DNA of 54,743 nucleotides from an uncultured Pseudomonadales bacterium (GCA_964494905.1 CAZBTU010000004.1:1-54743); one strand, 5' to 3'. Shown: positions 1 through 54,743, numbered from the stretch's first letter. Notes: generated from the sequence alone by a model not told the origin. Numbers and translations: made by a program.

Positions 1-38
1 AGCAACTCGGGTAGAGAACCCGAAAAAGAAGGAGCCAT

Positions 39-248
39 ATGGCACAGGCATTCAGCTATACAAACAGCAAAGGCCAAGTCTACTACCTGCATGCAAAAGA
101 TGTGACCCTTAAGAACGGTCGAGTTCAAAGAATTTACTTCTTTGCTCGAGATGTTCGTGATGGTGCACTTGATTCAGTTCCTGCTGGTTACGAAGTTATG
201 GAAACCAAGCGAACAAGCATGCCAGTTCTCAAGAGAAGCAGCAAGTAA
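39..248 (+). CDS. small hypothetical protein (69 aa)
   Basis: ORF with AAGGAG Shine-Dalgarno just upstream of the ATG and a hairpin terminator downstream. No recognisable motif. Confidence 0.5.
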   Translation: MAQAFSYTNSKGQVYYLHAKDVTLKNGRVQRIYFFARDVRDGALDSVPAGYEVMETKRTSMPVLKRSSK

Positions 249-277
249 GCTCTCTTGCAAGTATTCGTATTTTGAAG

Positions 278-310
278 CAAGCCCCGCATTACAAACGCGG
301 GGTTTGTTGT
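278..310 (+). terminator. hairpin terminator-like element
   Basis: Stem CAAGCCCCGC (278-287) pairs with GCGGGGTTTG (297-306), followed by a T-rich tail. Confidence 0.5.
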
Positions 311-372
311 ATAGTGAGCGGTTTAATCACTCATAGTATACTTACAACTGGGTGTGAACCATTAAATTATTT

Positions 373-705
373 ATGCCAGAACTTTCTCAAAAGGGTGTTT
401 ATCATGCGTTACGTACAGTTATCGACCCGGAGCTGGGGATTGATATTGTAAGTTTGGGGCTCATTTATGTGGTAACGGTCTACCCGGTCCAATCTGATCG
501 GGGAGAAGAACAGCATGTGCATATATTGATGACACTGACTACTCCAGGTTGTCCACTTGCAGGAACGTTTGATGGTATGCTTCGTGACGCCTTGCAGATG
601 ATTGAGGGTCTGGACACTAGACGCCAGGTAGATATTGAGTTGACTTTTGATCCCCCTTGGGTACCAGACATGATGAGCGAAGAAGCTCGTGCAGAGATTT
701 TCTAA
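373..705 (+). CDS. DUF59 / MIP18-SufT-like Fe-S cluster assembly protein
   Basis: 'VIDPELGIDIVSLGLIY' and 'TTPGCPL' are typical of the DUF59 (PaaD/SufT-like) family. Size 110 aa. Confidence 0.75.
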   Translation: MPELSQKGVYHALRTVIDPELGIDIVSLGLIYVVTVYPVQSDRGEEQHVHILMTLTTPGCPLAGTFDGMLRDALQMIEGLDTRRQVDIELTFDPPWVPDMMSEEARAEIF

Positions 706-845
706 TAAGATTTTGAACTGTTCTCATTATTGAGCTGCTTTTTTTCACATGATCTGTAGGATTTGTGGGGTCAATCTGGTTGCGAGAACTGTTCAGATAC
801 GTTACACTGAGTATAATTTGGTATTAACCCGATTGGGGAGGAACT

Positions 846-1061
846 ATGAAAAAGGTAACAGCACTGTCATTTTTATTCATCGCAGCGCTAGCGCTCTCAG
901 CTTGTTTGCCCGGGTCATCGCAACCAGCCGAAGATGAAGTCATGGACGGCGGTTCAGAAGTCAACTTCATTGAACCAGCACAGCCAGAAGAGCCAGCGAT
1001 GGAAGGTGAAGCAGGTGGAGCTGAAGTTATGATGGAAAACGAAGCTGTAATAGAGGAATAA
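846..1061 (+). CDS. small acidic lipoprotein
   Basis: GGGGAGG SD. Signal peptide with lipobox 'LALSAC', then an E/P/A-rich acidic tail. Confidence 0.6.
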   Translation: MKKVTALSFLFIAALALSACLPGSSQPAEDEVMDGGSEVNFIEPAQPEEPAMEGEAGGAEVMMENEAVIEE

Positions 1062-1083
1062 GCTCAGTAAATCAATTAATTGT

Positions 1084-1542
1084 ATGGTTCAGTTGATTTT
1101 CTTGGGGGCAGACCATCGTGGTTTTGCCCTCAAGGAATCCCTCAAACAGTGGTTGCGAGAGCAGGCACTGGAAGTGGTTGATTGTGGCAACACAGTCCGT
1201 GACTCTAGTGATGATTTTCCGGTTTTTTCGCAAAGGGTGGCTCAAAGCGTTCGGAAGAATCCGGGAAGTCGGGGTATTGTTCTCTGCGGTTCTGCTGCAG
1301 GTGTGACAATAATGGCCAATAAGGTGCCTGGTATTCGGGCTGCCCAAGCTGATAATTCTGAGCAAGTAAAAGAAGCGCGAGACCATCTCGATATCCAGGT
1401 TTTAGCAATTGCGGCAGATCGGATAAACGAAGAAGATGCAAAAAATATTGTACAAGCTTTTTTGCAGACACCTTTTAGCGCGGAAGATCGGTTCATTCGA
1501 CGTATAAGAGAAATTGAAGCGTACGAACAACGAGAAGACTAA
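1084..1542 (+). CDS. rpiB: ribose-5-phosphate isomerase B (RpiB/LacAB family)
   Basis: 'GADHRGFALKE', 'VLCGSAAG', 'ANKVPGIRAA' match the RpiB pattern (GxDHxG ... CGTGxG ... ANKxxGxRAA). 152 aa. Confidence 0.85.
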   Translation: MVQLIFLGADHRGFALKESLKQWLREQALEVVDCGNTVRDSSDDFPVFSQRVAQSVRKNPGSRGIVLCGSAAGVTIMANKVPGIRAAQADNSEQVKEARDHLDIQVLAIAADRINEEDAKNIVQAFLQTPFSAEDRFIRRIREIEAYEQRED

Positions 1543-1560
1543 AGGATTAAAAGTATACTT

Positions 1561-2220
1561 ATGTTGATTTTCCCAGCGATTTTAACTGACAGTGGCAATA
1601 CGCTTCGACAACAACTGGCTGTGGTCCAAGAATCCGGTTTATTTCAAACTGTTCAAGTTGATATTATTGATGGTTACTTTACAGACTCAATTACAGTCAC
1701 ACCGGCAGATTTGGCAGACTGTGATTGGGGAGATTTGAACGTCGATATTCATTTGATGACTGTCGATCCTATCGACTATGTCTATGAGTTGATTGAGTTT
1801 AAGAAACAGATTCCAGTTCGGTCGGTTATTACCCAAGTAGAAAAGATGAGCGCACAGCAAGCGTTTATAACTGAGGTGAGAAAACATGACTGGTTGGTTG
1901 GGTTCTCGCTCGACCTGTTTACGACACTCGAAGCGATCGAACATGCAGTGCGACCACAACTTGATATTGTCCAAGTCATGGGAAATGAAGCGGGTCAACA
2001 AGGGTTACCTCTACATAAAAGAGCACTTGTCACAATTCAGGAGTTATCAGCAGCAGCACAGGCAAATGACTACCAGTGGGATATCTTATGTGACATTGGT
2101 GTTAATCGTGATACGCTCAAACAAGTAGAAACAGCTGGAGCAACGGGTGCTTCGGTGGGGAGTGCGCTTTGGAAGGCAGAAGACTTTAACCAAGCAGCAC
2201 TCGAATTAATCGAAATGTAA
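1561..2220 (+). CDS. divergent ribulose-phosphate 3-epimerase-like TIM-barrel protein
   Basis: 'VDIIDGYF', 'DIHLMT', 'VMGNEAGQQG' align with the Rpe motifs HxDVMDGHF, DVHLM and VMSVxPGFGGQ, but two His positions are replaced (Q and Y). Confidence 0.55.
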   Translation: MLIFPAILTDSGNTLRQQLAVVQESGLFQTVQVDIIDGYFTDSITVTPADLADCDWGDLNVDIHLMTVDPIDYVYELIEFKKQIPVRSVITQVEKMSAQQAFITEVRKHDWLVGFSLDLFTTLEAIEHAVRPQLDIVQVMGNEAGQQGLPLHKRALVTIQELSAAAQANDYQWDILCDIGVNRDTLKQVETAGATGASVGSALWKAEDFNQAALELIEM

Positions 2221-2227
2221 GAGGCGT

Positions 2228-2848
2228 ATGCAACGTTTGGTTCAAGTACCTCGACCCAAAAAACACACTCAAATTAATAAAATTGGGATTTTTGGCAGTG
2301 CTGACGTCGATGAAAAACACCCACTCTTCGAAGAAGTGTTTTCTGTCACAAGGTATTTAGCGTATCACGGAAAAATTATTGTTGATGGTGGAGGCCCTGG
2401 TGTGATGTTGGCTGCTACTCAGGGTGCTGCGTCAGTCGGAGGCAAGACTGTTGGTGTAACGTTTTATCCTGCTGATATGCCCGAGTTTGAAGGACGAGAT
2501 ACACTCAATTCTGTTGATCGTGAAATTAAAACTGCTAACTACATTGAGAGAATGTTTACACTCATGGACGAGTCGGATGCTTTTGTTTGTTTTCAGGGGG
2601 GGACGGGAACGTTGAGCGAGTGGGCAACCGCGTGGTTGTTAGCGCATCTGTACTACGGAAATCATAAGCCCCTTATCCTGTATGGTGCGTTTTGGAGAGA
2701 AGTCATGCGAGTGATCAATGACCACTTTTTTATTGGGCAAAAAGAACAACATGTTTATACAATTGTTGACAACGAGGAACAGCTGATCGCTGCTTTGGAC
2801 GCGTTTGAGCGCGAGCTTGAACTGCGAGAAAGGGAAAGGAGCCAGTAA
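2228..2848 (+). CDS. LOG family / TIGR00730 nucleotide 5'-monophosphate nucleosidase-like protein
   Basis: 'GGGPGVMLAATQGA' and 'QGGTGTLSE' (the PGGxGTxxE motif). Confidence 0.8.
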   Translation: MQRLVQVPRPKKHTQINKIGIFGSADVDEKHPLFEEVFSVTRYLAYHGKIIVDGGGPGVMLAATQGAASVGGKTVGVTFYPADMPEFEGRDTLNSVDREIKTANYIERMFTLMDESDAFVCFQGGTGTLSEWATAWLLAHLYYGNHKPLILYGAFWREVMRVINDHFFIGQKEQHVYTIVDNEEQLIAALDAFERELELRERERSQ

Positions 2849-3783
2849 TGCCGAGCGTTTTGTCAATTGGTTCTAGTTTGGTCGATATCTTTGTTCAATC
2901 TGACGAATTTCAACTAGAAAAAAGCTCAGAAGGTTTGTTGCTTTGCCAAAGATATGGTGAAAAAATTGAGATATCAGATTTTTCGTTGCATACAGGTGGT
3001 GGTGCGAGCAATACAGCTGTTGGTTTTGTTAGACTTGGCATGGATGCAAGTATTATTGCTGAGCTGGGGAGAGATAGCTGGTCGGAGATTATTGCAGCAG
3101 ATCTCAAAAAATCAAATGTGAGGACAGACTACATGGTTGTCGAAAAGAAAGAGCATACAGGTGGGTCAGTGATACTAATAGGCAAAGATGGCGGTCGTAC
3201 GGTGTTAGTACATCGGGGAGCAGCTTCTCAATTGGATCCTCAAGATGTGCCACCATCCGCAATTGAACAAGCAGATTGGGTGCACTTATCTAGCATTTCT
3301 GGTAGAAAAGAAACACTGATACACATATTTTCACTACTCCAGAGGGGTGAACGGAAGTTATCCTGGAATCCAGGTAAGCAAGAACTCAAGCTTATTGCTC
3401 AAGCTGAGCTTGATGTCAGTCAGATTCCCTGTTCTGTTTTACTTCTCAATAAGCAAGAGTGGGAGTCGGTGCAGACGGTAGCCCATATACTCAAAAAACA
3501 TATTCCAGAAATTGTCATCACAGATGGAAGCGAAGGGGGGTGGATTATAGGGGGGGATGTCCAAACACCGTTTGTTGTTGAAAAGGTTCGCTCAGTTGAT
3601 GACACTGGTGCAGGTGATGCTTTCGCAGTTGGCTACGTCGCGGCTCGGGTGCTCGGTGAGTCAGTCACCACAGCGCTTCACTGGGCCAAAGCGAATGCTC
3701 AATCAGTCGTGCAGTTCGTAGGAGCCAAGCCAGGACTCCTGACCAAATCGGGGCTGGAGGAAATGCTCAAACATGTGTCATAA
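2848..3783 (+). CDS. PfkB-family carbohydrate/ribokinase-like kinase
   Basis: 'GGGASNTAVG' and the C-terminal 'DTGAGDAF' PfkB signatures. The start overlaps the upstream stop (TAATG). Confidence 0.8.
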   Translation: MPSVLSIGSSLVDIFVQSDEFQLEKSSEGLLLCQRYGEKIEISDFSLHTGGGASNTAVGFVRLGMDASIIAELGRDSWSEIIAADLKKSNVRTDYMVVEKKEHTGGSVILIGKDGGRTVLVHRGAASQLDPQDVPPSAIEQADWVHLSSISGRKETLIHIFSLLQRGERKLSWNPGKQELKLIAQAELDVSQIPCSVLLLNKQEWESVQTVAHILKKHIPEIVITDGSEGGWIIGGDVQTPFVVEKVRSVDDTGAGDAFAVGYVAARVLGESVTTALHWAKANAQSVVQFVGAKPGLLTKSGLEEMLKHVS

Positions 3784-3792
3784 TGATTTAAT

Positions 3793-4335
3793 ATGTTGAA
3801 ATTCCTGCCGGCCCTTCTTGCTTTTTTCGTTCTTCTTTTTTCAGTGCAACCAGTGTTTGCTGCCAATCTCAATATCGTGAGCATTGGTGGAGTTGAGACC
3901 GGTGGCACAGTGCCAACTTCTTGGACACACGAAGGCACAAACCCTCCGTTCATCGGCACAGCTTCTCCCTCGGCTTCGATTCAAGTTTCAATTGATGGTT
4001 TGATCTACACAGCGGCTGCCAGCAGTACGGGTGCTTGGCTCTACACTCCAGTGTCCCTAACAACTAGTGGAGCTCATGAAGTCGTTATCTCCTCGGGCAC
4101 AGAGAATCTGATTTTTACTTTAACGATTGCTGGAGTGGGAGTCGGCGGAGCCAGTAGCACCGTATCTGCTTCCACAACCACAAGCACGACTTCAGCGCAA
4201 CCAAGCATGCCAAGCGAGTTACCGAGCACCGGTGCTCCAAGTCTCTTTTGGTTGAGCATTAGTGGGTTATTTCTATCCGGGATTGGCGTAGTGGGGTATA
4301 CCAAACTGCACGCCTATCTAGAGCAAGACATTTAA
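3793..4335 (+). CDS. LPXTG-anchored surface protein
   Basis: N-terminal signal peptide (…VQPVFA/AN), S/T-rich stalk, 'LPSTG' at 4219-4233, then a hydrophobic helix and a short charged tail. Confidence 0.7.
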   Translation: MLKFLPALLAFFVLLFSVQPVFAANLNIVSIGGVETGGTVPTSWTHEGTNPPFIGTASPSASIQVSIDGLIYTAAASSTGAWLYTPVSLTTSGAHEVVISSGTENLIFTLTIAGVGVGGASSTVSASTTTSTTSAQPSMPSELPSTGAPSLFWLSISGLFLSGIGVVGYTKLHAYLEQDI

Positions 4336-4341
4336 AAGCTC

Positions 4342-5448
4342 ATGAATCAGTCAATAACCTCTCCAGCTGTTCCAACATCGACGCTGCAATCAGGAAACTT
4401 TCAAGAAATATTGCAACGAGAGATTGAAGAGCTGAAGGTCAAAGTTTCACAATCGGTTTTACCAGAAGAAATGCGCCGAAAGGTAGAGAAGGACATTGTT
4501 GCGCTTGAGCGCAGTGTCGCGTTGGGTAGCTATGATGAAAAGTACGAGAAGGTTTCCCATTACATTGATTGGGTGCTTCGGATTCCATGGGAAGCTGAAA
4601 CAGAAGACACACTGGATATCCAAAAAACGGCTGAAATTTTTGAAAAACATCACTTCGGAATGCAGGAAATTAAAGATCGCTTCTTAGAGTATGTTGCGGT
4701 ACTTAAGATGCGAAAACAGCAGTTCTCAGAGAGCGACTTTCGGGCACCAGTTTTGTTGCTTGTGGGTTTGGTGGGTACAGGAAAGACAACGTTCGCGATC
4801 TCTTTAGCTGAAGCGCTTGGTCGTAAGCTCGTCCGTATACCGTTCGGCGGTATGGGTTCGGCTGGTGAGCTCAGGGGTGATTCACGATTACTTTTGGGTT
4901 CAGAGCCGGGCAAAGTCATCAAGGGTCTCTGTGAAGTTGGAGTCCGCAACCCGATTATTTTACTCGATGAAATCGATCGCGGTAGTGAAGAAGCCAACAA
5001 AGATATCATGGGTGTGCTGGTTGAGCTTTTGGATCCAGCCCAAAATCATGCGTTCCGGGATACCTACATTGATTATCCAATCAACTTGTCTCACGCGATT
5101 TTTCTAGCGACAGCCAACAACACCGTTGCCATCGCTACGGCTGTGATGGATCGTATGGAAAAAATTACTATGCCTTCATATACGGATCACGAGAAGATAG
5201 TAATTGCCCAGAAATATGTCTTGCCCAAAATGTTGGAGGATGCTGGTTTGCGACCAGAGCAGTTTATAATCAAGGATGAGGTTTGGCCGGTGATTACTCG
5301 ACCACTCGGTTATGATGCTGGAATTCGTACTCTACAGAGAACACTACAGGGTGCTGTGCGAAAGGCAGCTCGCATTATAGTAGAAAAAGGGTACGGCGAA
5401 ATTGTTATCACGGCTGAAAACAAACAGATTTTCTTACCTCAATATTAA
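4342..5448 (+). CDS. Lon-like AAA+ ATPase module lacking the N-terminal domain and the protease domain
   Basis: Collinear with the LonA central region: 'YIDWVLRIPW', Walker A 'GLVGTGKTT', Walker B 'ILLDEIDR', 'LLDPAQNHAF'. The ORF stops where the Lon protease domain would begin. Confidence 0.75.
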   Translation: MNQSITSPAVPTSTLQSGNFQEILQREIEELKVKVSQSVLPEEMRRKVEKDIVALERSVALGSYDEKYEKVSHYIDWVLRIPWEAETEDTLDIQKTAEIFEKHHFGMQEIKDRFLEYVAVLKMRKQQFSESDFRAPVLLLVGLVGTGKTTFAISLAEALGRKLVRIPFGGMGSAGELRGDSRLLLGSEPGKVIKGLCEVGVRNPIILLDEIDRGSEEANKDIMGVLVELLDPAQNHAFRDTYIDYPINLSHAIFLATANNTVAIATAVMDRMEKITMPSYTDHEKIVIAQKYVLPKMLEDAGLRPEQFIIKDEVWPVITRPLGYDAGIRTLQRTLQGAVRKAARIIVEKGYGEIVITAENKQIFLPQY

Positions 5449-5493
5449 AGCAAAGCTTGTTTTTATGGGTTATAATGGGCGCAGTTTTAGTTA

Positions 5494-5748
5494 ATGCAGG
5501 TTGTTTCTGCATATTTAATCTTAACTAAGTGTATGCAAAATTCCAGAGAACGTATTCAAGCGATCACAGACCAGCTAACCATTGCACAACAGCGGTATGA
5601 GACTATTGGAGCACGAATCCGATCCTGTTTTAGTCCAAGTGAGCTGGAAGACTTGGCTGTTGAGGCCGCGTTACAGAAAAAATTGATTAGGCAGCTTGAA
5701 CAAAAAAAGAACAACATTACCGTAGTAGAGTATCATCCGTCTGTATGA
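5494..5748 (+). CDS. small coiled-coil hypothetical protein (start uncertain; alternative ATG at 5524)
   Basis: ORF only. Its stop overlaps the next start (ATGA). Confidence 0.35.
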   Translation: MQVVSAYLILTKCMQNSRERIQAITDQLTIAQQRYETIGARIRSCFSPSELEDLAVEAALQKKLIRQLEQKKNNITVVEYHPSV

Positions 5749-6371
5749 CAAAGGCCGATCAGTTAGTGGCTGTCACGCGTGCTCTCGAAGAGCAAGCGGG
5801 TAGTCTTCCACTGACGACGACAGCTGCCGATATAGTTCCTGGGGAAGGCACACCTGAAGCTGAAGTGATGCTCATTGGTGAAGCCCCTGGGTATAACGAA
5901 ACTGTGCAGCGACGGCCGTTTGTCGGCTTATCTGGCAAGTTACTTCGCCAAACGTTAACAGACAATGCAATTCCACCTGAGTCCGTTTTTATTTCTAACA
6001 TCGTTAAGGCTAGACCCCCCGAGAATAGAGATCCAACACCAGAAGAAATTGCTGCGTACAGACCGTTTCTCGACCGTGAGATTGAGATACTGAATCCTTA
6101 TCTAGTAATTACCCTCGGTCGTTACAGCATGGCTAAGTTTCTTCCTAGTGTGAAGATCTCACAGATCCATGGTCGTTTGCAGAAGGTAAGCTGGAATAAG
6201 CAGACGTTGTACGTTTTGCCAATGTACCACCCTGCTGCTGCATTACGAGCGCCTCAAGTAAAAATCTCTTTTATTGCCGATTTCAAAAAAGTACTTCCTA
6301 CAGTTAAGTGGGTGAAAGAACAAAAAGAGTTGAACAAACTCACAGCTTCTGTTACCGAGGCACTTTTTTAG
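5745..6371 (+). CDS. uracil-DNA glycosylase, family 4
   Basis: 'GEAPGYNE', 'PFVGLSGKLL' and 'MYHPAAALR' are family-4 UDG motifs. Confidence 0.85.
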   Translation: MTKADQLVAVTRALEEQAGSLPLTTTAADIVPGEGTPEAEVMLIGEAPGYNETVQRRPFVGLSGKLLRQTLTDNAIPPESVFISNIVKARPPENRDPTPEEIAAYRPFLDREIEILNPYLVITLGRYSMAKFLPSVKISQIHGRLQKVSWNKQTLYVLPMYHPAAALRAPQVKISFIADFKKVLPTVKWVKEQKELNKLTASVTEALF

Positions 6372-6460
6372 CGTGCAGGTTGCTGGTACAAACTCGATCA
6401 GCTATACTAGTTACCAAACAATAGAAGAAGTGCGTCTCGAGAAAAGATAGTGAACACAAC

Positions 6461-7243
6461 ATGATCATCGCCTTATTAGGAATTCTCTTTATAGCCCCAA
6501 TATTTAGCTGGGTTATTTATAAACATCAGGGCAAAAAACAGCTTGTTAAACTTGACCTGGTTCAGTTCATTTACTTGTTTGTTATGGCGCCAACCCTTTT
6601 TGTCTGGGTCAAGTCATTTCTGTTCTATATTCTTAAAGGTGAGTTAGGCCTAAGTTTGAGTGTCAATCAAGTGTTTGTGCTCGATACTGTTTTGAGCGTC
6701 ATCGCGTTCTACATATTTTCAGCGGTGGCGATCCATACTTTGACCAAAACTTTCCGGCTCCACAAGGATCACAACCCACTCTTTGATTTATTTGAGCTCT
6801 CCGAGTACTTCCACCTTTGGTGGTCCCACTTGATTATCTGGATTGGGTTGATGGCTGTTTTAGCGTTTATCGCTGTGGTGAACCTGTTCATACCGATAGC
6901 TTCTGCCCAAGCAATTATCTCAGCACCAGTTGCGGTCATGATTGGGCTGTTTCTGGGATTAACGCTATTTATGATAGTCTGGCAGTCTGATGTACAACAG
7001 GCAAACTATATGCGAATCATGAAGCTGAGTTTTGCCTTCTTTTTTGCGTTGCATGTGGTGTTGTACTTTATCTTGACGCCGAAGTTTTCAGCTCAATATG
7101 CACCGTACTGGGCAGTGTTCAATATTTTTTTCGCGGCGGTGGTGTCGGGTTTTTGGTTGCAGCGATCCAGACGAGCACGAAGTTTTAGAGATAGGTTTGT
7201 TCACTCGAACTGGGGGAACAACATATCATTATTTGAAAAGTAG
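6461..7243 (+). CDS. polytopic membrane protein, unknown function
   Basis: About 7 hydrophobic segments. No motif recognised. Confidence 0.6.
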   Translation: MIIALLGILFIAPIFSWVIYKHQGKKQLVKLDLVQFIYLFVMAPTLFVWVKSFLFYILKGELGLSLSVNQVFVLDTVLSVIAFYIFSAVAIHTLTKTFRLHKDHNPLFDLFELSEYFHLWWSHLIIWIGLMAVLAFIAVVNLFIPIASAQAIISAPVAVMIGLFLGLTLFMIVWQSDVQQANYMRIMKLSFAFFFALHVVLYFILTPKFSAQYAPYWAVFNIFFAAVVSGFWLQRSRRARSFRDRFVHSNWGNNISLFEK

Positions 7244-7276
7244 TAAATGAAAGATCAATTCTAGAAAGATTGAAGT

Positions 7277-8944
7277 ATGTCTCAGCTCACAATTATTCCC
7301 TTGGGAGGTATGGGGAATGTTACCCAAAACATGTTCTTATACGAGTACGACGATGAGATTGTCATTGTTGACTGTGGTATCGGTTTCCCTGACATGTACA
7401 TGCCAGGAGTCGATGTTCTTATCCCTGATATCTCGTATCTTTTAAAAAGGCTAGATGCAGGCAAGAAAATCATCGGTATGGTGCTCTCCCATGGGCATGA
7501 TGATCACATTGCGGCCTTGCCGTACCTGCTTCCGGGCCTACCAGAGTTTCCAATATATGGATCTCCACTCACCGCTGGTTTTGCTGAGCAGAGGATGGTT
7601 GATGGTGGGGTACAGCGCTCCGTTAGAGTGATTGATTCAAACAAGCCGTTTAAACTCAGTGAAAATTTTACTGTTCAGTTAATGGCAGTTACCCACTCAG
7701 TGCCAGATACTCGACATGTAGTGTTGAGAACACCAGAAGGAATAATTTATCACGGTAGCGACTTCAAACTTGATCCCAACCCGGTGGACGGTCAAGTAAC
7801 GGACTTAGAGCACATTGGTCAACTCGCTGATGAAAAAGTACTGTGTATGATGGTTGACTGTTTGAGGGTTGAACAACCCGAATGGGTCAAGTCAGAGTCA
7901 ACAACTGGTCCAGTTATCGACCGAATTATGGCAGAAACAACAGGGACATTTGTTATCACTCTCATGAGTTCTCATATCCATCGGATTCAACAGACCGTCA
8001 ATGTGGCAGAAAAATATGGCAGAAAGGTCGCTTTTATTGGTCGCTCGGTTGAGCAGAATGTGGACATTGCGACGCGGTTGAATCGGCTTCATATCCCTGA
8101 CGGAATGCTGGTGGATAAGCGTGATTTGAACGACCATCAAGACAGCAAGCTCTGTTTGATCGTAGCCGGTAGCCAAGGACAAGAGGGTTCTTCCTTGATC
8201 AGAGCGATCTATGGTGATCATCCGGTACTGCGAATCAAACCGACCGATACAGTCGTCTTCTCGGCAGATGCCATACCCGGAAACGAAATTCCTTATTTTG
8301 GGGCAATTGACGAGCTCTCACGTAACCGCGTTCACGTTATCTACCCTGACGTTGAACCTGGCATCCACCGCTCAGGCCATGCCAGTGCTCCGGAACAGCA
8401 AGAGTTGGTCGGCTTGGTGAAACCTCGGTACGTGATGCCAATTGGTGGTGCAGATCGGCACAGAGTCAAGTTCATCGAGTTAGTTGCCAAACCTCTAGGC
8501 TTGAAAGAAGATCAACTGATTTTGCCAGAATCAGGGGAAGTGATTGCATTTGAGAATGGGCAGGTGCGCTCTGTTGAAAAAATTATCTTACGACCTCCAG
8601 TTGTTGATGGTCTTGGTATCGGTGATGTCGGCCCCGCAGTCCTATCAGATCGGCGAGCGCTCAGTCAGGCCGGAATGGTTGTCGTGGTTATTCCTCGATT
8701 TAAACGACGATTCCAACTTGATCAACTCGAAATTGCATCTCGAGGATTTGTTTTTATGAAGGAGGCAGCAGAAGTTGTAGGGTTTATCAAGGGTGTGGTT
8801 GCAGATACAATCAAGGAGTCCTCGCCAAAACAAGATGACGAGACACTTATCAAGCAGATCGAACGTCGTTTATCAAGACGACTCTACAAGGTGATTAAGA
8901 GAGAGCCGCTTATCGTGCCGGTCATTCTCGACTTGCAACAATGA
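7277..8944 (+). CDS. rnj: ribonuclease J (metallo-beta-lactamase/beta-CASP)
   Basis: 'LSHGHDDHIAALPYL' (HxHxDH) and 'IIPLGGMGNVTQNM'. The 555 aa length is typical of RNase J. Confidence 0.9.
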   Translation: MSQLTIIPLGGMGNVTQNMFLYEYDDEIVIVDCGIGFPDMYMPGVDVLIPDISYLLKRLDAGKKIIGMVLSHGHDDHIAALPYLLPGLPEFPIYGSPLTAGFAEQRMVDGGVQRSVRVIDSNKPFKLSENFTVQLMAVTHSVPDTRHVVLRTPEGIIYHGSDFKLDPNPVDGQVTDLEHIGQLADEKVLCMMVDCLRVEQPEWVKSESTTGPVIDRIMAETTGTFVITLMSSHIHRIQQTVNVAEKYGRKVAFIGRSVEQNVDIATRLNRLHIPDGMLVDKRDLNDHQDSKLCLIVAGSQGQEGSSLIRAIYGDHPVLRIKPTDTVVFSADAIPGNEIPYFGAIDELSRNRVHVIYPDVEPGIHRSGHASAPEQQELVGLVKPRYVMPIGGADRHRVKFIELVAKPLGLKEDQLILPESGEVIAFENGQVRSVEKIILRPPVVDGLGIGDVGPAVLSDRRALSQAGMVVVVIPRFKRRFQLDQLEIASRGFVFMKEAAEVVGFIKGVVADTIKESSPKQDDETLIKQIERRLSRRLYKVIKREPLIVPVILDLQQ

Positions 8945-9088
8945 TCTACTTGAGAGATGCTTATAGATAGCTGTTCAGAAGCGGTTGTATCTTTAAATCT
9001 GAAAAACTACTACTTGCAATTGTGTTTAACTATGTATATCCTATAATAATAACACTCGATACATTTTGTTCGATATAATGAATTAGAC

Positions 9089-11281
9089 ATGGGAAGACGA
9101 AAAAAGCGCCTACCACTCAAGTTAACGGTTTTACCAGAGACACTTCAATCGATAGTGGCTGTTCTTTTTATCGTTGCCGGTTTGTTGGTAATCATATCTT
9201 TTTCAGGTCAAGGTGATATCTTGCAAAGGGTTAATTCGGCCCTGATCGTTCGGTTGGGGTTGTCGCTCTTAATCTTGCCGTTTACTTTAATTGCGGCTGG
9301 CCTGATGTTATTTCGGGCAAAATGGGCATGGTCCAAACCACATGTTTTACTCGGAACGGTTCTTATTTTCTTTGGAGTCTTAGCTGGTGGTCGAACAGGC
9401 AGCGTTGGTGAACAAACATTCCGCAATGCAGCAACTTTGCTCACACCGTATGGCAGTTACCTAGTGTTTTGGGCGATTGCCCTCAGCGGTTTCCTGATCA
9501 TGACTCAGTTATCAATAGCAGAGATTTTGGAAAAACTGGCGGCTTGGCGAGCAGCACGTGTCAATCGTAAGGCAGAAACCAGCACCAGCAGTCAAAAGGA
9601 CGAGCTAGAAGAGCAAAAATCCAGCCGGTTCCGTTTGCCAAAGCTGAGTATGCCTTTTGCAAAGAAGAAGGCCGAAGCCTTTAACATTAACGACAATAAT
9701 AATGCTTTGGCTGGTGAAGCAGATGACGACGCCACCACCACAGCTGTCGTTCCAGCTGCGGCAACACCACTGGCTGCACACGATATCGATCCTCTGACAG
9801 GTCAGGTATTAGCCCCAAACACTGCTCCTTTAATCTGGGAGTATCCGCCGATTTCTCTTCTTTCTACCTCTGAAGGTGGAGAGGCAAATCGCGGAGACGT
9901 TAAGCTCAACGCTGATGTGATTGAGAATACACTTGACTCATTTGGTATGCGCGCAAAAGTCAAAGAAGTAAACTACGGTCCTTCTGTAACGCAATACGCG
10001 CTCGAGATTACTCGGGGAACAAAGCTTTCACGTATTACCGCATTGGCAACTGACTTGGCGCTGGCTTTGGCTGCACCAACAGGACAGATTCGGATTGAAG
10101 CGCCCATTGCTGGTAGATCACTAGTAGGTATTGAGGTACCGAACTATTCCGCGCAATACGTCACTTTGCGCAAGATGCTGATGAGTCCACTTATGAAAAA
10201 GAATCCTTCAAAGTTGGCGGTGGCTTTGGGTATCAATGTGGCTGGTGAGCCTGTGGTGATGGATATTGCCAAGATGCCCCATCTTTTGATCGCTGGTGCT
10301 ACTGGATCTGGAAAGTCGGTTGCGATCAATACCTTCATTTGTTCAATTCTGTTTCGAGCCAGTCCGGCAGAAGTTAAGTTAATTTTGGTTGATCCGAAGC
10401 GAGTGGAGCTCACGGGCTATAACGACATTCCACACCTCCTAGTGCCAGTGATCGTTGATCCTAAAAAAGTCGTTTCTGCTCTCAAATGGGCCACACACGA
10501 AATGGAGCGACGTTACAAACAATTGGCTGAAGTTGGAGTCAAAAACATTGCTTCCTATAACGAGCTGTCTGGTTTGGTTGCTATGCCGAACATTGTGATT
10601 GTGATTGACGAGTTGGCAGATATTATGTTGTTTGCTCCAGGTGAGGTAGAAGAAAGTATCACTCGCATTGCTCAGATGGCCCGTGCCGTTGGTATCCATT
10701 TGGTGTTGGCAACACAGCGCCCATCGGTAGATGTCATTACTGGTCTGATTAAGGCCAACATTCCAGGCAGAATAGCCTTCAACGTTTCTTCCATGACTGA
10801 CTCTCGAGTTATTTTGGATACTCCTGGAGCTGAGAAGTTGCTTGGTAAGGGTGATATGTTATTTGTACCGCCTGATTTAGCCAAACCACTCCGTATTCAG
10901 GGTACGTATGTTTCTGACGCTGAAATTCGTGAGTTGATCAACTTCATCAAATCGCAAGGTCAAGCGCCTCAATACGAGGAGGATATAACTACGAAGTACA
11001 AAGCGGTCACACTCAAAGGTGGTTCTAGTGAGGCTGGAGATGATGGACAAAAAGACGATTTATTTGATGAAGTCGTTAAGTTTGTTGCCCGGGAAGGCAA
11101 GGGCTCATCATCTTCAATTCAGAGGCATTATTCAGTGGGCTACAATCGCGCCGCAAGAATTCTCGACCAGCTGCATGCGGCTGGTATCGTCGGCCCCCAG
11201 GATGGCAGTAAACCTCGTGAGGTTAACACCACCAAGGCTATGGATCACTTACGCGGCCTAGAGCAACAAGACCAATCCTAA
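9089..11281 (+). CDS. ftsK: DNA translocase FtsK/SpoIIIE
   Basis: N-terminal TM segments, Walker A 'GATGSGKSV', 'VIVIDELADIM', 'ATQRPSVDVITG', and a C-terminal gamma winged helix 'IQRHYSVGYNRAARILDQL'. Confidence 0.9.
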   Translation: MGRRKKRLPLKLTVLPETLQSIVAVLFIVAGLLVIISFSGQGDILQRVNSALIVRLGLSLLILPFTLIAAGLMLFRAKWAWSKPHVLLGTVLIFFGVLAGGRTGSVGEQTFRNAATLLTPYGSYLVFWAIALSGFLIMTQLSIAEILEKLAAWRAARVNRKAETSTSSQKDELEEQKSSRFRLPKLSMPFAKKKAEAFNINDNNNALAGEADDDATTTAVVPAAATPLAAHDIDPLTGQVLAPNTAPLIWEYPPISLLSTSEGGEANRGDVKLNADVIENTLDSFGMRAKVKEVNYGPSVTQYALEITRGTKLSRITALATDLALALAAPTGQIRIEAPIAGRSLVGIEVPNYSAQYVTLRKMLMSPLMKKNPSKLAVALGINVAGEPVVMDIAKMPHLLIAGATGSGKSVAINTFICSILFRASPAEVKLILVDPKRVELTGYNDIPHLLVPVIVDPKKVVSALKWATHEMERRYKQLAEVGVKNIASYNELSGLVAMPNIVIVIDELADIMLFAPGEVEESITRIAQMARAVGIHLVLATQRPSVDVITGLIKANIPGRIAFNVSSMTDSRVILDTPGAEKLLGKGDMLFVPPDLAKPLRIQGTYVSDAEIRELINFIKSQGQAPQYEEDITTKYKAVTLKGGSSEAGDDGQKDDLFDEVVKFVAREGKGSSSSIQRHYSVGYNRAARILDQLHAAGIVGPQDGSKPREVNTTKAMDHLRGLEQQDQS

Positions 11282-11300
11282 GCCTAAGAAGACCCTTGCT

Positions 11301-11309
11301 CCCCCCCCC
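11301..11309 (+). repeat. C9 homopolymer in the promoter spacer upstream of the DUF4349 gene
   Basis: Nine consecutive C between the -35-like TTGCTC (11296-11301) and the extended -10 TGcTACAAT (11318-11326). Confidence 0.9.
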
Positions 11310-11334
11310 TCTAAATCTGCTACAATTGGTTTAT

Positions 11335-12234
11335 ATGAACAAACGCACTCTCGTTCTTGTGGTTGCAGTTTTAGGGCTGTTGACTGTTTTGGCTTCAGGC
11401 AGAATGAACAAACTTCGTTTGGGAGAGGGCAGTGGCGTAGGGCTGATGATGAACCGTGATATGGTCACTTCTGTGGAGAAGGTGCCAGCTATTGAACCAG
11501 GAATGATGGGCAAAATCGCGTTCCCGTATCCGGGATCTGCTGGTGATGCTCTCCAAGTCGAGGACCGAGCACTTGAGTATAGTGCTTACCATGATGTGGT
11601 TGTCGATGATGTCCCAGAATATATGCAGCGAATGAGAGAGTACATCTTGAGCATCAATGGTAGAGTGTTGCACTGGAACCAAGGAAAACATTCACTGGAG
11701 CGATATCGCTATGGCACCATAACTGCAAAAGTTCCTGTGACTTCTTTTGAGGAAACAGTCAGTCGGGTTACTTCTGGGGTTGAGGAAGTGGTCTCAGAGA
11801 ACCAAAATATTGCGGATATAACAGGCGAGGTTGTGTACTCACAGGAACAAACTGAGAGCATCCGCGGTGAGATCGCTGTCCAAGAAGCAGCTCTGAGTGA
11901 AGCTACAACCGAAGTTGAACGAGTGCGGATTCGCAACCGATTGGACAGTTTACGCAAACAGCTTGAACAAGCAGAAAACCAGGGTGAGCAAATAGAAGAG
12001 CGCCAAGAATTCGCTACAATTTCCATCACCGTGGCTGATAGTGAGAGTTACTTCAATGGATCGTACAAACCCTCACTATTTGAAGAGTTGCGCCAAGCGA
12101 TGGAGTCGCTCCGTTACTCACTCAGTGGTGTGCTGGTAGTTATTATCTGGGTGGCAGTTTACAGTGTTATCTGGCTCCCACTTGTGCTAGGTGTTAATTA
12201 CGTAACCAAGTTTTTCAAGAGAAAAGCTAAGTAG
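11335..12234 (+). CDS. DUF4349-like protein (signal peptide, coiled coil, C-terminal TM anchor)
   Basis: 'MNKRTLVLVVAVLGLLTVLASG' signal, central coiled coil, C-terminal 'VLVVIIWVAVYSVIWLPLVLGV' TM. This is the architecture typical of DUF4349. I prefer the ATG at 11335 to the TTG at 11296. Confidence 0.6.
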   Translation: MNKRTLVLVVAVLGLLTVLASGRMNKLRLGEGSGVGLMMNRDMVTSVEKVPAIEPGMMGKIAFPYPGSAGDALQVEDRALEYSAYHDVVVDDVPEYMQRMREYILSINGRVLHWNQGKHSLERYRYGTITAKVPVTSFEETVSRVTSGVEEVVSENQNIADITGEVVYSQEQTESIRGEIAVQEAALSEATTEVERVRIRNRLDSLRKQLEQAENQGEQIEERQEFATISITVADSESYFNGSYKPSLFEELRQAMESLRYSLSGVLVVIIWVAVYSVIWLPLVLGVNYVTKFFKRKAK

Positions 12235-12249
12235 CCGGGAAGAACAATT

Positions 12250-15200
12250 ATGGGAGAAAGTGTATCCCCTGGTGAGAGGGAAACAGTTGATCACACTCAG
12301 GCCATTGCTCAGGAGCTTCGTGATAAGGGCGTCCAAGTTCTTGGGGACGAGGCTCGCCAAAATCCAGCGCAAGTACGGGAGTCGTTGCAGAAGGTTTCGG
12401 AACAACTTCCTGAAGTAGTAGTTGATGCTCAGCGTGCAGCAGAAAAGTTACAGCAAAATCCTGAGTATCAAGAACTGGGCAAGCAAGTGGACAATGTTGT
12501 TGCAGCTCTAGGCGAACACACTTCATCGGAACTTAACAAATTAGGGCAAGATCCAGCGTTCGTGCAGAAGTTGCGCGACGGCGATAAGGCAGCATGGGGT
12601 GAATTGGGTACCACAACCCAGCAACATGAGACAGAAGAGCATAAGGCGCAAACTGAGGCGTTAACTACTGCGGCAGCAAAATTCACAGAAGCCTTCAGGC
12701 AAAGAGATGACAAGCAACTTGAGGTGCTTGAGATCTGGGATGATCAAGAAAAGCAATTATATCTGGGTAAGGACAAAGGAAGTAAGCCAATTGGAGAAAA
12801 AGGGGCGTTAATTGATAAAGTGATTGAGCAAGCAGAAGCCATTGACGATCCTCAGAAGCGACAAGATTTTTTAGAAAAAAGAGCCAGAGGTAATATCAAT
12901 GATCAGATTGCTCGGGCTGAACGAAAGCTCACGACGCTTCAAACGCAACTATCTGAGCTACAAGCCAAAAAGGATAGATTTATTGCTCTCGCTCAGGCTG
13001 ATGGGCAAGCTGATAAAACTCAACTCGATCAGGAGAGAAAAGCGCTCACAGAAGAAATGGATCAGCTTCGAACAAATTTGGCTGATGCTCGAGATAACGG
13101 AATGTTGTCGAGTGGCAATGAGTACGGGGCGCGACACTTTTTGTCGAGAATTGACACGGCGATAGGAAATAATGATGGAGGGGTGCTCGGTCCTGTGTCC
13201 GCTGGTGAAATTTCGGGATTTTTTGATAAGTTAGAAAATGAAACTCAAGCGCTGACAGTAGCCGAGCTCAGAATACAACAAGCTCGGGAAAAAGTTGCTG
13301 AAGAAGCGACCAAAGCTGCTGCGCGAATGTCAGAACTGATTGCACTTGACCTTAGTGCCACTGGTGCTCAGGCAGAGCTTGATGACGTGGTTAAAAAAAT
13401 TACACAAACCCCTGAGGGTAAGATCTACACAGCTGAAATGACTGTGTTAGCAAACTTCCTTGCAGAAAAAGTTTCAAAAGCTAGAGAACAAATGTTGTCA
13501 GAAGAAGATAGTCGTGCTGATGCCATCAGTAGCAAGCTGATTGCAGAGTTGAGAGATACACTCGCTCGTTCTGAGCAGCCGGTTCAACAAGAAGAGCTGG
13601 TTCAGTTGTTGCAGCATACAATTGATCGCTTTAACAAGGTACTCGAGCGGGTAGAGCGACAGCAAGAGAAGAAAAAAGAGGGAACTGAGAAGCGTCCCAA
13701 TCCAAATGAGATTCGATCAGTAGTTCCACCTAGCTCTGAGTTGTCATCCCGACAAGGAGCGGCCGGTGGCGAGGCCCAGCCCCAAGCCGGGCGACAAGGT
13801 GAGGGCACCCCACTACCGGCGTCTCAATCAGAAAATCAGCAACAACCAGAGGCTACACAACAACCTGAATCTGTAGCCGAACTACCCCCCGACCAAACAA
13901 TAGACAAGCTCCAACAAGACTACACTCAGTTCAAGCAGTTGATTGATCAAGGTGCGTACCGCCAGCGTCACGACACCTTCACCCAATCTATGCTTGGTGT
14001 TAAGTCGAAACTTGATACACAGTTACAGTCAATTGATGCACAGTTACAAGCGCTCAAACCCGGTGAGGACAGAACGGGGCTTGCTGCGGAGCGTAGTCAA
14101 CTCATCCAGACACAAGAAAAGTTCCGAGAACTCCGAGATAAGGCAGCAGCGTATGACCAAGCACGTACAGGTGCAACTGCTGGGTTTGCCAATGCCCAGG
14201 AATTTGGACAAATTGACGCACTGCTGACCAAGTACGGACTATACTTCCAGGAGTTGCACAATAATGTTGCTATTGTTGATAGGACACTGAGACCGTGGGC
14301 TCAGTTGATTCAGCGTGAGGCCCAACGACTTGCTGCGCGCTGGAAGGAGAGCACGGATCCGAATGTTGTTCGATTCTTAGCTGATTATACAGAAGACCAG
14401 CTTCCCAACGGCTTTCATCGGGCTGTCAAGCAATCTGCAGACAAGCTGGGAAATGAAAAGAGTGTCGAACAGACCAGTGCGCAGCTAACCAGCGAGTTGG
14501 CTGGAGTTGGTTCATGGGATGAGTTAAAAGCCAAGCTCACTCAATACGCAGATGTGCCACTAGCAATCATGCACGGCAATGGTGTTTTGCAGATGAAGGC
14601 TGGAGAAATTATCACAATGTTAGAAAATGAGCGAGCTCAATATTCCTGCTCGGTTGATCAGTTAGGGACCCTTCAGCCCAGCAAGGAAGAGTACGAGCAA
14701 TCATTCCGGCTAGCATTTCCTTCATTACCTGACTTGGGTGCCAAAGCAGCGCAGCTGATTTCAGGCGAGAAGCGTGATGAATTATCGAGAATTTCTGGTC
14801 AGTTGTTGAGTCGGTCTTCGGCAAATCTCAAAGGATTTAGTGAGTTGTTGCGCTTGGGTGGTGATCATCTGCTGCTAGCGGGCGCTGACAAGCAGTTAAC
14901 CGATAGAGTTCGTTCATTCCGTGGACGTCAGGCACGCCTTTTTGGCAGAACATTCAACGTGCTTCCGAGCGTTAGTTTAGATCGATCGCGCTCAGGCGGA
15001 GGTTACTCGCTCTCTATTGGTTCGCGTGAGAAAAGTGGTGAACAGTCTGAACAGGCAGCACAGGCTAACCAGCTTGGTGTAAATGCCACTGAGTTAGCAG
15101 ACTACCTTGATACCTTGATGCAAACAAAAGAGCAATGGATGTGGAAGTCAAGGTTGGGAATACTGAGACAAAAAGTCACAAAAGAAGATGTCCTAAATAA

Positions 15201-15696
15201 GCTTGCCCAAGCAGGTGCCCCCAGAGAGAATCCGATCATACAGGCAGCTGCCGAGTATCTCCACGCGGAAGTGGTGGGTAGTCAGAAAAAAACAGAGAAC
15301 CAAGTAGTTTCTCCAGGAGTAATGCTCGGTATGGAAGGTCAGGGTAAACAGCGGACCGCAGTGGTTACACTCGAAACAGGAGCGCAAGCAAACATAGGGT
15401 ATGGAAGTGAGAGTCAGATCAGAACCAATAGAAGCATAGAATTTACTGACCTTGGTGCCAAGTACGCGACCCTTACACGTGGACCCGATGGTTCTGTTCG
15501 GTTTAGGCTGAATACGAACGCAGCTGCCTTTCATAATTTGAAGCCGGTACAGGGAGAAAATGGGGCGAGGGAGGTTATCTTGCCAGACAATCGGCCTGAT
15601 AATCCACACGTAATCCAAGTGGGTAAAGTCGCTCACACAATCAACGTTTCTGGCGGAACCGTGCGGTTGGCTACTAACTTTGGGCTACGAATGTAG
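12250..15696 (+). CDS. giant alpha-helical/coiled-coil protein, paralog A (1148 aa), unknown family
   Basis: Long uninterrupted ORF, Q/E/L/A-rich, no signal peptide or TM. N-terminal module shared with paralog B. Q/P-rich linker around 13740-13900. Confidence 0.7.
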   Translation: MGESVSPGERETVDHTQAIAQELRDKGVQVLGDEARQNPAQVRESLQKVSEQLPEVVVDAQRAAEKLQQNPEYQELGKQVDNVVAALGEHTSSELNKLGQDPAFVQKLRDGDKAAWGELGTTTQQHETEEHKAQTEALTTAAAKFTEAFRQRDDKQLEVLEIWDDQEKQLYLGKDKGSKPIGEKGALIDKVIEQAEAIDDPQKRQDFLEKRARGNINDQIARAERKLTTLQTQLSELQAKKDRFIALAQADGQADKTQLDQERKALTEEMDQLRTNLADARDNGMLSSGNEYGARHFLSRIDTAIGNNDGGVLGPVSAGEISGFFDKLENETQALTVAELRIQQAREKVAEEATKAAARMSELIALDLSATGAQAELDDVVKKITQTPEGKIYTAEMTVLANFLAEKVSKAREQMLSEEDSRADAISSKLIAELRDTLARSEQPVQQEELVQLLQHTIDRFNKVLERVERQQEKKKEGTEKRPNPNEIRSVVPPSSELSSRQGAAGGEAQPQAGRQGEGTPLPASQSENQQQPEATQQPESVAELPPDQTIDKLQQDYTQFKQLIDQGAYRQRHDTFTQSMLGVKSKLDTQLQSIDAQLQALKPGEDRTGLAAERSQLIQTQEKFRELRDKAAAYDQARTGATAGFANAQEFGQIDALLTKYGLYFQELHNNVAIVDRTLRPWAQLIQREAQRLAARWKESTDPNVVRFLADYTEDQLPNGFHRAVKQSADKLGNEKSVEQTSAQLTSELAGVGSWDELKAKLTQYADVPLAIMHGNGVLQMKAGEIITMLENERAQYSCSVDQLGTLQPSKEEYEQSFRLAFPSLPDLGAKAAQLISGEKRDELSRISGQLLSRSSANLKGFSELLRLGGDHLLLAGADKQLTDRVRSFRGRQARLFGRTFNVLPSVSLDRSRSGGGYSLSIGSREKSGEQSEQAAQANQLGVNATELADYLDTLMQTKEQWMWKSRLGILRQKVTKEDVLNKLAQAGAPRENPIIQAAAEYLHAEVVGSQKKTENQVVSPGVMLGMEGQGKQRTAVVTLETGAQANIGYGSESQIRTNRSIEFTDLGAKYATLTRGPDGSVRFRLNTNAAAFHNLKPVQGENGAREVILPDNRPDNPHVIQVGKVAHTINVSGGTVRLATNFGLRM

Positions 15697-15744
15697 TCTT
15701 TGGTGGTGCGCAGCGCTAAGTGAAAGCGTGAGAGTCTTGCATAT

Positions 15745-18700
15745 ATGTCAGAATCGAATCAATCACATACCAGTGCACCTCTAACCAGGGAACAACAACT
15801 GACTCATGATTTGCGCGATCAAGGCATGAGAGAGTTTCGCAGTACGGCTGAACAGGCTAGGCTCGATGCCCAGCCACTCGATTTGCACGTATTGAGAGAC
15901 CAGCTCGATTTGGTTAAACAACAACTGCCACAGATAATTCGAGAAGCACGCCAACATGTTCAAGATCGTCTGCAACAAAGTCATGCAGTACGGGAACTTC
16001 AACAGAAAATCACCGCACTACAGCAGGTTGTTCAGCAGCGACTAGCCCCTGATTCTCCGGTGCGCAAGATGCTTGAGGATCAACAGTTCCTGGATCAGCT
16101 CAGCATTGGCATACCTGGTTCATGGGATACTCTTGAGTCCGCTATTTTTGATTCAGAGCAGCTAAATCCATTTAATGCACGAGTCTCAAAACTCCAAACA
16201 GAACAACAGGAAGTTGCTACCGCGCATCGTTTGCAGCTTGATGCTTCTACCAACAAGCTGCGTGCGCAGCAGGTGATCGCCGAGGTTATGACTGAGTCAG
16301 CGTCCACCAATGTGAGAGCATTCATGACTGATACTGTGCAACGCGTCTCCAGTGAACCTGCCGATAATCAACAACAGCTGGCCGAGTCATTGTTGCGTGA
16401 TTTTGATAGTGGGCGGGTAGAAACTGCGACAGCAAATATTGCTACGGTAAAAAATGCTTTGGATCAGCTTGACGCCAAATCTATGGACATCGATAGGCTC
16501 ATCGCAGCAATTCCTGGCAATAATGATGTTGATAAGTTAAATCAGGCAGAAGCATCAGATCCCGTTATTCAAAGAGGTATTGAGTTAGCTAACCGCTTTC
16601 TGAGTCGGGTTGCTGAACCTCCACTCAACAGTGAATCTACTTCGATTGCGTACCTGGATGCTTTTTTTAAGCAACTGCCCCCCTTTGAGCAGGTCATGCA
16701 TCTGAGAGGAAATGTATTATCACTCTTGGATACTGTGTTTCAGAACGATTCGTTGTGGGATTCGGGAGAGAGAGAGATTGCAACTTTTCAGCAGATGTTT
16801 CAACAATTTACTGATTTACTTGGCGACAAAGCCGACTATCCAGCCAAATTACTCGGTACTGCGCAACTACACTACACTGCAAACAATCTCTGGAATGCAC
16901 TTATGAATGGTGACAGGCAAGGTGTTGCCGAAGTACGAGGTTTTTTTGATGCGGAGTTTAGCCAAACGGAATCATTGTATCAAGATTTTTTGAGGTATCA
17001 GAATCAAGAGCTCTCAAAAAGCCCGGTATTTCAAGAACACAAACAGACCCAGGCTGCGTATGAACAGCAGCTAGAAACTTTTTCTAAAGAGCTCGATGAT
17101 CTTTTGGTGCCGTCAGAGGCGGTTATCACTGGCGTCAAAGGACTCCACATCAAGCTTCGGGTTCTGCACCGTAGAAAAGATGAGCTGATATCGCGATTGC
17201 GGGACGCAACTGTCTTGACTAAGGATAGTCAAGTCTTGCAGGACGCCCGCAAGTACTTCATTAACTATTTAGCAAATGCCAGACAGGCAGCCACAGAGGC
17301 AGAAAGTGCTGTTGCAGCCTTCGCTGAACAGAGCAATCAAGACGAACGCATTGACATGTTGGTTGGCGACGTGCTGTTTATTGTGCGCAAACAGGCTCGG
17401 GAGAGAGAACTAGGAAGTGAGATTGTGACTGTCTCTACACAGATCGAGAACTCTCCAGAACAGGCGTTGCTTAAGGAGATTGAGCAGATCAGGAGTGCTG
17501 CCTTGCCAGACCAAGCACAACAAATCATTCAAGCAGTGCTCGCGCAGGTTGAGCAAAGTGGTTTTTCGAGTGCGTTGGCTGGAAGTGGCGATCAGCGCAT
17601 TGATGCATTTATTGGTAGGTTGGTTTCACAACTTCAGTCCGAAGTCATCCGCTCTCCAGGTATACTTGACGAGCAACAACTGACTGGTTTGCTTGACACT
17701 CAGATAGATCGTGTCGTGGATAGGATAGATGCTCACAGTCAGGAACAGCAGGTGAACGGACTGACTGAACAAGCAAGGCAAGCTGAAGTCAAAGTTCAAG
17801 CATTAGCGAGCAGATTCCCTGCTATTTCCAGAGAAAGAACGAGTCGTGACTACAGGGTGGCTTATGATAAGTGGACAGACGAAGTTGTTCTCAATCGACA
17901 ACTGTTGAATGATACACGCGAGGCGCTGCGTGTTATGTCGCTACAACAACTCACCCAACTTCAGAGCCAGCAACTGAGAGAAGCGCACTTGGTATTGGAT
18001 AGAGCAACAGAGACCCTCAATCTTGCAGTTGAACAAGCAACCATGTTTGATCAGAAACGACGCGATGTGGAAGAGCGGCTACAGCACACAAATAATCTTG
18101 ACGAACTCGATACGTTTGTAAGTAAAGCATATGATTTTTTTGCTGATTTGACTGGTTCTAAAAAGGCGGCAGATCGCATGAAAGACTACATTGTCCGGGT
18201 CAAGGTTGCTACCGTAATGTACGGTCCACAATGGGCCAAAGAGCCGTATATTGCTAGACATTTGATTGGTGTGCGTGATAAAGAACAAACCTTCCCAGAA
18301 TTTTTCTATGACGCACTCGTACGGTCTGCTGGTATAGAGGGGCAGCAGACAAGCTCTAAGGCTGAACAAGTTATCAAAAACTTAGAGCTGACGCCAGCTC
18401 CGAACTTGGTTTGGTTAGCGGAACACATACAAAGTGAAGGTGCGTTCAAGTATCCAACCTTTACATTCAAAGTTGGGACAGAAGACAGAGGCCATGAAAT
18501 GACTTTTAGCCAGCTGGCTGATTATTTAAAGGAAATTCAAAAAACAGAGTATGCGATCAATGCTGAACAAGAAATATCACCTAGCGAGGGCGAGTTTTTG
18601 CAGACTCTGACTCGCAAATTGCCGCCTAGGAGAGGACTCATTTCCTATGTTCAAAAACTCGCAGCGGAGGAACCGAGAGCTCTAGCGGCAAAAGACTTAA

Positions 18701-18981
18701 TTTCTGGCAATCTCTCGTCGTTGCAGCAGCTTGATACATTACTACGCGAGGCAGGAAGAGGCGTGAAGTTTGTCGCGCGAGACTCGGCTGTCGTTGACGC
18801 TCTGTCACTATCTCGATCATTGAGTGATTTCATGGTTGGTAAAAAGCAAATTCCGCTTGGGGTTTTTGATAGGCTAACTGCGCACCGGCGTGCGGTTGCA
18901 GCAGAAAAGTATTTGATTACGCAACAGAGCTTCCCTGATCACCCGATTACAACGCAAATTGCTCGACTCCTGACTGAGTAA
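15745..18981 (+). CDS. giant alpha-helical protein, paralog B (1078 aa), unknown family
   Basis: N-terminus homologous to paralog A ('LRD' at residues 23-25 in both). C-terminal ~270 aa homologous to paralog C. Confidence 0.7.
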   Translation: MSESNQSHTSAPLTREQQLTHDLRDQGMREFRSTAEQARLDAQPLDLHVLRDQLDLVKQQLPQIIREARQHVQDRLQQSHAVRELQQKITALQQVVQQRLAPDSPVRKMLEDQQFLDQLSIGIPGSWDTLESAIFDSEQLNPFNARVSKLQTEQQEVATAHRLQLDASTNKLRAQQVIAEVMTESASTNVRAFMTDTVQRVSSEPADNQQQLAESLLRDFDSGRVETATANIATVKNALDQLDAKSMDIDRLIAAIPGNNDVDKLNQAEASDPVIQRGIELANRFLSRVAEPPLNSESTSIAYLDAFFKQLPPFEQVMHLRGNVLSLLDTVFQNDSLWDSGEREIATFQQMFQQFTDLLGDKADYPAKLLGTAQLHYTANNLWNALMNGDRQGVAEVRGFFDAEFSQTESLYQDFLRYQNQELSKSPVFQEHKQTQAAYEQQLETFSKELDDLLVPSEAVITGVKGLHIKLRVLHRRKDELISRLRDATVLTKDSQVLQDARKYFINYLANARQAATEAESAVAAFAEQSNQDERIDMLVGDVLFIVRKQARERELGSEIVTVSTQIENSPEQALLKEIEQIRSAALPDQAQQIIQAVLAQVEQSGFSSALAGSGDQRIDAFIGRLVSQLQSEVIRSPGILDEQQLTGLLDTQIDRVVDRIDAHSQEQQVNGLTEQARQAEVKVQALASRFPAISRERTSRDYRVAYDKWTDEVVLNRQLLNDTREALRVMSLQQLTQLQSQQLREAHLVLDRATETLNLAVEQATMFDQKRRDVEERLQHTNNLDELDTFVSKAYDFFADLTGSKKAADRMKDYIVRVKVATVMYGPQWAKEPYIARHLIGVRDKEQTFPEFFYDALVRSAGIEGQQTSSKAEQVIKNLELTPAPNLVWLAEHIQSEGAFKYPTFTFKVGTEDRGHEMTFSQLADYLKEIQKTEYAINAEQEISPSEGEFLQTLTRKLPPRRGLISYVQKLAAEEPRALAAKDLISGNLSSLQQLDTLLREAGRGVKFVARDSAVVDALSLSRSLSDFMVGKKQIPLGVFDRLTAHRRAVAAEKYLITQQSFPDHPITTQIARLLTE

Positions 18982-19058
18982 TTGCGAAGGCAACTTCTTA
19001 AAAGAGAGTTTTGACGCTGAATCGTAAATCTGTCTCAGGTTTGCTATAGTGGAGTGGT

Positions 19059-20477
19059 ATGCATGAGCAGTCAAAAGGTCCCCAAGTCACTCAACAAAAC
19101 ATTGTGACGCGTGGCAGTGTTCAAGACGTAACGCAAGCGTATGTAGACCCAACACTTGCAAGAGTTCCCCTTGAACATTTTAAAACGGCAGTGAATAATC
19201 AAGAAAAATTTATTACTACTGCGTACGCTAAGCTAGAAAAAACCCGTAGTCGATTAAACAACACAAGAGGATTGGTCACAAAGCTAACTAACCAACTGGT
19301 GACGCTGCAAACTACTTGGTCAGGACAAGAATATCAAAAAAAAGCAGCAGCGTTCACAGATCAGTGTATTGGAGCTAAAAAAATGCTAGAAGGACTACAG
19401 CAAGAGGTGGAAGAGACTGCACAGATTGAGCGTGAGGAGTCCCTAACTCAAGATGGAACGACGAATGTTAAGCATACATTCGATCAATTGGTTAAACAAT
19501 TTAATGGTGTGGTGAATCTTCACCTCGAAACTGGAAATCTTCGCCCAAAATTTGAGTCAGCACTTAAGTCCGCTGACACACTCTCGGCATTAAGTGCAGT
19601 AGTGGCAGAACACTCCCACTACTTACTCCAATATAGTGAAAGCGATAACTACATTTCTCGTTTACAGCACCTTATAACTCAATTGCAATCTGATGCAGTT
19701 ACCTATGGAATCCAGTGGCCAAATGCACGTGCTGCTCAGCTGGTGAGGAGATTGGGAAGACATGCATATCCGGAGTTTTTCCATGAGCAACTTATGAAAG
19801 CTGCGCGCAATGAGGGAAAAAAGTATGAGAAAACCTGCGAAGCACTTTTATTTCTTAAGGAATTACCAGAATCTAAGCCTCCATCAGTGACACAGTTGAT
19901 TGAGCACTTCACCCAGTACGAGCACTTTGCTTTTCGGGTGCGAACCCAAGAAGGGCCAGAAGTAGTAACTAGTATGGCAAAGATTAGGGAGTCGCTCATA
20001 GAGGTTCGCAGAGGCTTACGATTCCGGATAGATGAATCAGGTAATTATCGACCGAACAATTTGCAGCTGGTGCAAGAGCTGAGGCAAGCTGGTGTTCCCA
20101 ATACCTTTCACTTAGCAGAAATTGCTGCGCGCGCACTCGACTCGACGACCAACCGATCTCAATATCGTGACGAGCTCCGGTCTGCTCAATTCCAGAGTTT
20201 GACGGAGTTGCAAGTCTTGTTGCGGCTGTCTGGAAGGTACATTCAGTTTACAGATCAGAGTGGAATTGCGAGCGCTTCTCAACTCGGTTCGGTACTTTCC
20301 GAATTAACAGCCAAATCAGATTGGCAAACAGTCAGGGGTCGTTTCGGCTTTGGACAGCAGAAAGCAGGACTAAAAGATATTCGAAATTTGTTAGCTGCCC
20401 GAGGTATGCCTGTGCGCAACAAGGTCGTGGAGCAAGCAGCGAACTTGTTATACAAAGAAATTAGAGCTTCTCATTGA
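19059..20477 (+). CDS. alpha-helical protein, paralog C (472 aa), unknown family
   Basis: Its 'YGIQWPNARAAQLVRRLG…YPEFFHEQLMKAARNEG…FAFRVRTQEG' aligns with paralog B 'YGPQWAKEPYIARHLIG…FPEFFYDALVRSAGIEG…FTFKVGTEDRG'. Confidence 0.7.
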   Translation: MHEQSKGPQVTQQNIVTRGSVQDVTQAYVDPTLARVPLEHFKTAVNNQEKFITTAYAKLEKTRSRLNNTRGLVTKLTNQLVTLQTTWSGQEYQKKAAAFTDQCIGAKKMLEGLQQEVEETAQIEREESLTQDGTTNVKHTFDQLVKQFNGVVNLHLETGNLRPKFESALKSADTLSALSAVVAEHSHYLLQYSESDNYISRLQHLITQLQSDAVTYGIQWPNARAAQLVRRLGRHAYPEFFHEQLMKAARNEGKKYEKTCEALLFLKELPESKPPSVTQLIEHFTQYEHFAFRVRTQEGPEVVTSMAKIRESLIEVRRGLRFRIDESGNYRPNNLQLVQELRQAGVPNTFHLAEIAARALDSTTNRSQYRDELRSAQFQSLTELQVLLRLSGRYIQFTDQSGIASASQLGSVLSELTAKSDWQTVRGRFGFGQQKAGLKDIRNLLAARGMPVRNKVVEQAANLLYKEIRASH

Positions 20478-20535
20478 TCTTTTTTGGGTTTATAGTAGAA
20501 TCGAGGTTTCCACATTATTATTTTGGGTGTGTTCT

Positions 20536-21495
20536 ATGGCAGCAAAACCATTGCTATCAGTTCGTTCGTTGACGAAAACCTATCCCGCTCGCGCAGGAGA
20601 GGCTCGGCCATTTACTGCCGTCAAAGATGTTTCTTTTTCGTTGGCTCCAGGAGAAATATTGGGGTTACTTGGTCCAAATGGTGCCGGTAAATCAACAACC
20701 ATTTCAATGTTGCTCGGAAGTTTAACTCCTACCAGTGGTTCGATTAGTTACTTTGGACAGGACTTCAGCACTCACAGGGCAGATATTTTGCAGCATGTCA
20801 CGTTTGCCAGCACCTACATCAAGTTGCCTTGGCGCTTAAGCGTGGCGGAAAACTTGCAAGTTTACGGATATTTGTACGGTTTGAGTCGACAACAGTTTCT
20901 GAAACGTATGGAAAAATTTCTCAAGTTTTTTGGCGTTTGGTGTGAACGGCATAAGACTATGAATGAGCTTTCCGCTGGACAAATCACGCGTGTGATGTTA
21001 GCAAAAGCCTTCATACCGCATCCGAAGATAATTTTGCTTGACGAACCCACTGCATCGCTTGATCCCGATATCGCTCACGAGGTCCGAGAGTTCGTCAAGA
21101 TACAACAAAAGGAGTACGGTAGTAGCATTCTCTACACTTCACACAATATGGATGAAGTTGCCGATGTTTGTGACAGAGTACTGTTCTTAAAGCAGGGGAA
21201 AATTATTGCTGCCGATACACCAGATAACTTAGCAAGATCGGTTTCGCATGCCCGGATGGTACTTACTGTCAAAGATGGTATGAAGCGTATTGAACGCTTC
21301 TCAACTGAAGCGGGCATTCCCGTGAGTGTGGCAGGCAGAGAGGTGAGTATTACAATTGATGAGCAACGGGTTGCAGGCTTTTTAGCTCGGCTGGCTGAAG
21401 CAGGCATTTCCTACTCCCAAATCACCATCGATAAACCGACTTTGGAAGACTACTTCTTACAGATGAGCAGAGAAGATGCTGCGGAGGATGTATGA
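20536..21495 (+). CDS. ABC transporter ATP-binding protein
   Basis: Walker A 'GPNGAGKST', signature 'LSAGQ', Walker B 'ILLDEPT', H-loop 'YTSHNM'. A GTG at 20527 is also a possible start. Confidence 0.85.
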   Translation: MAAKPLLSVRSLTKTYPARAGEARPFTAVKDVSFSLAPGEILGLLGPNGAGKSTTISMLLGSLTPTSGSISYFGQDFSTHRADILQHVTFASTYIKLPWRLSVAENLQVYGYLYGLSRQQFLKRMEKFLKFFGVWCERHKTMNELSAGQITRVMLAKAFIPHPKIILLDEPTASLDPDIAHEVREFVKIQQKEYGSSILYTSHNMDEVADVCDRVLFLKQGKIIAADTPDNLARSVSHARMVLTVKDGMKRIERFSTEAGIPVSVAGREVSITIDEQRVAGFLARLAEAGISYSQITIDKPTLEDYFLQMSREDAAEDV

Positions 21496-22280
21496 AACTG
21501 AGAAAACACATGGTTTGGGCGCTCTTCTTGCGCCATTTATACCCTCTTCAGCGCGACTTTGATTTGTTGTCTGACATGATTTATTGGCCAATTATCGATA
21601 CTTTGCTGTGGGGCGTGACAGGTCAGTGGTTAGCGCAGAGTTCAGGGGGAGCACGATTGGTTGTGTCTATCCTGTCTGGATTATTGTTGTGGAACGTGAT
21701 TTGGCGCTCTCAAGCAGAGGTAGCTAGGAATCTGATGGATGAAATTTGGAACAACAACTTAGTTAATCTGTTTTCGACGCCACTGACTATTACTGAGTGG
21801 GTGGTGTCAGTCATTTTGCTTTCAATTGGCAAAACAGTTGCGACTGTTTCGATGTTGAGCCCGATTATGTACTTGTTGTACAGAATAAATGTGCTTGAAA
21901 TAGGTCCTTGGTTGGGTCTATTTTTCATCGGTGCGACAATGACTGGTTGGTGGGTAGGTTTCTTGGCTGCTGGAATTGTGCTCAGAAAAGGGCCAAAAGT
22001 CCAGACCGTTATCTGGACATTGCCAGGAATTTTACTGCCGTTCAGCGCGATCTATTTTCCTATTACTCAATTGCCACTCTGGGCACGATGGATAAGTTAT
22101 TTAGTTCCAACTTCATATATTTTTGAAACTATGAGATCGGTATTAAATGGCATGCCAGTAGACTTGACACTCTTACTGATTAGCTTCTTGTTGAATAGCA
22201 TTTATCTTTTCTTCAGTGTTTGGTTTTTTGTTCGAAGTTTCAAGTATAGTCTCAACCTTGGGCTCGGACGGTTCAACTAA
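21492..22280 (+). CDS. ABC-2 type transporter permease
   Basis: 4-nt overlap with the ATPase gene (ATGA). Six hydrophobic segments. Size and placement are typical of ABC-2 permeases. Confidence 0.75.
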   Translation: MKLRKHMVWALFLRHLYPLQRDFDLLSDMIYWPIIDTLLWGVTGQWLAQSSGGARLVVSILSGLLLWNVIWRSQAEVARNLMDEIWNNNLVNLFSTPLTITEWVVSVILLSIGKTVATVSMLSPIMYLLYRINVLEIGPWLGLFFIGATMTGWWVGFLAAGIVLRKGPKVQTVIWTLPGILLPFSAIYFPITQLPLWARWISYLVPTSYIFETMRSVLNGMPVDLTLLLISFLLNSIYLFFSVWFFVRSFKYSLNLGLGRFN

Positions 22281-22335
22281 GAAGTCGGTCTGCCTGGTGA
22301 TTAGCATGTCCCATGTTTTATGACATACTAACTGT

Positions 22336-23187
22336 GTGAAAATAGATGATTTAGTTACTTCTGATGTGGGTTTCAAGGCAGCTTCTTCAGATTTGCCAGT
22401 TTTGAGGGAGTTGAAGTTTTCTTGGAAGAACCCACCGCTTTGGCGGCCAGAAAATAGTCTCGTTGTGTCTGAACATCAGTATTCCGATGGGCATGAGAGT
22501 GGGGAATCACTTTTTACAAGGCTAGATAAGCCAATGAACAGTTATGTTAAGTCGTTATGCACAAAGTACTTTGGTAAAAAAGGAAAAAGCTTTCTCAGGC
22601 ATTCCTTATTAGTGCGTTTTGCTTATCCGTCGGACCAGGAAGAGCTGGCAGCGAAAGACAGCTTGATTGATGTTGCTTTGAGGCCAGTTATTGCTGCTCA
22701 GACATCACAGTTACTCGAAAATCAGATAAAAGTAACCAAAAATCACGGCGAGTGGGAGTTTGTTTTGCTCACGCTGATTGGCAAGGCTGTATGGAATATC
22801 ATAGAGTCAACAGTTGTTTTAAACAAACTTCCAATGGATGGAGTACAGCCGGTTTTGGGTGCTCAACTACTGTTAGAACGAGGGCTCACAGAAGAACAAA
22901 TCATTAAACGATTCAAAATATTTCTTGACAGGTGGAATGAGGAATTTACGATGCGTAATCGCTCCCGTAGAGGTGGACTGCACAGTGATGCTGTGTGTCC
23001 GTATCGGTCAATGCCAATATGGAAGGCAGAGGGCTTTGCTGATGTGGTCGCAACGGCTCTTAAGCTGAGAGCTGGCACTGGGCTTTTGCCAACAGAAAAG
23101 GCTGCCTGGTCACACTTGTCAAAAACGGCACGGGTGTTGGTCGAAGAAGTAATCAGAGAGTTGCTTCCGGTTAATCAGAGGGAGTAG
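22336..23187 (+). CDS. hypothetical protein (283 aa), GTG start
   Basis: ORF only, no recognisable motif. Confidence 0.5.
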   Translation: MKIDDLVTSDVGFKAASSDLPVLRELKFSWKNPPLWRPENSLVVSEHQYSDGHESGESLFTRLDKPMNSYVKSLCTKYFGKKGKSFLRHSLLVRFAYPSDQEELAAKDSLIDVALRPVIAAQTSQLLENQIKVTKNHGEWEFVLLTLIGKAVWNIIESTVVLNKLPMDGVQPVLGAQLLLERGLTEEQIIKRFKIFLDRWNEEFTMRNRSRRGGLHSDAVCPYRSMPIWKAEGFADVVATALKLRAGTGLLPTEKAAWSHLSKTARVLVEEVIRELLPVNQRE

Positions 23188-23457
23188 CTATTCTTTCGAT
23201 TCAGTAACAGCCGGTCTTCTTATTTTTTTTGCTTCCATCCCTTTTCCCACAAGACCAATGATTGCTTGCCAGAGAAATTTGGGAATGAACTTGGGTCTCA
23301 GGCCCTCAACCATTCTGTCAGCCTTTTTCTGGGCTGCTGTGAGTACTTCCTGATGTGCAAATGAAATCTGTTGCACAAACTGCGCCAAATGTTCTTCTCG
23401 GACTTCTTGACGGGGTTGTTCGTGAGTATACGTGCGTTTTTCTTGTTCTAGTGACAT
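23188..23457 (-). CDS. small hypothetical protein (89 aa)
   Basis: ORF only. Charged N-terminal half and a hydrophobic C-terminal segment 'FLWQAIIGLVGKG'. Confidence 0.4.
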   Translation of the reverse strand: MSLEQEKRTYTHEQPRQEVREEHLAQFVQQISFAHQEVLTAAQKKADRMVEGLRPKFIPKFLWQAIIGLVGKGMEAKKIRRPAVTESKE

Positions 23458-23601
23458 TCTTGCCTTCCTACCTTAAGAATACGCTCGATATAGTATAGCA
23501 CTGAGTGATACATAGTTTGCTATTTCAGAAAAAAATGGTACATTATGGAATGGACGCTGCTAGTGCAGCACACTCTAGTTTGGAGTAGAAAGGCAATCAT
23601 T

Positions 23602-24012
23602 ATGTCACAAGGACCAGAACAAAAACATGATACCGACCATGTAGTGTCGCTAACAGAACGAGAAACTGTCCCAATGAATCTCAGGGAGAATTTAGCTGAG
23701 CTACAAGGCATGATTGGTGTCGACCAGACAGAAGTCAATAAATTAGTGAAAAGCTTAGATGGAGCAGGGTACTCATGGCTGGTTGTCTATCAAGAAAATA
23801 ACAAAAGGTTGAGACTCGATGATACGGTTGAGTTTTGTAAATCAAGTGTTCTTGATATGGGAATTGGTTTACATGAGGGACAGCAGTACAAAGGTGGGGT
23901 GTTGAAGAAAACTACCAGTTTTGCCCAAGAAATTCCAGCACCAAGCAATTACTATGATGATGAACCAAGCTACTTACTGAGTAAAGCAATGACTAGTGCG
24001 TACCAGAAATAG
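23602..24012 (+). CDS. hypothetical protein, tandem paralog 1 (start uncertain; the ORF opens at 23545)
   Basis: Homologous over its length to the next gene. Acidic Tyr-rich C-terminal tail 'NYYDDEPSY'. Confidence 0.55.
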   Translation: MSQGPEQKHDTDHVVSLTERETVPMNLRENLAELQGMIGVDQTEVNKLVKSLDGAGYSWLVVYQENNKRLRLDDTVEFCKSSVLDMGIGLHEGQQYKGGVLKKTTSFAQEIPAPSNYYDDEPSYLLSKAMTSAYQK

Positions 24013-24111
24013 TAAACGCTTGGTTGTCTGTACAAATGGATTCAGACAATGATACAGTAGTCAGTAGTACGAACATCGAGTTGTAGTTCGTACGAAAAAT
24101 CAAGGAGAAAA

Positions 24112-24540
24112 ATGTCAGAACAAGAAAAGCAAGGTCAAGGTGAAGCATTTAGCAGTGTTAACATGATGCCAGACAAACCTCAGAAAAGCCCTGAGCGACA
24201 ACTGAACAGTACCGACTTGAGGCAATTGATTCAGGATTTAAGATTGGAAATTGGAGTTGATGAAGCAGCCACTCAAAAGCTTGTTGATCGACTAAAAAAG
24301 AATGGGTATGTCTGGATGGTAGTTGATGCTCAGAATAATCTTCGCATTGACACTGACCTCACGATTGCTTTCTATGAGAAAGGATTGATGGAATTAGGCT
24401 TAGGCTTTTTAGAAAATCAACTATTTATGCATGGCAAGCTCAAGGCAACAGCGAGCTTTGTACCGCAAAAACCACTTCCCCCATACCACTATGGTGATGA
24501 TGATGATGGTTACACGCCAACTACTGGTTTATATCAGTAA
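24112..24540 (+). CDS. hypothetical protein, tandem paralog 2 (142 aa)
   Basis: AAGGAG SD. 'IGVDEAATQKLVDRLKKNGYVWMVV' aligns with 'IGVDQTEVNKLVKSLDGAGYSWLVV' in paralog 1. Tail 'YHYGDDDDGY'. Confidence 0.65.
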   Translation: MSEQEKQGQGEAFSSVNMMPDKPQKSPERQLNSTDLRQLIQDLRLEIGVDEAATQKLVDRLKKNGYVWMVVDAQNNLRIDTDLTIAFYEKGLMELGLGFLENQLFMHGKLKATASFVPQKPLPPYHYGDDDDGYTPTTGLYQ

Positions 24541-24575
24541 CTTAGTAAGTTGTGGTAATCAACTAATTGAAAAGC

Positions 24576-24605
24576 AAAAAAGTCCCGGTTTTTACCGGGA
24601 CTTTT
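24576..24605. terminator. bidirectional rho-independent terminator
   Basis: AAAAAA-GTCCCGGT-TTTT-ACCGGGAC-TTTT between convergent genes. Confidence 0.75.
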
Positions 24606-24632
24606 AGTAGTACAGGTTGTCAACAGCTGGGA

Positions 24633-25133
24633 CTAGAAAACTGTTTCCTTGGCTGCTATCGCCAGCGCATCAGGGATGTCTCGTACCCGGACCGTGCCAT
24701 CAGGGTGGCCGCGGACGATAAACTCATACGACATGTAATAAGTCGTGCGCTGAATCGAGACGAGGATAGGCTCTCCGAGCATTTCCCACTCAAACGTGAT
24801 TCCGCCATAGCGATTACTGGCATTTTTCAGGTGCCAGGTGGTTATACTACCCTCATTCCACAAACCCGTTGCTATGAAGGGTTCGATATACATTGCTTCA
24901 ATCTTGATGGGAAGGCCTGATTCGGCAATTTTTTCTTTCATTGCTAGAAGTCGGGCTTCGAAGAAGGTTTTGCTAACTGGGCTAAGCGGTGTTTGATCAT
25001 AGCCATCAAACAACAACTTTCCGTCCTTGATGGACCATGTGAGGACATCGAAGGCACTGTTGCCGTTAGATCGAGACCACTTGATTTTTGGTTTCTTCAA
25101 ATTTTTTACGAACGATTTTAGCCACGCAAACAT
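24633..25133 (-). CDS. hypothetical protein (166 aa)
   Basis: ORF ending at the bidirectional terminator. No motif recognised. Confidence 0.6.
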   Translation of the reverse strand: MFAWLKSFVKNLKKPKIKWSRSNGNSAFDVLTWSIKDGKLLFDGYDQTPLSPVSKTFFEARLLAMKEKIAESGLPIKIEAMYIEPFIATGLWNEGSITTWHLKNASNRYGGITFEWEMLGEPILVSIQRTTYYMSYEFIVRGHPDGTVRVRDIPDALAIAAKETVF

Positions 25134-25371
25134 CAGTCACTCCTTCGCCTGCCTCTGGAGGATAAAGGGATATGAAGCAGGGCAACAGAGAGAGCAATAC
25201 TCGCCCCATTGCCATGCTTCATGGTGACAACCTGTTAAAGAACCCTGTGCAGAAGCAAAAGCAGTATTTACACTACACAGTTTGTTTGAATTATAGCAAT
25301 AACTATAAAGATATGAAACTGAGCAATAAGGGTTTATAATAACTTCTTCGTAAGTGATACCTTGACGTACT

Positions 25372-26382
25372 ATGCAAAAAGAAAACAATAGTTTGCCAGT
25401 CACACTGTTCTCACAACGAGTAAGTGAAGCACAGCTCCAGTGGAAGGAAAAAAAAGGCACTTTTACAGAATTCTCTCAAGCCCTTGATGTCCCAACCAAA
25501 CTAACCAGACTTAATTATGCAAGCATCTTGAACAGTCTTCCCACATACATACCAGAAACTTTGAAGAGAGAACTCCAAGAGAAGCCTTTGCCATTGGTAG
25601 GGTTGAGTGTGTTTGAGGACAAGCGCTCTCATGAAGATCTTGGCTTTCCGGTAGCGATAGTTGTCCCGGATGAGTTGGTTTGCGATGGGGAGCAATACGC
25701 TTGGCGGTTGGGTATTCAGATTCTCAATGAAATTGCAACCGATACATTAGCACTCGATATTATGAAAGAAATGGGAGCACACTATCAACCAATTCGCTTA
25801 GCTCACGAGACAAGAGATCTTGGATTAGGATCGATACAGAAAGTTATTCGCAGGTTGCGTAAACAATTTGCAGAGTCGTACACAACCTTTTTGCAAGAAT
25901 TGGTTGTTGCTATGCTTAGTGGTGACATGCAAGCGGTAGATGCTCACTGTCAAGCGGTTGGTTATCACAGCATAAACCAGTTAGCTGTCGATATCGGCAA
26001 AAATGCACGTTACATCCCAGATATTTTATTGAAACTGAGGAAAAATCCCAATGTATTTACCAGGGCAATTTGGGGTTCAATATCTGGTGGACAAGTCAAT
26101 ATGAGACTTCCCGGTGTTATCAGTATTCATGCAGCCTCCCGGTTGCTTGGAAGTGTCAATCTCTTGATAGGTTCAGTTAATCTGCAAGTTGCACAAGAGG
26201 CATCACAAAGTGATGAGGTATTGAGCGCGGTCTACAACTACGCTATGTTTTTGTTTTGCGTCTTAGTTGGATTGCAGATGGTTGCGGGAACACCAGGCAT
26301 TTATGTGCACGAGGTCAGCCATTACTTGAGTCATACAGAAAATCATTTCGGTCTGATACCGATTAGTTATGACTTGGCCTAA
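25372..26382 (+). CDS. hypothetical protein with C-terminal HExxH motif (336 aa)
   Basis: 'IYVHEVSHYLSH' about 20 aa from the C-terminus. The N-terminal 'KGTFTEFSQALDVPTKLTRLNY' is weakly HTH-like. Confidence 0.6.
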   Translation: MQKENNSLPVTLFSQRVSEAQLQWKEKKGTFTEFSQALDVPTKLTRLNYASILNSLPTYIPETLKRELQEKPLPLVGLSVFEDKRSHEDLGFPVAIVVPDELVCDGEQYAWRLGIQILNEIATDTLALDIMKEMGAHYQPIRLAHETRDLGLGSIQKVIRRLRKQFAESYTTFLQELVVAMLSGDMQAVDAHCQAVGYHSINQLAVDIGKNARYIPDILLKLRKNPNVFTRAIWGSISGGQVNMRLPGVISIHAASRLLGSVNLLIGSVNLQVAQEASQSDEVLSAVYNYAMFLFCVLVGLQMVAGTPGIYVHEVSHYLSHTENHFGLIPISYDLA

Positions 26383-26411
26383 AGCCAATACATGCGTCGT
26401 ACAATAAAAGT

Positions 26412-27203
26412 ATGCAGAATAGTCGCGAAGTTTATAAAGGAGACAAAGGTACATCGTTCAAGGATTCGATAGATGCGGCGTATGCGCGTTTTACACGGCT
26501 AGAGTTTGGTTCAAGTAAGGAAAAGGACACAACAGAGTTTCTAAGGCACATTGCAATGACTGCTGATATGAATTATGGATATGCAGCAGTTTCCGAAAGC
26601 TTTGTTGATGCCAATAAAACCTCAGTCATCTTTTTACCTGTCGATTTGAGGGGATCACCTGGGCTGCAACCCATTGTGTGGGCAGGCGGCAGAGTTGAAG
26701 ATACTGACGAGAAAAAAATGTTGAGGGCTTCATTTATCTTTGAGAAGTTCGATACGACATTGCTCCTCAATCTAACACAGCTAGAAAAAGTTTTGCGTTG
26801 GTGTGATAAGGTCATAAATGAGGAAAATTATTACTTGATACGAGCGAAGTACTATGATGCTGTTTTTACTTTTTTTTCAAACTTAGAGTTATATAAACTC
26901 ACCTGTCGTGACGATGCGGTAATTTATAGGTATGCTGCTTCTGATGAAGAGGAAAATATTCCTCCAGAAAAGAGAGATAAATATGGTGATTGGGTTGCAA
27001 GGAGCCCTGAAGCAGTTCTACGAGTTGCAGAATATAAGGTTGCGACTCATTGGTTTAGAAAAGATGCCGTATCGGGTATGCAAAATGGCTATTTAGGCAA
27101 GTTGCATGTAAGAAGAAGTACTATCGGAAACGCAAAAAAGACGCACTACATAGCTCTTGATACAGCAGAAATACAAGCATTGGTTTTGATCAAGAAGGAC
27201 TGA
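26412..27203 (+). CDS. hypothetical protein (263 aa)
   Basis: ORF only. TACAAT lies 6 nt upstream of the ATG. Confidence 0.6.
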   Translation: MQNSREVYKGDKGTSFKDSIDAAYARFTRLEFGSSKEKDTTEFLRHIAMTADMNYGYAAVSESFVDANKTSVIFLPVDLRGSPGLQPIVWAGGRVEDTDEKKMLRASFIFEKFDTTLLLNLTQLEKVLRWCDKVINEENYYLIRAKYYDAVFTFFSNLELYKLTCRDDAVIYRYAASDEEENIPPEKRDKYGDWVARSPEAVLRVAEYKVATHWFRKDAVSGMQNGYLGKLHVRRSTIGNAKKTHYIALDTAEIQALVLIKKD

Positions 27204-27215
27204 TAGATAGTGTTG

Positions 27216-27647
27216 TGGAGATGAGGAGGTGCGACCTCCTGTCCGCAATGAGACTGTTCCAACATCTACAGACATAGTGCGTTTTTGATATTGCCACGGT
27301 GGTAAACGGACAAACCGGTTCGTGAGCAACCCCTGTCTAAAGGCTTATGAAAGTCCGGACAGGAGCGGACAATCGGTCACACTGACTGTGTTTCCACCCA
27401 CCCGTTAGCGCCAGTGAGACTGAACGAGTGAATGCCGTTATGCAAACAGCTGAGCTGTTTGATATTGGGTGTTAAAGTTTGAACCACCAACAGTGTCTAG
27501 CAACTGTGAAGCTGCATCTGCGACGGCGTCTTTAACACGTTTGGCTGAAAGATTGCCAATTGTGTTTTTGACCCTGTTTAACGTCTTTTTGGTCAAAGAC
27601 GGTCTGCAGTTGGTAACGAGCACATCACGTCAATGCAATACATCCCC
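27216..27647 (-). ncRNA. ssrA: transfer-messenger RNA (tmRNA)
   Basis: Read on the minus strand. The 5' GGGGAUG pairs with the 3' CAUCUCC, including a G3-U70 wobble, followed by discriminator A. T-arm AGGAG-GUCGCAC-CUCCU is preceded by GCGGAC, as in E. coli '…CGGAC GCGGG UUCAACU CCCGC CAGCUCC A'. The 5' 'GCAUUGACGUGAU' resembles 'GGAUUCGACGGGAU'. An internal reading frame ends …NFNTQYQTAQLFA-UAA inside a hairpin. Confidence 0.82.
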
Positions 27648-28382
27648 GTGAACGTACTCCATTATACCTCGAGAGTTACTGATTTGTCCATGTGAAAATG
27701 CCATTCCATGTACCTCGGCAGTGCCGCTACAGCGTAGCACTTGTGCGCAACTCTCAAGTGTCGCTCCAGTAGAAACCACATCGTCTATTAGGAGAACTTT
27801 GGCGCCTTGGAGCTGAGTAGCTAGTATCTCGGGATTATGTGCAAAAGCTTGTGAGAGATTGTGCCACCGTTCTTGCCCGGAAGTTTGTTGAGCTTGGGCT
27901 TTGGTATGGTGAGTTTTGATTAGCGCCTCGAGGACTGGTATGGAACTCAAGTGACTGAGTGTTTTGGTGATGACAGATGCTTGATTATAGCCACGTTCGC
28001 GAAAGCGTTCTCGGGAAAGTGGTACTGGAACAAGAAAATCGACTTTGGGTAACCAAGCATACCAATACACCATACGCCCTATTAAACTCCCGGCACCTTT
28101 GACACTGCCAAACTTCAGCGCGTGTACAATTGACTGGGCTGCTGGTCCGAACTCGGTAAGAGCGCGCACGGATGTGAGTGATGTTGTTTGAGGCAAGTGT
28201 AGCTCCGCAACAGAAAAATCGAGGCATTCAAGACAATCAGGACAAAAGAGGACACCCATTTTTTTGCAGTATAGGCAGAAAGTGGGATAAAAAAATTTAA
28301 GTAAAGTTGATCCTAATACAGAAAAAACATTCATCGTGCCATGAGTATACTTTTTATTTGGGACAAGAAACCGAACTATCAA
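27630..28382 (-). CDS. ComF-family phosphoribosyltransferase-like protein
   Basis: N-terminal Cys cluster 'CLYCKK…CPDCLECL' and the PRT motif 'VLLIDDVVSTGATL'. Confidence 0.8.
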   Translation of the reverse strand: MIVRFLVPNKKYTHGTMNVFSVLGSTLLKFFYPTFCLYCKKMGVLFCPDCLECLDFSVAELHLPQTTSLTSVRALTEFGPAAQSIVHALKFGSVKGAGSLIGRMVYWYAWLPKVDFLVPVPLSRERFRERGYNQASVITKTLSHLSSIPVLEALIKTHHTKAQAQQTSGQERWHNLSQAFAHNPEILATQLQGAKVLLIDDVVSTGATLESCAQVLRCSGTAEVHGMAFSHGQISNSRGIMEYVHGDVLH

Positions 28383-30064
28383 GGTACTGACTGAAGATTT
28401 CTGGACGTCTCAATGAACCGCTCCGCTTCCACTAAATTTTGAGGGTCAGGGTTTTGTGCCGACCACTCCTTTAAGACCTGGTTGGCATTCTCCCATTCTT
28501 TCTGTAAAACAAACAACTGGATTAGCTTAAAGTAAGCTGGTTCGAACTGTGCACTGAGCTTAAGTGCTTGCCTGTAGGATTCAATAGCTTTATCAATCTC
28601 TCCTTGTGCTGAGAGGGTATTTGCTAAGTTGTAGTGGATTTGCGGATAGATATTGCTTATTTCGAGTGCCTTCTGGTAGTGCTCAATTGCCTTGTTTTGT
28701 TCCCCTGTTTCTGCATAGGCCATTGCCAGATTATTGTGAACCCGAGCTGTTTGGCTGTACTGCAGAATGTGTGTATAAAGTCGGATTGGTGAGCTCCAAA
28801 TGAAGTTTTGTCGCCAACTGAGCAGCACTAAGCAGCCAAGTATGGCAGCCAAAAGAGCCAGCTTTAGCTGGCGTGAGAGAGTGAACGGAGTAAGTTTGAA
28901 CAGTGCATACCCGAGTAGGGAGAAACCAATCACAGGTGTGTAGAGCCAGTGTTCATAGAGCAGGCCATTAATCGGTAAAATTCCTGAAACAGGAGAAAGC
29001 ATAATTGCTACCCAGCCGAGTGCAAACCAGATCCAGGTTCTTTGACGCGAACGCCACTCAGAGTACCCTGCCGCGAGTAGTATAAGCACAGCGCTAATTG
29101 TCAAAATCGGCCAGGGTGACAAGAGCGTATGAACAAGTTCCGTACTTCGTTCCATGTGCAGCGGGTATGGAATGAGCAATATTTTGAGATAAATCCAGAG
29201 TATTTTGCTGAATGTGAGCATTCTAGTTTCAAGCTGCCCACTATATTGCGTATTTGCTTGATCATAGAAATCAAAACTATTGTGAAAGTTGAGAACTGTT
29301 GCCCGAAGCAAGAGATAGACGAAGGCTGAGACTATGCATGCGGTGAGTGTCGTCAGAAGTGCTGGTGTCAGGAATTTTTTCAAGCTGAACTTTGTGACTG
29401 TTGATGTTCGAGAGCTTAAGTAGAAAAAAACCGTGACCAAAGCGTGAAGTCCGAGCAGTGCGATTCCAATTTCTTTCGAAAGTATGCTGCACCAATATGT
29501 GGTGATAGTAATAATTACAAGGTGCCACTCTGAAAGAGTAACGTGAAGGTTGTAGAAGCGAAGTTCTACGTTTTTGCGACGCAACAGTTGTGTCAGTCCG
29601 ATCAAGCTCATGAAGCCAAAGACGGTATAAAGGGAGTCACCTCTAGAGTTGGCATACGTGACAGCTTCAGTTTGAACGGGGTGTGTGATGAAAATAGCTG
29701 CGATAGCAAAGGCAGCAAGAGGAGATAGTTTGAGTGCGCGTAAAAACAGCAGCAGAAGTGTTCCGGCAATACTGTGTAGCAGAAGGTTAGTTAGGTGGTA
29801 GCCAACAGGGTTAATTCCCCAAAATTGGAAGTCGATTGCGAAGCTCAGGCTGGTGAGTGGTCGATAGTAGTTACTGACTTCTCCGGCACCGGCAATCGTG
29901 TTCTCAGTCAACAATTTTTTTAGTTCGAACTGGCGGACATAGGAGTTGTTATAAATAAACTGCTCATCATCCCACACCAACTGATTTTTGATGAATGGCA
30001 AATAAATGAGTAGGCTCAATAGCCAAAGTACTAAACACATGCGGGTAATGCTGAATGAGGACAT
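28379..30064 (-). CDS. polytopic membrane protein with C-terminal TPR repeats (GT-C/PMT- or TMTC-like glycosyltransferase)
   Basis: About 10 TM segments followed by TPR-like repeats ('AMAYAETGEQNKAIEHYQKALEI', 'LANTLSAQGEIDKAIESYRQALKL'). Confidence 0.65.
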   Translation of the reverse strand: MSSFSITRMCLVLWLLSLLIYLPFIKNQLVWDDEQFIYNNSYVRQFELKKLLTENTIAGAGEVSNYYRPLTSLSFAIDFQFWGINPVGYHLTNLLLHSIAGTLLLLFLRALKLSPLAAFAIAAIFITHPVQTEAVTYANSRGDSLYTVFGFMSLIGLTQLLRRKNVELRFYNLHVTLSEWHLVIITITTYWCSILSKEIGIALLGLHALVTVFFYLSSRTSTVTKFSLKKFLTPALLTTLTACIVSAFVYLLLRATVLNFHNSFDFYDQANTQYSGQLETRMLTFSKILWIYLKILLIPYPLHMERSTELVHTLLSPWPILTISAVLILLAAGYSEWRSRQRTWIWFALGWVAIMLSPVSGILPINGLLYEHWLYTPVIGFSLLGYALFKLTPFTLSRQLKLALLAAILGCLVLLSWRQNFIWSSPIRLYTHILQYSQTARVHNNLAMAYAETGEQNKAIEHYQKALEISNIYPQIHYNLANTLSAQGEIDKAIESYRQALKLSAQFEPAYFKLIQLFVLQKEWENANQVLKEWSAQNPDPQNLVEAERFIETSRNLQSVP

Positions 30065-30175
30065 GATTGGAGTATAATACCCAGATTAACGTCGCAACAC
30101 TAGAACTCATTTGCTGAGAAAGTTGTGTTGCGCACTTGTTCATTAAAATTCTGCTGAATCTTGTGAGGTGAAACT

Positions 30176-30886
30176 ATGGAAAAAGCAGTGAAGAAGAAGG
30201 CAAGAGAGCCAATTGCTGATCCGGCTCGGTTGCTTGACATTCCTGACTTCAATTCAGTCGTAGGTTTGGGACCACAGTACGTTGTGACCACAGCGCTGGG
30301 GTGGGGAGCGGTGATGCTAGTTGGTGCTGCATTTATCAACACTGCGAACATCACTAGCCCATATCTCATAGCTGCGATTCTTCTGTTTGCGGGCTGTGGG
30401 ATAGCCGTTTGTTTGCGAACAGAGCAACTGGTGTGGAAGTTGGTGACAGGCTTGATCGCTTGGCTGACGTTGGGTAGCATGTTTGGGTTGATAGCGAAAC
30501 AGTTGGCGCCGGAATTAGTATTTATAATTCTGGGCACAGTGATGTTGCTCCATGCAGGCTGGGCTGTGGCTGGCTTTAGTACTCAAATGGATACTGGTGG
30601 ATTGTCACAGCTGCTCATGATTGTGTTTGCAGGAATTTTTGTGGTGAGAATAGTCACTCCTTTGCTGGCACCGGTTGGTGACCCAACAATGGGAGGCTTG
30701 ACGGTTTTGGCTGATATGTGCCTAGTAATGGTTAGTGCACTTCTAACCTTTGCCGATTTTAGTGACATACGAGAAAAGTCTCTTCCACTTGTATCGGCAG
30801 TCAAGGTTGGAACAGAAGTCGCACTCAATGCAGCTGCCACCAGTACCATCATCATGTTGCTTGCACGGTCGGTTATAGTTCCTTGA
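30176..30886 (+). CDS. polytopic membrane protein, unknown function
   Basis: GAGGTGA SD, about 6-7 hydrophobic helices, followed by a strong terminator. Confidence 0.6.
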   Translation: MEKAVKKKAREPIADPARLLDIPDFNSVVGLGPQYVVTTALGWGAVMLVGAAFINTANITSPYLIAAILLFAGCGIAVCLRTEQLVWKLVTGLIAWLTLGSMFGLIAKQLAPELVFIILGTVMLLHAGWAVAGFSTQMDTGGLSQLLMIVFAGIFVVRIVTPLLAPVGDPTMGGLTVLADMCLVMVSALLTFADFSDIREKSLPLVSAVKVGTEVALNAAATSTIIMLLARSVIVP

Positions 30887-30922
30887 GTAGCTTTGTAGCG
30901 AGAAAGCAAGGGCAGAGTATAT

Positions 30923-30971
30923 ACTTCCTTAGTTTATTGTGGATTACCGCACTAGACTAAGGAAGTTTTTT
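30923..30971 (+). terminator. rho-independent terminator
   Basis: 11-bp stem ACTTCCTTAGT / ACTAAGGAAGT followed by TTTTTT. Confidence 0.7.
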
Positions 30972-31003
30972 GTTACCAGGTGGCAAAGTTAGTGAATCAA
31001 AAA

Positions 31004-31031
31004 AGCCTCAGTTTTAAGGCTGAGGCTTTTT
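31004..31031. terminator. bidirectional terminator (serves tRNA-Val/dus on the minus strand)
   Basis: AAAAA-GCCTCAG-loop-CTGAGGC-TTTTT. Confidence 0.75.
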
Positions 31032-31072
31032 CTGTTATTCGGTTTATTTGGCTTACGTGGTTCACTTGGGTG

Positions 31073-31148
31073 TGGTGGTCGATACAGGACTCGAACCTGT
31101 GACATCTGCAATGTGAATGCAGCGCTCTACCAACTGAGCTAATCGACC
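31073..31148 (-). tRNA. tRNA-Val (anticodon CAC), CCA encoded
   Basis: The reverse complement folds as a cloverleaf: GGUCGAU acceptor, GCUC/GAGC D-stem, CUGCA-UUCACAU-UGCAG anticodon arm, ACAGG-UUCGAGU-CCUGU T-arm, ACCA end. Confidence 0.92.
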
Positions 31149-31215
31149 AAGTCTGATGTGAACAGCGGTCAAAAATTAATCGAGATGGCTAGTATAGCAT
31201 GTGACATCGATCATT

Positions 31216-32289
31216 TTATAGTAAACCATGTCTCGCGAAGACCACCGCGGCTTCTTGGCTATTAGTAGTTTTGAAAAGCTCGATACGTATTTGGCTAGCG
31301 TCATGAATTGACGAAACATACCATCCTAAATGTTTTCGCATAGGAAGGAAGTTATAATACGAACTGTCTTGATAAGTTCTCTCAAATAACTCAGCATGCT
31401 CAACAGCTATCTGTGCTTTTAGCTTGCTCAGTCGAAAAATATCTGACTCATTTTCCAGAGAAAAGACGAACGGATTGCCAAAAGATGCTCTTCCCAGAAG
31501 TGCGCCGTTTGTTTGATATTGAGCAATTTTTGAAAGTGCATCAGACCTCGATTCAAGATCTCCATTTCCCAACAAAAGTGTCGATGTTTTTCGAGTCAAC
31601 TCAGCAGCTTGTCCAATCAGTTCCCAACTCGCTTCGCCGCTGTAGTGTTGCTTGAGCGTTCGCCCGTGAAGCGCAATAGCAGAGATTTCTGTTTCAAGTA
31701 GTGCACTGATCCAGTCATACACCACGGGTGCATCGAACCCAACTCTGGTTTTCACACTCACTGGTATTGGTCTAGGCTGCTGGTATTGTTGAGGTAAGAG
31801 ACTTTGTCTTTGTGATACTGTTTGGCAGATTTCACTAGTTATAGCTGTGCAATTAGATGGCTTCATACCGTTCTGCCAGTCTTCAATCCCAGCGAATACT
31901 GCTTGTATGATCTGTTGCGCGAGCAAGGGCGTCTTTATGAGTGCTGCTCCAGCACCTGAATGCGCAACATTTTTGGCAGGACATCCCATGTTAATATCAA
32001 TTCCATCAAACCCCAGCTCGCAAAGTACGACGGCGGTCTGCCTGAAAAAATCTGGTGTTGTTCCATATACTTGAGCTATTACTGGTCGTTGTGACTCATC
32101 AAAGAGAAAATCTTTGAGCAGGCGTGTTGCGCCATGACAAACTCCTTCAACGCTGGTGAACTCTGTGTACACCAAGTCTGGTTTGCCGTACTTCTTCTGA
32201 ATAAAGCGATAAGGATGATCTGTCACACCGTCCATGGGTGACAGTCCTATGATGGGCTGGTTAAGTTGTTGCCAAAAGGACTGGGTCAT
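31216..32289 (-). CDS. tRNA-dihydrouridine synthase
   Basis: 'LSPMDGVTDHPYR', 'DINMGCPAKNV', 'ALHGRT' are Dus-family motifs. Confidence 0.85.
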   Translation of the reverse strand: MTQSFWQQLNQPIIGLSPMDGVTDHPYRFIQKKYGKPDLVYTEFTSVEGVCHGATRLLKDFLFDESQRPVIAQVYGTTPDFFRQTAVVLCELGFDGIDINMGCPAKNVAHSGAGAALIKTPLLAQQIIQAVFAGIEDWQNGMKPSNCTAITSEICQTVSQRQSLLPQQYQQPRPIPVSVKTRVGFDAPVVYDWISALLETEISAIALHGRTLKQHYSGEASWELIGQAAELTRKTSTLLLGNGDLESRSDALSKIAQYQTNGALLGRASFGNPFVFSLENESDIFRLSKLKAQIAVEHAELFERTYQDSSYYNFLPMRKHLGWYVSSIHDASQIRIELFKTTNSQEAAVVFARHGLL

Positions 32290-32380
32290 GGTGGGTATTA
32301 TACCGTGCTGCTTTGTGACTGCTCTAGTTTAGTGGTGTACGTGTATCTGTATCAGAATTCGAGTCACAAAATCTCTAGTG

Positions 32381-34117
32381 CTACTCTATAGCAAGAAGTT
32401 GCTGGTGAAGATACTCTAATCCCAGAGATGTTGTGCCGACAGGTCGTTCAGAAAGAAACTGCTCGGTAAGACTGACATACCGGGACTTGTTTTGCTGATT
32501 GCTGGCAACAGAAAAAAGCTCTTGGAGTGCCCACCTAAGTGTTGGAGAAAGTTGGGTATCTCGTGAGAGTGGTTCTAGATCAAGCATTAACTCTTGGAAG
32601 TTGGTGAGTAACTTTGTTGTCATTTGGTTGTCGCCAACAGGATACGTAAGTAAAAAGCGTATGCCCAGTGGTCCAACCACATGTCGGATTATTTGTTGAT
32701 TGGTGAGTAGAGAGTATGAGTCATAGCCAAACAAGGAAGTCGCTGTGTAACCAAAAACTGGTTTGGAGAGATGGAGTGAGTATTGTGAGTTCAGTGGAAT
32801 CAGCTCTGTCATATTTCTTGGTGTCGATGTATGTGGGGCAGAGTCAGTACTTGAGTTAATAAAATCAATGCTGGTGACGCCAGCGTTATTTCCACTTTCA
32901 TCCGTGAAACGAACTGAAGTATCCTGATCGCTAATACTGAGTATCAGAGGATTGGGTGTAGTCGTAGGAACAAATGTCCGCACGGAAAGGGGTTGATGTG
33001 TTTGTTGGTTTAGCAGTGTGATCTGACCAAGTGGGTCGGCGATTCGAACATCGAACGGCTCGGTACTGACCAAACCCTGTCCAACCACAAAATGTCCAGG
33101 AAGCTGAAGAATGAATGGACGATGTGCGGTGAGTTCTGCTTGAACCGTGGCGTCAATATTTTCAACAGTTTTTCGATATGCCAGTAATGGTGTTCCGTAC
33201 CGATTATGACTAGCTTGGGCGACTCTGAGGGCAGCAGACCAACTAACCAGTCCTTCACCTACATATCCATCTGGTTGGTTTTGCAACCAGTGATTGAGTG
33301 AACCTGGGGTGAGAATTGTTTCATCAGGTAGGCGGCTAATACCATAGTGATTGAAAATCATGACTAATGAGGTCAGTGCACAACCCCATGCATCGATGCC
33401 GGTTTGGGTAGCCCAGGCATGGGCTGAATCATACTCATCAGTAGCCCATAAAGGGTCTGTCTGGTGAAGCTCGATTAATCCTAAGTCCTCGCTGGTGTAG
33501 GGGGTAACTACAACATTATCAATGAGAATTTCGGTGGGTGCGTCTGCTCCAGTTCCCGCCTTAAGACCAATACGTCCGTGTTGGCCAGTAAATGCTGGAT
33601 CAACTTCACTAGTTATTTGAAGTCCATCGATGAACAATTGAATCTGTGATTCCTGTAACCGTAGTTCGAGATGGTATTGTTTGTTTTGTTGAAAGATAAA
33701 TGGCTTGGTAACGCTCCAGACAACTTGACTGTTGCTGACGTGAACGAGTTCGTAAGCAAACTTTGAGAAATGGAACTCGTACCAGTTGTTAGTATCAAGA
33801 AAGTGAAACGAGATATTTTTATCACTTCCTCTCAAGGAAGTGAAGTCGAGTTCGTAGCGTATGTTTTGCCAATCTTCGTTCCAGTGTATGGCTTTCGGAA
33901 CCAGTTCCGTGAGCGAGAATGGGTTGTTGAGTTGGGCTTTGGCGGCATCTTGTTCAATAGTCCAGTTGCTGTTCGCACCTCTCACGAGTTCCCATTTTTC
34001 TAGTCCATTACTGAAGTCATCTTGGAACAGGATTGTTCGCCCATCTACTGATCTAGGGAATAGACAGTAGGTGCACCAAAGACTGATTGCTACTGTGATG
34101 CAGGTGTGGATTCGCAT
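32381..34117 (-). CDS. secreted protein: LamG/DUF1080-like N-domain plus peptidase-C39-like domain
   Basis: Signal peptide. 'LFQDDFSNGLEKWELV…WTI' resembles the start of DUF1080/LamG jelly-rolls. 'WGCALTSLVMIFNHYG' resembles the catalytic Cys region of C39-like peptidases. Confidence 0.6.
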   Translation of the reverse strand: MRIHTCITVAISLWCTYCLFPRSVDGRTILFQDDFSNGLEKWELVRGANSNWTIEQDAAKAQLNNPFSLTELVPKAIHWNEDWQNIRYELDFTSLRGSDKNISFHFLDTNNWYEFHFSKFAYELVHVSNSQVVWSVTKPFIFQQNKQYHLELRLQESQIQLFIDGLQITSEVDPAFTGQHGRIGLKAGTGADAPTEILIDNVVVTPYTSEDLGLIELHQTDPLWATDEYDSAHAWATQTGIDAWGCALTSLVMIFNHYGISRLPDETILTPGSLNHWLQNQPDGYVGEGLVSWSAALRVAQASHNRYGTPLLAYRKTVENIDATVQAELTAHRPFILQLPGHFVVGQGLVSTEPFDVRIADPLGQITLLNQQTHQPLSVRTFVPTTTPNPLILSISDQDTSVRFTDESGNNAGVTSIDFINSSTDSAPHTSTPRNMTELIPLNSQYSLHLSKPVFGYTATSLFGYDSYSLLTNQQIIRHVVGPLGIRFLLTYPVGDNQMTTKLLTNFQELMLDLEPLSRDTQLSPTLRWALQELFSVASNQQNKSRYVSLTEQFLSERPVGTTSLGLEYLHQQLLAIE

Positions 34118-34135
34118 ATGAGATAATGGCGGTCT

Positions 34136-34876
34136 ATGGTAAGTAGTTCACTAGTTAACTTCTATAACCGGTATCATCAAAAAAACGAGAAATACTCGTC
34201 TTTGATACGCAAAGGCAACTGTACTTATTGGTATATCCTCCAACTCTTACATAATCCAATATTGAGTTCTGCAATTAAGGGATCAGTTCTGGATGTTGGT
34301 ACCGGTGTGGGTACATTGGCGTTGTACCTCAGTCAATATGCACACTCTGTAGCTGCTATTGATGTCTCGGATCGGGCAGTATCCATTGCTCGACACGCTC
34401 AACGATGTCTGGATATAAAAAACGTTGAGTTTAAAAAGACTGAATTAAAAAATAAAATAGGACAGTTTGATTTAGTAATATGTTCAGAGGTTATTGAGCA
34501 TGTTGCGGATGATGCCAAACTGCTTATGCTGATGCGGAGCAACACGCGAAAGGGAGGATATCTAGTTCTCACATCACCCAGCAGGGCAAATATACTGTTT
34601 CGGTTGGGATACTACGCTCGTTTTGATACGGAGGTAGGACACCTGCGTCGCTACACTGAGCAGGAACTCACAACTCTGGTGACTGATGCTGGATACTCGG
34701 TAGTTTTAGTTCGATCAGTAGAAGGTCCGCTGCGCAACATGTTGTTTACCTCCAGATTAGGCATATTACTCAAACTTATTAAGGGACCGATTGTGCCGGC
34801 GTTTCATTGGCTTGATCAATTGAGTGCATGGCTTTTAGGTGCGAGTGATATTCAGATTATTGCGCAAGCCGTATAG
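34136..34876 (+). CDS. class I SAM-dependent methyltransferase
   Basis: Motif I 'VLDVGTGVGTLA' and 'DLVICSEVIEHV'. Confidence 0.75.
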   Translation: MVSSSLVNFYNRYHQKNEKYSSLIRKGNCTYWYILQLLHNPILSSAIKGSVLDVGTGVGTLALYLSQYAHSVAAIDVSDRAVSIARHAQRCLDIKNVEFKKTELKNKIGQFDLVICSEVIEHVADDAKLLMLMRSNTRKGGYLVLTSPSRANILFRLGYYARFDTEVGHLRRYTEQELTTLVTDAGYSVVLVRSVEGPLRNMLFTSRLGILLKLIKGPIVPAFHWLDQLSAWLLGASDIQIIAQAV

Positions 34877-34885
34877 GAAAAGTGT

Positions 34886-35911
34886 ATGAGGATAGTCCAT
34901 GTTTGTCGACTGTATGCACCACATATAGGCGGAGTTGAAACACACGTGGCAGCTGTGGCTCATGTGCAGGCACGACAAGGGCACCAAGTAACTATTGTAA
35001 CGACTCAACACGACTCATCTTTACCGTTAGAAGAAGTTGGACTTGATGGCATTCAAATTATCCGCTTGCCTTTGGACTCCAGCGAACAAAAACTTAAGAC
35101 ATGGTGGTGGATGCACCAGCATTCGGTTTTGTTTCGCAACGCAAATTTTTTACATGTGCATGATATTTTTTGGTGGATATTCTTCTTATTTTTAATATAT
35201 AGAGTAAATTTTTTAATTACGTTTCATGGTTGGGAAACGGTTTGGCCAGTACCGTTTTCCCATAAGCTGCATCGATGGATAGCTGCTCGATGTGCACGAA
35301 TCAAAGTGCACGTGGGCAGTTGGATTCAGAAGATTTACTGGGATGTTCCCGATGCGGTCCTGTATGGTGGTGTAGACAGGGAGCTTTTTAAGCTGCCGAA
35401 GCCCAAGCTCGGTCGAACCGTGCATATCATTTTTTTAGGGAGACTTGAACATGATACCGGTGTCTTGCAGTATTTGGAGTTACTGGCGGAACTAAAGAGG
35501 CAAAGGTTGGGTTACACTATGTTGTGGGTAGGTGATGGGAGTCTGCGTGGCCGATGCGAGCAAGTAGGAACAGTGACAGGACTGACTCGGAAGGTAGTCC
35601 AACACCTTCGGGTTTCGGATATTGTTTTTGCCAGCACTTACTTATCAATGTTGCAGGCTCAGGCTGCATCTCGGCTCGTAGTAAGTATGTACTCGAATGA
35701 TTTGAAAAAGAAGTATTTAGAAGCATATCCAGGTTCACAATACTGCATAATTACCGATAAACCTGATACCGGAGCTACCCAACTTCTATCGTTGTTATCA
35801 AAACCCGAACGACTACAATACATTCAAAATGAAGCGCGGCAGTTTGCCCGAACCCAAACGTGGGAATCAGTAACAGCAATTTACCAAAACTTATGGCAAC
35901 AATTCGTTTAA
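34886..35911 (+). CDS. glycosyltransferase (GT4-like)
   Basis: 'MRIVHVCRLYAPHIGGVETHV' is a typical GT4 N-terminus. GT-B size. Confidence 0.7.
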   Translation: MRIVHVCRLYAPHIGGVETHVAAVAHVQARQGHQVTIVTTQHDSSLPLEEVGLDGIQIIRLPLDSSEQKLKTWWWMHQHSVLFRNANFLHVHDIFWWIFFLFLIYRVNFLITFHGWETVWPVPFSHKLHRWIAARCARIKVHVGSWIQKIYWDVPDAVLYGGVDRELFKLPKPKLGRTVHIIFLGRLEHDTGVLQYLELLAELKRQRLGYTMLWVGDGSLRGRCEQVGTVTGLTRKVVQHLRVSDIVFASTYLSMLQAQAASRLVVSMYSNDLKKKYLEAYPGSQYCIITDKPDTGATQLLSLLSKPERLQYIQNEARQFARTQTWESVTAIYQNLWQQFV

Positions 35912-37563
35912 ATATTGGCAGTGGTGGTGATTATCGCTCGGGTTGGGTGAATATTGATGCGGTCGCGGCTTGTCAGCCGGATATTGTTCAGGACATCAGA
36001 AATAAGCTGCCGTTTGCAGATAGTAGCGTTGACGAGATACTGGCTCAGGATATCTTAGAACATCTCACTGCCCAGGAGCTGCCGAAAGTTTTGGAAGAAA
36101 TGAGCCGCGTCCTGAAGCCCGGTGGTCAGGTGACTGCTCGGGTGCCAAACCCTGATGCTATTATTGGAGAGTTCGCTGACGATAGGGAGGTTCGCAATCA
36201 ATTCCTCTATGGAAATACTGCTGAGACTGGCGTGTTTGGTGCACACAAACAAGGCTTTACGGAGATCACTTTGACAGCAGCATTTTTGAGTCAGGGTTTA
36301 GAGTTGTTGTCTCTAGAACAGATAACCACGAACTTTGTAGCCCAGTTTCGCAAGCAGCCGAGAAGTGTTGGGCAGATAAAAAAACTTGTACTAATTGTGC
36401 ACACACATTCATTAGGTGGGGCGGAAGTTTTCTTGGGCGATCTGTTGCAGGCATTGCAAGTACAAGGTATTTCTAGTTCAGTCTATACCACTGGCAAGCA
36501 AGCAGCTGAATTGTTCAAGAAGCTCAATTTGCCAGTTAGCCGGCTCAACCACCACTTAGATGTCATTGGAGATTGGAAGGGCTTACTTAAGTCAATTCTA
36601 TTGCTGCCGTTCTCAACACTTGAAACAATGCGAGTCCTAAAAAAAGAGAACAGTTCTGACATTATTCTCTTGTCAGGTTTTAGTGAAAAAATCTTAGTGT
36701 CGCCGATCGCATATTTTTTTCATATGCCTGTTGTTTGGATAGAGTTTGGTCCTCTTCATACAGTATTCTCGAAATTCTTTTTTTTGCCCAAGTTTTTATA
36801 TCGTCTGGTCAAAGAGATTCCTGAAAAGGTGATTGTCCCCACCAAACATACACTCGATTTATTGATACCGCAGACAAGATTATCATTAGCTCGATTAACA
36901 CAAATACCTTGTGGTCGCAGAATTGATAAAAAGTACCTAAAAACAAATAAAAAGAAAAAGAAGTCGAGTGCACTACGGATAATATGTGTCTCAAGGTTAG
37001 AATCGGGAAAAGGTCAGGATATTTTGATTCAAGCCATGCCAAGCGTATTGGCAGCTTTTCCATCTGCAAGACTGGATATAGTGGGTGTAGGCATGTTTCA
37101 GTTTGAACTTGAACAGCTGGTCAAAACATTGCAGTTAGAGCAGAGTGTACGATTTGTCGGTTTCGTACCGGACGCTTTAGCTGAGATACAAGCTGCGAAC
37201 GTGTTAGTCTTTCCATCAATTTGGGAACTTGAAGGGTTTGGGCTGACCATCACCGAAGCAATGGCCCTAGGGACACCAGTCATCGCATTCAAGTCTGGTC
37301 CTGTACCCGAGCTCATCACTCACGAAACAGGAGTTTTGGTTGAGGAGCGTACGCCAGAAGCACTTGCGAGTGCTCTGATTTCATTGTTGAGTGATTCCGA
37401 AAGGGCAGCGCAATTGGCACGACGAGCACAGCGGCGCTTTCTCGAAAGGTTCCAGATTTCAATGATTGCCGAACAGTACACAAAGGTCTTTTCTGAAGTG
37501 TTAGTGAGGAAAGCAAGTAAAGTGTTGTTACAAATCCGTGATGGGTCTAACACCCAAAGGTGA
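35893..37563 (+). CDS. fusion protein: methyltransferase-like N-domain plus group-1 glycosyltransferase
   Basis: N-terminal 'LNIGSGG…ILAQDILEHL…LKPGG' (Methyltransf_11-like). C-terminal 'EGFGLTITEAMALGTPVIA' (GT1 EX7E region). I prefer the ATG at 35893, which overlaps the upstream gene by 19 nt. Confidence 0.7.
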   Translation: MATIRLNIGSGGDYRSGWVNIDAVAACQPDIVQDIRNKLPFADSSVDEILAQDILEHLTAQELPKVLEEMSRVLKPGGQVTARVPNPDAIIGEFADDREVRNQFLYGNTAETGVFGAHKQGFTEITLTAAFLSQGLELLSLEQITTNFVAQFRKQPRSVGQIKKLVLIVHTHSLGGAEVFLGDLLQALQVQGISSSVYTTGKQAAELFKKLNLPVSRLNHHLDVIGDWKGLLKSILLLPFSTLETMRVLKKENSSDIILLSGFSEKILVSPIAYFFHMPVVWIEFGPLHTVFSKFFFLPKFLYRLVKEIPEKVIVPTKHTLDLLIPQTRLSLARLTQIPCGRRIDKKYLKTNKKKKKSSALRIICVSRLESGKGQDILIQAMPSVLAAFPSARLDIVGVGMFQFELEQLVKTLQLEQSVRFVGFVPDALAEIQAANVLVFPSIWELEGFGLTITEAMALGTPVIAFKSGPVPELITHETGVLVEERTPEALASALISLLSDSERAAQLARRAQRRFLERFQISMIAEQYTKVFSEVLVRKASKVLLQIRDGSNTQR

Positions 37564-37564
37564 T

Positions 37565-38518
37565 ATGACACGAAGAGTACCTGTTTCACTTGGCATTACT
37601 GTTTTAAATGAACAAGAAACGGTGCGGGAGTTATTTGTGAGCATCGCAAAGCAGCACATTGCTCCCAGCGAAGTCGTGATAGTTGATGGTTACTCGACTG
37701 ACAACACATGGCAGTTATTACATGAGCTTGCCGCTGAGTACTCAAAGTTACCTGTCAGACTATTTCAACATAAAGGAACTGTCGGAGCTGGAAGAAATGC
37801 TGTCTTTTCTCATGCTCGATTTGCTTGGGTTGCAACTACTGATGCAGGTTGTGTCCTTGAACCAAGTTGGCTAGAGAGTTTGTGGGATGCTCAGCGGTCA
37901 AGCAAAGCGCTGATTGTTGCAGGATATGCCATTGGGGCTCCCAAGTCTAACTTTGAAGCGGCTGTAGTCCCTTATGTCTTAGTGATGCCAGACTCAGTAA
38001 CAGACAAATTTCTTCCAGCCACCAGGTCGTCATTGATACATCGATCGGTTTGGAAGCAACTTGGTGGCTTCGCAGAGCACGTTCAGGTGAGTGAAGATTT
38101 TGCTTTTTCCCGAGCCGCTCGACACGCAAAGATTCCAATGACATTTGCACCAAAAGCGATTGTACATTGGCAACCACGTTCAAGTGTGCGAGCGTTTTGG
38201 CGGATGATCTATTGCCAAGCACGCGATGACATTCGGTTGAAAAATTGGCGTCTCAAAGTTCTTTTGGTTTGGCTTAGATATATGCTTGCAGTTGTCGTTG
38301 TGACAGGTGCTGGCATGGTTGGGGGTCTAAAAACAGCAATAGTGCTTTCTATTGGCGGCTTGTTTCTCTATGCAAGTTGGGCGATATATAAACAACTTAA
38401 GTGGGTTCCAAAGTCATGGTTTTGGTTTCCCACCTTGCAGTTCGCCGCAGATACGGCCATCATGCTTGGTTCACTTGTGGGAATTGCTTGGTACCTGAAA
38501 AATCTTAAAAAAGTTTGA
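37565..38518 (+). CDS. family-2 glycosyltransferase with C-terminal TM helices
   Basis: 'LGITVLNEQETV…VVIVDGYSTDNT' GT2 N-terminus. TGATATG junction with the upstream gene. Confidence 0.75.
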   Translation: MTRRVPVSLGITVLNEQETVRELFVSIAKQHIAPSEVVIVDGYSTDNTWQLLHELAAEYSKLPVRLFQHKGTVGAGRNAVFSHARFAWVATTDAGCVLEPSWLESLWDAQRSSKALIVAGYAIGAPKSNFEAAVVPYVLVMPDSVTDKFLPATRSSLIHRSVWKQLGGFAEHVQVSEDFAFSRAARHAKIPMTFAPKAIVHWQPRSSVRAFWRMIYCQARDDIRLKNWRLKVLLVWLRYMLAVVVVTGAGMVGGLKTAIVLSIGGLFLYASWAIYKQLKWVPKSWFWFPTLQFAADTAIMLGSLVGIAWYLKNLKKV

Positions 38519-38533
38519 GGCAGCGTTTCGACT

Positions 38534-38827
38534 CTAACTATCGCTCAGGGATACTTTCATCCAATCAGTAACATCACTCGCTACATTGAGTGCTGACCAG
38601 TCAGTGTTATCAACTTCAGTCACGAGCACAGCGTCGGCAGGTCCGACAAGGGTTTTGAGTTCACCTATAACGTGGGGGGAGTCTTTCTCAGACTGTACAA
38701 GCCATGCTGTATTAAGTGGTCGTGCCCAAGAAGCGAAACCCTGCAAATACTCGTACAGTTTCTCATATGATTTCTCTTCGTTTTGCAAATCGAGGATGAT
38801 TAAAAGTGATTTCAGAGGAGTTTTCAT
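38534..38827 (-). CDS. small hypothetical protein (97 aa)
   Basis: ORF only. 4-nt overlap with the upstream minus-strand gene. Confidence 0.5.
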   Translation of the reverse strand: MKTPLKSLLIILDLQNEEKSYEKLYEYLQGFASWARPLNTAWLVQSEKDSPHVIGELKTLVGPADAVLVTEVDNTDWSALNVASDVTDWMKVSLSDS

Positions 38828-39138
38828 GTGTCGGTTGTGCTTTTGAAGTAGTAACCAATGATAAATCCAAGCGGCCCAGAAAGTATACCAGACACAGTGA
38901 TCAACATGTCCTTGTAGCCTTCAATAGAGAAGTTTCGGTAAACCGCAACACCAATGACCATAAAAATTACAGAGAAGAAACCTAGCACATACTGTGAGGC
39001 TATAACACTGCGGGTACTTTCTTTTTGTTCTTCTCGTTTATCAGAGGAAGTGATAGTGGCTGTGGCGCCAATTGGGGGGAGGTTTTGGGCTGGTTGATTT
39101 CGGTGTGATTTTCTGGGCATAGATAAATAACCTATCAA
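38824..39138 (-). CDS. small membrane protein (104 aa)
   Basis: Two hydrophobic helices in the C-terminal half. Confidence 0.5.
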   Translation of the reverse strand: MIGYLSMPRKSHRNQPAQNLPPIGATATITSSDKREEQKESTRSVIASQYVLGFFSVIFMVIGVAVYRNFSIEGYKDMLITVSGILSGPLGFIIGYYFKSTTDT

Positions 39139-39195
39139 AGTATATCATAAAGCAATGTTTTTTCTGAGTCAGATCAGGAACTGAACGGTGGTTGC

Positions 39196-39224
39196 TTGAC
39201 AAATTTCGGACGATAGCATATAGT
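39196..39224 (+). promoter_or_regulatory. sigma70-type promoter of the trpR/yerC-like gene
   Basis: TTGACA (39196-39201), 17-nt spacer, TATAGT (39219-39224). Confidence 0.65.
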
Positions 39225-39246
39225 ACACGTACTATCGTACTAGTAC
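39221..39246 (+). promoter_or_regulatory. TrpR-type operator array
   Basis: TAGTAC-ac-GTACTA-tc-GTACTAGTAC overlaps the -10 box and the predicted transcription start. It resembles the E. coli trp operator GTACTAGTTAACTAGTAC. Confidence 0.5.
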
Positions 39247-39270
39247 GCTAAGCACTAGAGAGAGCGAGCT

Positions 39271-39513
39271 ATGACGTTGATTCAATTAGCTAAAGTATTG
39301 GTTAGTCTGGAATCTGAGAATGATGTAACTAACTTCTTGCGCGGCTTATTTACACCGCAAGAAATAGTCATGATCAAACAGCGTTTAGATATTGTTAAAC
39401 TCTTAAAACAAGGGGTACCCCAGCGAACCATTGCTCGCAAGCTGGGTGTCGGAATTGCAACAGTTACCCGTGGTGCTAGAGAAATTAAGCTTGGCAGGTT
39501 TAAACATGTATAA
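39271..39513 (+). CDS. TrpR/YerC/YecD-family DNA-binding protein
   Basis: 'LFTPQEIVMIKQRLDIVKLLKQGVPQRTIARKLGVGIATVTRG' is the family signature. 80 aa. Confidence 0.8.
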   Translation: MTLIQLAKVLVSLESENDVTNFLRGLFTPQEIVMIKQRLDIVKLLKQGVPQRTIARKLGVGIATVTRGAREIKLGRFKHV

Positions 39514-39598
39514 AAAACACATTTACACAAGCTCATGGTGGCGCTCCCAGTCGGAACTAGGGAGTTAGTTATTGTTGTAGCAAATTGCACAAGCAAGG

Positions 39599-39620
39599 AA
39601 CTCCCGAAAGGGAGTTTTTT
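39599..39620 (+). terminator. rho-independent terminator (GAAA tetraloop)
   Basis: AACTCCC-GAAA-GGGAGTT followed by TTTTT. Confidence 0.7.
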
Positions 39621-39657
39621 AGTATGTCAACAAATTTAAATCAATCAGAAAGTAACT

Positions 39658-40707
39658 ATGCCAACCAAATCAGAAAACCTAGTATCAAGAATTGAAAGAT
39701 ACTCGCCGCAGTTAGCACTTGAAGCTCGTATCGCTCTGGCAGAATCTCAGCCAACAAGAGAGGACTTTAATGAAAGTTTTTCTATAAACAGTGGTGCCAG
39801 TAATAAATCGAAAAAAATCGAATACTCATTTGCAGTAACAAGCTTTCTGCATGAGCTACTTAGGTTTTTAGAACTTTCGAGCAGTGTTACTCCACTAATA
39901 CCAGAGCAACTTGGAACCTCAATAGAAATAGTTTTGTCGCTCATCGGCCGATTAGTGTATGAAGCTCCAGATGGTTTTGGTGTTTGTGAACGCAATCCCA
40001 AAGAAGAACTTGCTCAGTTTGCACGATTGCTGCTCCATGCCCAACTCACAGCAACCCATGTTCCAGTGGTCGTCCCCGTCTGTCCAGACATGGATCAATA
40101 TGTGCTTCGTGACGGTCTCGGGACCGTAATTCCTAAAGCACTCGGAGCTATTGCGACACTAAAACAGTTTTTTGCTCAAAGTGGTATTGCACCAGCCATT
40201 ACTATCCACTTGGCCGATGTTGAGGGTTTTGACCCAGTCATTCTCCATAATTCAAGAGAGACTACAGCTTCTCACCGAGCAAAGACACAAATAACTTTGC
40301 AGAAAACTCGGCAAGCTATCAATGCTCTCGGTTTACATGAGGTGTCAGCGTTGATGATGAGCGATGTATTCAAACAAAAAGATCTTGACTACCTTCAACT
40401 ACAAGATCGAACAGTTCGGCAACTCAACAACGCTCCTAACGTGCGTACCAGAAAAGTAATAGAAGGTTTGCTTACTGAGCGAAAGCGGCTAGGGAACTTT
40501 GATCACATCAGAGAAGAAGATCACTACGGTATTGTTACAGCCGAACTGGCAGGGTATGCCGCATATGGGGAAGTGATCGCAGGTTCTGCCATTATTCTTT
40601 CACCGGATGCTCTGTCAGCAACACCTGCATACCAGTTTTCACTTCAAGACAAGAATAAGTATAGCCCTGTCATAACCGTCCGCTCAAGACCAGCATCCAA
40701 ACAGTAA
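39658..40707 (+). CDS. hypothetical protein (349 aa)
   Basis: ORF only, no motif recognised. Confidence 0.6.
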   Translation: MPTKSENLVSRIERYSPQLALEARIALAESQPTREDFNESFSINSGASNKSKKIEYSFAVTSFLHELLRFLELSSSVTPLIPEQLGTSIEIVLSLIGRLVYEAPDGFGVCERNPKEELAQFARLLLHAQLTATHVPVVVPVCPDMDQYVLRDGLGTVIPKALGAIATLKQFFAQSGIAPAITIHLADVEGFDPVILHNSRETTASHRAKTQITLQKTRQAINALGLHEVSALMMSDVFKQKDLDYLQLQDRTVRQLNNAPNVRTRKVIEGLLTERKRLGNFDHIREEDHYGIVTAELAGYAAYGEVIAGSAIILSPDALSATPAYQFSLQDKNKYSPVITVRSRPASKQ

Positions 40708-40727
40708 ATAATTAAGAAAGGAACTAC

Positions 40728-41504
40728 ATGCACACAGTCAGTAGTATTATCAGGAAGCTCGAGAGCTTCGCACTTCCCGGCTTGGCTCAATTTGACTATG
40801 TGGGATTGTTACAAGGCGACCCGTTTCAAAAAGTCAAAAAAGTTGGTCTAACTCTTGATTACAGTCTACGTGCTATCGATGCCACTATCGATGCAGGTTG
40901 CCAGCTTTTGATAACGCACCATGGGCCGACATCAATTCACTACCCATTAATCGGCAATCAGTTGGAGAAAATTGTCCGCGCAAAGAACGGACAACTGAGT
41001 ATCTATCGTTCTCACTTATGTTTAGATTTCTGTCATGATGGCATCATCGCTGAGCTATGTCGGCTGATGCAGATTCCGGCTCAGCCCGTAACAACCCAGT
41101 ACGAAGGGCAAACTATAACTGGTGGAGTCTACTTGGCTGAGAACTATCCGATGACGTTTGCACAGTTATCGGAGAGAATCAAAAGTCTTCGAACGAACTA
41201 TTTTCGTGTCGCTGGTCTAAAAAAGCTTCGATTTAAGCGCATTGCTGTAACTTCGGGGAAAGGATTTATCAGCGAGTTTTTTGATCAGCTAATGCCAGAA
41301 GTGTATATTGCTGGTGAGTTTGAGCAGGAAGCGGTTGAGTATGCCCGTGACTTGGGCATTATGTTAGTAGAGTTATCTCACCATGCAAGTGAAGTGAGAT
41401 CTTTAGAAAATGTTGCAGCAACTCTTACAGATAAGTTGGGAATTGCTGTACAATTAATTGAGTTACCAGAATCCATCGAGATTGTAAAACTTGACAACCA
41501 CTGA
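40728..41504 (+). CDS. NIF3-family dinuclear metal centre protein (YbgI-like)
   Basis: 'VGLTLDYSLRAIDATIDAGCQLLITHHG' and the C-terminal 'ELSHHASE' fit NIF3. Confidence 0.75.
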   Translation: MHTVSSIIRKLESFALPGLAQFDYVGLLQGDPFQKVKKVGLTLDYSLRAIDATIDAGCQLLITHHGPTSIHYPLIGNQLEKIVRAKNGQLSIYRSHLCLDFCHDGIIAELCRLMQIPAQPVTTQYEGQTITGGVYLAENYPMTFAQLSERIKSLRTNYFRVAGLKKLRFKRIAVTSGKGFISEFFDQLMPEVYIAGEFEQEAVEYARDLGIMLVELSHHASEVRSLENVAATLTDKLGIAVQLIELPESIEIVKLDNH

Positions 41505-41530
41505 TAGCAAGTTGGTGTTACCATGAGTAT

Positions 41531-42145
41531 ATGCCTCAGAACACTCAGTCTACCGCAGCAAATAGTTCTAAGTTTCGGCGATATATCTTTAGGTCTCTGG
41601 AAGCAAAGTCGCTACGGGCGCGTCCACTGGCTACTCGATTTGCAGATGAGCTGACTGATCTTTGCAGCTCTCCTGCGTTTCTGTTTATAAACGCTTTGAT
41701 TTTTATGACTTGGATCGCGGTTAATATCGGCATACTGCCAGGAATTGAGCCGTTTGATCCGTACCCATTTGGTTTCCTGACAATGGCTGTGTCATTGGAA
41801 GCAATTTTTCTCTCGATTTTTGTTTTGGTTTCGCAGAACAGAGCGGCCCAAATTGCTACATTGAGAGACGAGCTTAACTTGCGCGTAAACTTGATCGCAG
41901 AGCAGGAAATCACCAAGCTATTAAAGATGCAAGTTGAGCTACTAAAAAAGCTGCGCTTGCTCGACAAAGAGACAAAGGACGATGATGAACTGGAGTTCAT
42001 GCTCAAGGATATAAGCGCAAGCTCACTCGAACAATCAATTATTGACCAACTTCAGAGAGCTGATCAGCCACTCTTCCATGCCATCAGCAAACGAGAGTTT
42101 CCGGAGATTATCCAAGCTCTGACTGGCACTAAAAAAAAGAAGTAA
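41531..42145 (+). CDS. DUF1003 membrane protein
   Basis: 'PFDPYPFGFLTMAVSLEAIFLSIFVLVSQNR' is the DUF1003 core. Confidence 0.7.
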   Translation: MPQNTQSTAANSSKFRRYIFRSLEAKSLRARPLATRFADELTDLCSSPAFLFINALIFMTWIAVNIGILPGIEPFDPYPFGFLTMAVSLEAIFLSIFVLVSQNRAAQIATLRDELNLRVNLIAEQEITKLLKMQVELLKKLRLLDKETKDDDELEFMLKDISASSLEQSIIDQLQRADQPLFHAISKREFPEIIQALTGTKKKK

Positions 42146-42328
42146 CACTAGATCTACCTGACGGCAGCCAAAATATTTCTCCTGCTATAATTCTAAGCGC
42201 AAGTAGGCAAAAATTTGCGAACGAAGCAGACTTTTTGCGAGCTGCATTTTAACAATTGAAGAGTGTCGATGGGTTGTATCCGACAACGGTTTTTATCGAT
42301 TTCAGTTTTCACTAAGGAGGTGCTTCTT

Positions 42329-43273
42329 ATGGCACGAGACGATATGAAAGGAACAGATGACCAAGTTATAGTACCGCTCACAGCACAAGCTCTTGGTGGA
42401 CTGGAAGACAAACTAGTTTATGAATCTGACTGTTCTGGGAAAGCTGGTAGGTACCAGATGTACAGTGTTGCAGACCATGTCTTAAAGGGAACTAGTGTCT
42501 ACCAATTGGTGGTAGCTCGTCACCCAGCCGGGCAGCTTGGTTTGGCGATGATTGCAACACAAAAACCGCAGAATGCGCGTGTGTACAAGCAAGCACGAAT
42601 CTTGCAAACACTTGAGTCAGTTGCTACTGATGTAGATCAGCAACTGAAGTTTAGCCGTGTACGAACTGCCGACTATGCCTCCTTTTTCCCTTCAGTGTTG
42701 GAGACACTGGTGGCAGAGGATGGACGAATGGGAGTTTTCTTCGGTTACCATCCATCTATCAGCAGCTACGGGCAGCTCACTCCTTTGACAATTGCGACTA
42801 AGGATGTCCGATTTGATCTGAGGACTGGAGCCTGGGTGCTCGGGAAAACGATGAAGCTGCTTCAGTTTATCCACAATTGTGGTTTCACTGTAGGATTGAT
42901 GGGGGGCAGTAATATTTTGATAGAGACGGCTCTTCACGGCGTTTTTGTTCTGGACTTCACCACTGCGGAGGAACAGCCAAGTAGTAGAGACCAACGTGAT
43001 GAAGTTGCCGAGGCGGCGCGTGCAGTTTGGGTTGCATGCGGTGGGAGTAGTACAACGCTTCCCCCATATGATGCTAATATAATGAGATATCAGGACCATC
43101 AGAAGTTTCTTGAATTGCTGGTCCGCATTATGCTCGGGCAGCTTAATGCGAACCAAGTGTATGAGGCAGCCTATGGGCTGTTCAAAAACATTTGGCCTCT
43201 CAAAAAAAAGCCTGATGCATACGCCGCTGTCACTGGACACAACTGGCATGAGTATGTGACATACCCTCGGTGA
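42329..43273 (+). CDS. hypothetical protein with degenerate protein-kinase-like core
   Basis: Strong AAGGAGG SD at 42314-42320. 'FIHNCGFTVGLMGGSNILI…VFVLDFT' is collinear with kinase 'YLHxxGIIHRDLKPSNILL…DFG', but the HRD Asp is missing. Confidence 0.6.
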   Translation: MARDDMKGTDDQVIVPLTAQALGGLEDKLVYESDCSGKAGRYQMYSVADHVLKGTSVYQLVVARHPAGQLGLAMIATQKPQNARVYKQARILQTLESVATDVDQQLKFSRVRTADYASFFPSVLETLVAEDGRMGVFFGYHPSISSYGQLTPLTIATKDVRFDLRTGAWVLGKTMKLLQFIHNCGFTVGLMGGSNILIETALHGVFVLDFTTAEEQPSSRDQRDEVAEAARAVWVACGGSSTTLPPYDANIMRYQDHQKFLELLVRIMLGQLNANQVYEAAYGLFKNIWPLKKKPDAYAAVTGHNWHEYVTYPR

Positions 43274-43478
43274 TTTCAGCATTGGCACTGGCTCAACCCA
43301 TTGATTGGAATTAGTTCTGATTAATGGCACATTGTGACACTCTTCTAAAGTTCCCCCAGGCTTATGCCAGTTTCTGACATATGCCTGGGGCCTTTCTTTC
43401 GGTAGCTGATCAGATTGACGTGATTTTTCAGCTCTTGTGACACTGCCACAAGGAAAAATTAATGTTAGTGCTACTTAG

Positions 43479-44981
43479 TCATTCAAAGAGAGCGCGGTGA
43501 GAAAAAATCTCACCGAGTGGCACAACTGCTGCATCAGCACCTACTTGGTACCAATGTAAAGGTTTGCCCCACAGAGTTTGAGATTCTTCTCCAGGAAGTT
43601 CGAGTTTATAGGCTGACAGAGCTACTTGATCGCTGAGTATTTTTTCGTTGTACTGCTCATTGAGCACTTGAATATTTGGGCAAAGCCACTCGAAAGAGTT
43701 AACAACCCAGTTGCGCGAAAGAGTATGACGGATGACGGTGTCTGGACATTGTGCCTGAATCACAGGAGAAAAACCAACAAATCGATCAGTCAAAGGATTA
43801 TTCACTGTTCGTGCGAGGCTCAGTGTGTGCAGACTCGATATGCTGAGTGTTACAGCTGCCAATAATATCGTAACAGGTGTAATGTAGTGTGCTGCCGAAG
43901 CAGCCAACCGTGTTTTTGATGCTACTAGACTGCCAATCAGGAAAATCATGATGCCAATGACTGGAAACACAGGTGAAAGGTATCGACCGGGAATATATGG
44001 CACCGCATTATATCGCATGGCTGAGTAAAGGGAGAAAGCGCTGAATCCCATTACAGCAAGCGCAACGAGCCACAAGAGAGACATCATCGATTTTTTCCAG
44101 GAAGTATTAAAGCCAATCAACCCTAGTGTCAACCAACCGAGAACAGTCAAGCTTGCATCATAGGGGGAGATTGAAAGTAAGGATGTCATTAGCGATGCGA
44201 GGTTTGTGCCGACCGTTGATGGATCACGTACTGGGAGCCAATAACCAGTCTGGGTTTTATAAATCAACACGTACCAGCTGACCGGAATCAGACTGAGAAT
44301 AGCAGATTGTACTAGTGCTGTGAGCAAAAGCCCGCGAGATTTGCCATTCTGCTTGCTGTCTTTAGGCGAAAAAAGTTGTTGGATGATTATCCCGCTCCAG
44401 AGAATAACTGCTAACAGAGCTCCTTGGTAACGGCTGAGGCTCAACATGATGGCAAAAAACGTGCTGAGTATCAGCCAGCCCACTTTTTTGCTTTCAAAAA
44501 ACCGCCATTGAAGTAAGATTGTTGTCAGCAACGTGCTCATTAGCAGCGGTTCGCTTAGTGCAGATTTCCAAAGCCAGTGTTGAACTCCAGCAAGCATGAC
44601 CATGCTGGCCGAAGTCAATGACATGCTACGACTCATGCCGAGATAGCTAAAGAGTGCCGCCAGAGTAAACCAACTGACCACAATACAAACAACAAGATAA
44701 AGCTGAAGACTGACAACAGGTGTAACAAACCACCGGAGTGCGGTGAGAACTAACGCCATGCCTGGTGTCCAGAGTCGATCATGCCAAAAGAAAGTTCCCA
44801 CCAAACTATTATGTCCGCTGTATTCGAGATAATTATTTGTGTCACCTAAAAAAAAGAAACCTTTTGAGATGGTATAGAGATAGCAGATTATTGCAAACAG
44901 GCTGAGGAGGAAAAGCAAGTGAGATCGGCTATTCCATGCTTGATCGATAAATGAACGAAGGGGGTGAAACCTATTCACCAT
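43479..44981 (-). CDS. large polytopic membrane protein (GT-C-like)
   Basis: About 11 TM segments plus a C-terminal soluble domain. 11-nt overlap with the upstream GT39-like gene. Confidence 0.55.
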   Translation of the reverse strand: MVNRFHPLRSFIDQAWNSRSHLLFLLSLFAIICYLYTISKGFFFLGDTNNYLEYSGHNSLVGTFFWHDRLWTPGMALVLTALRWFVTPVVSLQLYLVVCIVVSWFTLAALFSYLGMSRSMSLTSASMVMLAGVQHWLWKSALSEPLLMSTLLTTILLQWRFFESKKVGWLILSTFFAIMLSLSRYQGALLAVILWSGIIIQQLFSPKDSKQNGKSRGLLLTALVQSAILSLIPVSWYVLIYKTQTGYWLPVRDPSTVGTNLASLMTSLLSISPYDASLTVLGWLTLGLIGFNTSWKKSMMSLLWLVALAVMGFSAFSLYSAMRYNAVPYIPGRYLSPVFPVIGIMIFLIGSLVASKTRLAASAAHYITPVTILLAAVTLSISSLHTLSLARTVNNPLTDRFVGFSPVIQAQCPDTVIRHTLSRNWVVNSFEWLCPNIQVLNEQYNEKILSDQVALSAYKLELPGEESQTLWGKPLHWYQVGADAAVVPLGEIFSHRALFE

Positions 44982-46557
44982 ACACGTTTTCTAAGATGAA
45001 GTCAGATCCGAAACTCCCAGAGTCAGGCGTAAGTGGGTATCCAACACGGTCAACAGGAGTGTTCATTTTTCCTACATAAACCACATAGTCAGGGAAAATG
45101 TAACCGATATCAGGCTGATAATTACCTTCAGACTTAAGTAGTACTGAGTATGTGTACGCTCTGCTTTGTTTGCACATCAAATTTCTGTCCCAGCGACAGT
45201 CATCCTCAGGATGACATACTTCTAATAACAGCTGCGACCCAGTTCTGATCGTATAGCGAGGATTGTTGCCGAGTATGTAGGCAAATACATTCGCGATATC
45301 ATCGTCGTGAAATAAAACGCCAAACGACTCATCTGCCGGAATAATTTCTTGGAGGAGTACGTCTGTTTGCCTGACTGTTTCTAACTGATGTGTTGAGACG
45401 TTCATTTGATAGTATCGGCCGCTTAAAAACGCGAGTGCCAGTACACCTGCTAAAGCTAAAGGCAGCGCTCTCTGCCACCACTGGGCAATAAAGAAAGCTG
45501 GAAGTACAAATAAGGTACTTAGATAGTACTCAAGCTTATCGCCTTTGTAGACTCGGAGCATGATGAGAATTGAGACAAAGTAGAGGAGTACCCATCGCCA
45601 TTTTTTTGAAGTCAGTGCCGAGAAAGCAATCAAACCAAAACCGGTAAAGAACAGAAACCGACCAACCAATAAATTGCCGAATGTATATGCAGCTTGGTTC
45701 AGTAACACCCGCTCGGTAAACCAAGGGAGAAAGGTTGTGCCAAACGCTACTTTTGACACTCTGTCGTAATAGCGGCTGTGTTCTTGTGTGAAATATTCAA
45801 TAATTGCCCTGGTGTTGTGCCAGTTTGACTGATGTTCCACCCAAAAATATGGCAAGAAGAGTACAACACTCAATATTGCTCCTGTCATCCACCACTTTAG
45901 CTGTTTAGGGTGATTTTTGATGTGGATGGCTCCAAACAGTGCTACAAATGGAACCAAGACAATGGCTTGATAATGGAGATGAATACTTATTGTGGTTGCG
46001 AGACACCCGACGACAATTGGCCACCGCTCTTTTCTCAGCAACACACGAAACCAAGCGTATGCCGCTAGTGTAGAAAAAAAAGGAATCATGTTGGGATTCC
46101 AAGCAGAGGTGGCAAACGTAGTTGGAAGCATAAAGAAAAAGTAAGCAATCGCACCTCCTAGTGCCGCACGGCGATCCATGAGCAGCTTTAGCCACAAAAA
46201 CAACATGACGGGTGTTGCCGCTTCAACAAATGTGATAACCCATTGCATGATCAGCGGATTCTGGCCAGAAAGCAGAGAAAAAACGTAGTGTAATTGGTAA
46301 TAGAATGGCGGAAGGTAGAAATCACCCACACTAGCTTTGGGGCCATATCCGATCAGTATTTTTCCTTGCATTGCCCAGTCTTTCATGTGAAATGCATCGC
46401 GGGCTTGGTCTTGAGAAAAGGAGATGTGGGTGGTGGAATATAACAGACGCGCGCTGAGAAACAGAATGTATAAACCCAGACAAACAAGAAGTGTTTGTTT
46501 GGTAGGACTCAGTCGGTGAAAGTGGTATTTAATGCGTTGAAGTTTAGTCATACCCAT
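44971..46557 (-). CDS. GT39/ArnT-PMT-like membrane glycosyltransferase
   Basis: The N-terminal 'DQARDAFHMKDW…GDFYLPPFYYQL' loop pattern and about 11 TM segments resemble the ArnT/PMT_2 family. Confidence 0.65.
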   Translation of the reverse strand: MGMTKLQRIKYHFHRLSPTKQTLLVCLGLYILFLSARLLYSTTHISFSQDQARDAFHMKDWAMQGKILIGYGPKASVGDFYLPPFYYQLHYVFSLLSGQNPLIMQWVITFVEAATPVMLFLWLKLLMDRRAALGGAIAYFFFMLPTTFATSAWNPNMIPFFSTLAAYAWFRVLLRKERWPIVVGCLATTISIHLHYQAIVLVPFVALFGAIHIKNHPKQLKWWMTGAILSVVLFLPYFWVEHQSNWHNTRAIIEYFTQEHSRYYDRVSKVAFGTTFLPWFTERVLLNQAAYTFGNLLVGRFLFFTGFGLIAFSALTSKKWRWVLLYFVSILIMLRVYKGDKLEYYLSTLFVLPAFFIAQWWQRALPLALAGVLALAFLSGRYYQMNVSTHQLETVRQTDVLLQEIIPADESFGVLFHDDDIANVFAYILGNNPRYTIRTGSQLLLEVCHPEDDCRWDRNLMCKQSRAYTYSVLLKSEGNYQPDIGYIFPDYVVYVGKMNTPVDRVGYPLTPDSGSFGSDFILENVYGE

Positions 46558-46695
46558 AAGAGTACTGTACTGCGAAATATTGAGTACGTCTAGACTAGTG
46601 GAATTGGGGTGCTAGATTTTACAAAATGAAATAGCTGGATTTATGATTGCGAATTTTTCAACTATTCCCAGGGACTGTCTAAATCGCTTAAGCCA

Positions 46696-47793
46696 TTATT
46701 GAAGAGCAGACAGTGAAACGTAAACTACATACAGGATATAGATTCCAATTAATAGGAGACCTGCCCGTTTACCAATCGTCCATTTCCTCACTATCAAGAT
46801 AAACAAAATGGCTACAACAGTTGCAAAAAGGAGAAAGACACTACTCAGCAAGTTGTCAGTGCCTACCGCAATACTACCACCTTTTGTCACTAGAATTATC
46901 AGCCATGGCAGACCTAAGCATACTAGAATATCAAAAATATTTGATCCCACGGCATTGCTTACTGCCATATCACCTCTTCCCTGTTTGGCCACAATTATTG
47001 AAGAAAGCAAATCAGGAATTGAAGTGCCAGCGGCGAGAACAGTCAGAGCAATAATGGTTGGGTTGATGTGAAGTATGTCACCGATCCCAATAGCTGCCTC
47101 AACCAGTAGATAACTGAGAGCTGCTAACCCAATAATGGAAAAGACAAATGTCAAAATGTAAAGATGGGGTTTTTTAGTTGGGTCAGGAATAAGATAACTG
47201 AGTAATTCCTTAGAGGTTCTGGCTAACTTGTTTTTGTTTGTCTCTGATTCAATCAAATCAATAGGGTCAACATCTTTATAGGGCAACCATTTTTTCCATT
47301 GGGTAACTACAAAAATATAGACAGAGTACATTACAACAAAAAGCACTGCCTCTGATAAGATTATTTTCCCGTCCCAGAAACTAACCAAGAGTAAGACAAT
47401 GGTTATGACATAAAAAAGAGTGTCTCTGATAACCGGTTGCCATGTTAGCTTGGCACGTTTGAATGCTGCTGAGGCGCCAATGATGACTAAAATATTGAAA
47501 ATTGCTGATCCTACAATCGTACCTGCGCCAATATCAGCATGATCCCCAGGTTTTAGAACAGCGAATAGTGATGTAAATAGCTCCGGAGCACTTGAACCAA
47601 CAGCCATAAGCGTTGCTCCTGCCACGTCTGAGGAAAGCTTTAACTTATTCGAGATCATATCTAAAGATTTAACAAAGAAATCTTCGCAGATGACAGCTAA
47701 CAAGTAAAAGGAGATGAGGAGTACAAATAGATAAACGAGCAACATAGATTCTGTAATTTTAGCATGTTTGTGGTGAGTGCTACCACTGATCAC
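46696..47793 (-). CDS. CaCA-family sodium/calcium exchanger (YrbG-like)
   Basis: Two alpha-repeats, 'GSSAPELFTS' and 'GTSIPDLLSS'. Confidence 0.85.
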   Translation of the reverse strand: MISGSTHHKHAKITESMLLVYLFVLLISFYLLAVICEDFFVKSLDMISNKLKLSSDVAGATLMAVGSSAPELFTSLFAVLKPGDHADIGAGTIVGSAIFNILVIIGASAAFKRAKLTWQPVIRDTLFYVITIVLLLVSFWDGKIILSEAVLFVVMYSVYIFVVTQWKKWLPYKDVDPIDLIESETNKNKLARTSKELLSYLIPDPTKKPHLYILTFVFSIIGLAALSYLLVEAAIGIGDILHINPTIIALTVLAAGTSIPDLLSSIIVAKQGRGDMAVSNAVGSNIFDILVCLGLPWLIILVTKGGSIAVGTDNLLSSVFLLFATVVAILFILIVRKWTIGKRAGLLLIGIYILYVVYVSLSALQ

Positions 47794-48014
47794 GGAATGT
47801 AGTTGTTGCGGCGGCTCGGGGGCTGTTAGAACCTGGTTCCAAATTAATCAGCCTATAGATTTTTATGTCTACAATCCAAATAGTCTGTCAAAGGTATTCA
47901 TTTTTTTAGGAAGAACACTGTATAATCTCCCCTCTTCTGTTACAACTCCTTTTCAAAGCGAAAATCTGGTTGGAGCAAGAGTTGCTGTTTAACAATACAA
48001 ACTTACTAAATCGT

Positions 48015-48062
48015 CGTATGACGCTTAGTGCATCTTGAAGTGGCTGCAGTAAGCGTCATACG
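48015..48062 (+). promoter_or_regulatory. 13-bp perfect hairpin in the 5' leader of the Cys-rich protein gene
   Basis: CGTATGACGCTTA (48015-48027) pairs with TAAGCGTCATACG (48050-48062), with a 22-nt loop. It ends 40 nt before the ATG. Confidence 0.45.
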
Positions 48063-48102
48063 GACGCACCCAACGTTCACAATTCTGAAGGAGATAATTA
48101 AG

Positions 48103-48903
48103 ATGGAACGTCAATGCGGAAAATGCAAAGGTCAACGTGGTCGCTATCGAGAGAATCGCAACAAACCCGTCGGCTTAGCTAGCTGGTATACCAGCAGCCA
48201 AGAATGGATCAAGTGCGATGTCTGCAGTGGCAGTGGGGTAAACCCCAACTATCGGGAGAAGACATGCGAGCGGTGTTCCCGCACAATTGGCTATCACAAG
48301 GATGCTCAGTACCCACCGAAGTACTGTGCCAACTGCAAGCCAGCGGTTGCCGCTGAAAAAGAGGCAAAACAGCGTCAGCGTGAACAACAAGCTTCGATGT
48401 GGCGGGAAAAGTCCTGTCCCGGTGTACTTGGTTACTGCGGTAATACGATTAAGTACCGCACCGACTGGTCGAATATCCCAGATCTTTGTCAGAAATGCAA
48501 AGATGAAAAGAAGGCCCGACGGGATAGCTGGCTCGAGAAAGCCTGTGCTACACCGAACTGCCGTAATGTAATCAAGTACAAGAAGGAATGGGAGCATCCT
48601 CCCAGCTTCTGTGCTGACTGCAAAGCCAAGCGTGAACGCGTGAAAGGCAAACAAACGCTGGAGTCAGGTGGTATTTTACCCGGAAGTGGTCGAACCGTTG
48701 GTAATCTGGGATGTACACATGCCACCCTCAGTGGCCCTAACAGATACGGTGGACAACATGTTACCGTATATAATCGTAATCTCGGTCATCACGAACATTA
48801 CAGCTATGACACTGACATTGACGGGAACTATGTGCGTGGCTCTGCACACATGACAGACGCAATGACAAAAGTCCTGCGGGATAACGGGCACACCAATTGG
48901 TAA
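48103..48903 (+). CDS. Cys-rich multi-zinc-ribbon protein (266 aa)
   Basis: GAAGGAG SD. Two DnaJ-type CxxCxGxG motifs ('CGKCKGQRG', 'CDVCSGSG'), then three ~45-aa repeats of 'EKxC…C…I.Y…(P)P..C..CK'. Confidence 0.65.
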   Translation: MERQCGKCKGQRGRYRENRNKPVGLASWYTSSQEWIKCDVCSGSGVNPNYREKTCERCSRTIGYHKDAQYPPKYCANCKPAVAAEKEAKQRQREQQASMWREKSCPGVLGYCGNTIKYRTDWSNIPDLCQKCKDEKKARRDSWLEKACATPNCRNVIKYKKEWEHPPSFCADCKAKRERVKGKQTLESGGILPGSGRTVGNLGCTHATLSGPNRYGGQHVTVYNRNLGHHEHYSYDTDIDGNYVRGSAHMTDAMTKVLRDNGHTNW

Positions 48904-48920
48904 GTTTGTAAGATTAGTTG

Positions 48921-48950
48921 AAGGGACAGTGAAATATCTGTCCCTTTTTT
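48921..48950. terminator. rho-independent terminator
   Basis: GGGACAG-loop-CTGTCCC followed by TTTTTT. Confidence 0.7.
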
Positions 48951-48953
48951 GTT

Positions 48954-49355
48954 TTAAAAGGGGAAATGTTTCTTAAAATACTGCATTATTTCAAACATAA
49001 AGATATCAAATTGACTACCTCCCTGATCGCTATCAATTCGCCTCACATAAAAAGCTAGTTCTGTCCCCGCATAAATTGCATCGTTAAGCTCATTTTCCTC
49101 AAATGTTTTCATATCCATTGGCAATCGATGTATCTTGAAAGAAATCGAGGATAATTCATCAGTAGAAAAGCTCCCGTCCAAAAAATCTTTGATCGCTAAT
49201 AAAAAAACTTTCTTACGTTGCTCAAAATCTAATTTCTCAATATCAGTAGCACCAACTCTACTCAGATAGTACTCAGTTCTCTTTGAAGGAGCATCGGCAA
49301 TTTTTATTTGTTTACCCTGGTCATCAGTAATTTTCATCAGGTAATTATACCTCAT
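48954..49355 (-). CDS. hypothetical protein (133 aa), AT-rich
   Basis: ORF only. Visibly more AT-rich than its neighbours. Confidence 0.55.
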   Translation of the reverse strand: MRYNYLMKITDDQGKQIKIADAPSKRTEYYLSRVGATDIEKLDFEQRKKVFLLAIKDFLDGSFSTDELSSISFKIHRLPMDMKTFEENELNDAIYAGTELAFYVRRIDSDQGGSQFDIFMFEIMQYFKKHFPF

Positions 49356-49432
49356 GATGCAGGATTAGAACATTCAAAAAAGATTGGTAAATAAAAATAT
49401 TTAGCAAAAGAAAGAATCTGTTGAAACCACTT

Positions 49433-49446
49433 TGCGGAAGGGGAGG
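49433..49446 (-). repeat. partial copy (14 bp) of the tRNA-Ser(UGA) 3' end
   Basis: TGCGGAAGGGGAGG is identical to 49718-49731. Confidence 0.85.
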
Positions 49447-49570
49447 CAGCGCATTCGCGCTGCATTAGCCTGGCTCACTTCGTTCGCCATGCGGCAGGAT
49501 CATGCGTTCTGCTAAATATCTACCCAACTCATACTGCCCGTTAATTCCAGCTACGCTGGATTACCGGTCA

Positions 49571-49589
49571 GTGCGGAAGGGGAGGGATT
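49571..49589 (-). repeat. 19-bp direct copy of the tRNA-Ser(UGA) 3' end
   Basis: GTGCGGAAGGGGAGGGATT is identical to 49717-49735. Confidence 0.9.
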
Positions 49590-49718
49590 TACTGCTCGCA
49601 CATTTTATTCGCTCCCAGTATAACCAGGCTCTCTGCCATTGGCAGATCGCTTGGTTGACTTCTCATCCGAATCTGTAACGTCTCCACATTTCTAACTTCG
49701 TTAGAATGTAGAGCCGTG

Positions 49719-49803
49719 CGGAAGGGGAGGGATTCGAACCCACGGGACCCTTGCGAGTCACGGTTTTCAAGACCGTTGCAATAGACCACTCTGCCACCCT
49801 TCC
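49719..49803 (-). tRNA. tRNA-Ser (anticodon UGA)
   Basis: The reverse complement gives GGAAGGG acceptor, ACGGU-CUUGAAA-ACCGU anticodon arm, a long variable arm GACUC-GCAA-GGGUC, a UUCGAAU T-loop and discriminator G. CCA is not encoded. Confidence 0.9.
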
Positions 49804-49879
49804 GTAGGAGATTGTGCAGACATATATTGTACCACTCGGTGTACTGTTCTGAGCGTTTTAAATCGTGTACACTTATTGT

Positions 49880-50767
49880 ATGGACGACTCTAATCAACGG
49901 ACAGGTATGGGCTCGAGTCAGCAAATTCCTGTTGTCACACAATCAGATCATAAACCGTTTATGCCACCAGCGGTGTCCCAGCTGCCTCCACAACCTGACC
50001 TAGATTGGTTGAGTGGAAACTCAACAACAAAAAATCAAACTACGGATTTTTTCGCACAATCTGCTCAACCAGAGGATACAGCGTCTGGAGGATCATTGAC
50101 TGGGAGCGACGAAGCGCAACAAGCGACATCATTACCAACTCCGCCTGCTGGCATGCCATCACCAGAGCCTACGAGCAGCACGGCAACAGCTTCAGCCTCT
50201 GAAGTGCCTGCGGCTCCAGCAAATCCACCAGCTTCGAACCAGCCAGCTCTTCCGGTATTACCAGAGTATCAGGGTCCGCCGGCAGAAGAACTGATTTATG
50301 AATGGGCCGGTCCAAGTCGACCGTTTAAGCAGCGCAAACGCCAGTACTTCACCACCGTTTTCACCATTGCCTTGCTGATTTGTTTGATCCTGTTTTTCGC
50401 TGGGCAGTTTTTACCCATTGCGGTTGTGATTGCGGTGGCGTTTCTCTCCTACGTTATGGCTTCAATTCCACCTCAACAAGTCTTGTACAGGATTACTACA
50501 TATGGTGTACGGATTGAAGACGCCATTTATGCTTGGGAAGAACTCGGCCGGTTTTGGTTTGCCGATGTGTATGGGCAGCGTGTCCTTCATGTTGAGGTTG
50601 ATCGGTTTCCTTTCAAGTTAACGGTTATGGTGGTAGAACCAGCCAAGGAGGAGGAACTAACGGAGCTACTCGCAATGGTGCTGTTGCATGAACGTCCTCT
50701 GCCAACAGTCTATGAGCGGGCGGCACGTTGGTTACAGGAAAAGTTGCCCTTAGACCTGGAGTCCTAA
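49880..50767 (+). CDS. membrane protein with Pro/Ser/Ala-rich N-terminal region (start uncertain)
   Basis: Low-complexity N-terminal half, two TM helices ('FTTVFTIALLICLILFF', 'PIAVVIAVAFLSYVMA'), then a globular C-terminal domain. Confidence 0.6.
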   Translation: MDDSNQRTGMGSSQQIPVVTQSDHKPFMPPAVSQLPPQPDLDWLSGNSTTKNQTTDFFAQSAQPEDTASGGSLTGSDEAQQATSLPTPPAGMPSPEPTSSTATASASEVPAAPANPPASNQPALPVLPEYQGPPAEELIYEWAGPSRPFKQRKRQYFTTVFTIALLICLILFFAGQFLPIAVVIAVAFLSYVMASIPPQQVLYRITTYGVRIEDAIYAWEELGRFWFADVYGQRVLHVEVDRFPFKLTVMVVEPAKEEELTELLAMVLLHERPLPTVYERAARWLQEKLPLDLES

Positions 50768-50800
50768 CTTTGGGTCTGGTACAATACGCCTGTTTGTCGA

Positions 50801-50874
50801 GCACCCGTAGCTCAGTTGGATAGAGCACCAGTTTGCGGAACTGGTGGTCGTGCGTTCGAATCGCGCCGGGTGCA
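50801..50874 (+). tRNA. tRNA-Arg (anticodon GCG)
   Basis: GCACCCG acceptor, CCAGU-UUGCGGA-ACUGG anticodon arm, GUGCG-UUCGAAU-CGCGC T-arm, discriminator A. Extended -10 TGgTACAAT at 50777-50785. Confidence 0.9.
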
Positions 50875-50950
50875 CTAGGATTAATAGATTGCGGTGAACA
50901 AGCAAGTTAAGTATTTAGGTTTCATCACCGAACTGTTTTTTGAGCGTTGC

Positions 50951-51646
50951 TCAAGGGAGAAATGAGTCCTTTGGTACGCAATGCGCGACACAGCTGTTTC
51001 CAAAGGTTATTTTTTTTAAATTCATTTTTGGGACACTGATCGTCATAAGCCCAAACTCTGAAAAACTAACACTGATATTTTGTTGTTCTAACACCTGGAT
51101 GACACTTGTGATGGTAGGATCACTACTATCCTTGAGGCCAGGTGACCAGATCCTAACCTGACCTCCGGGTTTAGTGACCCCGACTACTTCACTGAAGCCT
51201 CTACCAATGTCTTCATCATCCAGACACATTGGAAAAGAAAAAGTAGACATCACAAGGTCAAAAGTATTGGCACGATAGGGAATTCTCTGTGCAACGCCTA
51301 TGCGTCTTTCGTGAGCAAGGTTCTGTGTATGATCGATAGAAATAGGAATGCCAGCCACTTGGTAACTCTGGAGCTGTTCAGGACTTAAGCCGTCAGCATA
51401 GGGTTGTTGGCCCTCCACCGCAAACAGTGGATCAACGGCGCACACGCGAGCGCCGGGAAAATCAGTATCTGGTGATGTGGCTCTCAGGCCACTACCCAAA
51501 TCGAGGATTGCTGTACCCTCACAATCAAACTCATCAAGCTCCAGGAGGCCTTTGGTTCTTTCCCATGATCTTTGAGTTGATGCACCTGCGACGTTTTGAA
51601 TTTCTTTTAACGCAGATGGTCTCAGTTCACTTTGTTGCATAGACAT
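50951..51646 (-). CDS. class I SAM-dependent methyltransferase
   Basis: Motif I 'AILDLGSGL' and 'FDLVMSTFSFP…KPGG'. Confidence 0.7.
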   Translation of the reverse strand: MSMQQSELRPSALKEIQNVAGASTQRSWERTKGLLELDEFDCEGTAILDLGSGLRATSPDTDFPGARVCAVDPLFAVEGQQPYADGLSPEQLQSYQVAGIPISIDHTQNLAHERRIGVAQRIPYRANTFDLVMSTFSFPMCLDDEDIGRGFSEVVGVTKPGGQVRIWSPGLKDSSDPTITSVIQVLEQQNISVSFSEFGLMTISVPKMNLKKITFGNSCVAHCVPKDSFLP

Positions 51647-51736
51647 ACCCGTTCAGACACAGGTGCATTACGTCAGTATACATAATGACAAAACAGCACA
51701 GGAGAGTTGTACCTAACTCGATGATATACTATCACT

Positions 51737-51949
51737 ATGCCGAAACAAACATCCAGGCGCAGATTAGTCAGAAACACCAGTGAAGCCTGGTTGGGTGGTG
51801 TCTGTGCTGGTCTGGCTGACTACTTTGATATTGACGTTGTTTTTGTTCGTCTGGTATGGGTTTTCTTGTTAATTCCTGGAGGCGTACCTGGTATCTTGCC
51901 CTATATTCTATTATGGATATTAATGCCACAGAGCAAGCTCACTAGATAA
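51737..51949 (+). CDS. PspC-domain membrane protein
   Basis: 'WLGGVCAGLADYFDIDVVFVRLVWV' is the PspC domain signature. Confidence 0.75.
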   Translation: MPKQTSRRRLVRNTSEAWLGGVCAGLADYFDIDVVFVRLVWVFLLIPGGVPGILPYILLWILMPQSKLTR

Positions 51950-52606
51950 GTGTCAGTGTTTAGAAAAGAACATATACCAAAAAGTTCCCCCTCAGATGGT
52001 TTGGGCCAATCCTCTCAAGACAGAGCAAGAGTGTGGCAGGTGATGACGGAACGTGTTGATCAACTTTGTGACGGACTTGGTAAGCCAATTGATTCAGGTA
52101 TTAAGGAAACAGTAGCTGCATTTAATGTTCTGGGATTTTCCACGGTTGCCTCATGTGAAGGGCATCTCAATTGGGGAATAGCAGCTCCCTGGGTTCAGTT
52201 GGAAAACTCAGAAACTCTAGAACAAAAAAAGCTGCTGAAGAAAAACCAAAAACAGTTACACTTCGCAGAAAAGCGAGAACAAGAGGGAGCTGATGAGGCA
52301 GAACTTGATAAGTTATTTAGCCAATATCACGAAACACGTCGTCAGTACGAAACCAGCAATATACTTTTTTTCAACACGGTTTTACAGCTGTTGACTGAGT
52401 TTTACGCGCAGCACAACTGCGAGTACCAAGCTACCATTATTTTGCAACAATTTGGTAGAAATGGCTGTCGTGTCATTTCAGTTGGTGCTATGGTACAGGA
52501 TGTACTCCCCGAACAGGAACGAGAAAAGTGGTTAGTAATATACCGAATGGAGATGCAAGCGTTCGCTTCCTTTTTGAAACAAATTTATTTTGACGGTGAG
52601 CAGTAA
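51950..52606 (+). CDS. hypothetical protein (218 aa, GTG start; start uncertain)
   Basis: ORF followed by a terminator. No motif recognised. Confidence 0.5.
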   Translation: MSVFRKEHIPKSSPSDGLGQSSQDRARVWQVMTERVDQLCDGLGKPIDSGIKETVAAFNVLGFSTVASCEGHLNWGIAAPWVQLENSETLEQKKLLKKNQKQLHFAEKREQEGADEAELDKLFSQYHETRRQYETSNILFFNTVLQLLTEFYAQHNCEYQATIILQQFGRNGCRVISVGAMVQDVLPEQEREKWLVIYRMEMQAFASFLKQIYFDGEQ

Positions 52607-52625
52607 ATAAACACAAAAAAGTTGT

Positions 52626-52655
52626 AAAAAAGCCAGGCTTGTGGCCTGGCTTTCT
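52626..52655 (+). terminator. rho-independent terminator
   Basis: AGCCAGGC-loop-GCCTGGCT followed by a T-rich tail. Confidence 0.7.
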
Positions 52656-52725
52656 CGTCTCAACCTAAGGAGGATTGGGTTGAGAACTACCAATAAAAAA
52701 CTCTGGAGTTCCACCAACTTTGCAC

Positions 52726-52753
52726 AAAAAAGCCGGGTGTTTTAGCACCCGGC
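52726..52753 (-). terminator. rho-independent terminator for the minus-strand gene
   Basis: GCCGGGTG-loop-CACCCGGC with a U-tract on the minus strand (plus-strand A6 at 52726-52731). Confidence 0.7.
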
Positions 52754-52780
52754 ATGGTTCCTCTGAGCAAGAGTATGTGG

Positions 52781-53356
52781 CTATTTTCTTTCAAACCACC
52801 CTGAAAACAGACCACAAATTCGACCTTTCTCGGGCTTCAGGCCCAAAAACTGTACACTATATGGCGTCATATAGTACAGGGTCGCCGAGTGCATCACAGT
52901 TCGGCTCAGAGCATCATCCGGTCGGACTGTCTTTTTCATGACTCGTTCATCACTGCTCTCTTCTGTAGCAACGTTGCGGTCGCACCGGAAGGTAGCAATG
53001 ACTGAGCCAGGAGTAAAATTCCCGATTGGGCGTGGAAAGTCTTCTGGTTTGAGCCAGAAATGAAACGGGGTCTGAGCGACTTCACTCAGTTGCCAGCCCG
53101 TGAACATCAGTGATTGCCGAGGAGGCAACTCGAATGACTGGAAGTTTCCTAGCCAAGAGTCAACACCTACGCCCACAGGCAGACCGTCAACGATTAGACG
53201 TACCGTTGCCTGGAGTGGGGTGTGATTGAAGACCGCAATGGTAAACTGTTGGTTGGGTTCGCCTTTGACGGACACATCTCCCTCATGGCTGTATTCAGAC
53301 AGAGGGGTATTGTTTACCAAGATTTGCAAAGCAAAAGCTCCATTGAGTGTATACAT
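52781..53356 (-). CDS. hypothetical protein (191 aa)
   Basis: ORF with a terminator. No motif recognised. Confidence 0.55.
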   Translation of the reverse strand: MYTLNGAFALQILVNNTPLSEYSHEGDVSVKGEPNQQFTIAVFNHTPLQATVRLIVDGLPVGVGVDSWLGNFQSFELPPRQSLMFTGWQLSEVAQTPFHFWLKPEDFPRPIGNFTPGSVIATFRCDRNVATEESSDERVMKKTVRPDDALSRTVMHSATLYYMTPYSVQFLGLKPEKGRICGLFSGWFERK

Positions 53357-53576
53357 GGTTTTACCTCTAGTGAAATTGGGTGAGTGTTATGGCTCAATCG
53401 TGTTTCAAGGGTGATATTAACGAGCCACAGACAAATGCTAAAGTCAATCTGGTATTATACACGCCTGGCAGTGCGAGGTTACTCATTTCATGAGGGCCCT
53501 GCCTTGACTTGCGTCTAGATACGCCATGCGTATACAATATGGTGCTTGCTGTTAAGAGGTTTTGCAGTAAAAATCT

Positions 53577-53663
53577 GGAGAGATGCCGGAGTGGTTGAAC
53601 GGCCAGGTCTCGAAAACCTTGGGGGGCAATCGCCTCACGCGGGTTCGAACCCCGCTCTCTCCG
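53577..53663 (+). tRNA. tRNA-Ser (anticodon CGA)
   Basis: GGAGAGA acceptor, anticodon loop CUCGAAA, long variable arm, GCGGG-UUCGAAC-CCCGC T-arm, discriminator G. One C-U mismatch at the top of the anticodon stem. Confidence 0.88.
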
Positions 53664-53803
53664 CCTATACAAAAATTCCGCTAAAATCGGTATTTTTGTA
53701 TAGGTGAGTATGAGTGAGTTGTGGGTTGTAATCCTGCCGCCAGGCGACCAGAAGGGTTTGCTGTTCTATATGTACGAAGCGCCTGGCCAACACCCGAAGG
53801 GTG

Positions 53804-53815
53804 CGCTCTCTCCGC
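53804..53815 (+). repeat. 12-bp copy of the tRNA-Ser(CGA) 3' end
   Basis: CGCTCTCTCCGC is identical to 53653-53664. Confidence 0.8.
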
Positions 53816-53882
53816 TCCTGCCAAAGGCAAGAACCTGCCGCTTGGCGAATAGAATGAGCCAGGCTAATGCAGCAAAGCTGCA

Positions 53883-53894
53883 CGCTCTCTCCGC
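53883..53894 (+). repeat. 12-bp copy of the tRNA-Ser(CGA) 3' end
   Basis: CGCTCTCTCCGC is identical to 53653-53664. Confidence 0.8.
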
Positions 53895-53955
53895 ACAACA
53901 CACTTGGTTGCTCCAAGACCTATCACAGATAACAAGTTAGCGTTAAAATGCACAT

Positions 53956-54543
53956 ATGCCAAATGAGAAGTATGGAGCAGGAAAAGACTGGAATGTATAT
54001 GAAGATCCGGAAAACGCTTACCTTTTAATAAAAGAGGCAAAGAATCCGGGTTTGGAACCTTCCAAGTCGATGATGCAACGGTTATATTTAGGCAAGATAC
54101 TGCACATTTTATTTCCCCATAACATACCAGATGTTTATTCCGTTTCTGCTGAGAAGGGGGCAAAATTAAAAGTACAAAAAATTATTCTAGATGGAGAGTC
54201 TGATGCAATTAGAAAACTCTATCAAGGTAAATCCATCACCAAGCTTACTCAGGCAGATTTAAATTTTTTCAATAGAATTAAAAAACATCCTGAATACGAA
54301 AAATTTTGTAGTACTTTAGCAACGCTTGGACTGTATATAGAAGTTGCTCCTGAAAATTTTGGATTCGATGCTGATGATCACTTATTTTATCTCGATTCTG
54401 ATGTACTTGATCCTAATGAAGCACAAGTAGAAATTCCTCAGCTGATTTTAAACTTAAGACGATATATTAGTGAAATAGAGTCTGAAAAAGAAAAAGTGCA
54501 GGCATTACTTTACCTAGAATCTTTGGAAAAATTAGTGACATAA
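53956..54543 (+). CDS. hypothetical protein (195 aa), AT-rich
   Basis: ORF only. Clearly lower GC by eye than the rest of the window. Confidence 0.55.
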   Translation: MPNEKYGAGKDWNVYEDPENAYLLIKEAKNPGLEPSKSMMQRLYLGKILHILFPHNIPDVYSVSAEKGAKLKVQKIILDGESDAIRKLYQGKSITKLTQADLNFFNRIKKHPEYEKFCSTLATLGLYIEVAPENFGFDADDHLFYLDSDVLDPNEAQVEIPQLILNLRRYISEIESEKEKVQALLYLESLEKLVT

Positions 54544-54601
54544 AAATAACAACTTCGAGTAATGACCAAGGCTTGATAAAATACAAAAAACTGAGGAGCT
54601 T

Positions 54602-54743
54602 ATGCCTGAAAATTTATTCACCGCTGCCAAAGATGCGATATTAAGCGCTCGAAAATTTTCTAGAATTCGAGCCAGATATGAGTTACTTCAGTCGGAGGTT
54701 AGCGAAAAACTTAAGCAAAAATTAGAAGAGGTTGATAATCCTG
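54602..54743 (+). CDS. hypothetical protein, 5' fragment running off the window
   Basis: GAGGAG SD at 54593-54598 and ATG at 54602. The frame stays open to the end of the window ('MPENLFTAAKDAILSARKF…'). Confidence 0.4.
   Translation, partial: MPENLFTAAKDAILSARKFSRIRARYELLQSEVSEKLKQKLEEVDNP

Follow-up and report, generated by a model that had tools for sequence, protein, structure and literature searches.

What are the three large proteins encoded side by side in this window (the whole stretch of DNA analysed, 54,743 nt long, from a genome of 45-47% GC), and what might they do for the bacterium that carries them? The three ORFs, here called A, B and C, lie on the same (+) strand as open frames of 3.4, 3.2 and 1.4 kb, are separated by only 48 nt (A-B) and 77 nt (B-C), and take up 8.2 kb of the 54.7 kb. 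ORF calling returned the same coordinates, lengths and spacing as the initial annotation of this DNA, and the motifs quoted there are present, including LRD at residues 23-25 of both A and B. The array and its immediate neighbours are laid out as follows.

11296..12234, + strand: DUF4349 protein, not a member of the family (Pfam PF14257, E=3e-25)
12250..15696, + strand: gene A, ORF of 1148 aa
12250..12639, + strand: N-module of A (aa 1-130), common to B and, weakly, to the large protein of sister species L004 (BLASTP, shuffle z)
13882..15300, + strand: core unit of A (aa 545-1017), with the architecture of the whole of C (order of secondary structure in two models, HMM matches)
15301..15693, + strand: C-terminal tail of A (aa 1018-1148), A-specific, predicted beta-rich, pI about 10 (strands in the model, pLDDT <50)
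15745..18981, + strand: gene B, ORF of 1078 aa
19059..20477, + strand: gene C, ORF of 472 aa, the core unit alone
20527-21495, + strand: ABC ATPase, not a member of the family (Pfam)
21492-22280, + strand: ABC-2 permease, not a member of the family (Pfam)

A shared core with unequal extensions

A, B and C are true paralogs, and their similarity is not compositional. BLASTP with composition adjustment gives E-values of 3e-5 for the N-termini of A and B, 8e-15 for the C-termini of B and C (24% identity over 281 aa) and 5e-6 for A and C. Smith-Waterman z-scores (300 shuffles) agree: for the N-module they are 9.9 between A and B, and 6.2 and 4.6 when A and B, respectively, are compared with the large protein of L004; for the C-terminal module they reach 24.5 (B-C), 11.0 (A-C) and 9.8 (A-B). 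The N-module, of about 130 aa, is common to A and B as the initial annotation proposed, while the C-terminal module, described there for B and C, extends over about 330 aa and is present in all three proteins. A had been credited with a weaker copy of it; the copy is there, and it is a full one, because a profile built without A matches A at aa 623-873 and 944-1011 with E=3.9e-16. It is split by an insertion of about 70 aa and not merely weak. The expansion in situ that was proposed for the family is likewise correct, with the addition that it is old: the paralogs share 15-23% identity with one another, a divergence equal to that between C and its sister-species ortholog.

The C-terminal module is part of a core unit of about 470 aa that makes up all of C. 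C opens with a disordered segment (aa 1-45); its three long helices span aa 46-171, a helical region occupies aa 175-286, and the alpha/beta part at aa 291-472 carries two beta-hairpins. A begins with the N-module and continues with a helical region to aa 476, a disordered, P/Q/E-rich linker (aa 477-543), the core, interrupted by the disordered insertion at about aa 874-943, and the tail, which B, C and the L004 proteins lack and which matches none of the other ORFs of the fetched loci. In B the N-module (aa 1-130) leads into an acidic helical region and then a core unit that runs from about aa 699 to the C-terminal end; an HMM of the full-length small protein matches B at aa 699-1033 with E=6.7e-23. 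Eleven residues are invariant over seven core sequences, all of them W, P, A, L or G, and no acidic, basic, His, Cys or Ser residue is conserved across the same seven. A, B and C are therefore probably not enzymes. A and B are acidic, with one and no Cys residue, respectively; the pI is 9.3 for C and 6-7 for the cores of A and B, and 5.6 for the L004 ortholog of C. None of the three proteins has a signal peptide or TM segment (maximum Kyte-Doolittle hydropathy over 19 residues ≤1.06), a lipobox or a known anchor domain, and the earlier impression that enzymatic motifs are missing as well is supported.

AlphaFold2 models, built on a 6-sequence alignment, have a mean pLDDT of 75 for C (>90 over much of aa 310-420) and of 57 for A, where the N-terminal half and the tail are low-confidence and aa 545-880 reach 80-90. 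In the models the core starts with its three long helices, continues with the helical region and closes with the alpha/beta part, which bears the beta-hairpins; individual helices measure about 20-68 residues and are interrupted by loops. The proteins had been said to look coiled-coil, and while they are indeed alpha-helical, the models and a periodicity test point to helical bundles with weak heptad periodicity instead of canonical coiled coils: 0-15% of 42-residue windows show a 3.5-residue periodicity above the shuffle 99th percentile, against 71% for a tropomyosin control. A filament-forming coiled-coil rod is thus not indicated. A, B and C lack the heptad periodicity of hydrophobic residues, sustained for hundreds of residues, that marks canonical long coiled-coil rods (M-protein, tropomyosin and intermediate-filament-like proteins such as crescentin and FilP), as well as the wall anchors of the M-protein type (signal peptide, LPXTG).

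Searches for relatives

A protein counted as a family member if its match to the family profile reached the curated cut-off or a significant E-value, and the view that the proteins belong to no recognisable family survived every search of this kind. The best Pfam scores for A, B and C are 12-15 bits, against cut-offs of 22-33, and every NCBIfam match is far below cut-off (Rad50, for example, with E=0.004 and 15 bits against a cut-off of 700). PHROGs gave one match, to a helical stretch of a small-terminase family (E=5.7e-4), and PDB sequences and the PDB profile search none. Foldseek found nothing at E<0.04 in either PDB or BFVD. Its weak matches are generic three-helix bundles (syntaxin Habc/Sso, spectrin repeats, designed bundles), with E-values of 0.17 or worse and query-normalised TM-scores of 0.24 or lower. 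Such proteins do resemble the antiparallel bundle modelled at C aa 46-171 and A aa 547-648; however, the array proteins have neither sequence similarity to spectrin or plakin repeats and syntaxin Habc nor their tandem bundle repetition, and nothing in those proteins corresponds to the alpha/beta half of the core. As far as the models go, the likeness is a generic fold resemblance and not evidence of membership.

Several better-defined classes were considered. In PADLOC, the N-terminal helices of C weakly match Lamassu LmuB (E=4e-5) and Wadjet JetC (E=8.5e-5), over only about 125-155 aa of helix and apparently within the long helical stretches of those proteins; the DUF4349 protein gives similar matches, and the array proteins lack the ATPase heads, Walker motifs and hinge. 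These matches most likely reflect helical composition. In proteins of the SMC, Rad50 and MukB type, the N- and C-terminal halves of an ABC-type ATPase head (Walker A and B, signature motif) flank a long antiparallel coiled coil with a hinge; A, B and C have weak heptad periodicity and gave no SMC_N, AAA_23 or ABC_tran match in a scan that does detect such domains in the neighbouring ABC ATPase. RTX-type substrates of type I secretion are recognised by Gly/Asp-rich nonapeptide repeats and a secretion signal at the extreme C-terminus. There is no HemolysinCabind or RTX match, and the adjacent transporter, with a separate ATPase and an ABC2_membrane rather than ABC_membrane permease, is unlike the HlyB type, in which transmembrane and ATPase domains are fused. 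As type VII substrates (WXG100/LXG), which would have a helix-turn-helix hairpin of about 100 aa with a WxG motif and a multi-domain, FtsK-like EssC/EccC ATPase encoded nearby, the proteins fare no better (WXG100 model at 14.7 bits against a cut-off of 44.85; a PDB ESAT-6-like chain at E=0.18), and the FtsK encoded upstream has the alpha, motor and gamma domains typical of a DNA translocase. Variation driven by a diversity-generating retroelement (DGR) was rejected: no repeat of at least 35 nt involves the array anywhere in the window, leaving no template/variable pair, and no reverse-transcriptase domain occurs in the window ORFs scanned.

When 1.84 billion representative proteins were searched exhaustively with HMMER, only three matches came back, all from this lineage. 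The genomes of 185,579 species yielded no relative, and neither did JGI metagenomes, IMG/VR, phages and plasmids; a scan of metagenome contigs with a three-sequence alignment found nothing either. The lineage specificity suggested for the family is thereby upheld. A phage, plasmid or viral origin was rejected on the empty results of tblastn against INPHARED and PLSDB and of IMG/VR, and on the BFVD Foldseek matches, which are non-significant and limited to long-helix proteins such as tape-measure proteins. Two nearer candidates were also discarded. Orphans at 43.5-46.6 kb of the window are polytopic membrane proteins without similarity to the array, not further paralogs, and ORFs of 1130 and 508 aa in the same slot of L012 reached an hhalign probability of only 0.1% as very distant homologs. 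By eye, the L012 ORFs resemble an RND pump and a membrane-fusion-like protein.

Genomic setting and divergence

The lineage that carries the family consists of this strain, a Ca. Woesebacteria MAG about 90% identical to it, and one sister species with a two-gene version; the array was found only in the window, the close strain (L001, L145) and the sister species (L004). C has orthologs with 90% identity (P0003) and, in L004, 21% identity (P0005, E=3e-26). In the close strain B is represented by a fragment with 85.7% identity, and A also by a fragment. The array genes are real and are kept by purifying selection: dN/dS between strains is 0.086 for A, 0.16 for B and 0.165 for C, and the module is conserved at the protein level in a species whose DNA is unalignable.

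The DUF4349 gene ends 15 nt upstream of A, as first described, and its product carries a hydrophobic segment at the N-terminus and, at the C-terminus, a TM anchor (hydropathy peaking at aa 279). Downstream, the ABC-2 pair is confirmed; the gap between C and the ATPase gene is 49 nt from a GTG start or 58 nt from the first ATG, and the ATPase and permease ORFs overlap by 4 nt. Terminator prediction on the + strand found nothing between the genes, and in L004 the gaps are just 6-28 nt, so that co-transcription of the array with its neighbours, proposed earlier, remains plausible. The idea, raised at the same time, that the array works together with the DUF4349 protein and the exporter was not borne out. 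In related Microgenomates (L096, L136, L090-L092, L100, L102), the same ABC-2 pair comes directly after DUF4349 or FtsK and the array is missing, DUF4349 itself adjoining the pair in L096, L136 and L090-92. The adjacency thus predates the array, and the ABC pair is ancestral. The arrangement in which the array lies between the two occurs only in the window, its close strain and L004, and conserved synteny was rejected as grounds for tying the array to the exporter. Judging from the gene order of these relatives, the array is a lineage-specific insertion between ancestral neighbours, not a conserved partner of the exporter. The ATPase itself is closest to the DrrA subfamily (best NCBIfam match drrA, below cut-off), and ABC-2 systems that pair a separate ATPase with a 6-TM permease are not known to export proteins.

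Further out, FtsK lies about 1 kb upstream of the array on the same strand, and its synteny with RNase J is phylum-wide and independent of the array. A tmRNA gene lies at 27213-27647 on the minus strand. The interval of about 15 kb between DUF4349 and the tmRNA 3' end holds the array, the ABC pair and several orphan ORFs, where L006 and L007 have a single gene. The 3' ends of tmRNA genes are classic integration sites for islands. A mobile island linked to the tmRNA, which would call for a tyrosine or serine integrase beside that 3' end and a direct repeat of it at the far border, was nevertheless rejected: the ORFs at 22.3-27.2 kb encode no integrase domain, and no att-like repetition of the tmRNA 3' end occurs between 11 and 28 kb. 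Foreign composition was rejected too, as GC3 and codon usage of the array are native and typical of the window.

The array has diverged quickly. Between the window and L004, identity is 21% for C, 80% for FtsK, 72-73% for the ABC pair and 51-80% for the neighbours overall. Between the window and the close strain, dS is 0.50 for B and 0.32 for C, against 0.02 for the ABC ATPase; the ABC permease (0.27), DUF4349 (0.40) and the downstream orphans (0.25-0.64) have diverged like the array. The ATPase gene and ORF o336 sit in two near-identical tracts, at 20.4-21.6 kb and 25.4-26.5 kb (L143 and L145, contigs of the same MAG). A synonymous excess specific to the array, or a recombination boundary at the end of C, was therefore rejected, since outside these tracts the flanking genes are equally diverged. 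For RNase J and FtsK dS is 0.08-0.13, and in the region from DUF4349 to about 25.3 kb it is 3-5 times as high.

What the proteins may do

That A, B and C form a fast-evolving, young orphan family, confined to a narrow clade of Microgenomates/Woesebacteria-like CPR bacteria, built on a core of about 470 aa with extensions and placed here by insertion followed by tandem duplication, is very likely. The full statement, which joins to this a mechanism in which the proteins act as cytoplasmic, non-catalytic scaffolds or adaptors, is more tentative, and we would give it a probability of about 0.4. The family was inserted where DUF4349 and ABC-2 genes had been neighbours from early on, and the genes arose by tandem duplication afterwards, with purifying selection maintaining them. 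A and B each consist of the core preceded by an acidic, Q-rich helical extension of about 500-700 aa that starts with the N-module, to which A adds its disordered linker, core insertion and basic, beta-rich tail. We suggest, with low confidence, that all three remain in the cytoplasm without catalytic activity and serve as scaffold or adaptor. The conserved core might be where all three proteins make the same kind of contact, with one another or with a single partner that they share, and the divergent acidic extensions could supply length or variable binding surfaces. The nearest analogy for this role, not a family assignment, is with the cytoskeletal proteins of the Mycoplasma pneumoniae attachment organelle. 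HMW1, HMW2 and P200 are large, acidic and largely helical, lack signal peptides, contain low-complexity proline/acidic linkers, evolve fast, and are confined to a narrow clade of a reduced-genome bacterium. However, HMW2 is a strongly heptad-periodic coiled coil, whereas the array proteins are weakly periodic and contain neither an EAGR box nor any other motif that defines the group.

Scaffolds with housekeeping roles are usually more conserved than this. The low identity of C (21%, against 80% for FtsK), at a locus where dS is 3-5 times that of nearby core genes, opposes the scaffold view and is more typical of genes involved in conflict or host interaction. The proteins could be exported by a non-classical route, which is possible without a classical signal peptide, and work at the surface of a presumed episymbiont or on its host cell, the core anchoring or translocating them and the extensions contacting the host. 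Their position in a strain-variable, mosaic region, with the gene of a membrane-anchored DUF4349 protein packed tightly on one side and those of an ABC system on the other, would suit this, as would the acidic, nearly Cys-free make-up of A and B, a composition typical of many secreted bacterial proteins. We nevertheless consider it unlikely: signal peptide, TM segment, lipobox and known anchor domain are all absent, no secretion-system gene was recognised among the window ORFs scanned, and the ABC-2 pair, found without the array, is of a type that exports small molecules or polymers. In addition, the conserved C-terminal helix of the A core is internal, with 130 aa after it, which argues against a free-C-terminus signal, and overall dN/dS of 0.09-0.17 gives no sign of gene-wide positive selection. 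A bolder version, a long shot in our estimate, would make the array the core of an unseen lineage-specific structure of a CPR episymbiont, either a cytoplasmic scaffold under a host-attachment site or a set of non-classically delivered host-interaction proteins, with a new alpha/beta-plus-helical-bundle fold whose divergence tracks host or phage specificity. The structural, surface or host-interaction apparatus proposed with the initial annotation is likewise speculative.

The variable interval next to the tmRNA gene, together with the narrow distribution and fast evolution, could also be read as the mark of an island whose cargo is in conflict with phages or mobile elements, the array then serving in defence or anti-defence with no enzymatic component that can be recognised. 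This seems improbable given that no integrase, att-like repeat or phage, plasmid or viral relative was found, that composition and codon usage are native, and that the array lies between two ancestral genes instead of adjoining the tmRNA; the PADLOC matches look compositional, nuclease, ATPase, protease and other effector domains are absent, and no polar residue is conserved. Binding of nucleic acids or organisation of the chromosome, for instance as partners of FtsK and with the beta-hairpin and helix elements of the core as binding modules, is more improbable still. It draws on the proximity of FtsK, on the basic charge of C and the A tail, and on the helix and beta-hairpin elements of the core model. 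However, the charge is not conserved in the L004 ortholog or in the cores of A and B, no Arg or Lys is conserved across all cores, Foldseek gives no winged-helix or other DNA-binding fold, and the synteny around FtsK does not depend on the array. That the ORFs are non-functional, as decaying remnants or as chance or selfish frames, would fit their want of homologs outside the lineage and of an assignable function, and is already contradicted by the selection and conservation data; open frames of such length at this GC content, typical codon usage and a core confidently predicted as a folded unit speak against it as well.

CPR/Patescibacteria have small genomes, and much of their coding capacity lies in proteins of unassigned function that are probably key to host attachment and dependence. 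Here a single family without sequence or fold relatives in billions of proteins fills 8.2 kb of a 54.7 kb window. Purifying selection maintains it, and yet its versions in sister species are almost unrecognisable as relatives. As it stands the array settles no open question by itself, and the novelty belongs to the protein family, which has no detectable relatives; its role may prove ordinary. Nevertheless, with its defined core unit and datable insertion point it is a clean, well-delimited example of an orphan family and a target for structural genomics and metaproteomics, and its role, if found, would show how new large structural proteins originate and are put to use in reduced genomes.

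Architecture of a tandem protein family

Three adjoining genes, A, B and C (together, the array), lie on chromosomal DNA of a CPR/Patescibacteria bacterium, which also carries RNase J, FtsK, tmRNA, tRNAs, Dus and glycosyltransferases, and whose nearest named relative is the Candidatus Woesebacteria MAG GCA_018062735.1 (the close strain). The feature is real and was accurately described in the initial annotation, whose ORF positions are exact and whose intergenic gaps (48 nt between A and B, 77 nt between B and C) we confirmed.

The array and its immediate neighbours
11296-12234, DUF4349 gene, membrane-anchored product, 3' end 15 nt upstream of A
12250-15696, + strand, A, ORF of 1148 aa
15745-18981, + strand, B, ORF of 1078 aa
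19059-20477, + strand, C, ORF of 472 aa
20527-22280, downstream of C, pair of DrrA-like ABC ATPase and ABC-2 permease (49 nt lie between C and the ATPase if its start is taken at a GTG, 58 nt if at the first ATG)

The proposed paralogy of the three proteins is borne out. In composition-adjusted BLASTP, the first 130 residues of A and B match at 3e-5, the 281 C-terminal residues of B and C at 8e-15, and A and C at 5e-6. Against 300 composition-preserving shuffles (Smith-Waterman), the N-terminal module common to A and B reached z=9.9 and the pairs of the shared C-terminal module (C-module) z=24.5, 11.0 and 9.8, and a C-module profile made without A still matches A (E=3.9e-16), the match being split by an insertion into aa 623-873 and aa 944-1011. 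The similarity therefore reflects homology and not mere likeness of composition.

We modelled C with AlphaFold2 on a six-sequence family alignment (mean pLDDT 75); the model of A has a mean pLDDT of 57.

Segments of the AlphaFold2 models
C, aa 1-45, disordered N-terminus
C, aa 46-171, three helices of ~40 residues each
C, aa 175-286, helical region
C, aa 291-472, alpha/beta part with two beta-hairpins, pLDDT mostly >85
A, aa 1-476, helical N-terminal half, low confidence
A, aa 477-543, disordered P/Q/E-rich linker
A, aa 545-1017, well-predicted unit, pLDDT 80-90 up to aa 880
A, about aa 881-940, disordered insertion breaking the unit
A, aa 1018-1148, basic beta-rich tail, low confidence

The order of elements in A aa 545-1017 matches the whole of C, and the full-length small-protein profile matches B at aa 699-1033 (E=6.7e-23), so that the building block of the family is a core of about 470 aa: it makes up the whole of C, and in A and B it is preceded by an acidic (pI about 4.9), helical N-terminal extension. 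The proteins had been described as alpha-helical and of coiled-coil appearance, of which the first part stands and the second does not, as heptad periodicity is weak (0-15% of windows, vs 71% in a tropomyosin control); they form bundles of helices instead of canonical coiled coils. All three lack a TM segment and a signal peptide, as had been noted.

Restricted distribution and origin of the array

Pfam, NCBIfam, PHROGs and PADLOC gave no significant match for A, B or C. Weak matches to Rad50, LmuB and JetC are confined to long helical stretches and look compositional. PDB sequence searches with the single proteins and the profile were empty, and Foldseek (models of A and C against PDB, C against BFVD) returned nothing better than E=0.04, with generic three-helix bundles the only recurring PDB theme among the weak matches. 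Profile and structure searches thus uphold the earlier statement that no recognisable family is involved. In a word-indexed search of 5.8 billion proteins, B retrieved only itself, C only itself and a Woesebacteria protein of 90% identity, and A nothing; exact look-up found A in the collection, clustered with a 420-aa fragment from GCA_018062735.1. Searched exhaustively with HMMER, 1.84 billion representatives contained three proteins that match the C-module profile: two belong to GCA_018062735.1, the third (P0005) to a sister species. Scanning 185,579 species genomes, JGI metagenomes and IMG/VR for the C-module gave no hit, nor did tblastn against phage and plasmid collections. The family is confined to one narrow CPR lineage.

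Anchoring on FtsK yielded 80 related loci. The nearest, L004 from the sister species (FtsK 80% identical), has the order FtsK, DUF4349 (51% identity), a 1085-aa protein, a 482-aa protein, ABC ATPase (73%) and ABC-2 permease (72%), with gaps of 6-28 nt. C has its ortholog in the 482-aa protein (21% identity; phmmer 3e-26). BLAST misses the 1085-aa protein, but its core is found by hmmsearch (1.8e-11) and hhalign (probability 96%), and it also has a weak N-terminal module (z=6.2 vs A). In the close strain A, B and C are all present (L145, L001). With the ABC-2 permease as anchor, 59 further loci were added, none with the C-module. The ABC pair directly follows DUF4349 in L096 and L136 and FtsK in L100 and L102, and in L090-L092 one small ORF or a short gap separates it from DUF4349; past the pair, L096 shares the window's PRT-TPR-Dus backbone. 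This array-free arrangement and the backbone match indicate that the array is an insertion between ancestrally adjacent genes, gained once the L005-L009 group had branched off but before the window's lineage and L004 parted. Its duplications are old relative to this clade, since the five cores are about equally diverged (15-23% identity) in a star-like tree. Composition and codon usage are native. Synteny does not support the suggested functional link to the ABC-2 exporter; the predicted co-transcription of the array with its neighbours stays plausible.

Many MAG records among the FtsK-anchored loci (L004-L009 and many others) are titled 'uncultured Pseudomonadales' or 'Gammaproteobacteria', labels that appear wrong, FtsK and synteny being clearly Patescibacteria/Microgenomates.

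A variable slot in a mosaic region

Between DUF4349 and the tmRNA 3' end, about 15 kb hold the array, the ABC pair and a number of orphan ORFs. In L006 and L007 the same slot measures 1-2 kb with one gene, and in L012 it contains an RND-pump-like pair; the interval (listed with the tmRNA gene as 12235-27647) is a variable slot. Searches for an integrase, an att repeat, a DGR and genes of phage or defence type all came back empty.

Other features of the slot and window
23545-24012, + strand, orphan o155
24112-24540, + strand, orphan o142
27213-27647, - strand, tmRNA gene (Rfam model)
43479-46557, - strand, two adjoining ORFs (500 and 528 aa), polytopic membrane proteins

The tmRNA genes of the window, L006, L007 and L008 score 73-95 bits with the Rfam model and were missed by ARAGORN; the exception in the clade is that of L012, which was detected. 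From their sequences, o155 and o142 look like paralogs, which would make them a second tandem duplicate pair, again lineage-specific, downstream of the ABC-2 genes; by eye they share the pattern IGVD..KLV..L...GY.W.VV..NN.R..D.T..F....G.G...Q...G.LK...SF...P.P..Y.DD, and the close strain has conserved copies of the two (L143). The 500- and 528-aa ORFs, near a glycosyltransferase cluster at 34.9-38.5 kb, have no Pfam match and bear no relation to the array. Two further features lie at 49459-49734 and 53824-53873: the 3' part of tRNA-Ser(tga) has a 45-nt partial duplicate 145 nt from the gene (49545-49589 vs 49690-49734), and a 50-nt inverted repeat, 84% complementary, flanks the 4.3-kb segment between the two tRNA-Ser genes. 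An integration or inversion event may have left them behind.

Substitution rates against the close strain (Nei-Gojobori)
o260, RNase J, FtsK: dS 0.08-0.13, dN/dS 0.03-0.05
DUF4349: dS 0.40, dN/dS 0.04
A: dS 0.41, dN/dS 0.086
B: dS 0.50, dN/dS 0.16
C: dS 0.32, dN/dS 0.165
ABC-2 permease: dS 0.27, dN/dS 0 (dN = 0)
Downstream orphans: dS 0.25-0.64, dN/dS 0.11-0.14

Purifying selection acts on the array but is relaxed 2-5 times relative to that on its housekeeping neighbours. It sits in a mosaic region, with synonymous divergence 3-5 times that of nearby core genes; a reading in which the excess dS was peculiar to the array has been withdrawn. Tracts 20430-21586 and 25361-26535 are 99-100% identical to GCA_018062735.1 (L001, L143) and embedded in sequence 78-95% identical to it, which hints that strains living side by side have recently exchanged DNA by homologous recombination. 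A patch at 19430-19529, by contrast, is 67% identical and is a candidate for positive selection. Window 19950-23423 has 100% identity to locus L144 (run SRR12762285); this run and SRR11088468 contain either this strain or its close relative.

Possible roles

All 11 residues invariant across seven cores (11/11) are W, P, A, L or G, which makes enzymatic activity unlikely. Given that export signals are absent, that the build is modular and helical and that the core is conserved, the reading we favour, at a probability of roughly 0.4 and by inference, is that these are cytoplasmic scaffold or adaptor proteins that would interact through that core. The fast divergence of A, B and C and their variable context could also be accommodated by a host-interaction or surface role, which we consider improbable, or by membership in a conflict system, for which we would give distinctly longer odds still.

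Without a detectable relative by sequence or fold, and restricted as it is, the A/B/C family is new; orphan families are common in CPR genomes, which, together with the lack of a pointer to a specific mechanism, tempers its significance. Beside the array, the DUF4349 protein and the DrrA-like ABC ATPase/ABC-2 permease, which adjoin in several Microgenomates (L096, L136, L090-L092), may form a conserved functional unit and, if so, would provide a lead to the role of DUF4349.
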